Positions 1-64,000 of a DNA stretch of 64,000 nt are shown here, one piece after another. The notes below the pieces were generated by a model that searched no databases, was not told the origin of the DNA, and saw only the letters and a list, made by a program, of their open reading frames with translations. A program made the position numbers and the translations under genes. Positions within the stretch are counted from its first letter, which is position 1. Every line of letters starts with the position of its first letter. Source of the DNA: Lytechinus pictus (lineage: Eukaryota); assembly GCF_037042905.1 (NCBI RefSeq), contig NC_087249.1:47430001-47494000 (forward strand). Direction: 5' to 3'.

Positions 1-16
1 TTTTAAGTCTGATATC

Positions 17-78
17 GTTCGGGGATCGAACCTATTACCTCCCGTTCATTCGGCGGGCGCTTTACAACTGAGCCACCA
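17..78 (-). mobile_element. tRNA-derived SINE head (similar heads at ~50205-50270, 60197-60263, 60818-60885)
   Basis: Reverse strand GGTGGCTCAGTTG...GGTTCGATCCCC; the acceptor stem does not pair. Confidence 0.55.
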
Positions 79-462
79 TATCTTGTATAAGATTCAAGTG
101 AGATAAAGTACATCTTTTGTTTTCTTATTATACATGCTGAACGATCCAGTATTTCATCCTGTTTAGTGCACATATTTCAAGGCACAGAACGTTGAAAGGA
201 CGTGAACAGCAAAAGGAATAACAATTGAAAAAGAACGCTTCAGGACTTTCCCGTTTGTTATAAGATCAGGTGACTGTCGGCATATTCCCAAATTCACATG
301 ATATTCAAATGGTATGTATAAAGTCTAATGCTTCAGCACATTGGGGATTATGGCGATTTAATATTACCTTTTCACTCTCCGATTTCTTTCTCCTTATGTT
401 TATTCTTTTATGTGAATAATTTCATTGAAGTTGTTTAATACCCACTTTAACATTACAAATAC

Positions 463-591
463 CTCTTGGATGGTCGGTGGGTTCTGCAGAAGACGGAGAG
501 TAAGGGAGTGAAGGTTCTAGTGTCTCCAACCCTGTGACTTCTGTCCTTTCCAATGTGACTGAGTTTCCGGTGTTTTGAGTCATAGAATGTG
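463..591 (-). CDS. Host gene exon: Ser/Thr/Pro-rich stalk 2
   Basis: [43 protein letters not shown]; CAG/GTATTT; 129 nt, phase 1-1. Confidence 0.68.
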
Positions 592-3500
592 CTGTTCAAT
601 CAAATGATAACATGAATGTCAGAATAAAGCCGTTAAGGCATAGGCTTACAGGCGCTGTTAATGACCTGCCTCGTCTCTCTTTTATTTGGGTCCTTCCTCT
701 GTCTCTGCCTACTTATTTTCGTCCGTCTGTTTCTTTCTCAGCCTTCTCTCACCGCCTCTCTCTCGACAAGACGCATTTCAGAAACTTTAAGTTCTGACCT
801 GGTATTTATTACGTAAACATGGCAACGTTAACGAATTTCGGCTAGCATGGTTATGCGACTTATCATATGTTTATGATTTATTGTTTTCTTTCATTTATGT
901 ACTTTGTGCCTTCGACTTTTTGAAATTTCGATGAATAAATATCATTATTATTATGAGTAATGGACAAAGCAAAGATCATGGAAACCATGGATCATTATGA
1001 CAGGAAGTGAATACAATAAATGGGGAGAAAAGAGGCAGAGAAAGCTTCCGATGTGAATTAAACTGCCAGATTGAAACCAATAATAGATTAAAAAAACATT
1101 AAATTGAATACACATAGGTATCACTAAGCCATAAAACGTACAGTCTGTTGGAGTTGCTGAAGCTTCTATTGTCAAGACTGGCGACATCGTTGTGGTGCCT
1201 CCACTTTGGGTTGTATTTTGTTCCGGTGACGTCATAGTAGTAGGTGCTAAGATTGTTTTTCAAGATAAATATTCAACACAATCAATATCATGTACGGTAT
1301 GCGTATCTATCAATTGAAAAACAAACAAAAATTATAGAGTTTCTAGGTATTTTGAAAGTTCGTGAAATACTCGAAGAATAATATAGGCTTGGCAAAGGAG
1401 AATGGTGCATTATGGGTACATATCCATGTACCAACATATCAACATACCACCACCGTGGTGGTGAAAGATGAGCGTCAGCTCAACATTCAAGTGTCATTTT
1501 GTTTCAAAACTTAAAGCGCCTAAGTTACCACCCGTTCTATTATTGAAGGTCAAGTCCACCCCAGAAAAATGTTGATATGAATTAATAGAGAAAAATCAAA
1601 CAAGCATAACGCTGAAAATTTCATCAAAATCGGATGTAAAATAAGAAAGTTATGATATTTTAAAGTTTTGCTTATTTTTCACAAAACAGTGTTATGTACA
1701 ACTCTAATGAGACAGTCGATGATGTTCCTCACTCACTTTTTCTTTTGTTTTTTATTGCTTTATTTATACAATATCTATTTTTTTATATATAGATTTGACA
1801 ATAATGACCAACTTGACTGAATTTAACAGTATTAAACAATGCTCATTCCACATGTTCAGGGAGAAATTAATCGTCGTTTCACTCGACAATGAGGAGAAAA
1901 GTAGAATACTCCCTATTTCATATGAGAAATTACAAAAGAAATAATGAGCAGATGACGACATCAGTCAACCAGGATGTGCATATAACTGTTTTGTGAAATT
2001 AAGCAAAACTTCAAACTGTCATAACTTTCTTATTTTATCCGAATTTGATGAAATTTTCAGTGTTATATGCTTGTTAGATTTTTCTTTTTTCATTCACATC
2101 TACTTTTTTTTTTTTTGGGGGGGGGAACTTGTCCTTTAATAAAATCAGAAAAAAATTATAAGGAAAAAATGTTCGTAAATGTTTGATAAAAATCCGTAAA
2201 AATGCGGAGTTATAATTAAAGGTTTTGATTTCATGACGTCACTGCCAATCACATTATTTTTTCTCAAAAAGTGAAGAAAAAGGGAAACGAGGAGAAATAA
2301 ATAAGAAGTGAAAGAAGAAAATAAAGGGATGGCGGATATTATAAAGGGGGTCAACTTTTTGTTGGGGTGGACTTGTCCTTTAAGCGATTCTTAACCAGTG
2401 CCGGGTTACTTACGACGTCGTAGAGTACTATAAACAAGTGGAGCGCCTCTGGCAGTCTCGCCTGGATTACGCGATTCAATATAGCAGCAGTGCTGACTTT
2501 GAAAATGACTATGAAATAATTATTCGCAAAAACATCATTCATATAATATACTACTACCTTTATTGACCCTAAATGATATTGGCCTTGACCAAGTGACCTA
2601 AGACAATAAGCAATGATACTGGATTTACCCCTATGTCCACATTTCATTAACTATATCTATAAACTTTGAATGTTACAATGGCAACTCAACAATTACCTAA
2701 AACATGGCCAAATTTCATCGACCTTAAATGACATTCGTTCGACCTTGATTATTTGACCTGAAACTCACACAGGATTTTCAGTGACAATTGATTACTCTTA
2801 TGTGCAAGTTATATGAACTAGATCTATACAATTTAAGCGTTATGGTAATTCAACAAATACCCCAAAATTGAAAAAGTTTATTGACCTTAAATGACTTTCG
2901 ACCTTGGTCATGTGACCTAGCTGAAACACGCACAGGATGTTCAGTAATCCTTGATTACTCTTATGTCCAAATTTTATGAACTAGACAATACAATTTCAGA
3001 GTTATAATGGTCATTCAACAAATACCCCCAACATGGCCAATTAAAGTTCATTGACCATAAATCACGTTTGACTTAAGTCATGTGACCTGAACCCGCACAG
3101 AATATTCAGTGATACTTGATTACTCTTATGTCCAGGTTTTATGAACTAGCTTCATGAACATTAAAAGTTATGATGGAAATTCAACAAATGCCCCTGACAT
3201 TGACCCTAAATGACCTTTGACCTTAGTCTTGTGACCTGAAACTCAAGAAGGATGTTAGTAATACTTCATTGCTCTTATGTGCAGATTTCATGAACTAGGT
3301 CGATATACTTTCTAAGTTATGGTGCCATTTCAAAAGCTTTACCTTAGGTTAAGATTTTATGTTGACAACGCCACCGTCGGAGGAGCGGCGCCTATAGTCT
3401 CGCTCTGCTATGCAGGCGACTCAAAAACTAATAACTGATTAATCTGTGAACTTATATTCTTACCATGTTCACAGACATCTCCAATAAATTCATCTTGACA

Positions 3501-6500
3501 CAAGCAAGACTTGACTGGTGGACTTGTTGAGCCGCCTATATATTCACAAGTACCCCCGTTCAGACAGGTCGCATTATGACAAGGGTCATCTGAAAAAGAA
3601 CAATAACATTCAACCCATACCTGTAGACAATATGTGTGCAATACCATAGGAATATTACATATACACATGAAACTGTAAATCCGTTTTCCCATAGGCCAAT
3701 GTACAAAGTTATGTGAAGCAATGGAGAGTATTTCTCTGACTGACTAATTAATGTAAATTCAGCGACAAGAATCCCCCCACAAAAATAACCTTTGCAAAAA
3801 CTTCAGGTCTTAAAACTGGAATTGTGAGTTATAATATCTTCTCACTCTACTGATCAGATAATGCAGTTTTATCATACATCCCTTGAAACTATTTGTTCGA
3901 ATAAGCTTAAAGAATCATTGTTCTTTAAATGTTACAACAAAAGAGACAATATTAAAGGGATGGTCCAGGCTGGAAATATTTATATCTTAATAAATAGAGT
4001 AAAATTCACAAAGCAAAATGCTGAAAATTTGATCAAAATCGGATAACAAATACCGAAGTTATTGAATTTTAAAGATTTGCATTATTCTGGTGAAACAGTT
4101 CTAGGCATGTCTTTATGAATATCTATTAGGTGTACCGATGATGTCATATCCCCACTTGTTCTTCTGTATTTTATTGTATGATATTAGGTTTACTAAAAAA
4201 AATTCTACCAAGAACTAAAACAATTGGATTAACAACTGATTAAGTGCATATTTTATTGCCACAACGTATTTCATCATAATGGAGACACATTATTTACACA
4301 TGTATGAAAAAATGACACAATTAAGATTTCATGTAATAACATAAGAAAAAGGAAAGTGGGGATATGACGTCATCAGCCCACCTAATGAATTTTCATGACA
4401 ATGTGCATATAACTGTTTTCACAAAATATTGATAAACTTTTAAAATTCAACAACTTAATTTGATCATTTTTTCAACATCTTGCTCTGTACATTTTACTCT
4501 CTTTACTTAGACATAAATATTTTCAGCCCGGACCATCCCTTTAAGGGGAATGGCATTGGAAAAGTAATGTGATGAAAGAACAAGTTCCTATTAATAGACA
4601 TAATAGTACAGAACAATAATGGACCAAAGACACATCCCTGCTTACCATACTGACAAGTCAGCCCGATATGAGGAGAATTACAATTGCATATAAAGTTGTA
4701 TGGAGTACTCTGAAGATTGTTGGTACAAATGCCTTTCCCACGACATGGGTTCGACGTACATGGGTATGCTGTAAGATTGTTAGAATTGTAAGAAAATTGA
4801 AGGCAAAAAAATAAATACCAATAAAATTGGTTAGTAACTTATTCATTTCAGGGGTAAATGTGAAATGTCCCTTAGAATATCTCACAAGAATAACATGATA
4901 GATTCTTCCCGATAAGACATTTACCCAGTCCCTACAAAATATTTATCGGTAGCAACGATCTATGATTATGAGCACGGGCGACTATTTTCATATCCATTTC
5001 TAAACGTGGATGAAGGTTTTGTTATTCGTATGTTAAAGGTATTCTAATATACCTAGATCACTTCATGGTTACATTTTGATATTGACATATCCTACTAATT
5101 AGACACAGTCATGAAATAATACATGATAAACTATGAATTATTACAAGTCATTGCAATAGACAAAAGGTCAACTTCGTAAGGTACCTTCATTTGTCAAAAG
5201 TCGGGGCCGCTTGCGAGATTCCTCGCGAAAAAGATGCGGCCCAAACTTTTGACAAATGAAGGTACATGTACCTTTTTTTTTTCATAGAAAGATTTTATTC
5301 AAAATCAAACACGAAAGCAATTCAATTTACAGAAAAATCGTGAAGCGAACATGTTTACAACAACTGTTCATGCGTACTATTATCTAATGATAAAACAAAA
5401 TTATGATGTTTTTGACTGAGAACCCTTTCAATTTCAATAGCGTTTCAATACGTTCTTAAAAGAGCTAAAACACAACCTTACAACGTCTCGAAAAAATAAA
5501 ATATTTAGCGTAAAGAATATAACGGTTTACAGTAGAGTATTGAGCGTCAGGGCAACCAAACAAAAATAAATTCTTATTCAAATACACGTCATTGTTCACA
5601 TAAGAGGTTTGGAAGTTTCGAATAAATTGTTGAGTTACAGGGCAATCCCAAAACAGATGTGAAATACTTTCAACAGAGGAAGAACAAAATGTACATAAAT
5701 TAGATTCAGACAAGCCAATATCGTAAATGTGTTTGTTCACCCCCATTATCCGATTGAAAAGTTTATATTGAAAGTAGCGGAGTTTTGTTGAAAGACAGCA
5801 TTTAAAGGGAATCATATACAATCTATTCCAATTATTAACCGGTTCATTTAAAATGGATGCCCATTTTGTTTGCGAAGTAGGGGACTTTAAGATTTTATCA
5901 ACATAAATTCTATGGATAAACTTGCATACCTTAAAAACATTTTTAAATTATAGAACAAATCTTCTTGAGTTGTTCTACTCTCAACAAGATGTTGACGAAA
6001 ATGTTTCCATTCATTGGGTATTGCAGAAATCAATGAATAATATTCAAGAAAATTACAATTGATTTTGTATTTTTGTAAAAAAGTTGTATGTGAGAGAAAA
6101 TTGTTTTGTTCATCCATTAAATGTTTAATACTGATGATCCCATTTTAAGCCAAAGTTGTTTATATATAACTTTCCCATCTACTTTGATCAATGAGTTATT
6201 CCATAATACTTGATTCTTTATATTCAAATCAGATAAATTAGGAGAGAATGTTAAACGACTCCAAGCAATTAAAATTTCTCGAATGAATTAATTTTTTATT
6301 TGTAATATTTTGGGATCATCGTATTTTAAATTACATGTCCCAAACAATTCTCCTCCAAAGGTGACCAAGTTGTGTTCGAAAAAACATTTCCATTTTCCTT
6401 TATTTTCTGTGCTCATATAACGTTTAACCCACGCAATTTTCAAGGTACCTTACGAAGTCGACCTTCATTACTATTTCTGACACTTCATTATAGTTAAACA

Positions 6501-9500
6501 ATGGGGAACGCAGGAATGATGCTGTGAAAAGACGCGTAGTGCCTAAATAGCAGAATTCTTGCGAAAATACGACATAGACTGGGTGCTTTGAGGTATGGAC
6601 AAGCTGCTATTTCTTTTTTGTTTATATTTAAAAGGGGGAATTTCTCACCATTTTCACAAAGGTTTCCGTAGTATCCCGATAAACAGGTACAATTTCGTAC
6701 AGGATAAGTTGATATGCCCTCTACGTACGAGCACGATCCGTTGTTCTCACATGGATTTGTTGAACAAGGGTTAACTAAAAATAAATTAACAAAAGTTTCG
6801 ATAGTGAAAAAACATACAAGTCTTTTGCTGATCTGCTTCGTAAATATTGGTAGATTGTACTTCTATCGGTAATGGGTAATAACCTATTACCCATGGTTAA
6901 TAACCCATTACCCCTATGGGTAATAACCCATTACCACATGAAACGCATATGGCTCAAAGAATTAAGTGTAAGTAGTAGCGGTCGGGAGAAACCCTCGACA
7001 TACCCAGGCCTAGGCTTATGAAATCGGCATACTCAGGTACGTATTCGCAAGACCGATGTCGCATCCATGGTTATGTTAAGCAGAAATTAGTTGTATATCT
7101 CAGTGTTTCATGGCATAAAATACAAAATACCAGGCGTAATCGTGACAGGGAAAGCAGGCAAAAAAAAAATGTATCCTTTACCATACTGACATGTCAGCCC
7201 GACGAAAGGAGAGGAACAGTCACATGTAAAGTTGTTTGCGGAGGCTTCCTCTTGGTTGTTCGAGCAGGAACCCCTTCCTTGGCACGGGTTAGATGTGCAT
7301 GGGTAAGCTAGAAATATCATGGTTACAAGAAAATAGTCATTGTATAATTTTCGTATTCTTATACTGTAAGTGGATGTTGAAAAGTGAGAGAACGTCAAGA
7401 TTTTGAACAGGCCTACAGGGCATCAGTCAACTTTGTCATTATGTCGTGCTTCATCTTCATTTTATTCGATACGATTATGTTCTTTGATTAAACATAAAAC
7501 CCATTAACACGAGCCTCAGATAAGACGATCACCCACTTCCACTTGTGAAAAAAACTATTTTTTTATTACATTTTCTAAATAAATCCAAATTGTGCAGCGG
7601 TTCTTTCCAATTGCATTGAGAGATGCCGAAAATTCATCTGCTTTCAATACGCACGGCCACTTCGACAAGAGCAGTATAAGTACATACCATTCTCACATAA
7701 TTCTCCGTAATGTGTTGAAGGGCATGAACACTCTCGCAAAGGGGGAGATGTCACGCCATCAGAGTATGCGCAAGTTGCTCCGTTTTGGCAGGGATTCTCA
7801 TTACATGGATTCTCTGGAAAGAAAGAAACAATAATGGGTTGGTGATCTCACAGTATAGTTTGTTGATCAGACCCTACTGGAAGAAATACATTGCATGTCA
7901 CAGTGAATGTCAACAGTGCATGATGGTGTCCATTAGAGTGAATTATTCATGTTATCCCAAAAGGTGTCCATCTGACGAAATATTTTGGCATTATTAAATG
8001 ACACGATAATACAGACAATATAGACCAAATAAAGTGCACCTGAAGTTTGTTTTTATAATTCTAAAAATACTTTCAAATAACAACTTACATTGTTGGGAAG
8101 ATTACTAGTTCACCAATGAGGAGTAATGATAGGAAGAACAAAAACCGACAGAAAGACAGAGATATACAAGAGCTTTCTAGGAACAGTCAATATTAGTTCC
8201 TTACCATACTGACAAGATCGACCGATGTATGGATGCGTACAGTTACACTCATAATCGTAGGGCAGTATTTGAATCGTGTTTGTACAAATACCATTCTCAC
8301 GACAAGGGTTCGACGTACATGGGTAAGCTGCAAGGTAAAGAAAATTCACGAGATATCATTAAGATTCTACTTTTAACCTTAGGCATGTAGTTTCCTTCCC
8401 ACTTATAGAATGAAGAGGGAACAAGTTAAATGTAGTTCATTATTACGTCATTGATTGTAATTGTGCTATATGCTGCGCATTGCATTGCTTTCATTGTCGT
8501 ACGCAAGATTTTTAACTACCTATCAAAACTATCGTCTCTTCTACCCCTTAAATTAACTTCATGAGATAATAAGAAAACAGGACATCAGATTTTTCTGGAA
8601 AATTATTCATTATCTATGTAGATTGTTCTAGCGATGCATTAAAACGCGTATCTTGGTCTGCATCAATTGCCTGTTCAATACGAGAGCGTATTCCAAAAAC
8701 GACCGAAATCACATAGGCGCCTGTACAAAACTAAGTATTGAATATGAGACTGTATTAAGCGAAATATACAACGCTTGACAATGACAATTATTTCCTTATG
8801 TCACCCGAAAAGGATATTGAAGAAAACCATAAGTTTACATTTACAACAGAACAATAATGTGAATATTTACAGTTTCATATACGGATCGTGTTTACAAGGA
8901 CTTCAGAAGGGTAAGATGAATTTATTTATTTTTTATTAATTTTCTTGCTTGTCAAATTTTTTGTCGGACGAGATCCTTTGTTTGTGGTTGAAGACTTTTT
9001 TTTTTTCCTTGTCAAATTTTTTGGCAGACGAATTTGCCCCCCTGTGGAAAAACATGTTAGTGTGACCTTAACCTTTGATATTTTGACCTCCAAATAGATA
9101 GGCTTCCTGTATCCATGCTAGTATCATACACACCAAATTATATAGGCCTAGGTTAAGTTAAACTAAAGTTATCGCGTTTACAAGGAAAAGTTAACGGACG
9201 GACAAACGGACAGACAGACGGACTGACACCGAGCGTGATACCATAATACGTCTCGTATGACGGGGGTATAAAAGACTAAATGAAGTAATATATGACAAAA
9301 ACATATAGGAGTAAAAAAAAAAGCAAAAAAAAAAAATAAATTGAAAATAATGAAAGCGATGTGATACGCAGCATAAAACACAATGATACTTTTGAGGTGA
9401 GGCCATATATTAACTGATTTTTAAGTAAAGTTTTCAGTTTTCCTTCCTTTTTCGGGGGGGGGGGGAGTGGGGTGGGATAGATAATATAAATCATACTGGA

Positions 9501-12500
9501 TGGCTTTATTTCATGGAATACTAGAAATATTTCACTGGTTAGGACGAATATTCAACTCATCTGCGTTTGGTGGAATAAATGCCCTAACTCTTTGGAATAT
9601 TTTTGTTATTCCATTCTGAGCCATCCAATATAATTATTACATCCCGTTGATGAAACACTCCCCTGATATACATACCATTCTCACACGATTCACCAGAGTA
9701 TCCAGAGGAACACACACACTCTTGTACAGGTTGGGATGACACTCCGCCTGTATATGAACAAGTGCCTCCATTTAGACAAGGGTTCGTGTAACACGGGTCC
9801 TCTGGATATAAGGAAGACATCGAAATAGTGAATCATTATGGGAGACCTTATCAGGCACTGATCCGACCCGAATGAGGGGGCGCTATGCGAATGGACTTGT
9901 CTGACGCTTTATGATACAAAGCCATGTTTTATCAAACAGAATGCTTTCATGATTAGTAGGTGTGTCTCTCATCATCCAATCAAAATCACGGAGAGTTATC
10001 AGATCCGACTTCATCCTATAGAATGACAATTTTGATTTGGGAACGTGCCCCCTCCTTTCGACCCCATTGTGCTCTAATAAGTCGCTTGTAGTAAGTATAC
10101 CCTCTCTTTTAGCCCCGACCTTCTCAGAGATGATAATGAATTATTAATCCTTTTCGGACGGTAGATGACACCTTTTCTGCTTTAGTGATAACCCTTTATT
10201 TTTCTTGCTCGTCAAAATAGTCATAACATTCATTACATGTATCATAAAATGGCTTTCTCCATAAGGGATATGCCAGGTGGAATATTGTTTGGCAAGTTAT
10301 AACACAACTTACGTTACTTGCAAGTCTATCTACATTTGCTAATCTCCATCAAGGTGTAAAAAATGGGTACTCGGTCGAAATGACTTGAATGTTTGAATGC
10401 ACGAACATCTTATCGGTGTAGCTGTGCTACAACCGGATCTATTATGCTATGCTTATTGACTATATAAATGTTGCATATTATCATCATTATTATTAATACA
10501 ATTTATTGAGTGTAAATATTTCCATACTTACCATATTGACATGTTTGCCCGATGAACGGAGACTGACAGATACACGAAAAATTGTATGGGGTGATGTGTA
10601 GATGATCTGTACATATTCCATTTCCTTGGCATGGGTTCGATGAGCATGGATATGCTATGATCGAGATAACATGAAATAAATTAACTTGAGATCGAGTAGG
10701 GAGATGCTTATTTTTTTTTTTGGAAGCAGATCTAGACAAACATATAATAGTATCACTGAGTTTACACTCAAATACTACTTTGCAATCTGAAGAGTTGAAA
10801 CAAAGGTCTACTTTTACAATTATTGTAAAAGTAGACCTATCTTTACAGACATGCATTACTTTGTTCACTTTATAAGTTTTTAATGTATACCAGGCTGATG
10901 TAGTTGTCGAGGCGTATTGAATATTTAATTAGGACGGAAATTAAGATGCAAAATTAATATAATCAAAACAATCTGATATACCTGGTATGAATTTGTATGA
11001 TTTGTTTTAGATTGCCCATTTGATATTCAATTAAATTATTCATTATCTATGTAGATTATTCTAGCAATGTATTAAGAACGCGCATCTTTGTCTGCATTAG
11101 TTGCCTGTTCAATACGAGAGCGTATTAAAAAAAACGACCGAAATCTGACGAATATCACATAGGCTCCTGTACAAAACTTGCTATTGAATATGAGATTGTA
11201 ATCAGAAGCCTAAAGCGCATGCGCGAAATATACAACGCGTGACAATATATGAAGAAAACAAATTATAAGAATAAAAAAATAAAAATAAAAAAGAAAGAAA
11301 GAAATGAAAATAATGAATGAGCGATGTGATACGCAGCATAAAATACAATGATACTTAATGATGTCATAATGAACTACATTCAAGTCACATTTTTAAGACA
11401 ATCTTATTAAGTGAGGCCATATATTATCTGATTTTTGTAACATCACTTGTTCAAGCAAAACTTTCCCTCCTTTTTCGGAGGGGGGGGGGGTTGAGTGGGA
11501 TAGATAATATTAATCATACTGAATGGCTTTATTTCATGGAATACCAGAAATATTCCACTCGTTAGGGCGAATATTCAGCTCATCTGCGATTCGTGGAATA
11601 TTTGCCCTAACTCTTTGGAATATTTTTGTTATTCCATTCTGAGCCATCCAATATAATTATTACATCCCGTTGATGAAACACTCCCCTGATATACATACCA
11701 TTCTCACACGATTCGCCAGAGTATCCAGAGGAACACACACACTCTTGTACAGGTTGGGATGACACTCCGCCCGTATATGAACAAGTGCCTCCATTTAGAC
11801 AAGGGTTCGTGTAACACGGGTCCTCTGGATAGAAGGAAGACATCGAAATAGTGAATCATTATGGGAGACCTTATCAGGCATTGATCCGACCCGAAGGAGG
11901 GGGCGTTACGCGAATGGAATTGTCTAACGCTTTATGATACAAAGCCATGTTTTATCAAACAGAATGCTTTCATGATTAGCAGTTGTGCCTCTCATCATCC
12001 AATTAAAATCACGGAAAGTTATCAGATCCGACATCATCCTATAGAATGACAATTTTGATTTGGGAACGTGCCCCCTCCTTTTGACCCCATTGTGCTCTAA
12101 ATAAGTCGCATGTAGTAAGTACACCCTCTCTTTTAGCCCCAACCTTCTCAGAGATGATGATGAATTATTGATCCTTTTCGGACGGTAGATGACACCTTTT
12201 CTGCTTTAGTGATAACCCTTTATTTTTCTTGCTCGTCAAAAATAGTCATTACATTCATTACATGTATCATAAAATGGCTTTCTCCATAAGGGATATGCCA
12301 GGTGGAATATTGTTTGGCAAGTTATAACACAACTTACGTTACTTGCAAGTCTATCTACATTCGAAATGACTTGTTTGAATGCACCAACATCTTATCAGTG
12401 TAGCTGTGCTACAACCGGATCTATTATGCTATGCTTATTGACTTTATAAATGTTGCATATTATCATCATTATTATTAATACAATTTATTGAGTGTAAATA

Positions 12501-15500
12501 TTTCCACACTTACCATATTGACATGTTTGCCCGATGAACGGAGACTGACAGATACACGAAAAATTGTATGGGGTGATGTGTAGATGATCTGTACATATTC
12601 CATTTCCTTGGCATGGGTTTGATGAGCATGGATATGCTATGATCGAGATAACATGAAATAAATTAACTTGAGATCGAGTAGGGATCTTTTTTTTTGTTGG
12701 AAGTAGATCTAGACAAACATTTAAAATATCACTGAGTTTACACTCAAATACTACTTTTCAATCTAAAGAGTTAAAACATAGGTCTACTTTTACAATAGTG
12801 ATTTTGACAGACATGCATTAATTCGTTCACTTTTTAAAATTTATACCAGGCTGATATAGTTATCTAGGCGTATTGAGTATTTAATTAGGATGGAAATTAA
12901 GATGCAAAATTAATATAATTAAAACAATCCGATATACCTGGTATGAATTTGTATGATTTGATTTAGATAGCCAATTTGTTTTATCAATTCAATTAAAGTT
13001 TCAGTTTAATTTTGTTCATGTTGTCTTTATATACATTTTCATTTAATGCATTATACTTGAGTAACCTAACTAAGAAAAAAAGAATGGTAGAACATTACCA
13101 TACTGACAGTAAACTCCATCGTATGAGGGAGGGCAAAGACATTTCTTGAAAACTCCAGTAGATTCTTCACTCTCACATGTACCTCCATTTGAGCAAGTTG
13201 TAGCAGTACATTTATCTATAAAAAAATATGAAATCATAGTTTGATTTTTGTTATTACAGCATAATTTTGTTTATTGATTAAGAAAGATATAAACATATTT
13301 TTTTCCAAGTGAAGTAGACGGTAGCAACACAGGTAGAGCAATACTGCAAAGTGCTCACGCCCTCTACGTTCGTTGATTTTTAAATGTATACCACCTGTAT
13401 AAAAGTACCTTGGTTTGAATTCATTATTACCTTTATTACAGCGTGGACCAGTCCAGTCGGCTGCACAGGTACAAGAGAAAGTAGGTGAATCGCCGGTAAC
13501 CGCGGAAACGCATGTAGCTCCGTTGAAGCACAGGTCCACAATGTCAATGCAAGGATCACCTTATTTAAGAATATGATAAATATAGAACAATCAAACTGCG
13601 TTCGCTCATCCTGGTAAATAATCATTATAATATCATTATCAATTTTGTTTTTACAAAATCATTCAGCATTTCGTGGAACATTCCCGCCCTGTAACCCAAA
13701 CAATTTCTGGTAAGCAAAACGATTATAACAGTTGAGGTGTTCTTTACACTGCTAGGGAAAAGGCCAGGATCGATCAATGAAGATTGAGTGACTGTCTTGA
13801 CAAATTCTACGGAAATAATTGAGAGCACTATAAGTGTATGAATGAAGAGCTAACTAAAGGTATACTCTCACGCCACGGGACGGTCGGATGACAGTCATGA
13901 ATGTTTTGATGGTTCTGGACCTGAATACTACCGTGAATATGGATGGCCGTAGAATAGATCAAACATGAGCAGCTGTTTTCCCTTGATTCTGTTTAGAACG
14001 GCAGATCGGTCACTCAGCCGTCACAGACGGACCGTGACCATCGCTTAAGTGTGAGAGCACCTTCAAAACAAGTGAAGCGTCTCTGGCAGTCTCACCTGCA
14101 TTACGTAATTCAATAAAGTAGCAATGCTGACTTTGAAAACTACTATAAAATAAAGATTCGCAAACACACCACTACGTTCATTGACCCTAAATGACATCTG
14201 ACCTTGATCATGTGACCTAAGACTTGTCAGTGATACTTGATTACCCCTATGTCCACAATTCATAAACTATATCCATAAACTTTGAAAGTTATGACAGCCC
14301 ACAGTTCATTGACCTTAATGACCTTTGACCTTGGTCATGTCCCCTGAAACTCGCCCAGGATGTATAGTGATACTTGATTATTCTTATGTCCAATTTTAAT
14401 GAACTGCACCAATGCAAATTCGAAGTTATGATGGTAATTCAACAAATACCCTAAAATGGCCAAAGTTCACTGACCCTAAATGACCTTTGACCTTAGTCAT
14501 TTGATTTGAGGCTCAGGCAGGATCTTTAGTAATATCTTATTACACTTATGGCCAAGTTTCATGAACTAGGTCCATATACTTTCTAAGTTATGATGATATT
14601 TCAAAAACTGAACCTTATAAGTTAAGATTTCGATATTGACTCCCCCAACATGATCTAAAGTTCATTGACCCTAAATGACCTTTGACCTTGGTCATGTGAC
14701 CTGAAACTCAGGCAGGATGTTCAGTAATACTTGGTTAACCTTATGTCCAAGTTTAATCAACTAGGTCCATATACTCTCATTTCAAAAACTTAACCTTCGG
14801 TGAAGATTTGATGTTGACGCCGCCGTCGCCGTCGGAAAAGCGGCGCCTATAGTCTCACTCTGCTATGCAGGTGAGACAAAAACACATAAATGCAGAGGCG
14901 TAATGAGCCATACATTTTGAGGGGGCAGAAATGGTATACTACTATGGGGCTAAACCTCTGAAAAGATAAGTGCCCTCGAAGTGCATGAACTCGAAAATAC
15001 CTTCAAAAAACAAAATCTGCATTTAGGAAAAAAAATTGACAAAATATTCAAAAAGTATCATATTTCACCTTTCATTTCCTTGTCTTTTTTTTCTTAGTCC
15101 TCTTTTTTCTTTGAGGGGGGGGGGGGGGGTCCATGAGCCCCAAGCACCACCCATATGTACGCCAGTGCAAGCATGAATATAATTACCCAAGTCACAGATA
15201 CTGCCAATGAAGCCTGTTTGGCAAATACACGTATACTGATGCTCTGGCAAAGGGTCACATGAGCCTCCATTCGAACAAGGATTGGTAGGTCTATCACACG
15301 GATGTATTACTGAAAAGAAAATTGAAACGAAGGAGAAGAACTCATTCAGTGCTAAATCCACAGCACAGAGAGCCCACACTTATTGCGAGCAAAGTTGGTG
15401 AAATTCAATGACACAGTTGTATTCTTATCGTCATTAATATGCAATGGGTAAGTTGATACCACGTACCCCACTTCCCCTATTTATATTCTGTATATGAAAC

Positions 15501-18500
15501 ACTAACGACCTAATTTTGTTTACACATATATATGAATATATCTCCATTGTATCAAATTACAATTGATCATGTTAATGATACCAACCAAGCCAACCCTATT
15601 TCAAAATTTGTTGGCCGGATGATTTGAACAATTGTAATTTGTGGGGAGGTGGCATCACCACCTTGCACAATGCATAGTCCTGATCATAAACTGTTTCACC
15701 GAATTAATGTAAAATTCTGTGTTCTTCATCTACTGTTATTGAAATGTTCAGTATATTATTTGCATAAGTTCAATCTCTTCATTCAATGTTCAAATCATAT
15801 CATTTCCAGCCTGAAGCACCCTTCTTATGCCACATTTCAAATCGACTGCATTCAACTTTTCTTTTGTTTCCCTTTTTTTTTTACTGCATTCAACTTCATG
15901 TATACATTCAGGTGGGTGTTTCATAAAGCTGTTCGTAAGTCAATTGCGACTTTAAGAACGACTGGTGATCCTTTCTTGTGATAAATGGTATATTCATTGG
16001 CGATGGTTTAGCGCGTAAGAAGGGTTCACCAGTCGTTCTTAAAGTCGCTCTTCACTTACGAACAGCTTTATGAAACGGCCCCCAGGTCTTACGCCCTTTC
16101 CCAATGATATTTCTGGATCTACCCAACCATACACCCCTGTAAAATAATCCACTTACAGCTCTCGCAGTGGTCCCCGGTGTACTCCGGTAAACATGAGCAG
16201 TACACTACCGGGGTAATGACCCAACCGTTGCTGTAGGAGCAAGTAGCTCCATTTTGACAGGGGCTCTGGTCTAGAATACAAGGATCAGCTGCATTGTGGG
16301 AGAAAACGGGTGGTATAGCATGTGGTTGTATTTACTTGGGCTACTTCTCATGTGTTAAATAGATTCGGTCTCTTCTAAATATTGCCTATATGCCGTTTGG
16401 CCTACAATATACTTCGCGTTGTACGCCTCTGCCTCTTCTGGGGCCCGTTGCAGAAAGAGTTGCAACCAATCGCAACTCTAAAAATCACGCGCAACTTGAT
16501 TTTCAACCAATCAACAGCGCGCATTTGGGACTTGCGACTGATTTTTTGACTTGCGTTTAAACGCAACTTTTTCTGCAACGGACCCCTAATACTTTACTCT
16601 GCAGTGATACGAAATATGACGACTATGACCTCGAGTTTGATTAAATGGGATAGCGATGGAGAATTTTCCTCTATGTAGATACCAGTCTTTTTGACGCGGT
16701 TTTTAAGGCACATTTGCTCCAAAAAAAGTGCTGATATATAGTATCGAAAACAAGCACAACCCTATTTTTTAGATGTTCACACCTCTTTCGTATAACTTTC
16801 TGTACAACCATGCAAAATTTGGTGAAAATGACTTGGGTTTTGAATAAAGTGCAGCATTTATTGCACTTATTAAATTTATTATATAAATTTCGATATTTTC
16901 TTTAAAAATATGTTTTAGTCGTCTTTCACACCTTATTTTCAAAATTAAAGGTGCTGCTACTCTTTAAAAAGCAAACGAATAGCAACATGAGTCGATTCTT
17001 TATCCTAAAATATCTGTAAAATTTACATTGATTTTGAAGGAGTAATAGTGGTATAAATTCAATGTTGTGATCTCGAGGGGTCTAAAAATGCAAAATTATT
17101 TTTATTGCGCATTTCCCGAGACAATTCAGGCGGGTGAACTTCAAAGCTCGATGGCCAAAATTCTAGCACATGAACCTATGTTACTTTTTGTATATTTGGA
17201 AAAACTGAATTGGTAAACCAACTCTGTGCAAAATTTTGTGAAAATGATATTGATTTCATTTTAACATCACCACTGATCACCGCAGTGGTCAGATCATGCC
17301 AAGAGGACGCGCACTACTGGTGTATTAATCAATAAGATTCGGAGTTGCATTTCATATACACGTCGGTATTTACTTGCGACTCTTAAATCACACTTCAATC
17401 ATTGTGAAACATCACTAGGTTCTATTAAAAACTTCCAATTTCATTTCCGTTCATACTAAAACAAAAATAATAAAATATATACATATTTCCATGTCGGCCA
17501 GGCTGATGGAATAATAAATACATGTGGACATACCATAATCAGCCCAGCCCCCCCCCCCTTGGTCAGGCATGACAAAAAAAATATATATATTTTTTCTATC
17601 CAGCTTATGATTTACCAACCATATTGGCATGAACGACCGATAAAAGAAGGAGAACAATGGCAGGAGTAGTCGTAAGGGATAGTATCCAGAATATTGGTAC
17701 AACTTCCTCTTCCGGAGCACTGTTCCAGTGTGCAAGGATAAGCTGTAAGGTATGGGATTGATAAAAAGGATTGGTTATATACATGTACATGTATATATAC
17801 TTTTTAAATTTGTTTATGTAAAAGTGTTGCTTTAAAAGTAAATGAAAAACAGACCAAATAAACAGTTCATGTGAAGAGTGCGAAATTGATTAGAAGTTTC
17901 CATGTTTATTTTCTGCCATCAATCAGAGTGCTACCCAAAAAGCAGTTTTCTTAATATCTGTCTATTAACATGATTAACTATCTTGGCATTTCACCAAACT
18001 TCTTAACCTGATTAATTGTCGATTAAAAATATTGGAAGTTGACAATTATGTTAACTTTAACAAATTTTTGATAAATCCTTGATAACGTATCTGTTCCATG
18101 ATTCTGCAGACACGTTGTATAAAACATATCTCACACAATTAACAAAGCTCTTGAACACGTTAAATTAACGACGGCAACTCTAACTGCTAAAGTTGTAATA
18201 TACCGAAGTAAATGAAATAAATACACAAGTTCTACCTAAACAAAATCCTAGATAAGGGGAGCGTTTAATGAAATGACTTGTCGGACGTTTTATCTGACAG
18301 TTACAATAGCAACAGTGATTCTCAGCAAAAATCAAAATCACGGGAAGTTGTTCGATCTGACAACTTGTCGGATGAAAATGTTGATGAAACGCTCACTTGG
18401 GCCCTTTAATACTTTATTGAATGCCAAGCTGTAACTCACCGTTTTCACACTGAGATCCATAGTATTCTGACGTACAGTGGCAAGAGAGGAATTCCCCGGT

Positions 18501-21500
18501 TTCTGTGTCACCCTGGCACGTTCCTCCGTTCGAACACACGGGACCAATGCAACCAAGTGCTAAAATATGAATAACACACTGTTAAAACTAGGGTGTTAAA
18601 AACTACACCAGTTGGTGTCTACAGAGGAGCACATTTTCAGTTGTTAAATTACACCCTAGAGATTGAACATGACACCAAAGAAAGTAACACCATTCAACAA
18701 TTTAATCATCACCACCATTTTTCAATTTTTAGTTAATCCCTTTATTTTTTATAAGAAAACTAAAAACGTTATTATAACTAAATAAAATGGAATCTGATGA
18801 AAAAAAGTACCTCACAAACACACAAGCACACCCTCACACCAACATACACCCCATGCTGAACATTTTAGTTGCGTAGAAGACACAAAATATTAACATGGGC
18901 TTTTGATTTTTATGAGAGCATACAAATAAAACTGAGAGGGGGAAGATGGTGAGAGAGACAGATACATGAGACAAAGAGAGGAGGGTGGGGAGAGAGAGAG
19001 GTGGAGAATGGAAGTTTCTCTCATTTGAGTGAATTCCGAATAGAATATACCAAAATTAAGATCGAGTAAAGAAGAAATCTTGAAATCATGAAGCAGGCAA
19101 AGAGGGAAGAGAACTTGAAGCTCAATCTATTCAGCCTTTTCCTTAATTTATGTTTTCCGTTGGGAATATAGAATACGGTGTACACTCACCGTAGCTTAAA
19201 ACAATAGTTTCACCGTCCAAGATGGCAATTGCAGCATGACAGTCTGTGGAATATGCCGATACGTCAGCGCATTAAAACTTACCCGTTTGACATTCATCTC
19301 CAGTGAAGCCCTCACGGCACAAACAGGTGTAGAACTCAGAGACAGCGACGCAAGTTCCTCCGTTATCACAAGGACTAGAGCTCCAGCATGGATGAACTAA
19401 TTCGTCAAAAAGGGAGAGAATATCAATACTAATTCTTTCTCAATCGTTGTGATTCCACATGATTCGGGCTTTTTCACAGACAGGCTGCTCCTATCATTGC
19501 AAATTTGTAATNNNNNNNNNNNNNNNNNNNNNNNNNNNNNNNNNNNNNNNNNNNNNNNNNNNNNNNNNNNNNNNNNNNNNNNNNNNNNNNNNNNNNNNNN
19601 NNNNNNNNNNNNNNNNNNNNNNNNNNNNNNNNNNNNNNNNNNNNNNNNNNNNNNNNNNNNNNNNNNNNNNNNNNNNNNNNNNNNNNNNNNNNNNNNNNNN
19701 NNNNNNNNNNNNNNNNNNNNNNNNNNNACTACTCCTACTTACTCCTTTTACTACTCCTACTCCTACTACTACTACTACTACTAATATTAATGATAATAAT
19801 AAGAAGAAGAAGAAGAGGAAGAGAAGAGAAGAAGATGATAAGAGTGAAGAAAAATATAAACAAAAATAGATTAAGAATTAGAACAAGTATGAAAGTGATA
19901 ATTATACTACTGATGATTATGGTGGAGGTATGACCATGATATTATAATGAGAAAAGGGACAAGATCAAAGAGAACAAGAAGGATATATTACCATTTTCAC
20001 ATAAAGGACCAGTGATGAGGGGTGAACTGCTGATACATTCTGCTTCAAAGGAATCACTGACTTTGCAGAGGCAGTCATTCTCGCATGGATTCGGTATACA
20101 TGGATCATCTGAAATATAAATTAGAGCACACTCTTAACATGTTGGGCAACACACTGTCCACACAAGATTTGGTTAAAAACCTTATCCAACTCTGGATATT
20201 TTTCAACCAATGTTTAGTATTCACCCAAATCACTCATTATTGGTTTAAAACTTCCCAGAATTGGATAAAGTGTTAACCAATTGTTGTGTGGACAACATTT
20301 TTAAGAGTGCAGAGTGATACGACGACGACTACTACTACTTCAACTACTACTGCTACTTCTACTACTACTACTACTTCTTCTTCTTCTTCTACTTCTTCTT
20401 CTTATTCTTCTACTACTACTACTACTATACTATACTACTACTACTACTACTACTACTCACCGCCGCTACTACTACTACTACCACTACGACTACTACTACT
20501 ACTTCTGTTACGTACTATTATCATTATACCTGTACAAGCACCTTTATCCTTATTATACATACATGAAACAGATATATTGTTTTATTACAAGACAGTAAAC
20601 ATTATTGTTATTCTACGGCGTTTAATGTGGGGAAACAGATTAATTGCGTTAGCGGTAACTTTCAAACAAGAATGCAATTCGCCTGGGGCCCGTTTCATAA
20701 AAAGTTACAACTGTTGTAACTTTGCCATTATGGCAACTACTATGGAAACGGCTCAGCAGCCAATCAAAATCAAGGTTTTCATGGTAGTTGCCAAAATGGC
20801 AAAATTACAACAGTTGTAAGTTCTCTGTATGAAACGGCCCCTGATGGCTTGCAGCATTTTATCACCATTTTTGCGGTCAGGAGATGACAACATATGACAA
20901 TGGATAATTTGGGTGAGTTTTATGTGTACGGATACACTATTGTTTAACCATAGTTTAGCTTACGAACATGCTCCTTTTATGAAAACAAGAAATGTTGTGG
21001 CCCAGTGGATAAGTCGACGGACTTTGGATCACAAGGTCCGGGGTTCGAATCTCACCATGACACTCGCGTTTTTTGGCAAGGCGTTTAACTACAATTGCCA
21101 CTCTCCATCCAGGTGTAGTAAATGTATACCAGAATGTAAGAAGGAAATCCATGAATGCTCGAGCAGTCCTGATCAGGGTATCCGTGCTAAAGCCGGGGAT
21201 AAGATGGAGTGCACTTATATTAGAACAATTACATTGAGCACGTACTATATAAATGTTATGGAATTTACGTTTACTCACCAATACCGCAAAATAGTCCAAC
21301 ACTACCGGGAACACAGTCGCATACGATTTCATTGCTGACCACACTACAGGCCCCTCTCCCATTACAAGAACTGGTCAAGCAAAACTTCACGGCTGAAGTA
21401 AAATTGGAGGTCAAAATGTATTATTTATAGCAGCGGATTATGCAAACCACTCTTATCTAACACCATTTCGAAAAATTGTCGGATTTATCCATATACTACA

Positions 21501-24500
21501 AAAGTACTACAGGTTACCTGCTTTTTAGGCTAATTAAAATGAAAAAAAAAGTTCTAAAGGTAGGGAGAGTGCGAGCAGATGGGGTCGTACTGTGTAGTGA
21601 GCCAGAATGCACATAAACCAAAATGTTTGGGGTTCCTTAATAACAAGAAGGATCAACATCGAAAGTAACTAACACAATCCCACACCAATCCCGTATAAGC
21701 GTTTTTGGAGGGGATCCAATGGGTCGAATTGACAAATGTTTGATCATGGACATGACGGAGCTTTATTGATGGGTGAACATAATTTGACAAGCAGTAGCAT
21801 AGGGCTGACCAAAACGGACGACATAGTCTTATTTCTTTTTCAGCCTTTCCGGGGCCTCACCAGCCAATTATATATTTGAACATATACATTGTGATTCCAC
21901 ATCAAGTCTAGATTTAAGACAAAACATTTAACTTAGTTTGCAATGCTTATTAAATGTTAATACAGTTGAAATTGAAGTTTTGCTACGTGCTTGTCACTAG
22001 TTCCCATGTTCTCATTAACACACATACAAATATTTTACACGTAAACGCCCACACACAAACAGGCATGCATCATATAAAGAAAGCTAGAAAAATATCATAT
22101 ATATACATACGGAGAATGTAATGAATATACATATATATACATAAACACACATTATAACAATAATAAACAAACTAATACAAAAAAATCGAAGAATGCTCAC
22201 AAATTTCACTCTGACTAGTTTCGTTCTAATTTTTCAGAAAGACACTTTCTGAATTATTGAAACGAAACTAGTTAGAGTGAAATGTATGAGAATTCTTTGA
22301 TTTTCCTTCTATTAGTATATTTATCACTTTATTTCCTTGGTGGAAAACACATTTTCATTATTTTGTGTGATGGTGTGTGTATATTTATACTGTGAAATAA
22401 ATGACAATCACAAGAGCTATCATCCCTTTTCGAAAGAAAAATGTCTATGTGGGTAAAGGAGAAGAAGTAATTGTTGAGTTTGAAGATCTTTTTATCTGTC
22501 TGTCAATTGGACGAGGGTTTGCCAAGCCGTAACCCGTTCATAATTCATAATTCATTGAAAATGCTTAGCATTAATCCTGATATATAAAGCATATTAATTT
22601 TCATGTTACATTGATTGGCCTCTTGACATTTGAGCTGAATTGAATTATATATTCATGAGGAAAGTCTTCCTAATGAATAGACATGAGTCATGAATATTAC
22701 TGGTCACATAGTAAACATGTCAAAGGTGTTTCGTCCTAGTAGTCCACTATTCTGCATGGGATTAATTTAATTGCGGGACACTAAAGGGGATATAACCAGC
22801 AAAATGCTACAAGTAGTGGTACTACTACTACTACTACTACTACTACTAGTAGTAGTAGTAGTAGTACTAGCCGTAACAGACCCATCACCGCCCCGAAACT
22901 TCCCGGGAGATCGGCCTGGTCAGACTCGAGTCAAGGGGAAGCACCACTAACTGCACAACTCGACTCCAGCATTCCCTCACTGCACCGCGGAGATCGATAA
23001 TCGACGCATATTGGAATCGCATGAAAGATTACATTTTTTCCATATCCTGTGGGTAGATTTACAAAAACATCTCGTCTTTTCAGTGAAGATTTAATTTCAA
23101 CGACTTGCAAATCCTTAAATCGGTCACTATTTAGCATTTTAGAGGCATATTCAAATGCTCTTTGATATTTCGTCGTCACTCTTCGCCAAGAATCCACGGG
23201 TCGCCATTCAAGATGAGCTCATATTCAATATGTCGTCATAGCAGCCCGCGCTCTCATTGGATGATTTTCACCGACCAGGTTTTGGTCGGAATATTGGTAA
23301 AAACAATAAAAAACAAAAGAAAGTCGGTGAAATTCCATAGACGGATCCAGGGGGGGGGGCCGGGCCTCCCCTATTGGCGGAGCAAAAAAAAAGAAGAAAA
23401 AACGAAAGGAAGAAAAAAGGGGAAAAAGGAGGGAAAAGAGAGGAGATAAAATAAGAGTAGGGGAAAACTTGGAAAATACAAATAATCTTTCATTATATAA
23501 AATTTTCGCTCGCGCTTCGCGCTTGCATTGACTGTTAGGTGATTTTCATATCTTGTTCGATATGGAGTTTAGATATAAAGTTTGGAAGTCAATATATATA
23601 ACATATTTCACCTCGGAAATCGAACTTTCATTATTTTGTGTGATTTACAAATTGTTTTTAAAAAGTGCTCTGTAAAAATGTCAGTTTTATGGTCTGAATA
23701 TTAACATTTTCTGCTCGTGCTGTGCGCTCGCAAATTTTGATTTATCAGGTACCTATTATTTTCCTGTGTTCCATAAAGTTTTCAAAATATCCCTTTTCAG
23801 GTCTGATTGTCTAAACGTATCAGCTAGCGCTGCATGCTCGCATTTTGATTGGCGAGTTATGTATGTCTCAATATTGATTATACAACAAACTACTTAAAAC
23901 CCCATTTTCATGACAGTTTAATCAAAATTTTTGGCTAGCGATTTGCGCTCGCATTGATGGTTGAAATATATTAACTTGATGCATCCTATTTATAATTACA
24001 AAAGTGCTTGAAATGTCCAGTTTTCAAGCCATAATAACATCAGATTTCGTGCCCTCACTAGGCATTAATAAATAAGATATTGCTTTGATAATTAAAATGT
24101 CCCTTTTGTTTCATCTCTCACTTAGCAAGAGGAATAGGACGATAGTCATCATTTTCATAATTATGCATGTCCTAAGGATGTCCCGGTCCTATGTTAAAAC
24201 TCAAAGTAAAAACATGAATAATATTAAAAATATTAGCTCTTTATTAAGTGCGATCCATATCCACCTCACAATTTTCCTACAAAGTGCTTGCAATTTAAAG
24301 CTGAAATTGACTCTTTTTTTCAGATCGGAATATCAAAAGGTTTAAGCTCGCGCTTCGCGCTCGCTTTGATTTTCATGATAAAAGATGTATTTAGAATGCC
24401 AAGAAGATTCTAGGTCTGAATATGAAACACATGCACGCATGTTTATTCAGATAGTCAACGTGTTCTCTATTAAATCATTATCCAGTTTCAGATCACAATA

Positions 24501-27500
24501 TCAAAAATTTTCTGCTCGCGCTTTGTGCTCGCATTATTAATGTAGGAAGATCCCCTATTACTCATTCTTTTCATGATTTACAAAACATGAATAGTGTCAC
24601 GTTTTTAGGTGTAAATCTCGATTTTTTTTCCCGCTCGCTTCGCGCTCGCATTAATTGTTTAGTTATATACTTATCCTGTTCACGATTACAAAAATTAATT
24701 AAAATTTTAAATTCTTTATGTAGAAATGTCAAAAATTTTCAGCTCGCGCTTTGCGCTCGCATTATTTATTTATTGAAATATGTAACGTTTTCATGGCTAA
24801 GTGCTAGCAGTCTTTAACAGGTACATTTTCGATCAGTTCAAAACGTATATAAAAAATTTCTGCTCGCGCTCTGCGCTCGCATTATTTATGTAAGGAAGAT
24901 CCCCACTTACTCATCCTTTTCATGATTTACAAAACTTGAATAGAGTGCCTCGTTGAGTAGGTCTAAATCTCTAATTTCCACTTGGTCTAATTTCTATTTA
25001 GTCTAATTTCCACTTGGTCTAATATCCAATTGGTCTAATGACCACTTGGTCTAATGACCAGTTAGGCTAATCGTCACTTGGTCTAATTTTTATTTGGTCT
25101 AATTCACACTTGGTCTAATGTCCATTTATTCTACTATAGCATCATTCATTATTATTTATTTTATCTAGAATTAGCCAATATGATACGCAATGGATAAATA
25201 CCATGCATCAGTTAATACATATCGCCAGGATCCGGAGGGGTAGAGCTGGGGTAGAGCTGGTGAGCGCAAAACCTCACCGTGAAGTACTATCGATGACAAG
25301 ATAGTAGCTCATCAAAAAAATTATTATAATAAAATAATTCTCATAATTAGGCCTGTATATCGATTATAAGATGATGATAAAAATTACATCATACTCATAA
25401 TCATTACATCACCGCATGCACATTTACAGAACAATAAGTTGGGGACCTTGTAGCTTATAATGGTCGAATGGCGGGGTTTCATCAGAATAAAATTATTATG
25501 AAGAAAGGAACGAAAATATAATGTAATTGATTGTGTGGATACGTATCTGGTAAACATGTTTATGCCTCTTTTAAATCATTGTTATGCACCATTACGGACG
25601 ATACTTGAACTTGATGGCCTAGTTATGCAGTTTGGGGGATTCCAAAACTCACAAAGCCACTAGATCATGCAATTTTGTTATGAAGATTTGTTTAGTTATT
25701 TCAATAGTTAGTTTGGAGGCAAATAACAGACCAGTTAGATATAGTTTGATAACACTGTACAGGTCTATTGGGTTAGCTGCGACAACATCACTGCGACCAT
25801 CTTGGTAGCAGCCACATCATTATGACGTGTAATAACATAGTATACATGTAGTCTACCCTTGCAGACCTTTATCAGTTATCACCACAGTAGTCATTCATCT
25901 TATATATCTTCGCATTCTGTTTTTTGTTCTACTTCTTCGCCTCTTCCTTAAAATGGATTGGCAAGGTTTCCACCACATCAGGGAAATAAAGGAAATCAGG
26001 GATTTTTTAAAACGTTTTTCCAGTCAGGGAGTCAAATCCGGGGAAAATTACTCAAATGAGGGCAAAATCAGGGAATTTGATCGGCCCAAAAGTCGAAAGC
26101 ATGATAGTCAGTCAGACTCTGTTATATTTTGTTGTATATTAAAACAACATTCATTGAATGACATGTTATGGTGGTTTTTTTTTGTGTAGCCTCTTCTACT
26201 ACAATACAAGTATAGGCCTACTGGTACACTATACATGCATAACTAAAATAATAATAATACATGTAATTCACTGCAACAACTTAGAAAACATGAGAAACTG
26301 GGAATGGGTTTAAATAATTATCAAGGAATTTTTCAACTTCATCAGAGAAAAATCAGGGATTTTTGTTTTCTTGAAAAGTTGGGAACCATGATTGGGTTAA
26401 GCCAGCGTTGACTATCTACAGTAGATCGTAAACATAGAGGTCGATAAATAAAAATCATATTTTTTCACCTCTATATTAGCGTTATTTTACATAAATATAG
26501 CAAATTTGATTGTTTTTCACCAAAACCTTCAAAAATCCCCTGAAACAGACAACAACAAAAATCCCCAAAGTTTGTTTAATCCCCAAATAATTTTTTTGGT
26601 CCCCACAGGCTTTAGAAAATCCCCATATTTTCAAAATTCAGTAGTGGACGAAATATACGTCACTCTAACTGTACTCCAATATCGAGGGGCGCGCGTGTGA
26701 AGATTCGAAGCCGGCGCGCGGAAAGTATAACTTTAAAAATTTCACCAGAAAATTGAAAACAAGTCACCATGCAGACTTTACAAATTAGACCAAATGGCAT
26801 GTAGACGAAATGAATGTTAGACTATCTGGAAATTAGACCAAGTGGAAATTAGACCAAGTGGCTATTAGACCAAGTGGTCATTAGACCAATTGGCTATTAG
26901 ACCAAGTGGCCATTAGACCAAGTGGATATTAGACCAAGTGGTCATTAGACTAATTGGCTATTAGACCAAGTGGTCATTAGACCAAAAGAGAATTGGACTA
27001 AGTGGGTTTAGCCCGAATGTTGTTAGCCCATCTGATATGATTAGACCGAGTGATAATAGACCATCCGCCAGTAAACCGTTGAGACAACACTGGTTTGGCG
27101 TTATAATATAGGTACACATTTAGTGTTAAACCATTATTGGTTTGATTCTTAACTGGTGTTACGATTCTCTGGTGTGGACTGATCCCGGGGGACTGATATA
27201 GATACCGGGCAGGTGTTAAATCAACACCGGTGTGTTTGCAGTGTATTGTCAATACTATTATTATTATCATTAATATTCTCTTTCGCAATTTATACAAATA
27301 GCTTCTGAAGATTCGGTAAAAAAAATCATTATTCAAAGAGATTGTCGGGGAGATTGTTCATGTTATGCACCAACTGTTAAATTAACAGTCATGATTAAAT
27401 CAAGGAGATATCTCATGACGATGCGCCGGTCTGCCAAGCACGACCAAGGGCATCCAGGTTCCTCGCTCACGGAGTAATTCCAACGGAAGGAGGGCGGTGT

Positions 27501-28397
27501 CAATGTACTATCCACCGCTTCACCGGGCCGCTGCATATGGCTACACAAGTCATGTACTGCACTTGTACTGCACTGCACATGTACATGTACATAATAATCT
27601 CACGCTACAGCGCTATATACTTCTCCCGATCAACGCATCATGTACCATGGTATGGCTACCAACCGTGAAAATCCCAATACTTGGTAATGGATGTGCTGTT
27701 CTTGCTTTTATCTTTCATTATAATTCCATCATGTAGCAATCAGTTTTTAGCAGGACAAGGTAAGGTATATATGGTAGCGATAATGTATATATCTATATAT
27801 AGAGAGAAGGAAAACAATGGTTACTTTAAATAGTGAGACCTTGGAGTTGGAGATTTTGATCCATAGTCAGTCTATGCAAAATTCTGCTTTACACTGCAGG
27901 GTGACTGATCACAAAATTTAAACGCAACCCTCGGCCCTCTGGATGGTTACGTGTGTTAATGTTGAACTCAATGTTGTTGTTATGTTCTTGTGGATTTTAA
28001 GGCGTGTATACGTGAGTATCATCCGCGGAGTAGACAAGGCCCAGGCCTGCGTGGGGATAGGAGACAAGGGAAGGATAGGTGGATTCGAGGCCGGCGGTGG
28101 TTAGTCTTCTCTTCAGGCACAGACCCTGATTTATTTTTTATCAACAAACGGGTTTCACACGAGACAAGCACAAAAAAAGGACTGTTTCAAAATGGACCTT
28201 TAGTTAGTACACAAGGCAGCATATTAAGACCACCTTTCCTTTAATCATTTAATGATTTGCACAGCAAACTAATTTGGCAATACGACATTATAAACCAAAC
28301 CTTTGCCTTGGTTTTTTTTTATTATCGTATGTACTATGTTCATTCGCTTAATAGCCCTGTATCATTATTATTATAATTTTATATATATAGATATTAT

Positions 28398-28451
<54 letters not shown>

Positions 28452-31400
28452 AAAGAAATGGATGAAGAGAACAATGGTAGGCGTAGCTTAAATCAAGGTT
28501 CCCCAGAGCTATCTACCCTTTGGAAAAATTGGTGATGCCGAAAAAATGTCCCTGCCGGGAATCGAACCCGGGCCCCCAGCTTTGAACGCCGGTGCCTTAA
28601 CCACTAGACCACAGAGACGGGTTAGTGGCTAAGGCGACCCCGATCCGATTGACCGTCAGATAGACAGATTTTCGACACTATACCAATTATAATTTCCTTT
28701 GTCGGGTGAAGGTGGGTTTCGAACAATGACAAGCCGCCATGCTTCAGCTGGATCAAAGCTATTGCTTTGATACAGTACACGTATGGGAGAAAGTATACAA
28801 AATGTGTAAAGTTATACATGTACAACAGCTTTGGCAACTCTTTTATTTATATATATATATATGTACATTATTGTATCATTATTAGAAGATACCACAGGGA
28901 CCACATGGACACAAAGGTCATGGATTATCAAAGGATGAAATGTCGGACATATATTCAAACTCTGTCTATTAGCTGTGATCACTATTTTATGGGCAAAACA
29001 ATCAATAATCGTCAACTTGCACAGTAACTTTTTTAATGTTCCAACATAGTGCCTATAGGTTTTATATGAATATTAGATCATCTATCATAATATATTGAAG
29101 TATATTTGAGTTTCTTATTGTTTTATTCTATCGTACTATATTTAGTTTTCATTATCATTATTGCTCGTCTTGGTTTTATAGTTATATTATATACTTAATT
29201 GAGTTCGGTTCAGGTTTATTGAGGGGACGGGGATGGTCCTAATCTAATGTAAGGATCCCGCCCCGTGAATGTACCTAGTCACTTTCGCTACGTCATAATT
29301 GTGTTTCAATTGCCACGCAAACTTTCATGGCCCTGAGAAGGGGGGATGCTGCGGGGCTGCGTGAAGCACCATCAAAAATTGTCCTTGGGGTGCTGCGTGT
29401 ATTATATTCTCCACAGGCAAAACCACCAAGTATTCCGGAAGATGTTTAAAAATGGAAAATGTAGCCAAAATCACCTTCATTTTGTAGTGAAACCTTTTTT
29501 TTTTTTTTTTTTTTTGCTTTTCAAATTTACATCCGCACCCCACTTAAAATCCGTTTCCAGGGCCCTGCAAACTTTGATAGCTCTACAGAAATTGAGAAAA
29601 ATTATCTTTTGAGCCGTTCTCCAATTGACACTAGGCTTGACACCATGAAAAGATTGACAGTGGGGGAAGTTCACCCCGGTTTCAAACAAGAAAACACACA
29701 CGTAGAAATTAGATGATTTTGATATTAATGTTTATGGTTCCCATTGCGTCTTACAGCTATCGAGGGATCGCTGCGACTCGTCGATGGCCTTACATCCAAC
29801 GAGGGGCGTGTAGAAATCTACAAGAATGGTGAATGGGGAACAATATGTGACGATAGTTGGGATATATCTGACGCCAAAGTGGTGTGTCGTCAGTTGGGTA
29901 ACCCGGGAGCGGAGTTGGCATTCACAAGGTCGCTGTTTGGCGGAGGAGTCGGCAGGATCTGGATGAGGGAGGTACAGTGCAGTGGCACAGAGAAGTTGCT
30001 CTCGGAATGTTCCTTTAGTGATTATGACATATGTGACCATTCAGAGGATGCAGGAGTCAGGTGCCTGGTTGATGCTGGTAAGTTGGTCAGTTGGCAGCTT
30101 TGTGTTTTTGTGACGGAAGTTCCGTAAACGCTGAATATAACGTTATGACTAAAGTTCCCTTAGCTCACGTCGCGTTTAATATCATCATTGTTTTAATTGT
30201 TATGAAGCCACGATATTAGTCATAAATTCAGGTGGGCAGTGCGGCTCTACGCGTCTTAAATTTGTGAGGACAATAAATATACCAAGAACCGTTGTGAGAA
30301 TTTAGGGATGCAAGAGGCATGAAAACTATTCTCTGTCATATCCTCGCATTAATACTTTTTTTTTAAATTATTGTATTGGATTTAAGAACCGGCTGAGGGA
30401 GACCTACGTTTGATGGATGGCAATGAAACTAACCAAGGACGCCTAGAGGTTTTCTACCATGCCGAATGGGGCACGGTGTGTGGCAAGAAATGGGGACTAG
30501 CAGAAACCAAAGCAGCCTGCAGACAGCTTGGATTCAAAGGAGGAGCCTCCTTCAGCACTGGAACTGGATTTGGAGATGGAAGTGGCCGAGGGTGGCTGGA
30601 TCCTGTCGTGTGCAAAGGCAACGAGAATCGCCTGGAGGAATGTTCCAGAAGTGAATGGGTTTCATCCGAATGCAGCAATGATAAGAATATCGGTGTGGTG
30701 TGTCTACATACAGAAGGTTAGACCATTCTCGGAGGTCATTTCTACGGAAACTTAATTATTGATAAGTTATTATGTTGACATGGCGAGATACGTCCACCAG
30801 TATCTCACTATCTGCTTGGCAAGAAAATGTATTTCGTCATGGCGACATCTGGCTAGTCTGCTGGCACAGAATCTGATTGAAACTTTGACAGAAACTAGCA
30901 GATTAAAAATTTGCTATTTGGCCTTCAGTACAGAGTACAGAAGTCATTCTAGGCTGTGTATTCATCTCGAGTGAAGCGTTTGCACAGCAGACTACCATAC
31001 AACTTTTTATAAGACGACTTGGTGAAATAACGTATCTCTCCATGACGACCTACAACTTTTTATAAGTTGACTTGATAAGGTAACATATCTCGCCATGTCG
31101 ACATACAACTTTCTATATAGTCGGCTTAACAAGATAACATTTCTCGCGTTGTAAACATCGTAAGGCTACTAGGACGACTTGGTAAGACATATTATCTCAC
31201 CATGTTGAATAAAAGCACCATTATGTCGACATGGTCAGATAAAATATCTTACCATCTTGTCGGGTCGACAGCAGTTCAAACCTACCATACATTCCCATGT
31301 GAGGCAAAGAAAAAAAAGAAATACCACGGAGCAAGGGTTGATCAAAAAGGTAGAATGCTCCTACCTTCTTACACATTATTGGCGAAAGTAACCTTTGTTT

Positions 31401-34400
31401 CGATGGACAGGATAGGGTGTTCCTTTTCAGTAAAGATAAGAAAACTTATCAAGAGGTCTGCTACGTTATAACCAATTAACGATACATGTAGATATTCTTC
31501 TTTTTCAGTGTGTATTATCACATATCGTATTAACACACCAAATAGTAATTATGACATCATGAATAAAACTTGCAGGTACTTTGTCATATGAATGTTCCAA
31601 TGTAGGTCATCTTGGTAGTCATTGTTACGTCATTAAAGATATTAATACTGGCACCGTCTGAATTTTCATAATCTTGAGACACAGTAAAATACTGTTTTTA
31701 AAATTCTATACAATGCTGCTTACTATAATTATGTACCCTAGAGTAGTTGTTTAAGAGTTTACCCCTATAACCGCCAGGGGGGGGGGGGTGAATCAAACCC
31801 CCCTCGACATTTTCCGTGACCATTCCGCTGGGCGAAATTTTTCGCACGCGCCACTCGCTGACTTTTTACTTGGAAGTCTTGCATATCTTTTGAGCCCAAA
31901 ATAATTTACGATGCCCGGGTATGCGGTTGAAATATTTCGCAACATAAGGTAAGTGCATGTGAGACCCAAAATGCTCAAAAACATGATTTTGTGGACAAAG
32001 TCAATGTGAAGTGAGTTTTCTCATCTTATTCATACAGATATGGTTATTTTTACTTTCATCAGCTGAAGTTAATTGATTTTAGCATACTTATCCTTCATAA
32101 AGGTTCTGCTTTTTTTTTTTGGGGGGGGGGGGGGCAAAGAAAAACAAAAGGCCGAGAAAAAAGAAATACATAATTCATAAAACAATAAATTCATATTCAA
32201 ACCAGAGTGTTTTCATTTGTAATAGTTAGCAATGCTGTAAAGAATTTAAACACCAAAAATTAGCATTCTAGGAGTTTTTTATGAATTAGAGTAAACATAT
32301 GTTTTACGCATAAATTAGCATAACTAATTCATATTAAAATAAAATCTTAAAAGAAAAATCAACCACACAGCCTTGTAGATCACATCCCACACTATTATCA
32401 TGCTAATTTTCACGGCGTTCGCGCGATCGGCGGCCGAGATCTCAACCACCCCCCCCCTCCCCTGTCATATAATACCAAAAATAAGCCCGATCTGGTTAGG
32501 GTTAAACAAAAATGCTTAGTTCATTGAGAATTTGATACTAAAATCAAACTTAGTTTACAATTTGTAAACACTCGTTCAGACTGTTTAAGCAACAACTGCA
32601 AGGTTCATATACAGCGTTGTATAACAAAAATGAGAAACAGTGTCTTTACTGTGCATTAATTGTTCAGATGGAGATTCGCGCCTCGCGGACGGGAGCAGCC
32701 AAGCCCATGGGCGAGTGGAGGTGTATTACCAGGGTATCTGGGGCACTGTTTGCAACAGCAGATGGACCAAGGATGAAGCTGACGTAGTGTGCATGGGTTT
32801 GGGGTACGACGATGCAGCCAGGACCAGCGTCCTCAATGTCCCTGGTGGAAGCGGGATGATCCTCCTGGATGATGTGAACTGCATCGGCTTGGGGCGATCA
32901 CTGCGATCTTGCAAGTCTCGAGGATGGGGTGTTCATGACAACTGCACTCACGATGATGACATCGCTATTAAATGCAGAAGTGAGTATGTCATATTTCTTC
33001 TGTATCTTGTGGTATGCATTCGAGTATAGGTGTCTCTTTGTCTCATTTATAGTGTATGTATCGTTAGACTCCTTTCGAATTTTACACATTTATGCTTAAT
33101 TTTCTATAATTCGGTTATTTTAAGTTGGTATTGTTAAATAATAAATTGCAATGTACTTTGTAAATGTACATCATTGTTCAATTATTTTCCAAATCATAAA
33201 CGTAAGTATTAAGCGCTACTCAAATTGAACTTATTATGGTAATGTACGTTCATTACAAGATTAAAACAGACCGGCCTCCATAGATTTACGTAAAGAAAAC
33301 TACTCGTATGTTTTGAATCCGATCTCAAAAGTTGTAGACGACATCGAGGAAGAAATGTTGTGCACTCTGAAAATTAAAAAGAGTATAAGTTTTCAAAAGT
33401 ACACTAAAACAAACTTTGCAAGAAATAGTATAGTTGCATATATTATTGGATCCTGAAGTTTAATTAAATGGCATGAAACATTCGCAAAATAAGCTCAATG
33501 CATCTGTATATACAGTTGAAAAAGTCCTAATGTCTTGAAATCCACTGTTTTTTTAAACATATTTTTACTTGTGCTTTTGATTTGTAAATTTTAATACTTT
33601 TTTATTTATGTTTTTCCCTCGATATTGTTTTGTTCGTTTATGAACGAACTCCCTGAAAAAGACAAACATCGGCTGATCGTGGGCTATTTTACCGTGATTT
33701 GAATAAAATTGTCATCAAGTTGATACATTTTAAAATAATGGCTACAAAGATTGGACGCAGGGCTTTCAAGACAATCCTACATTTAAAAAAGCTGGGCAAG
33801 TAACAATATTTAAATAATACATGTATTATGTCAAGTTGATTTTAAATGATATCGTGTCAAGTTCATGCTAAATTTTATTTGATATTTTTCTTGTTTTCTT
33901 TTTCATACAGACAAGGGACCTCTGTCCTGGATACAAATAACTGGCATAGTTCTCGGTTGTCTAAGCGTTGTTATAGCCGTTTGTAAATGTTGTCTAAGGT
34001 GTCTCTTAAATGGAAGCTCAAATGCCACAACTGTTGTGGAATCGACGCCGGAAGGAACAACGCAAGACGGAGAAGAACCTGCTGCCGGTGAACCACTGAA
34101 TCCAAAGTCGGATACTTATGGAGAAAAGGTGTCACCGCCATCTTACGATGATATTGGACAGTTTCCAACAAAACCACAAGGAGATACCTCTGTGTGAAGA
34201 TATTAGACAACTGTAGATTACCACTGTGAAGAAAGTGTACTTTTCGAACCTGAAATTATGATAACATTATCTCCGACAGAAAAAAAGCCTCGACAGCTGA
34301 TTTAAAAGAAAAAGTTTACATCTTCTAGTAACCTAGACATATAATCTCCGCATGCTATCCCACTGCCCCAAAATGGAACAGCCAATTCGCTAAGGTAGGG

Positions 34401-37400
34401 TTTGTGTGGAATGGCAAAATTTATCGTTGTTGTAGCATGACATCGCCTTCGTGAAACAAGTCCAAGTTAATAAGTTCACTATGTATACAGTGAAAGTGCA
34501 AAATGGGTTTAACGAGCGCTTTTCTTTTTCATGTTTTCGCTTAGCAGGCAGAGCTGATAAAACCTTAATTTTGTTTGTGGAGTATTACTGATGAAGACGT
34601 GATAAGAGCTTGGTCTGCCGTGCTTAAAAACCCCTCATTACAACAGGCCGCCTGTGGGAGAAACGAATTTGGAGTGCGTCGCTAATTTTACACGACACTC
34701 GGCAAGCCAGTTGTTACTTTGAATACGAAGAGCGTATTCTACATCGCCTTGAGTTGCGATTACAGCCTGCCCTCTTCACGGTGAACGACTGTGATCTAAG
34801 AACCTTGTTCAACACTGAACAACATGCCTCATCGATGGGGAGACTCTTGCCCAGCTTGTTTAAATCTTGCCGGAAATTAATTCCTTTTTTTTAGTTTCTC
34901 AAATTCCAATAATAACTTATGAGTTATTTAGGCGGAGAGTTAGCAGATTATGTATAGTATAACATAGACGGAGAACAAGAAGGGGTGAGAAATGTTCACA
35001 AAGTCTTTTTTCAGAGACACACACCTTACTTAGGTAGGTAATAATCAAGCAACCAACTGTGTGTTTAAAGCACAAATTCGGATGGCAAATATTGTATGAT
35101 CGAAGGTCCTGACCAATGCAATGTCTTTGAAGATTTTTTTTTTCTGTATTTTGCCATTCAATTGTCAAATTCAAATTGAATAATTTCTTCCGTTTGATGT
35201 ATACACAGCGGCTGAAATTCCCCTTTTTTACTGGGATGAATAAAAACAATAACAAAAACACAATACCGTATGATTGTTTTAATGTTGAATTCATAAGGTG
35301 TAGTATGAAATGCTTGAATAGAGAAAATCAGACAGTCACAGCACTGATATTTCCATCAATATTCGATATGAAACAAAGGAGTTTTGGCAATGTCATTTGG
35401 GTAATTTTCACAAAACATTCAAATTCACATCCTGGTTAGTATGCAAAGCAGGGAGTCGGTTATGTCTCTCACACTCGTGAATTCTCTTGCATATTTTATC
35501 TGGAATACCAAATATTTCAATTTTCATAGATTTGATGATCAAGAAGACCTCCATCAAGTCACAAAATGAATTTAAAAAAATGAATTTAAAGACTGAATTG
35601 CATGTTCGATGAGGAGTTAAACTAGAATTTACATCATTGGAAGAAGATTTTTATTCGAGAATTACGTTAGTGGTTTTCATATTTGCACGTCTCCATTGAC
35701 GTGCATATCATTGTTTTCCGAAAAATAAGCAACACTTTTAAATTCTCATAACTTTCTTATTTTTGCATCTGTTATCGTTTATATTTTCAGTGTTTTGCTT
35801 GATTATATTAAGATATATTTATCATCAGTTATTTGATGGGTAAAACTTGATCTTTAACTCCTCAAAAAGCTTTGAGCACCGGAATCGATAGACTACCTTA
35901 GCCGGGGTAATAGAGTTCATTGAGCACCAAAAAGGTGGATGTGTGGCCTACATTGTTATATTTTCAAGGAAAGAGCGGGAGAAGGCTATGTAACATGGTC
36001 TCTCATTTGGAAAATGGTTCTCTTAATTATGGTTTGTTAGTTTTTAGTGCCTACACGAACATGCCTACCCCAAAATTGACCTTATATACTTTTTACAACT
36101 AAACAACTGTTTGACGGATCAACGCCAGATTCGATGCATGTAGCGAGTTAAGGCGATGATCTACTTTGCGTGGATTGTAATTGATTTAATTGAATATTGG
36201 GGATAAACCGATGTAAAACAATGTTATTGTATGATGTTCATTTGGTTCGTCAGTATTATCAAGTGTTTCATTATCAAGCATGATTATCCGAAATACCCCT
36301 TACATATTACCTATCAAACATTGTTCAGGACAGGGGCGGATCCAGGATTTTCTAAAGGGGGGGGGGGCACATTTTTCCGAGGAAAATTTGACAAGCACCA
36401 AATAAAGGGTTTAAAAAATATATATATTTTCCCCCCAAAAAAAATTAAAAAGCAAAAAAAAAAGGGTCTTCACTTTCAAAGGGGAGGGGGGCACACTTCT
36501 GTTTTAACGGCATTTTTGCATTACAGATTTTAATTTTGCTTCTCAATAGGGGGGGGGGGGGCACGGGCAGGCTGGACCCGCCAGTGGTTCACGACCATAG
36601 ATGAATAAGGTGTTTTGTTAAAACTGATTTCGTGGGGTGTTAGTTTTGGTAAAAACAAGAACAATTCTTGTTAACAAAAGTTAGTTCCTTTTTAGCAAAA
36701 TAATATCCAATAATATATCCATTCAAATTTCACATCATCACACTCACGTGCTCGTCCAACCACATTTTCACTTAAATATCTATATGAACATATGCAGCTC
36801 TGCAAAGTTAAAATTAATCCAATCACAAACATATACACACGCACACCCCAAACATATCCAACACACATTCCCACACACCCTCCCATATTCCCACAGACAA
36901 GTCCGGACAGTTGTTTTGGTTTATTTTCATTTTGTCCAATGCCGATTCGTTGCCAACTCGTCCTTAACATTTGGTCTACCATCAGTTCCTCCAATATCCA
37001 CGTGGTCTAATTGCCATTTCGTCCACTCACCCATTTCGTCTAATAACCAATTGTTCCAATATCCATTGTGTCCATATACCAGTAGGTCTAATTGGACAGT
37101 ATGAATGAAAACCAAAGGAATATTAGACCAACTGGTTATGAGACGAAATAGTCATAGACGAACTGGTGATTAGACGAAGTGATGATTGGACCAAATTGTT
37201 GTTAGACGAAATGTTGAAGGACGGAATGGCATTAAACTAAATGAGGGTAGTCCATGTGGTGAGTGGACGAGTTGGCAGTGGACGAATTGGCAATTTACCG
37301 TTGTTTTCAGGGATGGAACAGGATGGGTGCATTCCCATTGAATGCAGCGCACATTATGACGTGTGTCATTAGGGAGTTAACACACCACGATGCACGACAG

Positions 37401-37925
37401 ATTCAAGAACATAGAAAATCTATTGCCCTTCATGACACAAAAAACAACTAAGAAGTCTTTCTGATGAAAATGTGGTGAATCAAAACAGCAGTTTCGTGCT
37501 GAACTCTGGACAAATAACATATTTGTGATTTTTGTCAGCTTTGAAACTGAGAACGAAACTGCTGTTCTAGTTTACCAATTTTTGACAAAGACCTCCCAGC
37601 TGTTCATTGTCATTTGATGGGCATTATTTACTGAGTTGGTGAATCCGTTGTGCGTCACGAAGCGAAAACTCCATACTGTAACGCACAAAAAGCAAATCAA
37701 CAAGTAGAAATAAAAAGCAAACGAACGGCAATTATTGAGTTGGAGCTTACCAATTTCACAACGGTCGCCTGTCCAAGATGGGTCACATGTACAAGATATG
37801 GATGCACTAGAAAAGGATTCATTAACATCGTACGTGCACTCTCCAGAATTATAACAAGGGTTTACAGGCAAACATGGGTTATCTGAATAGAAAAGGGATT
37901 TTAAAATTCAATGATAATGATGATG

Positions 37926-37967
<42 letters not shown>

Positions 37968-40900
37968 CGTAGTAGTAGTATGAGCAGAAGTACTAGTAGT
38001 AGTGGTAGTGATTGTAATGAGCATAAAGTAATTTTCAATTTGTATTTTTATTTGGAAAACCATCATCTCAAATCATTTTCATGACCGTTCAAAACACTTT
38101 ACTTACATATACAACATGATCAAGGCTACAAATGACCAATCATTTGGTTCATATACACTTCGTCATCTTTAATATAGTTTCATATTTTTAATTAGAGGCA
38201 TAAATTGTGTTTTGAAAAGTGAGCCTACCAATATCACAAAAGGATCCGACCCAGCTTGGAAAGCAGAAGCACGCTGGTTCACCATCAATCACGGCACAAT
38301 TGCCATTTCCGTGACACACGACCTCGGCGGGGCACCACGGAACTTTTAAGTAAGAGATAGAAAAAGTAAGACACTGATCGATAATAAAATTATGAGAATA
38401 AGACAAAGTTACACAGTAACAACGCTTCACACAACCTGGAGTGTGTTTCATAAAACTTACTATAATAACAAATTTGTAATGACAGTTAAACTTGTAGTAC
38501 GACTATTTAAAAGAATTGTATCAAATAGCTTTAATCTCGTAAAGAACCCGAAGCTCATTTAGTTAACTAGGCTGTATAAAATATTTACACGCTGCTTAAT
38601 TTTGTTTCAATTGGTATAGATACAAATGATAAGCGCAGTTTTGATATGATCTGTATACTGGCCTACGTTTAACATAAGGGGAATCTAGATTTCAGACGTA
38701 CGTAAAATTTCTAATCAAACTGCTCCCAGATTTCCATTCTGATTAAGCAAACATATTTCTTAAACAAAGACATGACTAAGCGATTTCAACTATATTGCCA
38801 ATTACCCCTACCCCGGAAAAATGGGAATACGGACTTACTTTCACAGCGATCTCCGGTAAAATATATTGGACAGATGCACTTGCTCGAATCAATCAAAGGA
38901 ACACATGTACCACCATTCTCACAAATGTCGTTCAGAAAACATTCGTTAACTGAACAGAAAGACGAATAAAGAGCGGGAGAAGAGGATAAACAGATTGGGG
39001 AGGAATTAAGTACAAGGATGGAAAGTGAAAGAAAACGTATGAGACATGAGAAAAGGTAAAGAGAAGACGAGATGAAATGGGGGTAGAGATCGGGGAGGGA
39101 GAATAACAGAGAGGAGAGAGGAGGTATGAAAAAGAAAGAGTGTGTTATGTGTGAGAATAGAACAAAATATAAATAATTTATTTTGAGAACAAAAAATGCT
39201 GAATTAAAAATCACAAAAGGCATACGTCGGAGTTACATGGCAAAAATACAATAAAATTAGGTAACAATGGCAATGGAATCATATTATTATTGTTATTATT
39301 AATATTATTATTATTATAATAATTATTATTACATTATTCCTTTTTATATCATTTTGAAAGCATAACTAACTTTCATTGATATTTTCGACAAATAAAGTGT
39401 TATTTCGATACCCTGCTAAACGAAATTTGAGCGTATACTGATGGGGGTATTCGGTCGATCATTTCATTGCAAATTCTGCGGATCGAACTCCTCCCTCATT
39501 TGCGGTCAAGTGCACATGAGACTAGGTATCCACTTTGGTTTGGTTAAGGATGTGCAAAACCTATTTTTCAAACATTCGAAAATTCCTCTTTTTCCTACTG
39601 CGTATAAAGAGAGTTAACCGATTATCATTATTTATTATTAATATTATGATTATTATTCATTTTATACTTATTCATTAATTTGTTACCTATTTCACAAAAC
39701 TCCCCAGCGATATACTGCGAGTCGGTCGTACATACTGCAATCATGTTGTTATCTGCCACGCTGCACGAACAGTTATTCATGCAGGGACTCGGATTGCAAG
39801 GGTCCTCTGCGCAGAAATAAAATATATCATTGTTGAATTGTCATGGCAACAACTTATGATTTCTTATCAAGACTATCAATTTTCCTAAGAAATAGTGATG
39901 TGACTCTGACCCCCTTTATAATATCCGCCATCCCTTTATTTTGAGAAAAAAATAATGTGATTGGCAGTGACGTCATGAAATCAAAACTTTAATCATAACT
40001 CCGCATTTTTTGGGATTTTTATCAAACATTTACGAATATTCTTTTTCCTTTTAATTTTTTCTGATTTTATTAAAGGACAAGTCCATCCCCAAAAGTAGAT
40101 TTGAATAAAAAGAGAAAAATCCAACAAGCATAACACTAAAAAATTAATCAAAATCGAATGTAAATAAGAAAGTTATGACATTTTAAAGTTTGCCATGAAT
40201 TTCTTATTTTACATCCGAGTTCGATGAAATTCCCAGTGTTATGCCCTTTTGATTTTTCTCTATTTATTCAAATCAACATTTTTCTGGGGTGGACTTAACC
40301 TTTAATGGGTATATGAACAGACAGCCTTAATAATAGCCCCACCCCAAGTCCTAAACTACTCATATCTGACCAGGTTCATCACCCATCATGCAACAGTCCC
40401 AGACAAAGGTCTGAGCAGCGTTGTCTTGAACATAATATTATAGACCCACTTGAATGATGACACACTTATTCGCTATACTCATATCCCAGTACATTCAAGT
40501 CGCAATACCCATGTTGCCACGAAGCAAAACATGTACTTTTCCTTTCAATAACGGTCCATTTTCTCTGCAAAAACACCTGATTTTTACACATTATGATAAC
40601 GATTGTTACCTACCGTTTTCACAGAGTTGTCCTATGACACCGTCAGGGCAGTAACAGGTAAACCTATCGATTTCATCCATGCAAGTACCTCCGTTGTCAC
40701 AAGGATTTGAAGAGCACTCGTTAATATCTGTGTGAGGGACAGTAAGAAGTTTATTATCGACACTAAAATATCCGATCAACATCAAACCAACATCTATAGG
40801 GTTAAACACCAGCTTTCCACGTTTATTGTTTTCATCTTCAAAATTCTTTTACCAATATATCATTAACTTGCTTCCTCTCCCACATATATTTGAATAACCT

Positions 40901-41344
40901 GTCTATCCAAATACACCATCTTTTATCAACAGAAACATTCAAGTCCGAACATTCATCTCTCATTAACAATTTTATAGCGTATTGTATTCAGAATTTAAAT
41001 TTCTATTCTATTTCTATATTTCTTTTCTGTATTCAAGTGTATATTTTATTTCTTGAACAGCCATGAGAACCCAAAAGGTGGATATGTGCGTTATATAAAT
41101 CGCCACTATTAATATTATTATCNNNNNNNNNNNNNNNNNNNNNNNNNNNNNNNNNNNNNNNNNNNNNNNNNNNNNNNNNNNNNNNNNNNNNNNNNNNNNN
41201 NNNNNNNNNNNNNNNNNNNNNNNNNNNNNNNNNNNNNNNNNNNNNNNNNNNNNNNNNNNNNNNNNNNNNNNNNNNNNNNNNNNNNNNNNNNNNNNNNNNN
41301 NNNNNNNNNNNNNNNNNNNNNNNNNNNNNNNNNNAGAAGTCATG

Positions 41345-41398
<54 letters not shown>

Positions 41399-41399
41399 A

Positions 41400-41431
<32 letters not shown>

Positions 41432-44400
41432 ATAGTTGTAGTAGTAGTAGCATTCAGAAGCTATTCCTTGAATATTTAATCCACACCTAATCTTTCGTAA
41501 ATTCAAATTGAATCCTTCATCGCTCTCTTGAAACTTATGATTCTGCAATTATTATCTTTCTTGAAAAAAAATTACCAGCCTCTATTTTAGTTTTATACTA
41601 AGAAACAGGAAATAAGTTGTTATTTTGAGAGTTGTTTTAGATAGATAACATGTTCATGCTTGGAGCGAGAATAAACTAAGACCTGCTTCTATCAGGATAT
41701 TATCAGGTAGGCAGCGTCATGAATTTCATAAAGGGTCTTTCGGTTTTGGACTTTTTAGGCAGCGTATTCAGATATATAATATGGCATGTATGGTAATCCC
41801 TGCTATCATTTAATCTATTTTTTTATATCGAATATCATCTTTAAGAGTACCGTCGTGATGACGTCACAACTTTTTTTTTGCATTTCAACTTACTTGATAC
41901 CACATTTTGGTAGCGCATGATGAAAAACACCCCCTTTTTAAAATTTAGTGACTATCGGTCCATGAGGGTCTGAGATATGACCTCATGAATGCATGATTAG
42001 CCCCATTGAGGTCAATGTATTATTGACCTGGTTCCTAACTTTTAGAACCAGGCCAGTAATACATTGATTTCAATGTGGCTAATTATGTATTCATGAGGTC
42101 ATATCTTGGGGCCCCATGGACCAATTCCCACTAAATTTGGATTGTGGGGAGGGGGGGGGGTCATTATGCTTTACCAAAATATGGTATAAAAAGCGCTGGA
42201 ATGCAAAAAGTGAAAATTGATGACGTCACACTTCAGTACTCTATACTTGATATCAAAATCTAACATAGTTTAACACAAAATGATTTCTTAACCACTGGCG
42301 TAAATTCAAGCAGTAAACAAATTGTTCGGGGGTGAACTATTGTACTTCCCTACCCCCTGAATACTATGAAGTCATGTATTTGCGTCTATGTTCTTAACAG
42401 TATTATGTTTATGAATTAAATTTCCAAGAGAAAATTAACATTCTGAACTCCCTGGTCTGATTTACAAGGGGTAGTGAGCTTCCATATTAATTAAGGTAAA
42501 TTCATTGAATAAAATGATTGGATTTAAAAATCGGAAAATATATACGTTGATCTGATTATTAGCTTTTAACTGTTATTGTAAATTTCCATTGTAATAAGTT
42601 TTATAAAAACGGATCCCTGGCGATGCTCTCCTTTTAAAATCAGATGTATTCATCATTATATAAACTAGTATATTTCTTAAGGTCATATAAAAAAATACAA
42701 AAAAACGTTTACCTATTTCACAATTGACACCTGTCCAGCCAGGAATGCAGATGCAATTATAAAGATTTCTTCCATCGAAACATTGTCCATTGGCACATGG
42801 GTCCGATATGCACTCATCGATATCTTTTGCAGATAATAAATGAACAAATTAATTAAACAGAATAGATAAAATAAAATAAACAGTATGCTCAGTGCTCATA
42901 ACGCTCATCAATATCCTAATACGATAAATGCACAAACATAACAAAAAACAGCTTTTGCTGAAGAGGTCTTGTCATGTTGAAATAAATGAAATGAAACAAA
43001 TTCGCAGTCTCAGTGTATAGCTTGGACGGTGCTAATCTTGTTTAGAGAAATGAAAACCAGTGGTCTTTAAGAACCCATAACCTGAAGTGAAACTTACTGT
43101 TTTCCATAGCGTGTTCACTATGTGCAACCTCTAACACACAGATCTTAAAATGTGTATGAAATCACATTATTAAAGAATATCATGTTGTGTAGAATTCACT
43201 GATTATTTCTTCGATTACTTGAACCAAATCACATTTCACACGTGTTCTTTTTTTACTTACTCATAGTCATATAAATTCATTTTTCAAAATATCAACAACT
43301 AAATAGCCCAATATAGCCCGAAAGACAGAATTAAGAGAACCTATATTAACAATCATTTAAAGGCTATATGACTTGTTTCTGAAAACTATAAGAAAATTAA
43401 ATCCCATTATCTAACAACATCTGGAGACATTCGGAAGCACGTTTAACTCGTTTTTAAAGTCATGCGTGACTTTCCGAATACTTAGTTCCCAGATTATGAC
43501 TTTACAGTACAGAATTTATAATTTAGGTGCAATTGAAAGACATCCGATGCAAAATATAGTAAACAGTTGAGATTTCTTTCCACCTCTCAACCTGGCTTAT
43601 CACCAATAATGACAAAACAAGGTCTTATCAATATAATTTCTTACCTTCCTGACAGCGATCCCCGGTGAAGCCGTATGCGCATGTGCAAGTAAATCCGTTT
43701 ATCTTATCGATACACGAAGCTTCGTTCAGACATGGATGTGAAGAACACTCGTCAAAATCTGAGTTAAAAGAATAATTATGATATAATTTCTTTAGTTTTC
43801 GGTAGCAGTGGCATATCCAGCATTTCTAGGGGGAGGGGTGGAAAGAAAAGGCTTCCGATGTCTCACAATTTTTCTGACCCATCCCGCCCCCCCCCAAAAG
43901 TAAAATGAGAATTTGTTAATACATACTTCTGTTGTCTTTTTCAAAATATTTATACTTTCCGGGGGGGGGGGGGCTCTCACATCCTTAGTTTATTCTGGTT
44001 TAGTAATTAGTCCACTACATTTCTTAATTCGCAACTAAACAAAAAAAAAATGCGAAGGAAATTCATATATTAATATCAAAGAGATACGTACAATTTTACT
44101 TTAGATATTGATATATCCTAATGTAACCTTTGGAATTTAATTTTTTTTTAATGGAGAGGAAAATGGCCCAAATTAATTAATTTAGAGGCATTATAGGACA
44201 CGAACGGGCTTATAGAGATATAAACAAATATAACTAGTGAAATGTGAAGTTTCTCTACCGTAAAATCAAAGGCTCTTAGTATAGGATTCAAGTAATTTAT
44301 TTTATACTTAAGTAAAACTAATGAAATTCTGCTTCCTTTTATTTTCTTACTTATGTCACAGTTTACACCGGTCCATCCAGGTTGACAGGTGCAATAATAC

Positions 44401-47400
44401 ATATTGGTCCCATCTAGGCAAGCGCCATTGGTACAGGGATTCGATGTACATTCGTTGAAGTCTAATATTGAAGAAAAAAAATCAGAGACAATGGTATTTT
44501 AGGGCGTCAATAGGGTGACACAAGAGGGGGGAGATGAGGACATTTTTTTATCAAAAGAGTAAAAACAAATGTAAAGAAAAAACACGAAGGATATCAAAAA
44601 GAAAGCGGATGTGTAACTCTGGAATCATGACCCCATACTGATTTTACGAATATCAGATTACCATTAAAAAGACATACAAACACCTGGACAAACACAATAT
44701 TACAAAATAGAATTGTATATAAATCTTAAGGAGTTTATTTATATTACCTTCTGCACAACGCTGACCTAGGAAACCGGCTGAGCAGTTGCAGGTGTATGCA
44801 TCTATCTCATCGTTACAAGTACCTCCGTTAAGACAAGGGTCAGACGCACACTCATTGATATCTGTATGGTAATACTGCTAGGTTTATATACAGCTTGGGA
44901 AATTATTATCATACCACATTCCTCCTAACGTTCTATACAGTGTGGTTTAACAATTCATTTTCCAGGCTGGACATGTATACTGATAACAGTATGCAACATG
45001 AACATATAATGTGAATACACACAAAACGTAAAACATGTACAAAATCGTGTACAAAGTTAAGATGTTGAGGTCTATGTTGTTCAAAGGAATTAGAAGGTAG
45101 CAGAAATGCTAGTCTAGAATGATTATATCGATTTCTACAGAAACATGCAGGGGCGGATCCAGGATTTTCCAAAGGGGGAGGGCACATTTCCCCCCGAGGA
45201 GAAATTTGACAAGCAAAAAAAGTCCTCACTTTGAAAGGGGGGGGGGCACATTTGTTTTTAACGGCATTTTTACATTACAAATTTTGATTGTACCTCTCTA
45301 GGGGGTGGGGCACGAGCCGACTGTGCCCACCCCCCCCCCCTCCGTGGATCTACCAAACCTATAGACCTTATGCATTTACGTTACCGCGCCACCAACCCAT
45401 TCTCAATTTTTAAAATTTGCTGATTAATAATAATTATAAATATTGCTGATTGACAAAAAAGGAATGAGTATGATTGACAATCTAACACTGATTCAAGGGA
45501 GGATAACTACTGAACTTCGTTTTTTCTACATTGGAAAGATATATCACCACTTTGCAACTATTTTCTTACTGGCGGAAGAATTAGGGCCATTTTACTGTCT
45601 CAAGTGATAAATTTGATCCTGACAGGTGTAGTCTTCATAAATGCCGATTTATTTTTAAAATGAACCTGTCGAGGTACCCTTTTCTGGTCAGATATGGAAT
45701 GTCAGACACATATCCTATCCACTAGTTGTAAACATTAACCCTCGCATATCATCTTTTTTTTTTAATTGCCCCTTTAACACAAGGGTCTCTGGGAAATGTT
45801 TTTGGTCCGTGAAACCTATGGAGCCATTGCCTTGCATACGTTGGTGGAGGGCGCTATTAGATGCATGCATTATTGTACAGTAAATACAAGTGAACACAAG
45901 TGAAAATAAAGTAAATACAAGTGAAAATAACCATTATCTCTGTTAAATACTAATGTAACAACATTGGGTGATTGCATGCCTTCAATATGTAATAAAGGCC
46001 AAATTGGTTTCGAATCATAGCAAATCGTGCGATTGCTGGGATATCATTACGACTAGATATTCATTTCGCTTTTATTCTTATAGGGATGGTGGACTTATCA
46101 CAAATTTGAACATATATATTTGCACGACGATTTAGAACTTAAAACAGCAAGATGCTCGATGTCTGAATATCAGCATCAAATTTTACTATGTCTTATAGTA
46201 TACCGCAAACCAAGTGTGGGTAGCCTTTATATATGTTTCCTTTATAGAAAGACTTTATTAAAAATCGGAGACAAAACAGCTCATTCACTTTACAAAAAAA
46301 ATGATGAATCAAGTATGTATTTTATTTTTAACAGCTGTGCGTGTATACTATATTCTAACAATAAAACAAACTCATATTTTTTTAAGAATCTGCTCACTTT
46401 CATAATAACGTTTGGAAATAGTCTGAAAAGAACTGAAAGATAACTGCTCTCGATTACATCAACTTGTCCAGAATATGAAACATTGGGCCTGATGATCAGC
46501 ATGGCTTGGGATATAGGGGAATAGTCTGCAGGCACAGACCCTGCTTGAAACTTTGGTCAAAAGTGGGTCTTCATACAAATAATATAAAACTTGCTGTTTC
46601 AATTCGGACCTATAGTGCACAAGTCATTGCAAGCTTGTATTCTGATCCTTTCTCATGTGAAGGGATTCTACAGCAGACTAATATGAGAATATGCCTACGT
46701 ACCTGTTTGACACCGTTGGCCAGTAAACCCCACCAAACACCTACATGAGAAAGCGTTGTTTCCATCCGTGCAGTCGGCTCCATTTAAGCAGGGATAAGAT
46801 TCACATTCATTGATCTCTTTGGAAGGAACAAAAAAGTCATGACAAAGTCAAAAAGTCAGGACACAGGGTAAAAAGTATCATGTTTTCTTCAAAATCTATG
46901 AAAATGTTATTCTTTTTAAAGTTTCATTTTCAAAGTCTTGTTCAAAGTAAGATGGAAATGCACTTTGACATTCTTCTTTGCTACGCATCCATGTAATGCT
47001 TGCTAAGGCGTAGTCAGGATATTTTGATCGGTGACAAGATTCATTCCCTGAGAAATCATATAGGGTCACCAATGCCCCCCCCCCCCCCACCCTTTCCCTC
47101 TCTGTGGTGCTGTCCCCTGACCATCAGTTTGGCTGTCTTGCTAACCCATTCGTTTCAACGTGAGTACCACTGATAACATCCTTGGGTGGGAAGGACGGGG
47201 GGGGGGGGCAAGAAGTGTATGTTTTCGTGTATTTTGTGTACGTCATGTATGTGTGGCGTGGGTCTGAATCGATATGACACTTATTTTCAGGTCTGGTATT
47301 AGTAAGGCCATGGTCTAACTCTATATACTTGAACTAGGGAAGCTTTAAAAAAAGTCACAAGTTTGTTTTCGTTGTATGTTCATATTTACTGTATTCCCCC

Positions 47401-50400
47401 GAAATTTGTTTTGGTGGACAAACCTATGTTAATTATTATTCTCAGACAATTATGAATGGTTTGAGTGTAAAGTGAGCTGATAAAATCGTTGAAGTATGTT
47501 GCGAGATTCATAATTGGATATATATAGTTAAACGACAACAATTACTATAGTATGTGTCTTGTTTTGACAAAGAATGTGTATGAATGTGCGCTGGTTTTAT
47601 TTCAAACCTACGAATGAATAAGTATGAAAGATTGTACAAACCTTCTTCACAGTGTAGACCAATAATTCCAGGAGGACATTCGCAGGTATATGCATTTATT
47701 CCATCCTTACACGACCCCCCATTCATGCAAGGATCTGGTTTGCAATCGTTGATATCTGCGTGAACATGGTGTAAAAAACACGAAAAAAAGTAACATTAAT
47801 CTCGTGAATATTATCGTCGTTTGTATTATTCAGAAATGGTGATTACCTAGCTTCATTCAAAGAATGAAGGAAAATGAATTAAAGGAATGCTATGGAACGG
47901 TTCTGAAAGTAGGCGGGAGCTGAGACGAAGGGGGAGGGGGGTGGGGAGCGCTGACCACACAAGAAACATATTTTACGTTTTCGTACACGTTTATACAATT
48001 GTATAAAGGAAAAGAAACAACATCCCAGGCCCTTTACGGTTCCGCGGCTCCTGGAGTAAATCCTACAAATCAATTATTGTATTTTCTTGTATATTTTATT
48101 TCACTTTAGTAAGATGATAGTTTGCTCAGGCCTTCTTTGCACACAGTATTTAGCTTCGCACGCATTTAGTTAATTAACTCACATGCATGGCTTCGTGGGT
48201 CTTGCATACGCAATTTGATCAAAGTAAAGGCTCCTATTTTTTCCTAAATCGCCGATTCTTCACGGATCCACATGGTTTTGTGTTTATCGAGATGTATAAC
48301 ATCGAAAATGAAAATATATAATAGTTTCTCAATTTGATTTTACTATAGCTCCATAACCAATTTTTTTTTTGAATGAATTGAAATAATGCACATCTCATAC
48401 ATTACATTTTCACTTTATTCTTTATTATTTGCCACATTTTCATTTTCATTTTCATGGAAAGTGCATTTAAATATCTTTTAGAATGATGCTTGAAATTAAT
48501 TTTTTATTTTAATGAAATCATATTTGGTAAATACGTCCATATAATCTGTATTTACAAAGCATTTAAGTATTCGAATCTAGCATAAGGTATTAATTTCATC
48601 ATATTGTCATTTAAGCTACCATTTCACATTTAAAATCTACAATGTCTGGCGGCTTATGGACATGCCCTACTTACATAGCGGCGGCGGTTATAGTAGGAAA
48701 AGTATCAAATATGCATGCATTGTCTATTTATTTATTTATTTATTTATTTCATTTCCAGGCAAGAAAACATGACAGCAATAGAAACATTACAAAAGAAATG
48801 TAAAATTTAGCACCAGCCAATGCCTGGGGATCACCTAAAAGAATTGAAAATTCTGTCGAGAGGTTCTCCACATTGGCTGGTGTCTACATGGAATAACACA
48901 AAATAGCAATAAATTCAAACATGTAATTACAATACTTCTATATAAATTAATTAACATTCATCGTAATATGAATGAAAAAAAAAAAAACCAAGGTTTTCAA
49001 ATTCATACTTTAAGAAAAAAAAATGTAGATTGGGTCAAATCAGAAATTAGTCATTTATCAAATTAGAGACAGAGATGGTAGGTCAACTTATTGAATTTCA
49101 AGAGTCTGAGATAAATTGTTGTATTATGACATTTGTCACGGTTATGTGCGGGTTTAACAAAAAAAGCAAAGTAAACGACTTCTTAGATATCAACTGAATT
49201 TAAGCTACCATATCAAGAAAAGTAAATAAATTTATGTGTAACAGAAAAAAATAAACAATATGAAGAATGGGAATGTATGGCAAAGCATTAGAAAATCAAA
49301 TAATCAATCATAAATGAAACACACATTCAAAGCATTGGCCTGATGTGACAAGAACTAAGTTGAGAGCTTTACACGAAAAGAGGAATGGTAATTAATTAAT
49401 TATATGAAGGTGTAATAGAATTTCAGTTGATTGAAATACATGTATAGCAAACTATTAGAAAACCAAATAATTAATCAAAGTACAAACAAGTGAGTGACAT
49501 ATAAAATGTTTTTTTTTTTAATGTAAAAAAAAAAGATCTAAGACATGCTAGGAAGACTTTAGAAGGGATCACAATTTTGATACTGTGTGAGACTACAAAT
49601 TAAAAATGGTTCTAGCGTTATTAGGGTATGGGTACGTGCTAACAAATTAATATGCTTCTACGAGGGGAGGTAATTCAAAGACTAATTTCCAGTTAAGATG
49701 GGTAAAGTTGATAAAAGTTGAGCACATAGCAAGCTAGAATGAATACTGATTCTTTTTTTGATAGCTCTTCATTTAAAAGAACCATAAATACTCACTTATC
49801 TCGCAGATGAAACCTGTAACACCTTCTGGGCACTTGCAAGTAAACGAGTCTAACCCATCCTCACACGAACCGCCGTTCAGACAAGGCTCGGGTAAACAGT
49901 CATCAATGTCTGTAGAGATATAGTAATATGATAATAATAATTATTATAAAAACAAAATTAATGGTAATTATTATAATTACAATAATAACAATAATATTAA
50001 TAATGATAATGATAATACTTGCTTACATAGCGCTTAACACTTACTTTATCAGAAGTTTCTCTAAGCGCTCTACTGTAATGCAGCATAATTACCCTGAATT
50101 TAGCAGAGGTTCTGCGGTTCAAGGGATAATCAGGGTCTGGTACCCATTTTCGTCACATGGGTTGAGTGGAACACATCATGGATCAATTTCTTGCTGAAGG
50201 AAATTACGCCATGGCCGGGATTCTAACCCACGACCCTCTGTTTCAAGGTCAGGAGACGAATCCACTGGTCATGAAATATTGGTATCTTACAATCTTGGCC
50301 AATAATTATCAAACATGTGAATAACTGTAATCACTAACCATTGACAACTTATTGTGGTTAATCTATTCTACTTGGGCCCCCCGGGCGACCATACTCATAA

Positions 50401-52369
50401 TCAATCTGAGTCAAATAATATACAAAATGGAATACCATGACATACTCAATATGTTATTATTTTTTTTAATTATTTTTTTTAATCAAAAACATTTGTCAAA
50501 AGGATAAAACATCAATCAGCTCGCAGGCTGTTTCACATACTGGTCCTGCATAAAGAAAATATATACATATTAAAAGGAAAGATTACAAATAATTAGAAAT
50601 ACATGTTATTATATACAGCAAAACTAAAGTACAAATAATGCTAAAAATGAAACATCAGAAAAAAGGAACAAATAGCAAGATTTATCTCATAGTAAGATAA
50701 AGAAGTGAAGGAAAAGGAAAAAGGTTTTATACATCGATATCAAGACAGGAATGGGTCTCAATTTAAAGAATTGTAACAATTTGAATACTCATAGGAAATC
50801 ATAATAATCGATAATAAGTAGATGTGTATCATTTGGTAATCATGCTAATAACATGCATAATGGCAATACTATAGATATATATGGACCAAAATAAAACAGT
50901 TAAATAGTTGTTATAGATTTAAGCGAAATTTCTTGTAATGATGTTTGAAACTTTCAACAGAAATGGCATTCTGGATATCTTCCGGGAGTTTGTTCCAAGT
51001 TACTGCTCCGGCACATTTAAAGGATTGTTTAAATAGGGATATATTAGGTTTGGGTAATACTACATTCAGTGAATTTGCATTCATAGTGTTAATGCCATGG
51101 CGATCGAAGCACATTTCAATTTCATTTGATAAGCGGGGAGGGGCAACGCCCCTTATACACTTGTACATGAGAATTGCCAGAAAATAATCTCGACGTTGGT
51201 CAATAGTTTGCCAGGAGAGTTGACTTATCAATGCATTCCCGCTCGCAATTTGATAGTCAGAAATTCCAGATACATATCTGGCAGCTCTTTTTTGCAATCT
51301 ATTTAGGGGCAATTTGTAGGCTGCTGGACAGTTGCCCCAAACAGAGATTGCACAGTCTATACAGACAGAATGACAGAATTTGGTTATAATGCTGATAATG
51401 ATGATAATGATAATAATAATAGGCAATAATATTCATATAGCGCTAAATAATCATGTTTCTATGCGCTTGATATATGAAATATAAATATTATATATATATA
51501 AATAAACTGTTGGAACAAAGTACAATGCATTACCACTTTGCCTCATTAATATCTTCTATGTCCAACACGCGGAACGTAATATCGTTATATCATATAGATA
51601 TACATATTATATAAAAGTTGTATAGATAAATAATAAACATTATGGAGGTAGAATGACCATTGGGTGACAAAGACAGATACATGTAAAACAAAAATGAAAT
51701 AAAATACATGTAATGCTTTATGCGTGTCACACACAAAGGAACTATCATGATATAAATCAATATCCCCTATCTATATTTTTCTGTGGGGGAGGGGGGGGGG
51801 GGAGGTATCCCTACCCACTACCCCGGAACGACACCGATGGTGCCTTAGCCATAAAAAAGGATGTTTCCGTTACTTCCATGCGAGTGAGTGTAGCGACCAA
51901 CCAATGCAATTTGAAAATTCCATTAGCCATGTTAGCACATCTTAACATTCAAACAAATAAATGTATCACGCAACACATAAGTGATCCATATGACATACTG
52001 CAGTGCAATTTCATAAAATGATCAACCTTTTTGTACGTCCGAACCCCATTCTTCTCAAGTCTTACTTCACTTCATAAGCTGACAAAGTCATGGTCCTTTG
52101 AGAACATTACAGACTGTCAAAAGAACAAGAAATAAGAGACAGAAAATTTCTTAAAGATCCCACACATAAGAGGTCGGACGTACATATTTTATGATTTCGC
52201 CCTGTAGCATTTGAAATATGTGTTGCATTTAACAAATCATAGACATCATGTATACCTGTTTGGCAGCGCTGACCCGTATAACCTCTAGGACAGATGCATA
52301 TAACCGTATTTACCCCATCTTTACACGTGCCCCCGTTATCACAAGAATCTGGTAAACAATCATCGATAT

Positions 52370-52405
<36 letters not shown>

Positions 52406-55400
52406 TTCTGTTAATGCAGTGAGTATCGATAAAAAGTTTACAATTTAAAGATCCCTTAGAAATTGAAAAAAAAATATATATAACATGAGGATCATGACAT
52501 ACACACATATATTATTAGGCTTTGGTCTCAACTGCCAGTTAAAAGTATAATTTGTGACAGGCTCTTACGGTTGAGTGAACATCGTCCATTTTGGTAATGC
52601 TCGCAGAAATGATGATATTCACATTGTGTAAACGAGGAAAGGCGAAACAACGAACCGGCCTTGCCTTGCATTCCTCCTCAATAGGCTGATATGGAGCTTA
52701 AAATATCAAGTTTTGAAGTCAATATACAAAACATATTTCAGCTCCAACATCGAGCTTTAATCATTTGGTGTGATTTATAAATTGATTTTCAAAAATTGCT
52801 CTGTAAAATGTCCGTTTTATTGTCTCAGTATCAACATTTTCAGCTCGCACTGCGCGCTCGCGCTATTTGATTTGTCAGGTACCTATTCTCTTCGTGTATT
52901 CCATTAAGTTCTCAAAATATCCCTTAATTTTCAGGTTTGTTTGTGAAAACCTATCAGCCAGCGCTGCGCGCTCGCATTTTGATTGGTGAGTAATGTATAC
53001 CTCAATAATTTCCTTTATAATAATAAGCAATTCTAAAACAAATTACTTAAAATCCCCTTTTCATGACATCGCGATTTGCTCTCTCATTACTCTGTTAAAA
53101 ATATATTAACCCATGCATCCTATTCATAATTACAAATATGTTTAAAATATCCAGTTTTAAAGAAATAATATCAACAAATTTCGAGCTGTCATTAGGCTTA
53201 TTATATTAATAAATATCAAAATAACATTTTCATGAATTCCTAATAATTAAACTGTCCTTTTTTCAGAATGGAATATCTCGCGCTTAGGAAGAGGAATAGA
53301 AGAAAGTCATCATTCTCATATGATGACAAAATGTCCTTAGAATGTCAAGGTCCCAGGTCAAAAAAAAAAATATCAGCTTGCGCTTCGCTCTTACATCATT
53401 TATTGAAAACGATTCGTAATAGCCACTTCACGATTTTCCTACACAGTGCTTGAATTAGTGCTTAAATTGACCCCTTTTCAGGTAGGAATACCAAACATTT
53501 TCAGCTCGCGCTTCGCGATCACGTTATTGATTTTCATGATAAAAAATATATTTAGAATGCCCAGATACTAGGTATAAATCTTAAACACACGCATGCATGT
53601 TGATTGAGATACAAAGCTTCTTCTTTCATTGAAAACATGCTTAAATTATCAAATTTCAGACTAAAATTTTCTGCTTAAAGCGCTCATATTATTGATTTAG
53701 GATACCCAATTACCCATTCGTTTCATGATTTACAAAACATGAATTGAGTGACCCGTTTTTAAGTATAAAATTCTCTCTTTTTCCGCTCACGCTTCGCGCG
53801 CGCATTGATTAGTTATATTCCTATGCTGCCCATGATTACAAAATATGCTTAGAATTTCCATATTTTTTAAGGTTGGAATGTCAACAATTTTCAGCTCGCG
53901 CTTCGCGCTCGCTTTATTTGATTATTGAATATGTATCGCTTTATGGCTAACTATGGCTAACTACAAACAGGTCCATTTTCGATCAGTTATATGCGGAGTT
54001 TGTTCAGAATCACAAACATTGCCCAGAATGTTCGATTTTCAGGACAAGATACATGAAATAAACAAAATAGCCCGAGCTTCGCGCCCGCACTATTTAAATA
54101 TGGCTTATGAGATTACTATGTTTTATAAGAATAAAGCAAAGAAGTGACTGTTACGAAGAAACATACAAAAATCATCTTTGAGTGGCCGATCGGGGAAAAT
54201 ATGGGTGAATTTTTTGTTTGCCCGCTCCCTTATGGGCGAAAGCTGGTTCCGCCCCTGAATTTAGGCCTACTTCAGCACCCCCAGCCAAAAAAATCGTTCC
54301 CAGGACCCTGCAAAGGTTACAGTAACTATTATTTTCATCAATGTCATCATTATCATTGTTTTTTCATTATTATCAACATTACCATCAGTAATATCAATTA
54401 ATATTTCTTACTTTCATCACAGTCGTTGCCGGTCCATCCATTTAAACAGATACAATAGTAGAAATTTATCCCTTGACGACATTCGCTATTGCCAGCACAT
54501 GGATCCGAGTGGCATTCATCTACGTCTGTAAAATAATTTTTAAACATGTAGTTGTGAGTTAATTTGAGCAAGTAAACACACTGTGAACTGTAGAGGTATT
54601 CTGAAGTCTTGTTCAACTTAGGCCATGGTCTAACTCTGTGCTAAAGTTATGGGCAGCCAAACATGTCAAAATTGGATTTAAATTATGTTTCCTATCTTTT
54701 CTGTGACCCTTCCCAATTCTTTGATAGTGAAGACAGTTATCCTATTTATCCTTCACAGACAATTAACAATAGTTTGTAAGTAAAATGAGCTGTTACATTG
54801 AGTCTCTACTGTTCGAGATTAATGTCACGATTGGCTGTCCATTATTAAATCACAAGTTTAGACAAGAGTTTAAAATTAAACCTGACTTCAGCATACAGGG
54901 CACTGTGAACACTGTCACTGTATAGGTATCAACAATGTGTAATTATCTTCACACTGCTTAAATTTGAGCATTTTAACAGTGTGAAACACATCTCCATATA
55001 AACCATTGTGTGCACGCACTGTGAACACACACTGTCGAGGTATCAACAATGTGTAATTATCTTCACACTGCTTAAATTGGAGTATTTTAACAGTGTGAAT
55101 CACATCTCCATATAATACCACTGTGTGAACACACTCTCTGCACAGGCATCCACATTGTGTAATTATCTCCAGACTGCTTGAATTTGAGCATTTTAACAGT
55201 GTGAATCACATCTTCATTTGTTCACATAGAGCAGTATGTGATTTTAGCATTTTAACAAACTGAATCACAACTTCATGTAATCCATTATGTAAAAACACTT
55301 TTTGGCACGGTGTTATTATTTAAATGTATTATAAAAAATTAATAATTACAATAATAATGATAATAATCATAATAAATGATAATAATACCAATGATAATGA

Positions 55401-58400
55401 TACTAATTATAATAATGAAAATAATAATATAATGATAATAATAATAATTATAATAATAATAATGTTTTATTTACTCAGGACACTTCAGTTAGGAAACTGC
55501 TCAACCAGCGTGCACTGCACTGCACTGTATGAATGATTCAATAAACTATAAAGAGAATGCTGTATTTGATTGTATCATCCCCCTGATTTTCTGTACACTG
55601 AATGATTAAAAACCAACATACCCCCATTACAGAGATCCCCTGTATATCCAGTAACACACTCGCAGAAGAAAGTATTTACTCCATCCGTACACGTCCCTCC
55701 ATTAGCGCAAGGATTCGGAACGCAATCGTCAATATCTTTAGAATCAGGAAGATACATCCGCCAAGGTGTCATTAAGACATATACAAAAACAGATAGAAAT
55801 GGCTAAATACATTATCATAGCAGCCAACAGTCGAGTTATTGTAAAATAATAATAATAATGATTATGATGATGATGATAATACTTAAAATGATAATAATCA
55901 TAATGATAATAATGATCATAAGAAACATCAATGCTACAGAAAATAATTTTTCGTAATGCAAAACATTATAGCAGAATCCAAAAATTATATAACACGTAAC
56001 ATGTTAATTGAATGATTGAAAGAATGGGAAGACAGGGAAAATGACTGGTATATTATAGGAAGAAAGTACATACACTGCAAAAACTCTGGTGTTGATTTAA
56101 CACCAGCCCGGAATCTATATAAGTGTTAAACGACACCAGTATCGTTTTGGTCTTCCACCAGATTTAGTATCAAAACATCATCTGTTTGATTCCAAACTGG
56201 TGTTGTTTCAATACATCTCTGGTGTGGACATATGTAGATTCGGGGCTGGTGTTAAATCAACACCGGAGTTTTTGCAGTGTATAAGAATGTAAGACAAAGA
56301 CATGAGGCAGTAAAGAGAGTGAATGGAAAAGACAAGGAAAACAAAAAACAAAATAGAGACAGAATCTGAGATAGAGAAATAATGATAATAATAATAAACA
56401 TTAATTTGTAACATTAATTTGTATGGCGCAGCTTTTATATGAATATATTCAACTGCGCTTGTTCAGAGCTCTTTTCACTTCATTCTACGCAGCAAATTTT
56501 CTTAACTAAAGAGATATGTTTTCAACTTTAATTTAAAGATAGCGAGTGATGGAGAGCTTTTCATGCCAACTGGCAGACTATTCTATAGTTTTGGGGAAAG
56601 AGAGATGGGAAGGGAGATAGTATGACGAGGGTCAGAAAAAGGAAAGGGAGAGAACGTAGCTGAAATTACACGAGACGAAGAGACGTGTAAAAATGTTCAT
56701 CAAAGCTAGGCAGGAATGGACCTACCACTTAGAGGTAGTAGCAGCAAGAAAAAAAATAAATGAGGCTTTAAAATGCACAAATTTCATGATTTATGAATTT
56801 AACAAAATCCTTTTAGATTACTAAGAAAGCCGTCAAAAACATTTCAAATAACTGGTTACACTTCCCTTAAAACTTGTATTTACCATTTTTTACTGATCTA
56901 TTACTATGATAAGGGCATTACTCGATGTTGATAGTAGCAGCAAGAACAAAGAAAGAAATCGATGAGGCCTAAGAATGCACAAATTTCATGATTTATGAAT
57001 TTAACAAAATCCTATTAGATTAATAAGAAAGCCATCAATAACATTTTAAATAATTGGTTACACTTCCCTTCAAAACCTTGTATTTACCATGTTTACTGAT
57101 CTGTTACTATGATAAGGGCATTACTCGATGTTGATAGTAGCAGCAAGAACAAAGAAAGACATCAATGAGGCCTAAGAATGCACAAATTTCGTGATTTATG
57201 AATTTAACGAAATTCTACTAGATTAATAAGAAAGCCATCAATAACATTTTAAATAATTCGTTACACTTACTATGATGAGAGCATTACTCAATGTTGATAT
57301 TATGATTACATGTACATCTATATCAATCTCAAATATTACCATTTTCTAACTTCTGCCTCATTGGATCAAGGGGGCATTCGTTTTCTTCAACTCATCACCA
57401 AATTTTCAAACTAATATTTCATTATATAAGTATTAACAAAAGTCATATTGGGGAAGAAATATAATATTACTGAGAAAGTAAATTGAAATTGTTGTGTAAT
57501 CACTGAAGCACTCTTACCTATATTGCAATTTATGCCTGTCCATCCTTCATAACACAGACAGAAGTAGAGATCTGGCACATTGAAGCACTCGCCGTTTTCC
57601 CCGCAAGGGTTTGAAATACATTCGTCAGTATCTATGTTTAAAAACGAGGTAATAATATAAACATTGTATATTTCCTGTGATTAATGTGCTCTTTCCCAAC
57701 TCGTCATGGTGATGAAAGCTATATTATATATCTTTCCGAAACAGTTAAGAATGATTTGAGAAAAAATGAGCTGATATATTGAAATTATAATGTTGTAGAT
57801 TTAAGACACTATCGGCTATACTTAAACCACAACTTTAAACCCGAGTTTGAATTAAATTTGATTTCAGAATACAGACCATAATTTTTACTTCGATGTTAAA
57901 TGGTGTTGGTTCAACACGACAACGCTAATGGGTGCTATTCCAACACCTTATTACATACACTCTTTGATGCTAAGTTCCATCTCTAGGATGTAATTTTAAC
58001 ACCTCATGGTGGGGTTCTACAGGGACACCAACTGGTATTAGTTTTAACACTATAACTTTTGTAGTGTAGGTGTAGTAGCATCTACACTGAGCCATATTTC
58101 TGTTAAAAACTATTCATAAAATATTCTTGTAAAGTGACTATACAGTGCGTATCAAAAAAAAGTTTACACTTTGAAAAAGCCCTGGGAATTAAAAAATATA
58201 CAACATGTGGGTAATTTTTTCACATATAATCTTGGGTTTGGGTCTCATCTATCTAATGAAAGTAAAAGTTTTGGCAGAATGTTACACTTGAGTGAGCACT
58301 GTCCATTTTTGTAAAGCTCGCGAAAATCTGTTTGCGCAGAAATGCTCGTTTTCACGCTGTGTAAAGGGGAAAGGGCGAAATCAAACTTATCCTGCGAAAC

Positions 58401-61400
58401 ATTTTCATCCAGTGTAAAGCAAATATCGTCACGATGGCCTTGGTGTGTGGGGGAGTGGGGTGGGGCGCAATGCACTGTTCGAAGTGTTTGGGCAAGGAAA
58501 CAACTTAAAACAGGCACAAGATATCATCAAATAAATTTTACTAGCTAAATTCCACGTGTTCTTCATGATTAAGGTCTACTTTTATTCGCATAACTATTTC
58601 AAAGTCCTGCGCAAATAATTTTTCACTAACTTTTCAAAAGGAAGTGGTGCTCATTCAAGCGGAAATATTTTTCGACAGTTATATCGTCATTTGCTTAAAT
58701 GGATCTGTACCAATTTAAAATGTGGAAAAATCTTCAGAATATTACAAATATATAATTTTACAGGATTTTTTTCTCTAAGTGTAAACTTTTTTTTGATACG
58801 CACTGTATTTGTGACAAGTGAGAGTATTTCCTTTAGAAGTATCGTTAGGTATAATTGATATATTATTGAAAATGTAAGATGTCCTGGTATCACATAACAT
58901 TACCGTCAGATGCTGTTATACAGACGTTATCCGCATTCGCGATGGATAGCGCTATCAATCACCAGTGGTGACATGTAACGTTAAATTCATTCGTTATCAC
59001 CACCCACAATGGATAGCGCTACCAATCATCATTGGTGATCAATAACATGTAATTCGCACGTTATCACCATTTGTGATAGATTGAACGGTACGATTATAGT
59101 AACATAATTTGCAGGATCAACATTTGCGATAAATTGCAAGTCTCGATCAGTAACATGTAATTCACTCGTTATCACCACTCACGATCCGTAAAGTGTAATC
59201 CACTTGTGATGGATTGCAAAGGGCGATCAGTAGCATATATTAATTCTTATAACTATTATTATATCCCCACCTTTAATGGATAAACGCGCATTGCACTCCA
59301 CATCGGCAGTATTGTACGGTTCCTCATAGCGTGAAATGCATATTGCCCATGAAGACATACAATACGTGAAAAAAACTTTAACCAGGGGAGCGTTTCATGA
59401 AAGAACCTGTGAGACGTCTTATCCGACAAGTTCCTGTATAATGTCCTTCTCAGCCAATCTAATTCAAGAAAGGTTGTCGGATGACACAACTTGTCGGACA
59501 TAAGAATTACGTTACTTTGATCACATCACTTTCTGCAACGGGCCATGCGTGGGTGAGACTCATAATATCCGCCCATATAATTCTGCGTACTTACCAGTTT
59601 CCGTTAAGAAGACAGATCCGATGCTTTTAACTTCGTTTACACCAGCGAGTGACTTTACGCTTATTCCATACGAAGAGCCTGAATGCAGATCTTCAATTGT
59701 GACCTCGGTAACGGTACTGTCGACTTTCACTATGATATCGGTTGGGAAGACTTCAACCTAAACAACCAATGGACAATGGATACTAAGATTAAATTTGTTT
59801 GGTTGTCATGGGAGAACATACTTTAGTGCAGGAAAATAATGCCTACATACTTCTAACATTATCAACGTCATTATCAGCATTTTTTTTTTTGGGGGGGGGG
59901 GGTGGGTGCAAGCAATCTCACAACATTTTTTAGTTGATTGAGTTAGAACATATAAAAATTATGTGATATACTTTGTATGAGTAGAGAAAGATAGATAAAG
60001 AAATGTAAATCAACCCTGTTTCCGTTTCTGTTTATGGTAACTCCCATAGGAACTCGGCAGGACAGCGTTTTGCTGGTAAACGCCAAGCTGGTATATAACC
60101 AATTACCTGGGAAAGTTTTATGCCTAGGTTAATCAGTCATAGTGGCTGACCTTAAAGACGACATATATTACTCTCGGGTCTTTTTATCAGAGAGGAGTGG
60201 GGATTCGAACTCACAATCTTGCGATTAGGAGTCCAATGCTCTAACCACTGGACCACACGACCCGATAATGTCAATGTCATACAGTCAGATAATTTTGAGG
60301 GAATTATCATAGAATCTATGATTGCCTGTTAACACCAATTTCGATATTAAATGACCCCAAGGTGAAAACAATCACTCGAACCTGATACGAGTCGACAATT
60401 GGTGGGGGATCGTCAATCTCGTGTGCAGGTGGATTCCATGCTATAGTCAGCGTGGTTGATGTGTAGCTCACTACCCGAACATTCTCTGGAGGAAGGGGAA
60501 CTGAAAACATAATAATGATGATAGCAATTGATTTATCATAACACTCAAACACTTTCCCCATATCGCTCGTTATATAATAACAATACCTAATAGTTACATT
60601 TACATGTATACAGCGCTTAATACTTAATGTTTCTAAGCCCTTTACATTGTAATTGTTATTACTCAGGTCATCTGATCCTGGCATGTATGCGCTTTTCCCG
60701 ATTTCCTGGGGAGCATTCCAGCAAGAGATCTAGGCATACTATAGGATTTCGCCTCCCTTTAACACCTGTGTGAAGAGTGGCAAAGTGTGGATTGACGCCG
60801 TGCAAAAAAGACGCTATAGGCCGCGACGATATTCAAACTCCCGACCCACTGCTTACAAGACGAGAGTCAGAACCACTACACTCCATACACACACACACAC
60901 ACACACACCCTTACACCCTCACATATATTAAGCGTCAAAAAGAACTGACACAAAAAACACACAAGAGGTTAAATATCATTGAGTACATCATGAATATAAA
61001 ATATATGAATTGCACAGTATATGGTTACAAAACAACGAAACATTCAATAGATAGTCATATACCTTTATCCTATAGCAAGGGGGGGGGGGCTTTATGATAC
61101 CCAACTATTGAGATCTATTACTTGCATGGAGAACACCTGCGTCCAGATGAGTGTGTATGTGTGGGGTGAAATATGCTCGTATTTTGTGAATATTTTGTAA
61201 AAATGTGTCACAAAATTAGATTCTATATTTAAAAGGTCGATTTCTGTTAGTTCTCGTCTAAGATTTTTTTCCCATACACCATGTCTGGCCTCCTAAAAAA
61301 TGTTGGTATGCTCATTAAGCTACTGAGGGAGATTTTTATTCATCAACGCAGCATCAAGAGAATTTCTTAGTGCTAAAGACCATGCACAAACTTTTTTCAT

Positions 61401-62573
61401 ATTTCATCATCTTTCAGCGCCGGCAAATTAATCTGAAATCTTACTCGTGGTGACCCATTTTTCTTGACCGGTCATTCTATCTGTTCCGAGCACCAATCTG
61501 TAAGTTTCACCAGGTGTGAGTTCATAAATGGCCCAAGTCGAATGAGGATCATTAACGGAGCGGACGCTAGGATTTGAACTGTCACCGACTGTAAAGTTCA
61601 GGTAATGGTTAACGTTGCTTTGCAGAGGCTCGAATTCACACTCAAAAGAGTAACTGGTCAGTTTCCGCAAGAAGATGTCCCCAGGCTGCGCACCACCTGC
61701 ATGATCGGATAAAAAAATGAAGAAAAAAAAGGGTGTTGGCTGCGAGACCACAATCTGGTGTGATCAAAATGTGGGACTCACAAACTTTAGCGACTTTTGA
61801 CATGGCTTGCCGGTCGAAATATCTGATATGTCGACCGGCAAGCCATGTCGAAAGTCGCTAAAGATAACATATGGACCAATATTACATTAATATTATTGTC
61901 AGGTAAGGGAGTGGCGAGGAGCGGGCATATTACCCTGGCATCTAGAAGATGTAATTCCTATTAGGTTCTATGGAAATTTTTACCTGGAAAGCTTCACGTG
62001 CCTCTTTCTCAAGTTATGGCATCATTACCAACCCTCCTAAGAAGAGGTTTGCGTACACACCATAATTATGATGTTTTACGAGGTGGTAGTGAGAGACTGC
62101 TCATGGTATTACTTTCAAACCAGTTGTCACTTGACTAAAATAAAATCCCTTTGATTTTGTTGATACATCACCTTCGACAACAGATTACAACAAAGACCAA
62201 CTCCTTTATATAGCATTGATCACTTGGCACTACACTGTCATCAAGCACGAGTAATTGTTAGGTTACTCACCAGTCCTGCCATACAGAGTGCGATCAGCCA
62301 GAATTTCACTAAATTGTGTGTAACCATCCCCGTCATCAACTGCTGATAAAACATTAATCACGTACAGAGTATTCGTCTCGAGTCCTGAAATCGTCGAGTT
62401 TGTTGCATCTCTCCCGACATCCATTGACACGGTCGTTGAGAGCACCGTGCGGTATCGAATTTGATAGAAGTGCACCGCGGAAGGTGAAAGTGTCGGGTGA
62501 TCCCATGCAACCCGTAGTGAGGACAATGTGGTGTATTCATCCAGAATTCCGACGTTTGCTGGAGGAAGGGGTA
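463..62573 (-). CDS. Partial multi-exon gene: FN3 x3 - EGF x34 - Ser/Thr-rich stalk; fibropellin/Notch-like EGF-repeat extracellular or cell-surface protein; both ends lie outside the window
   Basis: 40 exons with GT/AG boundaries, almost all phase 1-1, joining without stops (5133 nt, ~1711 codons). No start codon/signal peptide or stop/TM exon found in the window. Confidence 0.9.
1142..1246 (-). CDS. Host gene exon: Ser/Thr/Pro-rich mucin-like stalk 1
   Basis: [35 protein letters not shown]; TAG/GTACGT; 105 nt, phase 1-1. Confidence 0.72.
1545..2383. mobile_element. Kolobok-like composite MITE (AGG...CCT termini, TTAA flank)
   Basis: AAGGTCAAGTCCACCCC ... ACTTGTCCTTTAA (2139) ... GGGGTGGACTTGTCCTTTAA; an inverted relative lies at ~39905-40305. 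Confidence 0.65.
2432..3427. mobile_element. Non-autonomous Helentron/HINE-like element with internal ~120-bp TGACCT-rich tandem repeats
   Basis: Ends AACAAGTGGAGCGCCTCTGGCAGTCTCGCCTG ... GCCTATAGTCTCGCTCTGCTATGCAGG; a second copy lies at 14066-14882. Confidence 0.7.
3464..3589 (-). CDS. EGF 34 (type B)
   Basis: [42 protein letters not shown]. Confidence 0.9.
3952..4544. mobile_element. Kolobok-like MITE
   Basis: TTAA-AGGGATGGTCCAGGCTG ... CAGCCCGGACCATCCCT-TTAA. Confidence 0.75.
4646..4768 (-). CDS. EGF 33 (type A)
   Basis: [41 protein letters not shown]. Confidence 0.9.
5164..6465. mobile_element. Short palindromic MITE split by the LINE insertion
   Basis: Left arm AAGGTCAACTTCGTAAGGTACCTTCATTTGTCAAAAG; right arm CTTTTGACAAATGAAGGTAC...[LINE]...CTTACGAAGTCGACCTT. 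Confidence 0.75.
5273..6441 (-). mobile_element. 5'-truncated L1/Tx1-clade LINE fragment (ORF2 C-terminus, frameshifted)
   Basis: LKIAWVKR...VLWNNSLI...[12 protein letters not shown]...[10 protein letters not shown]...CTFC...[10 protein letters not shown]; poly(A) seen as T-run 5273-5282; AAGGTAC repeated on both flanks. Confidence 0.85.
6649..6774 (-). CDS. EGF 32 (type B)
   Basis: [42 protein letters not shown]. Confidence 0.9.
7182..7307 (-). CDS. EGF 31 (type A)
   Basis: [42 protein letters not shown]. Confidence 0.9.
7688..7813 (-). CDS. EGF 30 (type B; not in ORF track)
   Basis: [42 protein letters not shown]; TTTCCAG/GTATGT; 126 nt. Confidence 0.9.
8205..8327 (-). CDS. EGF 29 (type A)
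   Basis: [41 protein letters not shown]. Confidence 0.9.
9676..9801 (-). CDS. EGF 28 (type B)
   Basis: Same peptide as EGF 26. Confidence 0.88.
10532..10654 (-). CDS. EGF 27 (type A)
   Basis: Same peptide as EGF 25. Confidence 0.88.
11699..11824 (-). CDS. EGF 26 (type B; duplicate of EGF 28)
   Basis: [42 protein letters not shown]. Confidence 0.88.
12514..12636 (-). CDS. EGF 25 (type A; duplicate of EGF 27)
   Basis: [41 protein letters not shown]. Confidence 0.88.
13099..13215 (-). CDS. EGF 24 (type C)
   Basis: [39 protein letters not shown]. Confidence 0.9.
13431..13559 (-). CDS. EGF 23
   Basis: [43 protein letters not shown]. Confidence 0.9.
14066..14882. mobile_element. Second copy of the Helentron/HINE-like element
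   Basis: Same termini and internal repeats as 2432-3427, with fewer repeat units. Confidence 0.7.
15187..15309 (-). CDS. EGF 22
   Basis: [41 protein letters not shown]. Confidence 0.9.
15909..16085. mobile_element. Harbinger-like palindromic MITE (related short elements at 16438-16587, 18257-18396, 20683-20843, 59383-59545)
   Basis: GTTTCATAAAGCTGTTCGTAAG ... CTTACGAACAGCTTTATGAAAC inverted repeat. Confidence 0.65.
16157..16288 (-). CDS. EGF 21 (type B)
   Basis: [44 protein letters not shown]. Confidence 0.9.
17620..17742 (-). CDS. EGF 20 (type A)
   Basis: [41 protein letters not shown]. Confidence 0.9.
18440..18559 (-). CDS. EGF 19 (type C)
   Basis: [40 protein letters not shown]. Confidence 0.9.
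19283..19396 (-). CDS. EGF 18
   Basis: [38 protein letters not shown]. Confidence 0.9.
19512..19727. other. Assembly gap (216 N) next to a CTA/GAA microsatellite
   Basis: N run. Confidence 0.99.
19992..20108 (-). CDS. EGF 17 (cysteine-shifted variant)
   Basis: [39 protein letters not shown]; CAG/GTAAT; 117 nt. Confidence 0.85.
20993..21250 (+). mobile_element. tRNA-derived SINE
   Basis: A box GTGGCCCAGTGG, B box GGTTCGAATC, followed by a CACTCTCCATCCAGGTGT core. Confidence 0.65.
22866..23290 (-). mobile_element. Transposon remnant with RecQ-like helicase N-terminal fragment (AcademH-like)
   Basis: [29 protein letters not shown] resembles RecQ motif 0/I; truncated, and next to a TAG-initiated terminal-like sequence. 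Confidence 0.55.
23336..24960. mobile_element. Non-autonomous element with recurrent CTCGCGCTTCGCGCTCGC motifs
   Basis: Colinear with a second copy at ~52685-54257; right end cut off by a tandem array. Confidence 0.7.
24960..27066. mobile_element. Foldback-like element with inverted arrays of ~18-19-bp subrepeats
   Basis: (CCACTTGGTCTAAT..)n at 24960-25125 and (ATTAGACCAAGTGG..)n at 26785-27065. Confidence 0.6.
27687..27759 (+). CDS. SRCR gene exon 1: signal peptide
   Basis: [24 protein letters not shown], then G|GTAAGG donor in phase 1; in-frame TGA upstream at 27666. Confidence 0.72.
27687..34197 (+). CDS. Nested complete gene: type I membrane scavenger receptor cysteine-rich protein (signal peptide, 3 SRCR, TM, cytoplasmic tail), 440 aa
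   Basis: Exons 27687-27759, 29757-30077, 30387-30716, 32668-32979, 33911-34197; all phase-1 GT-AG joins; 1323 nt from ATG to TGA. Confidence 0.9.
28449..28847. mobile_element. ~400-bp element inserted in a (TA)n microsatellite, carrying the tRNA-like gene
   Basis: (TA)n on both flanks (28402-28448 and 28848-28862). Confidence 0.55.
28547..28618 (-). tRNA. tRNA-like cloverleaf with anticodon TCA (opal-suppressor-like; Glu-like body; probably element-borne, function unproven)
   Basis: GTCTCTG TG GTCT-AGTGGTTA-AGGC A CCGGC-GTTCAAA-GCTGG GGGC CCGGG-TTCGATT-CCCGG CAGGGAC A then TTTTTT; all four stems pair (with G-U); A and B boxes present. Confidence 0.65.
29757..30077 (+). CDS. SRCR gene exon 2: SRCR domain 1 (6 Cys)
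   Basis: LRLVDG...[33 protein letters not shown]...[11 protein letters not shown]. Confidence 0.95.
30387..30716 (+). CDS. SRCR gene exon 3: SRCR domain 2 (6 Cys)
   Basis: LRLMDG...[16 protein letters not shown]...ACRQLGF...[11 protein letters not shown]. Confidence 0.93.
31758..32505. mobile_element. piggyBac-like non-autonomous element in SRCR intron 3
   Basis: TTTA-CCCCTATAACC ... GGTTAGGG-TTAA termini. Confidence 0.5.
32668..32979 (+). CDS. SRCR gene exon 4: SRCR domain 3 (6 Cys)
   Basis: SRLADG...[16 protein letters not shown]...LLDDVNC...[17 protein letters not shown]. Confidence 0.93.
33911..34197 (+). CDS. SRCR gene exon 5: TM helix and cytoplasmic tail (not in ORF track)
   Basis: Long pyrimidine tract + CAG; [37 protein letters not shown]...[22 protein letters not shown]. 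Confidence 0.85.
36331..36585 (+). mobile_element. CAGGGGCGGATCCAGG-type MITE (second copy ~45148-45352)
   Basis: Two colinear copies in the window. Confidence 0.65.
36930..37299. mobile_element. Foldback-like MITE related to the 24960-27066 element
   Basis: TTGCCAACTCGTCC/GTCTAAT units facing TAGACGAA/GGACGAATTGGCAA units. Confidence 0.55.
37751..37882 (-). CDS. EGF 16
   Basis: [44 protein letters not shown]. Confidence 0.9.
38229..38342 (-). CDS. EGF 15
   Basis: [38 protein letters not shown]. Confidence 0.88.
38839..38949 (-). CDS. EGF 14
   Basis: [37 protein letters not shown]. Confidence 0.9.
39687..39806 (-). CDS. EGF 13 (cysteine-shifted variant)
   Basis: [40 protein letters not shown]; CAG/GTAAC; 120 nt. 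Confidence 0.85.
39905..40305. mobile_element. Inverted, internally deleted relative of the 1545-2383 element
   Basis: Reverse-complement match including the internal junction TTTTATTAAAGGACAAGTCC. Confidence 0.65.
40614..40727 (-). CDS. EGF 12 (calcium-binding type)
   Basis: [38 protein letters not shown]. Confidence 0.92.
41123..41334. other. Assembly gap (212 N) next to (GTA)n
   Basis: N run. Confidence 0.99.
41845..42243. mobile_element. TIR MITE
   Basis: AGAGTAC...TGACGTCA at left; TGACGTCACACTTCAGTACTCT at right. Confidence 0.5.
42713..42823 (-). CDS. EGF 11 (calcium-binding type)
   Basis: [37 protein letters not shown]; 111 nt. Confidence 0.92.
   Translation of the reverse strand: MSMSAYRTHVPMDNVSMEEIFIIASAFLAGQVSIVK
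43645..43758 (-). CDS. EGF 10 (calcium-binding type)
   Basis: [38 protein letters not shown]. Confidence 0.92.
44351..44461 (-). CDS. EGF 9 (calcium-binding type)
   Basis: [37 protein letters not shown]; 111 nt. Confidence 0.92.
44748..44861 (-). CDS. EGF 8 (calcium-binding type)
   Basis: [38 protein letters not shown]. Confidence 0.92.
46703..46816 (-). CDS. EGF 7 (calcium-binding type)
   Basis: [38 protein letters not shown]. Confidence 0.9.
47642..47755 (-). CDS. EGF 6 (calcium-binding type)
   Basis: [38 protein letters not shown]. Confidence 0.92.
49796..49909 (-). CDS. EGF 5 (calcium-binding type)
   Basis: [38 protein letters not shown]. Confidence 0.92.
50460..51375 (-). mobile_element. 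3' fragment of CR1/L2-group LINE
   Basis: SVWGNC...[10 protein letters not shown]...[10 protein letters not shown]...LMYKC...[17 protein letters not shown]...SFK; the 3' UTR boundary is approximate. Confidence 0.8.
52256..52369 (-). CDS. EGF 4 (calcium-binding type)
   Basis: [38 protein letters not shown]. Confidence 0.92.
52685..54257. mobile_element. Second copy of the CTCGCGCTTCGCGCTCGC element
   Basis: Colinear similarity to ~23560-24960; ends CTGGTTCCGCCCCTG. Confidence 0.7.
54412..54525 (-). CDS. EGF 3 (calcium-binding type)
   Basis: [38 protein letters not shown]. Confidence 0.92.
54901..55310. repeat. Tandem repeat, ~110-bp unit, ~3.5 copies
   Basis: TGTGTAATTATCT..ACTGCTT..ATTTTAACAGTGTGAA recurring. 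Confidence 0.8.
55622..55735 (-). CDS. EGF 2 (calcium-binding type)
   Basis: [38 protein letters not shown]. Confidence 0.92.
56073..56279. mobile_element. MITE with CACTGCAAAAA...TTTTTGCAGTG termini (other copies 62615-62856 and partial ~27085-27243)
   Basis: Long terminal inverted repeat GGTGTTGATTTAACACCAGCCC. Confidence 0.75.
56414..56597 (-). mobile_element. Short decayed CR1/L2-like LINE 3' end
   Basis: Reverse strand reads [28 protein letters not shown]. Confidence 0.55.
56736..57299. repeat. Tandem repeat, ~200-bp unit, ~2.8 copies
   Basis: TAGTAGCAGCAAGAA at 56736, 56932 and 57135. Confidence 0.85.
57518..57631 (-). CDS. EGF 1 (calcium-binding type)
   Basis: [38 protein letters not shown]; 114 nt. 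Confidence 0.92.
58143..58805. mobile_element. Tc1/mariner-type MITE
   Basis: TA-CAGTGCGTATCAAAAAAAAGTTTACAC ... GTGTAAACTTTTTTTTGATACGCACTG-TA. Confidence 0.85.
59595..59757 (-). CDS. Host gene exon: FN3 C-terminal half
   Basis: [39 protein letters not shown]...; TAG/GTAAGT; phase 0 to 1, matching the previous exon. Confidence 0.85.
60382..60500 (-). CDS. Host gene exon: FN3 N-terminal half
   Basis: [24 protein letters not shown]...VDSYQ; phase 1 to 0. Confidence 0.85.
61445..61696 (-). CDS. Host gene exon: divergent FN3-like domain
   Basis: [24 protein letters not shown]...[14 protein letters not shown] (L-x-P-G-x-x-Y motif); CAG/GTAAG; 252 nt. Confidence 0.8.
62271..62573 (-). CDS. Host gene exon: FN3 domain
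   Basis: [26 protein letters not shown]...FYQIRY...[19 protein letters not shown]; CAG acceptor, GTGAGT donor; 303 nt. Confidence 0.9.
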
Positions 62574-64000
62574 CTGTGCAGGTGTAAAATACATAAACTG
62601 TAAAAAAAAAGCTGCACTGCAAAAACGCCGGTGTTAATTTAACACAAGCCTGGTATCTATATCGGTCCACACCAGAGAGGTGTTGAAATAACAACAGTTA
62701 TGTATCAAACCGATATTGGTTTAAGACTAATTGGTGTTGCTTAAATGCCAAATTGGTTTTAGCCTAATGCCAAACCAGTGTTGTTTCAACACCTTTCTGG
62801 TGTGGACCGATATAGATACCTGGTTGCTGTTAAATTAACACCGGTGTTTTGCAGTGTAGGTTATTAAACTAGCACCAGTTGGGGTCTCTATGGAACCAAA
62901 CCCTGGCTTGTTAAAATGACACCATGGAGATTAAACACCATAGAATGTGGGATAGAATGTAAAAATTAAAACATAAATTCGTTGTACCATGGACCTACTA
63001 CACAGTAGTAGGTCCATGGTTGTACTAACACCCATTATAGGTACAGGACTAACACCAAATGTTTAACCTCGAAGTAAAATGACTGGTGTTGACATAAATG
63101 CACATAAATCAACATTACAGTTTTTGGTGTGTTGCAAAGTGAGAGATGAATGAATTCTGTCTGAACGAAAAAAAAAGAATAGAAGCAGGTTTATAAAGTT
63201 CAGGTATCTTGTATAAATGTTTTCTCGTTTTACTAAGGTGACTTGACGGGGTCCATGGATCTTGTGCCCTTGACTTTCGACCTCCCGCCAAAACTGACTT
63301 GAAAAGAAATGAATTATTCGAGTTGAAAAAAAAAACCAGAGACCCGTTTCATAGAGAGTTATAATGATTCATATAGAATTATCCACGGTAGCGTCACCAT
63401 TACGGCAAGTGCCATTGTAACAGGGCTCGGCAGCCATTCACCAGAGTACCATAGTTGTAATTCTTTTTCAAACCGGCCCTATAATTTGACTCATGTTCTC
63501 GTCTTGGTACAACTCTTCTGCTGCCGCACTGATAGTCTTGTTTTAATTTATATTTCACAGTTATTGTATTGTCTACAGGATAGTTTTCCCATTTCATCAA
63601 TTAAAAAGATTGAATACAGCTAGTGCCAGTCACCATTCTTTGAATCACTATTGCCTGTTTCGGCCGGAGAGCAATGGATTTGGTCAACTGATTATATTGT
63701 TCTCTGGCTGAGGCAGGTAGTGGTGAGTCTGGGAATTGTGACTGGTAGTGTATTTTATCTTTGAACAATTTTGTATTAGTGATAATTCTGATTTTAAATG
63801 TTATTGAATTCACTCATTACTGTACAGAACCCAAGTTACTCTTTTATCTATTATGTATATATTGTTATTTTATGTTAACAGGACCAGGCTGAAAAACAGT
63901 CAATCTGAGCCTGTTATACTGTATAAAAATATTTTAATAAATAAATAAATTTTATACTTGCATTACATACACATGCAATAATACATACCGCGTTCTCACT

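Follow-up and report, generated by a model that had tools for sequence, protein, structure and literature searches.

An SRCR gene and an EGF gene on opposite strands

The window, a 64,000-nt stretch of the Lytechinus pictus genome (NC_087249.1, positions 47,430,001 to 47,494,000), contains a minus-strand host gene encoding fn3 modules and, after them, about 37 EGF modules of one exon each and, on the plus strand, a gene with domains of the scavenger receptor cysteine-rich (SRCR) type (Table 1). The coding sequence of the SRCR gene (27687-34197) comprises five exons, with all introns in phase 1, and specifies 440 aa. A complete five-exon gene of this size and strand had been proposed in the preliminary description and was confirmed by Pfam domain matches, by an RNA contig, and by the RefSeq protein XP_054755205.2 (“neurotrypsin-like,” Lytechinus pictus), to which all 440 residues are identical; the gene model is already present in the public annotation. 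In a hydrophobicity scan, exon 1 ranked first among the ATG-to-GT candidates that had a good consensus donor, and its peptide agrees with the N terminus of the Lytechinus variegatus protein XP_041458223.1. The stop codon (34195-34197) is followed by a 3′ untranslated region (3′UTR) of at least 1.6 kb.

Table 1. Features of the SRCR gene and the surrounding host gene (slashes mark splice boundaries)
Feature	Position	Strand	Basis and remarks
Host exon EGF17	19992..20108	-	tttcag/ acceptor, AATG/gtaata donor; variant cysteine spacing as in EGF13
Host EGF exon missed in the preliminary description	21279..21392	-	114 nt, phase 1-1, six cysteines; use is a candidate, from sequence
Probable host intron containing the whole SRCR gene	21393..37750	-	16,358 nt, or seven times the length of the second largest measured
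SRCR gene exon 1, coding part	27687..27759	+	Start codon and 24-aa hydrophobic signal-like peptide; donor AAG/gtaagg, phase 1
tRNA-like sequence, anticodon TCA, in SRCR intron 1	28547..28618	-	ARAGORN; Rfam
SRCR gene exon 2, SRCR domain 1 (six cysteines)	29757..30077	+	Pfam PF00530, E 8.5e-30; AG/GT boundaries, conserved in L. variegatus (L001)
SRCR gene exon 3, SRCR domain 2	30387..30716	+	Pfam PF00530, E 6e-27
SRCR gene exon 4, SRCR domain 3	32668..32979	+	Pfam PF00530, E 3.4e-26
SRCR gene exon 5: transmembrane segment, 66-aa cytoplasmic tail, 3′UTR	33911..35812	+	Coding to 34197; RNA contig
Repeat-rich stretch between SRCR 3′ end and EGF16	36250..37650	.	RNA depth and variants
Host exon EGF16	37751..37882	-	Donor ATTG/gtaagc, phase 1; exon scan and RNA
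Host exon EGF15	38229..38342	-	Boundaries; spliced to EGF16 in raw RNA reads; present in X1 contig

A tRNA-like unit had also been described within the SRCR gene and was found in intron 1 on the minus strand, where ARAGORN predicted a 72-nt tRNA and the cloverleaf matched Rfam model RF00005 at 58.9 bits (gathering score, 29). The sequence is part of a repeat unit of about 400 nt (28449-28847; 399 nt) flanked by (TA)n. This unit had at least 113 matches in the genome, many full-length and others partial, at 95 to 100% identity and often in tandem; among five further copies inspected, two carried (TA)n on one side. It was missing from the orthologous intron at both L. variegatus loci, and the tRNA-like locus is thus a repeated copy that is not orthologously conserved. 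The three nested layers on alternating strands that had been noted are therefore formally present, although the innermost is one among many copies of a repeat that is both dispersed and tandem-forming.

Product and expression of the SRCR gene

In the predicted protein, Pfam profile PF00530 matched three stretches, each spanning profile positions 2-99/100 (E 3.1e-80 for the full protein), and each domain has exactly six cysteines. The N terminus contains a hydrophobic 10-aa window with a Kyte-Doolittle value of 3.35. A conserved hydrophobic stretch of about 23 aa after domain 3 is a putative transmembrane segment; the C terminus consists of a predicted transmembrane helix and a short tail. The tail motifs PPxYDD(I/V)GxFP and C-terminal GDTxV were invariant in four sequences, and the tail exon is single-copy in the L. 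pictus genome. Beside its SRCR domains, neurotrypsin has a kringle domain and, at the C terminus, a serine protease domain of the trypsin-like kind. The Pfam search of the 440-aa protein returned SRCR-type families only, with neither a trypsin nor a kringle domain. Judged by this predicted domain content, the RefSeq name is misleading because the protein lacks a protease domain, and it reflects SRCR similarity only.

Expression was evident from a 3042-nt RNA contig (depth 70) that spans 33911-35812 without a gap and splices 32979 to 33911 with GT..AG borders. The loose end of this contig before 32666 corresponds to 30685-30714, the last 30 letters of exon 3 and unique in the window, and therefore shows the junction of 30716 to 32668. 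The other 826 letters of the contig can be accounted for by exons 3, 2, and 1 together with about 104 nt of 5′UTR, implying a start near 27583. Of the four splice junctions proposed initially, two were thus seen in RNA, and the other two are consistent with the contig by length. A pseudogene was considered and rejected, given the intact open reading frame, a dN/dS of 0.30, and the depth of the contig. The evidence supports an SRCR gene that is complete, expressed, and spliced and runs antisense to the EGF gene.

Raw RNA runs X9 to X11, read at about 6%, yielded a handful of reads on either gene, too few for expression levels, and intronic coverage by host pre-mRNA was not detectable in this sample. 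The few raw reads in the SRCR 3′UTR had the first mate on the minus strand, and three reads on SRCR exon 4, each with two mismatches, had their mates oriented in an unexpected way. In the stretch from the SRCR 3′ end to EGF16, RNA depth rose to hundreds to thousands in all four runs, with many variant letters and loose ends, as is typical of multicopy elements.

The host intron and splicing of the host gene

The interval 20109-37750, previously described as a single 17.6-kb intron between EGF16 and EGF17, probably splits into a 16,358-nt intron that bears the SRCR gene and a second intron of 1,170 nt, because a further EGF exon appears to lie between them. This exon has a ttacttcag/ acceptor and a G/gtgagt donor; its Pfam EGF_2 match is weak (E 0.005). 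Its L. variegatus counterpart (L001:4064-4177) is intact with AG/GT borders and is 93.9% identical at the nucleotide level, versus about 82 to 85% in the surrounding intron. Counting exons in an EGF array without tools can evidently overlook a module. The small size of the other host introns, given earlier as at most about 2.5 kb, held for the 23 others measured (215 to 2346 nt). The flanking host exons are phase compatible as claimed, both the 37751 donor and the 20108 acceptor being in phase 1; this is not discriminating, because every host EGF exon is 1-1 symmetric. The asserted likeness of EGF13/14 to EGF17/18 was distinctive for EGF13 and EGF17 (47% identity and the same odd cysteine spacing), but EGF14 and EGF18, at 42%, did not exceed the background among the modules. 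A minus-strand open reading frame at 22931-23197 that looked helicase-like by eye had no Pfam match and was dropped.

On the host side, raw RNA reads of runs X10 and X11 joined 37882 to 38229 (CT..AC), the EGF15-EGF16 junction, with the first mate on the plus strand. A contig from run X1 covered EGF16 (37751-37883) exactly to its donor and carried 13 and 61 unplaced letters. The 61 letters beyond the donor had no placement anywhere in 32450-38449, which puts the next host exon on the far side of the last two exons of the SRCR gene. Among the reads and contigs inspected, in 6-kb stretches on one side of the intron at a time, none joined EGF16 to the exon at 21.3 kb or to EGF17, and no loose end at 37751 was among those listed. 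A search with the EGF16 open frame for transcript-derived fragments gave one candidate, which had no match. EGF16 probably splices to the candidate exon at 21.3 kb, and that exon to EGF17.

The SRCR protein is 91.6% identical to L. variegatus XP_041458223.1, all splice sites are kept, and the dN/dS of 0.30 against this species shows that the gene is under purifying selection. At the 27.9-kb L. variegatus locus L001, the SRCR gene (10001-17868, plus strand) lies within a minus-strand gene model whose product has 1668 aa and which extends past the locus at both ends. This locus is collinear with window positions 21038-40312, EGF13 to EGF16 and the 21.3-kb exon are all intact in it, and the 16,358-nt intron is collinear with a 16.6-kb L. 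variegatus intron. At the second copy, L009, the SRCR gene lies inside a 295-aa model spanning 1-24621. The nesting is thus common to both species, as the suggested check of synteny in related species asked. The two spanning models and the EGF16 contig of L. pictus support the placement of the SRCR gene between exons of one host gene; the whole SRCR transcription unit, from the implied start to the contig end at 35812, falls within one probable host intron. The original claim of antisense nesting stands in this respect, but the EGF16-to-EGF17 junction itself was not seen.

A quite unlikely reading is that there are two separate EGF genes, an upstream one with the fn3 modules and EGF1 to EGF16 and a downstream one starting near 21 kb, with the SRCR gene intergenic rather than nested. 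It would accommodate the missing junction read across the interval, the uniform phase of the EGF exons, by which phase compatibility proves nothing, and the division of the host at L009 into two models (506 aa and 295 aa). That division, however, falls on the upstream side of EGF15, away from the SRCR intron, and both L. variegatus models span the SRCR gene. Moreover, neither half of the window supplies enough EGF modules for the 1668-aa product, and the X1 contig splices EGF16 to sequence outside 32450-38449. An assembly or scaffolding artefact that placed the SRCR-bearing segment inside the EGF gene is extremely improbable: N gaps occur nearby, at 19512-19727 and 41123-41334, but none lies inside 20109-37750, and order and orientation are the same at two loci of the independently assembled L. 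variegatus genome, with collinearity from 21.0 to 40.3 kb.

Origin and meaning of the probable nested pair

The reciprocal-best homologue in Strongylocentrotus purpuratus, XP_795735.4 (“neurotrypsin,” 547 aa), is 66.6% identical over residues 20 to 440 and shares one domain per exon and the same transmembrane and tail motifs, but it has a fourth, N-terminal SRCR domain in one extra exon. Its neighbors are another SRCR gene and an F-box gene, and no spanning gene and no EGF exons were present within 10 kb on either side; the arrangement therefore differs between the lineages. Because the exon structure was kept, save for the extra first SRCR exon, the change of genomic context would be a DNA-level rearrangement and not a retroposition. 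The tail of the adjoining S. purpuratus SRCR gene maps to a different L. pictus chromosome. In L. pictus, the downstream flank of the S. purpuratus locus gave matches to dispersed repeats alone, and the F-box neighbor is therefore uninformative about synteny. A search with the SRCR tail region alone returned Lytechinus and S. purpuratus clusters only and no outgroup, and the direction of gain or loss was therefore not assigned. A third tail-bearing sequence (P0002), on a 24-kb ENA contig, had flanking open reading frames without Pfam matches, which settles nothing; an exact look-up of an older S. purpuratus sequence (P0007) returned no record.

Functional coupling of the two genes, in which the surface proteins would be made mutually exclusive or co-regulated either by host transcription running antisense across the SRCR gene or by transcription of the SRCR gene into the host polymerase, is also quite improbable. 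Convergent transcription over at least 8 kb permits polymerase collision, nested-gene interference has been demonstrated for some human host genes (PMC3192792), and the arrangement is retained in two Lytechinus species. Such retention in two close species is nevertheless expected from descent alone, the homologue in S. purpuratus functions with no host of this kind, and contigs of the SRCR gene (depth 70) and the host (depth 4 to 6) both occur in run X1, though the sample may mix cell types. A combined reading is very unlikely, in which the SRCR gene moved intact with its introns from an SRCR neighborhood into the EGF intron, in the Lytechinus lineage after the Strongylocentrotus split, and convergent transcription now makes the surface proteins mutually exclusive between cell types; if true, the locus would be a recent, datable nested pair that had acquired regulatory coupling.

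The locus is very probably a conventional nested gene pair, with the SRCR gene inside one host intron. The SRCR gene would be transcribed autonomously on the plus strand, starting at about 27.58 kb or earlier and reaching at least 35.8 kb, from a promoter and to a polyadenylation site of its own, and host pre-mRNA would be transcribed antisense through it, the stretch then being removed as an intron. Neutral co-residence of two independently regulated cell-surface genes appears most likely. The product would be a type I membrane protein in which a signal peptide is followed by three SRCR domains, each with six cysteines and its own exon, then by a single transmembrane helix and a short tail that bears a conserved PPxY/YxxPhi-like motif and ends in a T/S-x-V motif, and it probably acts as a ligand-binding, endocytosed surface receptor. 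In S. purpuratus, more than 200 SRCR genes form an expanded echinoid family with immune-cell expression, such as srcr142 in pigment cells (PMC5073156). The L. pictus gene likewise encodes an SRCR-domain surface or secreted protein of this family, of which it is a small member, single-copy, with three domains and a distinct tail; an innate-immune role may be suggested at the level of the family.

Nested genes are familiar in metazoans. PMC3192792, with reference to Yu et al. 2005, gives a figure of 158 nested protein-coding genes for the human genome and puts the share of nested genes on the opposite strand at about 63%; about 41% of human nested genes are single-exon (PMC3192792), and about 6% of Drosophila genes are intronic (PMC3786989). 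The L. pictus pair equals the opposite-strand cases in kind, an entire gene that has introns and a promoter of its own apparently lying inside one intron of a larger gene; its inner gene is multi-exon, and both partners encode modular cell-surface proteins. In the vertebrate LRRTM/alpha-catenin case (PMC3933685), a membrane-protein gene likewise lies in an intron of a larger gene, and nesting was gained or lost among lineages; the families here are unrelated to those, and the contrast is between echinoid genera with no direction assigned. The nested pair is real but ordinary, a clean, RNA-supported case of a multi-exon gene nested antisense in a sea-urchin host intron, with little significance beyond good annotation. 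Because two Lytechinus species have the nesting and the surroundings of the S. purpuratus homologue lack it, it could serve as a dated case of the origin of a nested pair.

The SRCR gene and its product

The preliminary description had placed a complete five-exon, 440-aa SRCR gene on the plus strand, nested within a minus-strand multi-EGF gene. The nested gene is real, and its structure is exactly that of the RefSeq model XP_054755205.2, to which our translation is identical at 440 of 440 residues. Three plus-strand open frames, at 29.7, 30.4, and 32.6 kb, matched the SRCR profile end to end (E values of 3e-26 to 9e-30), and the last exon codes for a predicted membrane-spanning stretch followed by a 66-aa tail. 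The first exon was found by scanning ATG-to-GT phase-1 candidates for a hydrophobic core, and its inclusion gives the protein its length of 440 aa. A search of 1.8 billion representative proteins with the tail exon retrieved a 440-aa protein with the same N-terminus and architecture, "neurotrypsin-like [Lytechinus variegatus]," whose 90% cluster also includes XP_054755205.2 of L. pictus. Pfam identified three SRCR domains, each with six cysteines, and found no protease or kringle domain in the protein; the "neurotrypsin" name thus reflects SRCR similarity only.

Coordinates of the features discussed in the text (positions in the window)
Feature	Position	Strand	Remarks
SRCR exon 1 (coding)	27687-27759	+	24 aa; donor AAG/gtaagg
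SRCR exon 2 (coding)	29757-30077	+	splice sites read directly; phase-1 joins
SRCR exon 3 (coding)	30387-30716	+	splice sites read directly; phase-1 joins
SRCR exon 4 (coding)	32668-32979	+	splice sites read directly; phase-1 joins
SRCR exon 5 (coding)	33911-34197	+	splice sites read directly; phase-1 joins
Candidate missed EGF exon	21279-21392	-	114 nt; phase 1-1; six cysteines
tRNA-like sequence	28547-28618	-	72 nt; anticodon TCA; SRCR intron 1
Repeat unit around the tRNA-like sequence	28449-28847		399 nt

Relative to L. variegatus, the gene has a dN/dS of 0.30 and a dS of 0.138, and all of its splice sites are kept. The tail exon occurs once in the genome, and its motifs PPxYDD(I/V)GxFP and C-terminal GDTxV were present in all four available sequences; the first reads as a putative site for endocytosis or WW binding (PPxY/YxxPhi), the second as a putative class I PDZ ligand. 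Sea urchins have a repertoire of over 200 SRCR genes (PMC5073156), of which the one described here is small and single-copy and has a conserved tail of its own.

The host EGF gene and its largest intron

The G+C content of the window is 30 to 41% per 2-kb bin. Single-EGF exons form a long minus-strand series from 57.6 kb to 3.4 kb, and all of the delimited exons have lengths divisible by three and are bordered by phase-1 introns. Fibronectin type III matches (Pfam, E values of 5e-9, 2e-4, and 7e-3) lie in minus-strand open frames at 59563-62697, 5' of the first EGF exon, and these modules probably represent the start of the host or of a gene just upstream of it. In addition, two minus-strand pairs of EGF exons about 2 kb apart (9587-9832 and 11610-11855; 10506-10928 and 12488-12757) have identical cysteine-to-cysteine core peptides; either a two-exon unit was duplicated in tandem very recently, or the assembly contains it twice. 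The proposed resemblance of EGF13/14 to EGF17/18 was borne out for EGF13 (39687-39806) and EGF17 (19992-20108), which are 47% identical and have in common an unusual arrangement of cysteines (C-x4-C-x3-C-x-C ... C-x11/12-C, lacking C-x-C), but EGF14 and EGF18 were no more alike than background.

The nested gene had been described as occupying a single 17.6-kb host intron among much smaller ones. The size contrast stands, with 23 other host introns measuring 215 to 2,346 nt, but a candidate EGF exon at 21.3 kb had been overlooked. Its sequence, ttttacttcag/CC GTG AAG TTT TGC ... GGT ATT G/gtgagt, carries CCGTGAAGTTTTGC..., and EGF17 carries ATGATCCATGTATACC.... The L. variegatus orthologue (4064-4177 of locus L001, one of two L. 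variegatus loci with the SRCR gene) retains the frame, the six cysteines, and both splice sites, and nucleotide identity between the species is 93.9% for this exon, 93.9% for EGF15, and 92.4% for EGF16, compared with about 85% for flanking intron. With this exon, the interval would divide in two, so that, judging from these sequence features, the SRCR gene probably lies in an intron of 16,358 nt (21393-37750), followed by one of 1,170 nt. Separately, open frames at 20913-21338 (plus strand), which adjoins the 21.3-kb exon, and at about 60155-60328 (minus strand) encode peptides resembling translated tRNA-derived SINE heads, in which GGTTCGAATCC reads as GSNP; neither frame had a Pfam match.

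Apparent nesting could also arise from an assembly artefact or from two separate EGF genes on either side of the SRCR gene. At L001, around XP_041458223.1, the SRCR gene (10001-17868, plus strand) lies within a minus-strand gene that has a 1,668-aa product and extends past the 27.9-kb locus at both ends. A second copy, L009, is on the same chromosome at a distance of 3 Mb (CM031015.1; 26.81 Mb for L001 and 23.82 Mb for L009), is 92 to 97.5% identical to L001, and has the same nesting, the SRCR gene being enclosed by a 295-aa model that extends over 1-24621. The SRCR proteins of the two copies are nearly identical, and the whole segment of host and nested gene is doubled, whether as a retained haplotig or by a recent segmental duplication; annotation gives the host as a single 1,668-aa gene in one copy but as two genes, of 506 aa and 295 aa, in the other. 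Between 21.0 and 40.3 kb, the window and L001 are collinear (about 72 to 88% identity in aligned blocks), and EGF13 to EGF16 are intact there with AG/GT retained. Both runs of N in the window (19512-19727 and 41123-41334) fall outside 20109-37750, which contains none. Together, the nesting at both loci, the collinearity, the intact exons, and the absence of N make an artefact or two separate EGF genes unlikely.

Transcripts of the two genes

RNA evidence was examined over 32450-38449, which covers part of the SRCR gene and part of the host. In RNA run X1, a 3,042-nt contig (depth, 70) covered 33911-35812 and 32666-32979, joined from 32979 to 33911 (GT..AG). The 30 loose letters before 32666 had a single match in the window, 30685-30714, directly 5' of AG/gttaga, indicating that the 30716-to-32668 junction is also present; the other 826 letters equal exon 3, exon 2, and 177 nt, compatible with exon 1 and about 104 nt of 5'UTR. 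The coverage and joints establish that the SRCR gene is expressed, that its transcript is spliced, and that the 3'UTR measures at least 1.6 kb.

On the host side, runs X10 and X11 had raw reads joining 37882 to 38229 (CT..AC, or GT..AG when read along the minus strand), and the first mate of these reads lay on the plus strand; the few SRCR 3'UTR reads had the first mate on the minus strand, as expected for a gene on the opposite strand. A 207-nt contig of X1 covered 37751-37883 exactly and had 13 and 61 further letters without a place on 32450-38449. Had the 61 letters been EGF15, they should have aligned as a second piece, as occurred in another record, and the 37882-to-38229 joint was absent in X1; they therefore probably follow the donor at 37751 and derive from an exon outside 32450-38449. 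The host intron would accordingly take in the last two SRCR exons at a minimum. At 36250-37650, which separates EGF16 from the 3' end of the SRCR gene, RNA depth reached hundreds to tens of thousands in all four runs, and variant letters, loose ends, and inverted joints were numerous, a pattern typical of expressed multicopy elements.

Repeat insertion, genomic context, and the nature of the nesting

The tRNA-like sequence in SRCR intron 1, on which ARAGORN and Rfam agree, is well folded with an anticodon reading UGA, and its acceptor, D, and T arms look like those of tRNA-Glu. Its position in the intron was correctly described, but as a third nested layer it is a recent arrival: the surrounding 399-nt unit has at least 113 genome matches (many full-length, others partial) at 95 to 100% identity, many of them head to tail about 405 nt apart, and is missing at both L. 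variegatus loci, where the orthologous gap holds a different repeat. The tRNA-like unit is thus a recent repeat insertion and not a resident tRNA gene of the locus. The window copy sits between (TA)n runs, and (TA)n was found on one flank in two of the five other copies examined.

The top Strongylocentrotus purpuratus match, XP_795735.4 (66.6% identity; 547 aa with four SRCR domains), in turn has its best L. pictus matches in the SRCR exons of the window. It shares the exon structure of the window gene with one extra SRCR exon, no relic of which was found in window SRCR intron 1, and the DNA-level alignment is limited to the four shared exons. At its locus it is flanked upstream by another SRCR gene and downstream by an F-box gene, with no spanning gene and no EGF-like exon within 10 kb on either strand. 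The tail of the upstream neighbor maps beside an SRCR cluster on chromosome piece C2 of L. pictus (49.31 Mb), unlike the window, which lies on C5. The two lineages thus differ in genomic context through the movement, at the DNA level, of an intron-bearing gene; the search returned no outgroup orthologue, and either lineage may be the derived one.

The preliminary description also proposed that the two genes might be co-regulated or mutually exclusive. Interference has been demonstrated for some nested pairs (PMC3192792), but the survey summarized in that source found the expression of nested genes and hosts uncorrelated, which fits a neutral origin. In X1, both RNAs occurred in one run (depth, 70 for SRCR and 4 to 6 for the host), giving no support for mutual exclusion, although the sample may mix cell types. 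Regulatory coupling has a low prior, and an ordinary opposite-strand nested gene is most likely. PMC3192792, citing Yu et al. (2005), puts the number of nested protein-coding genes in the human genome at 158, with about 63% of nested genes on the opposite strand; intronic genes make up about 6% of Drosophila genes (PMC3786989). Among metazoan opposite-strand nested genes, the window pair is of a common kind. The SRCR gene model is already public annotation, as is the nesting in L. variegatus.
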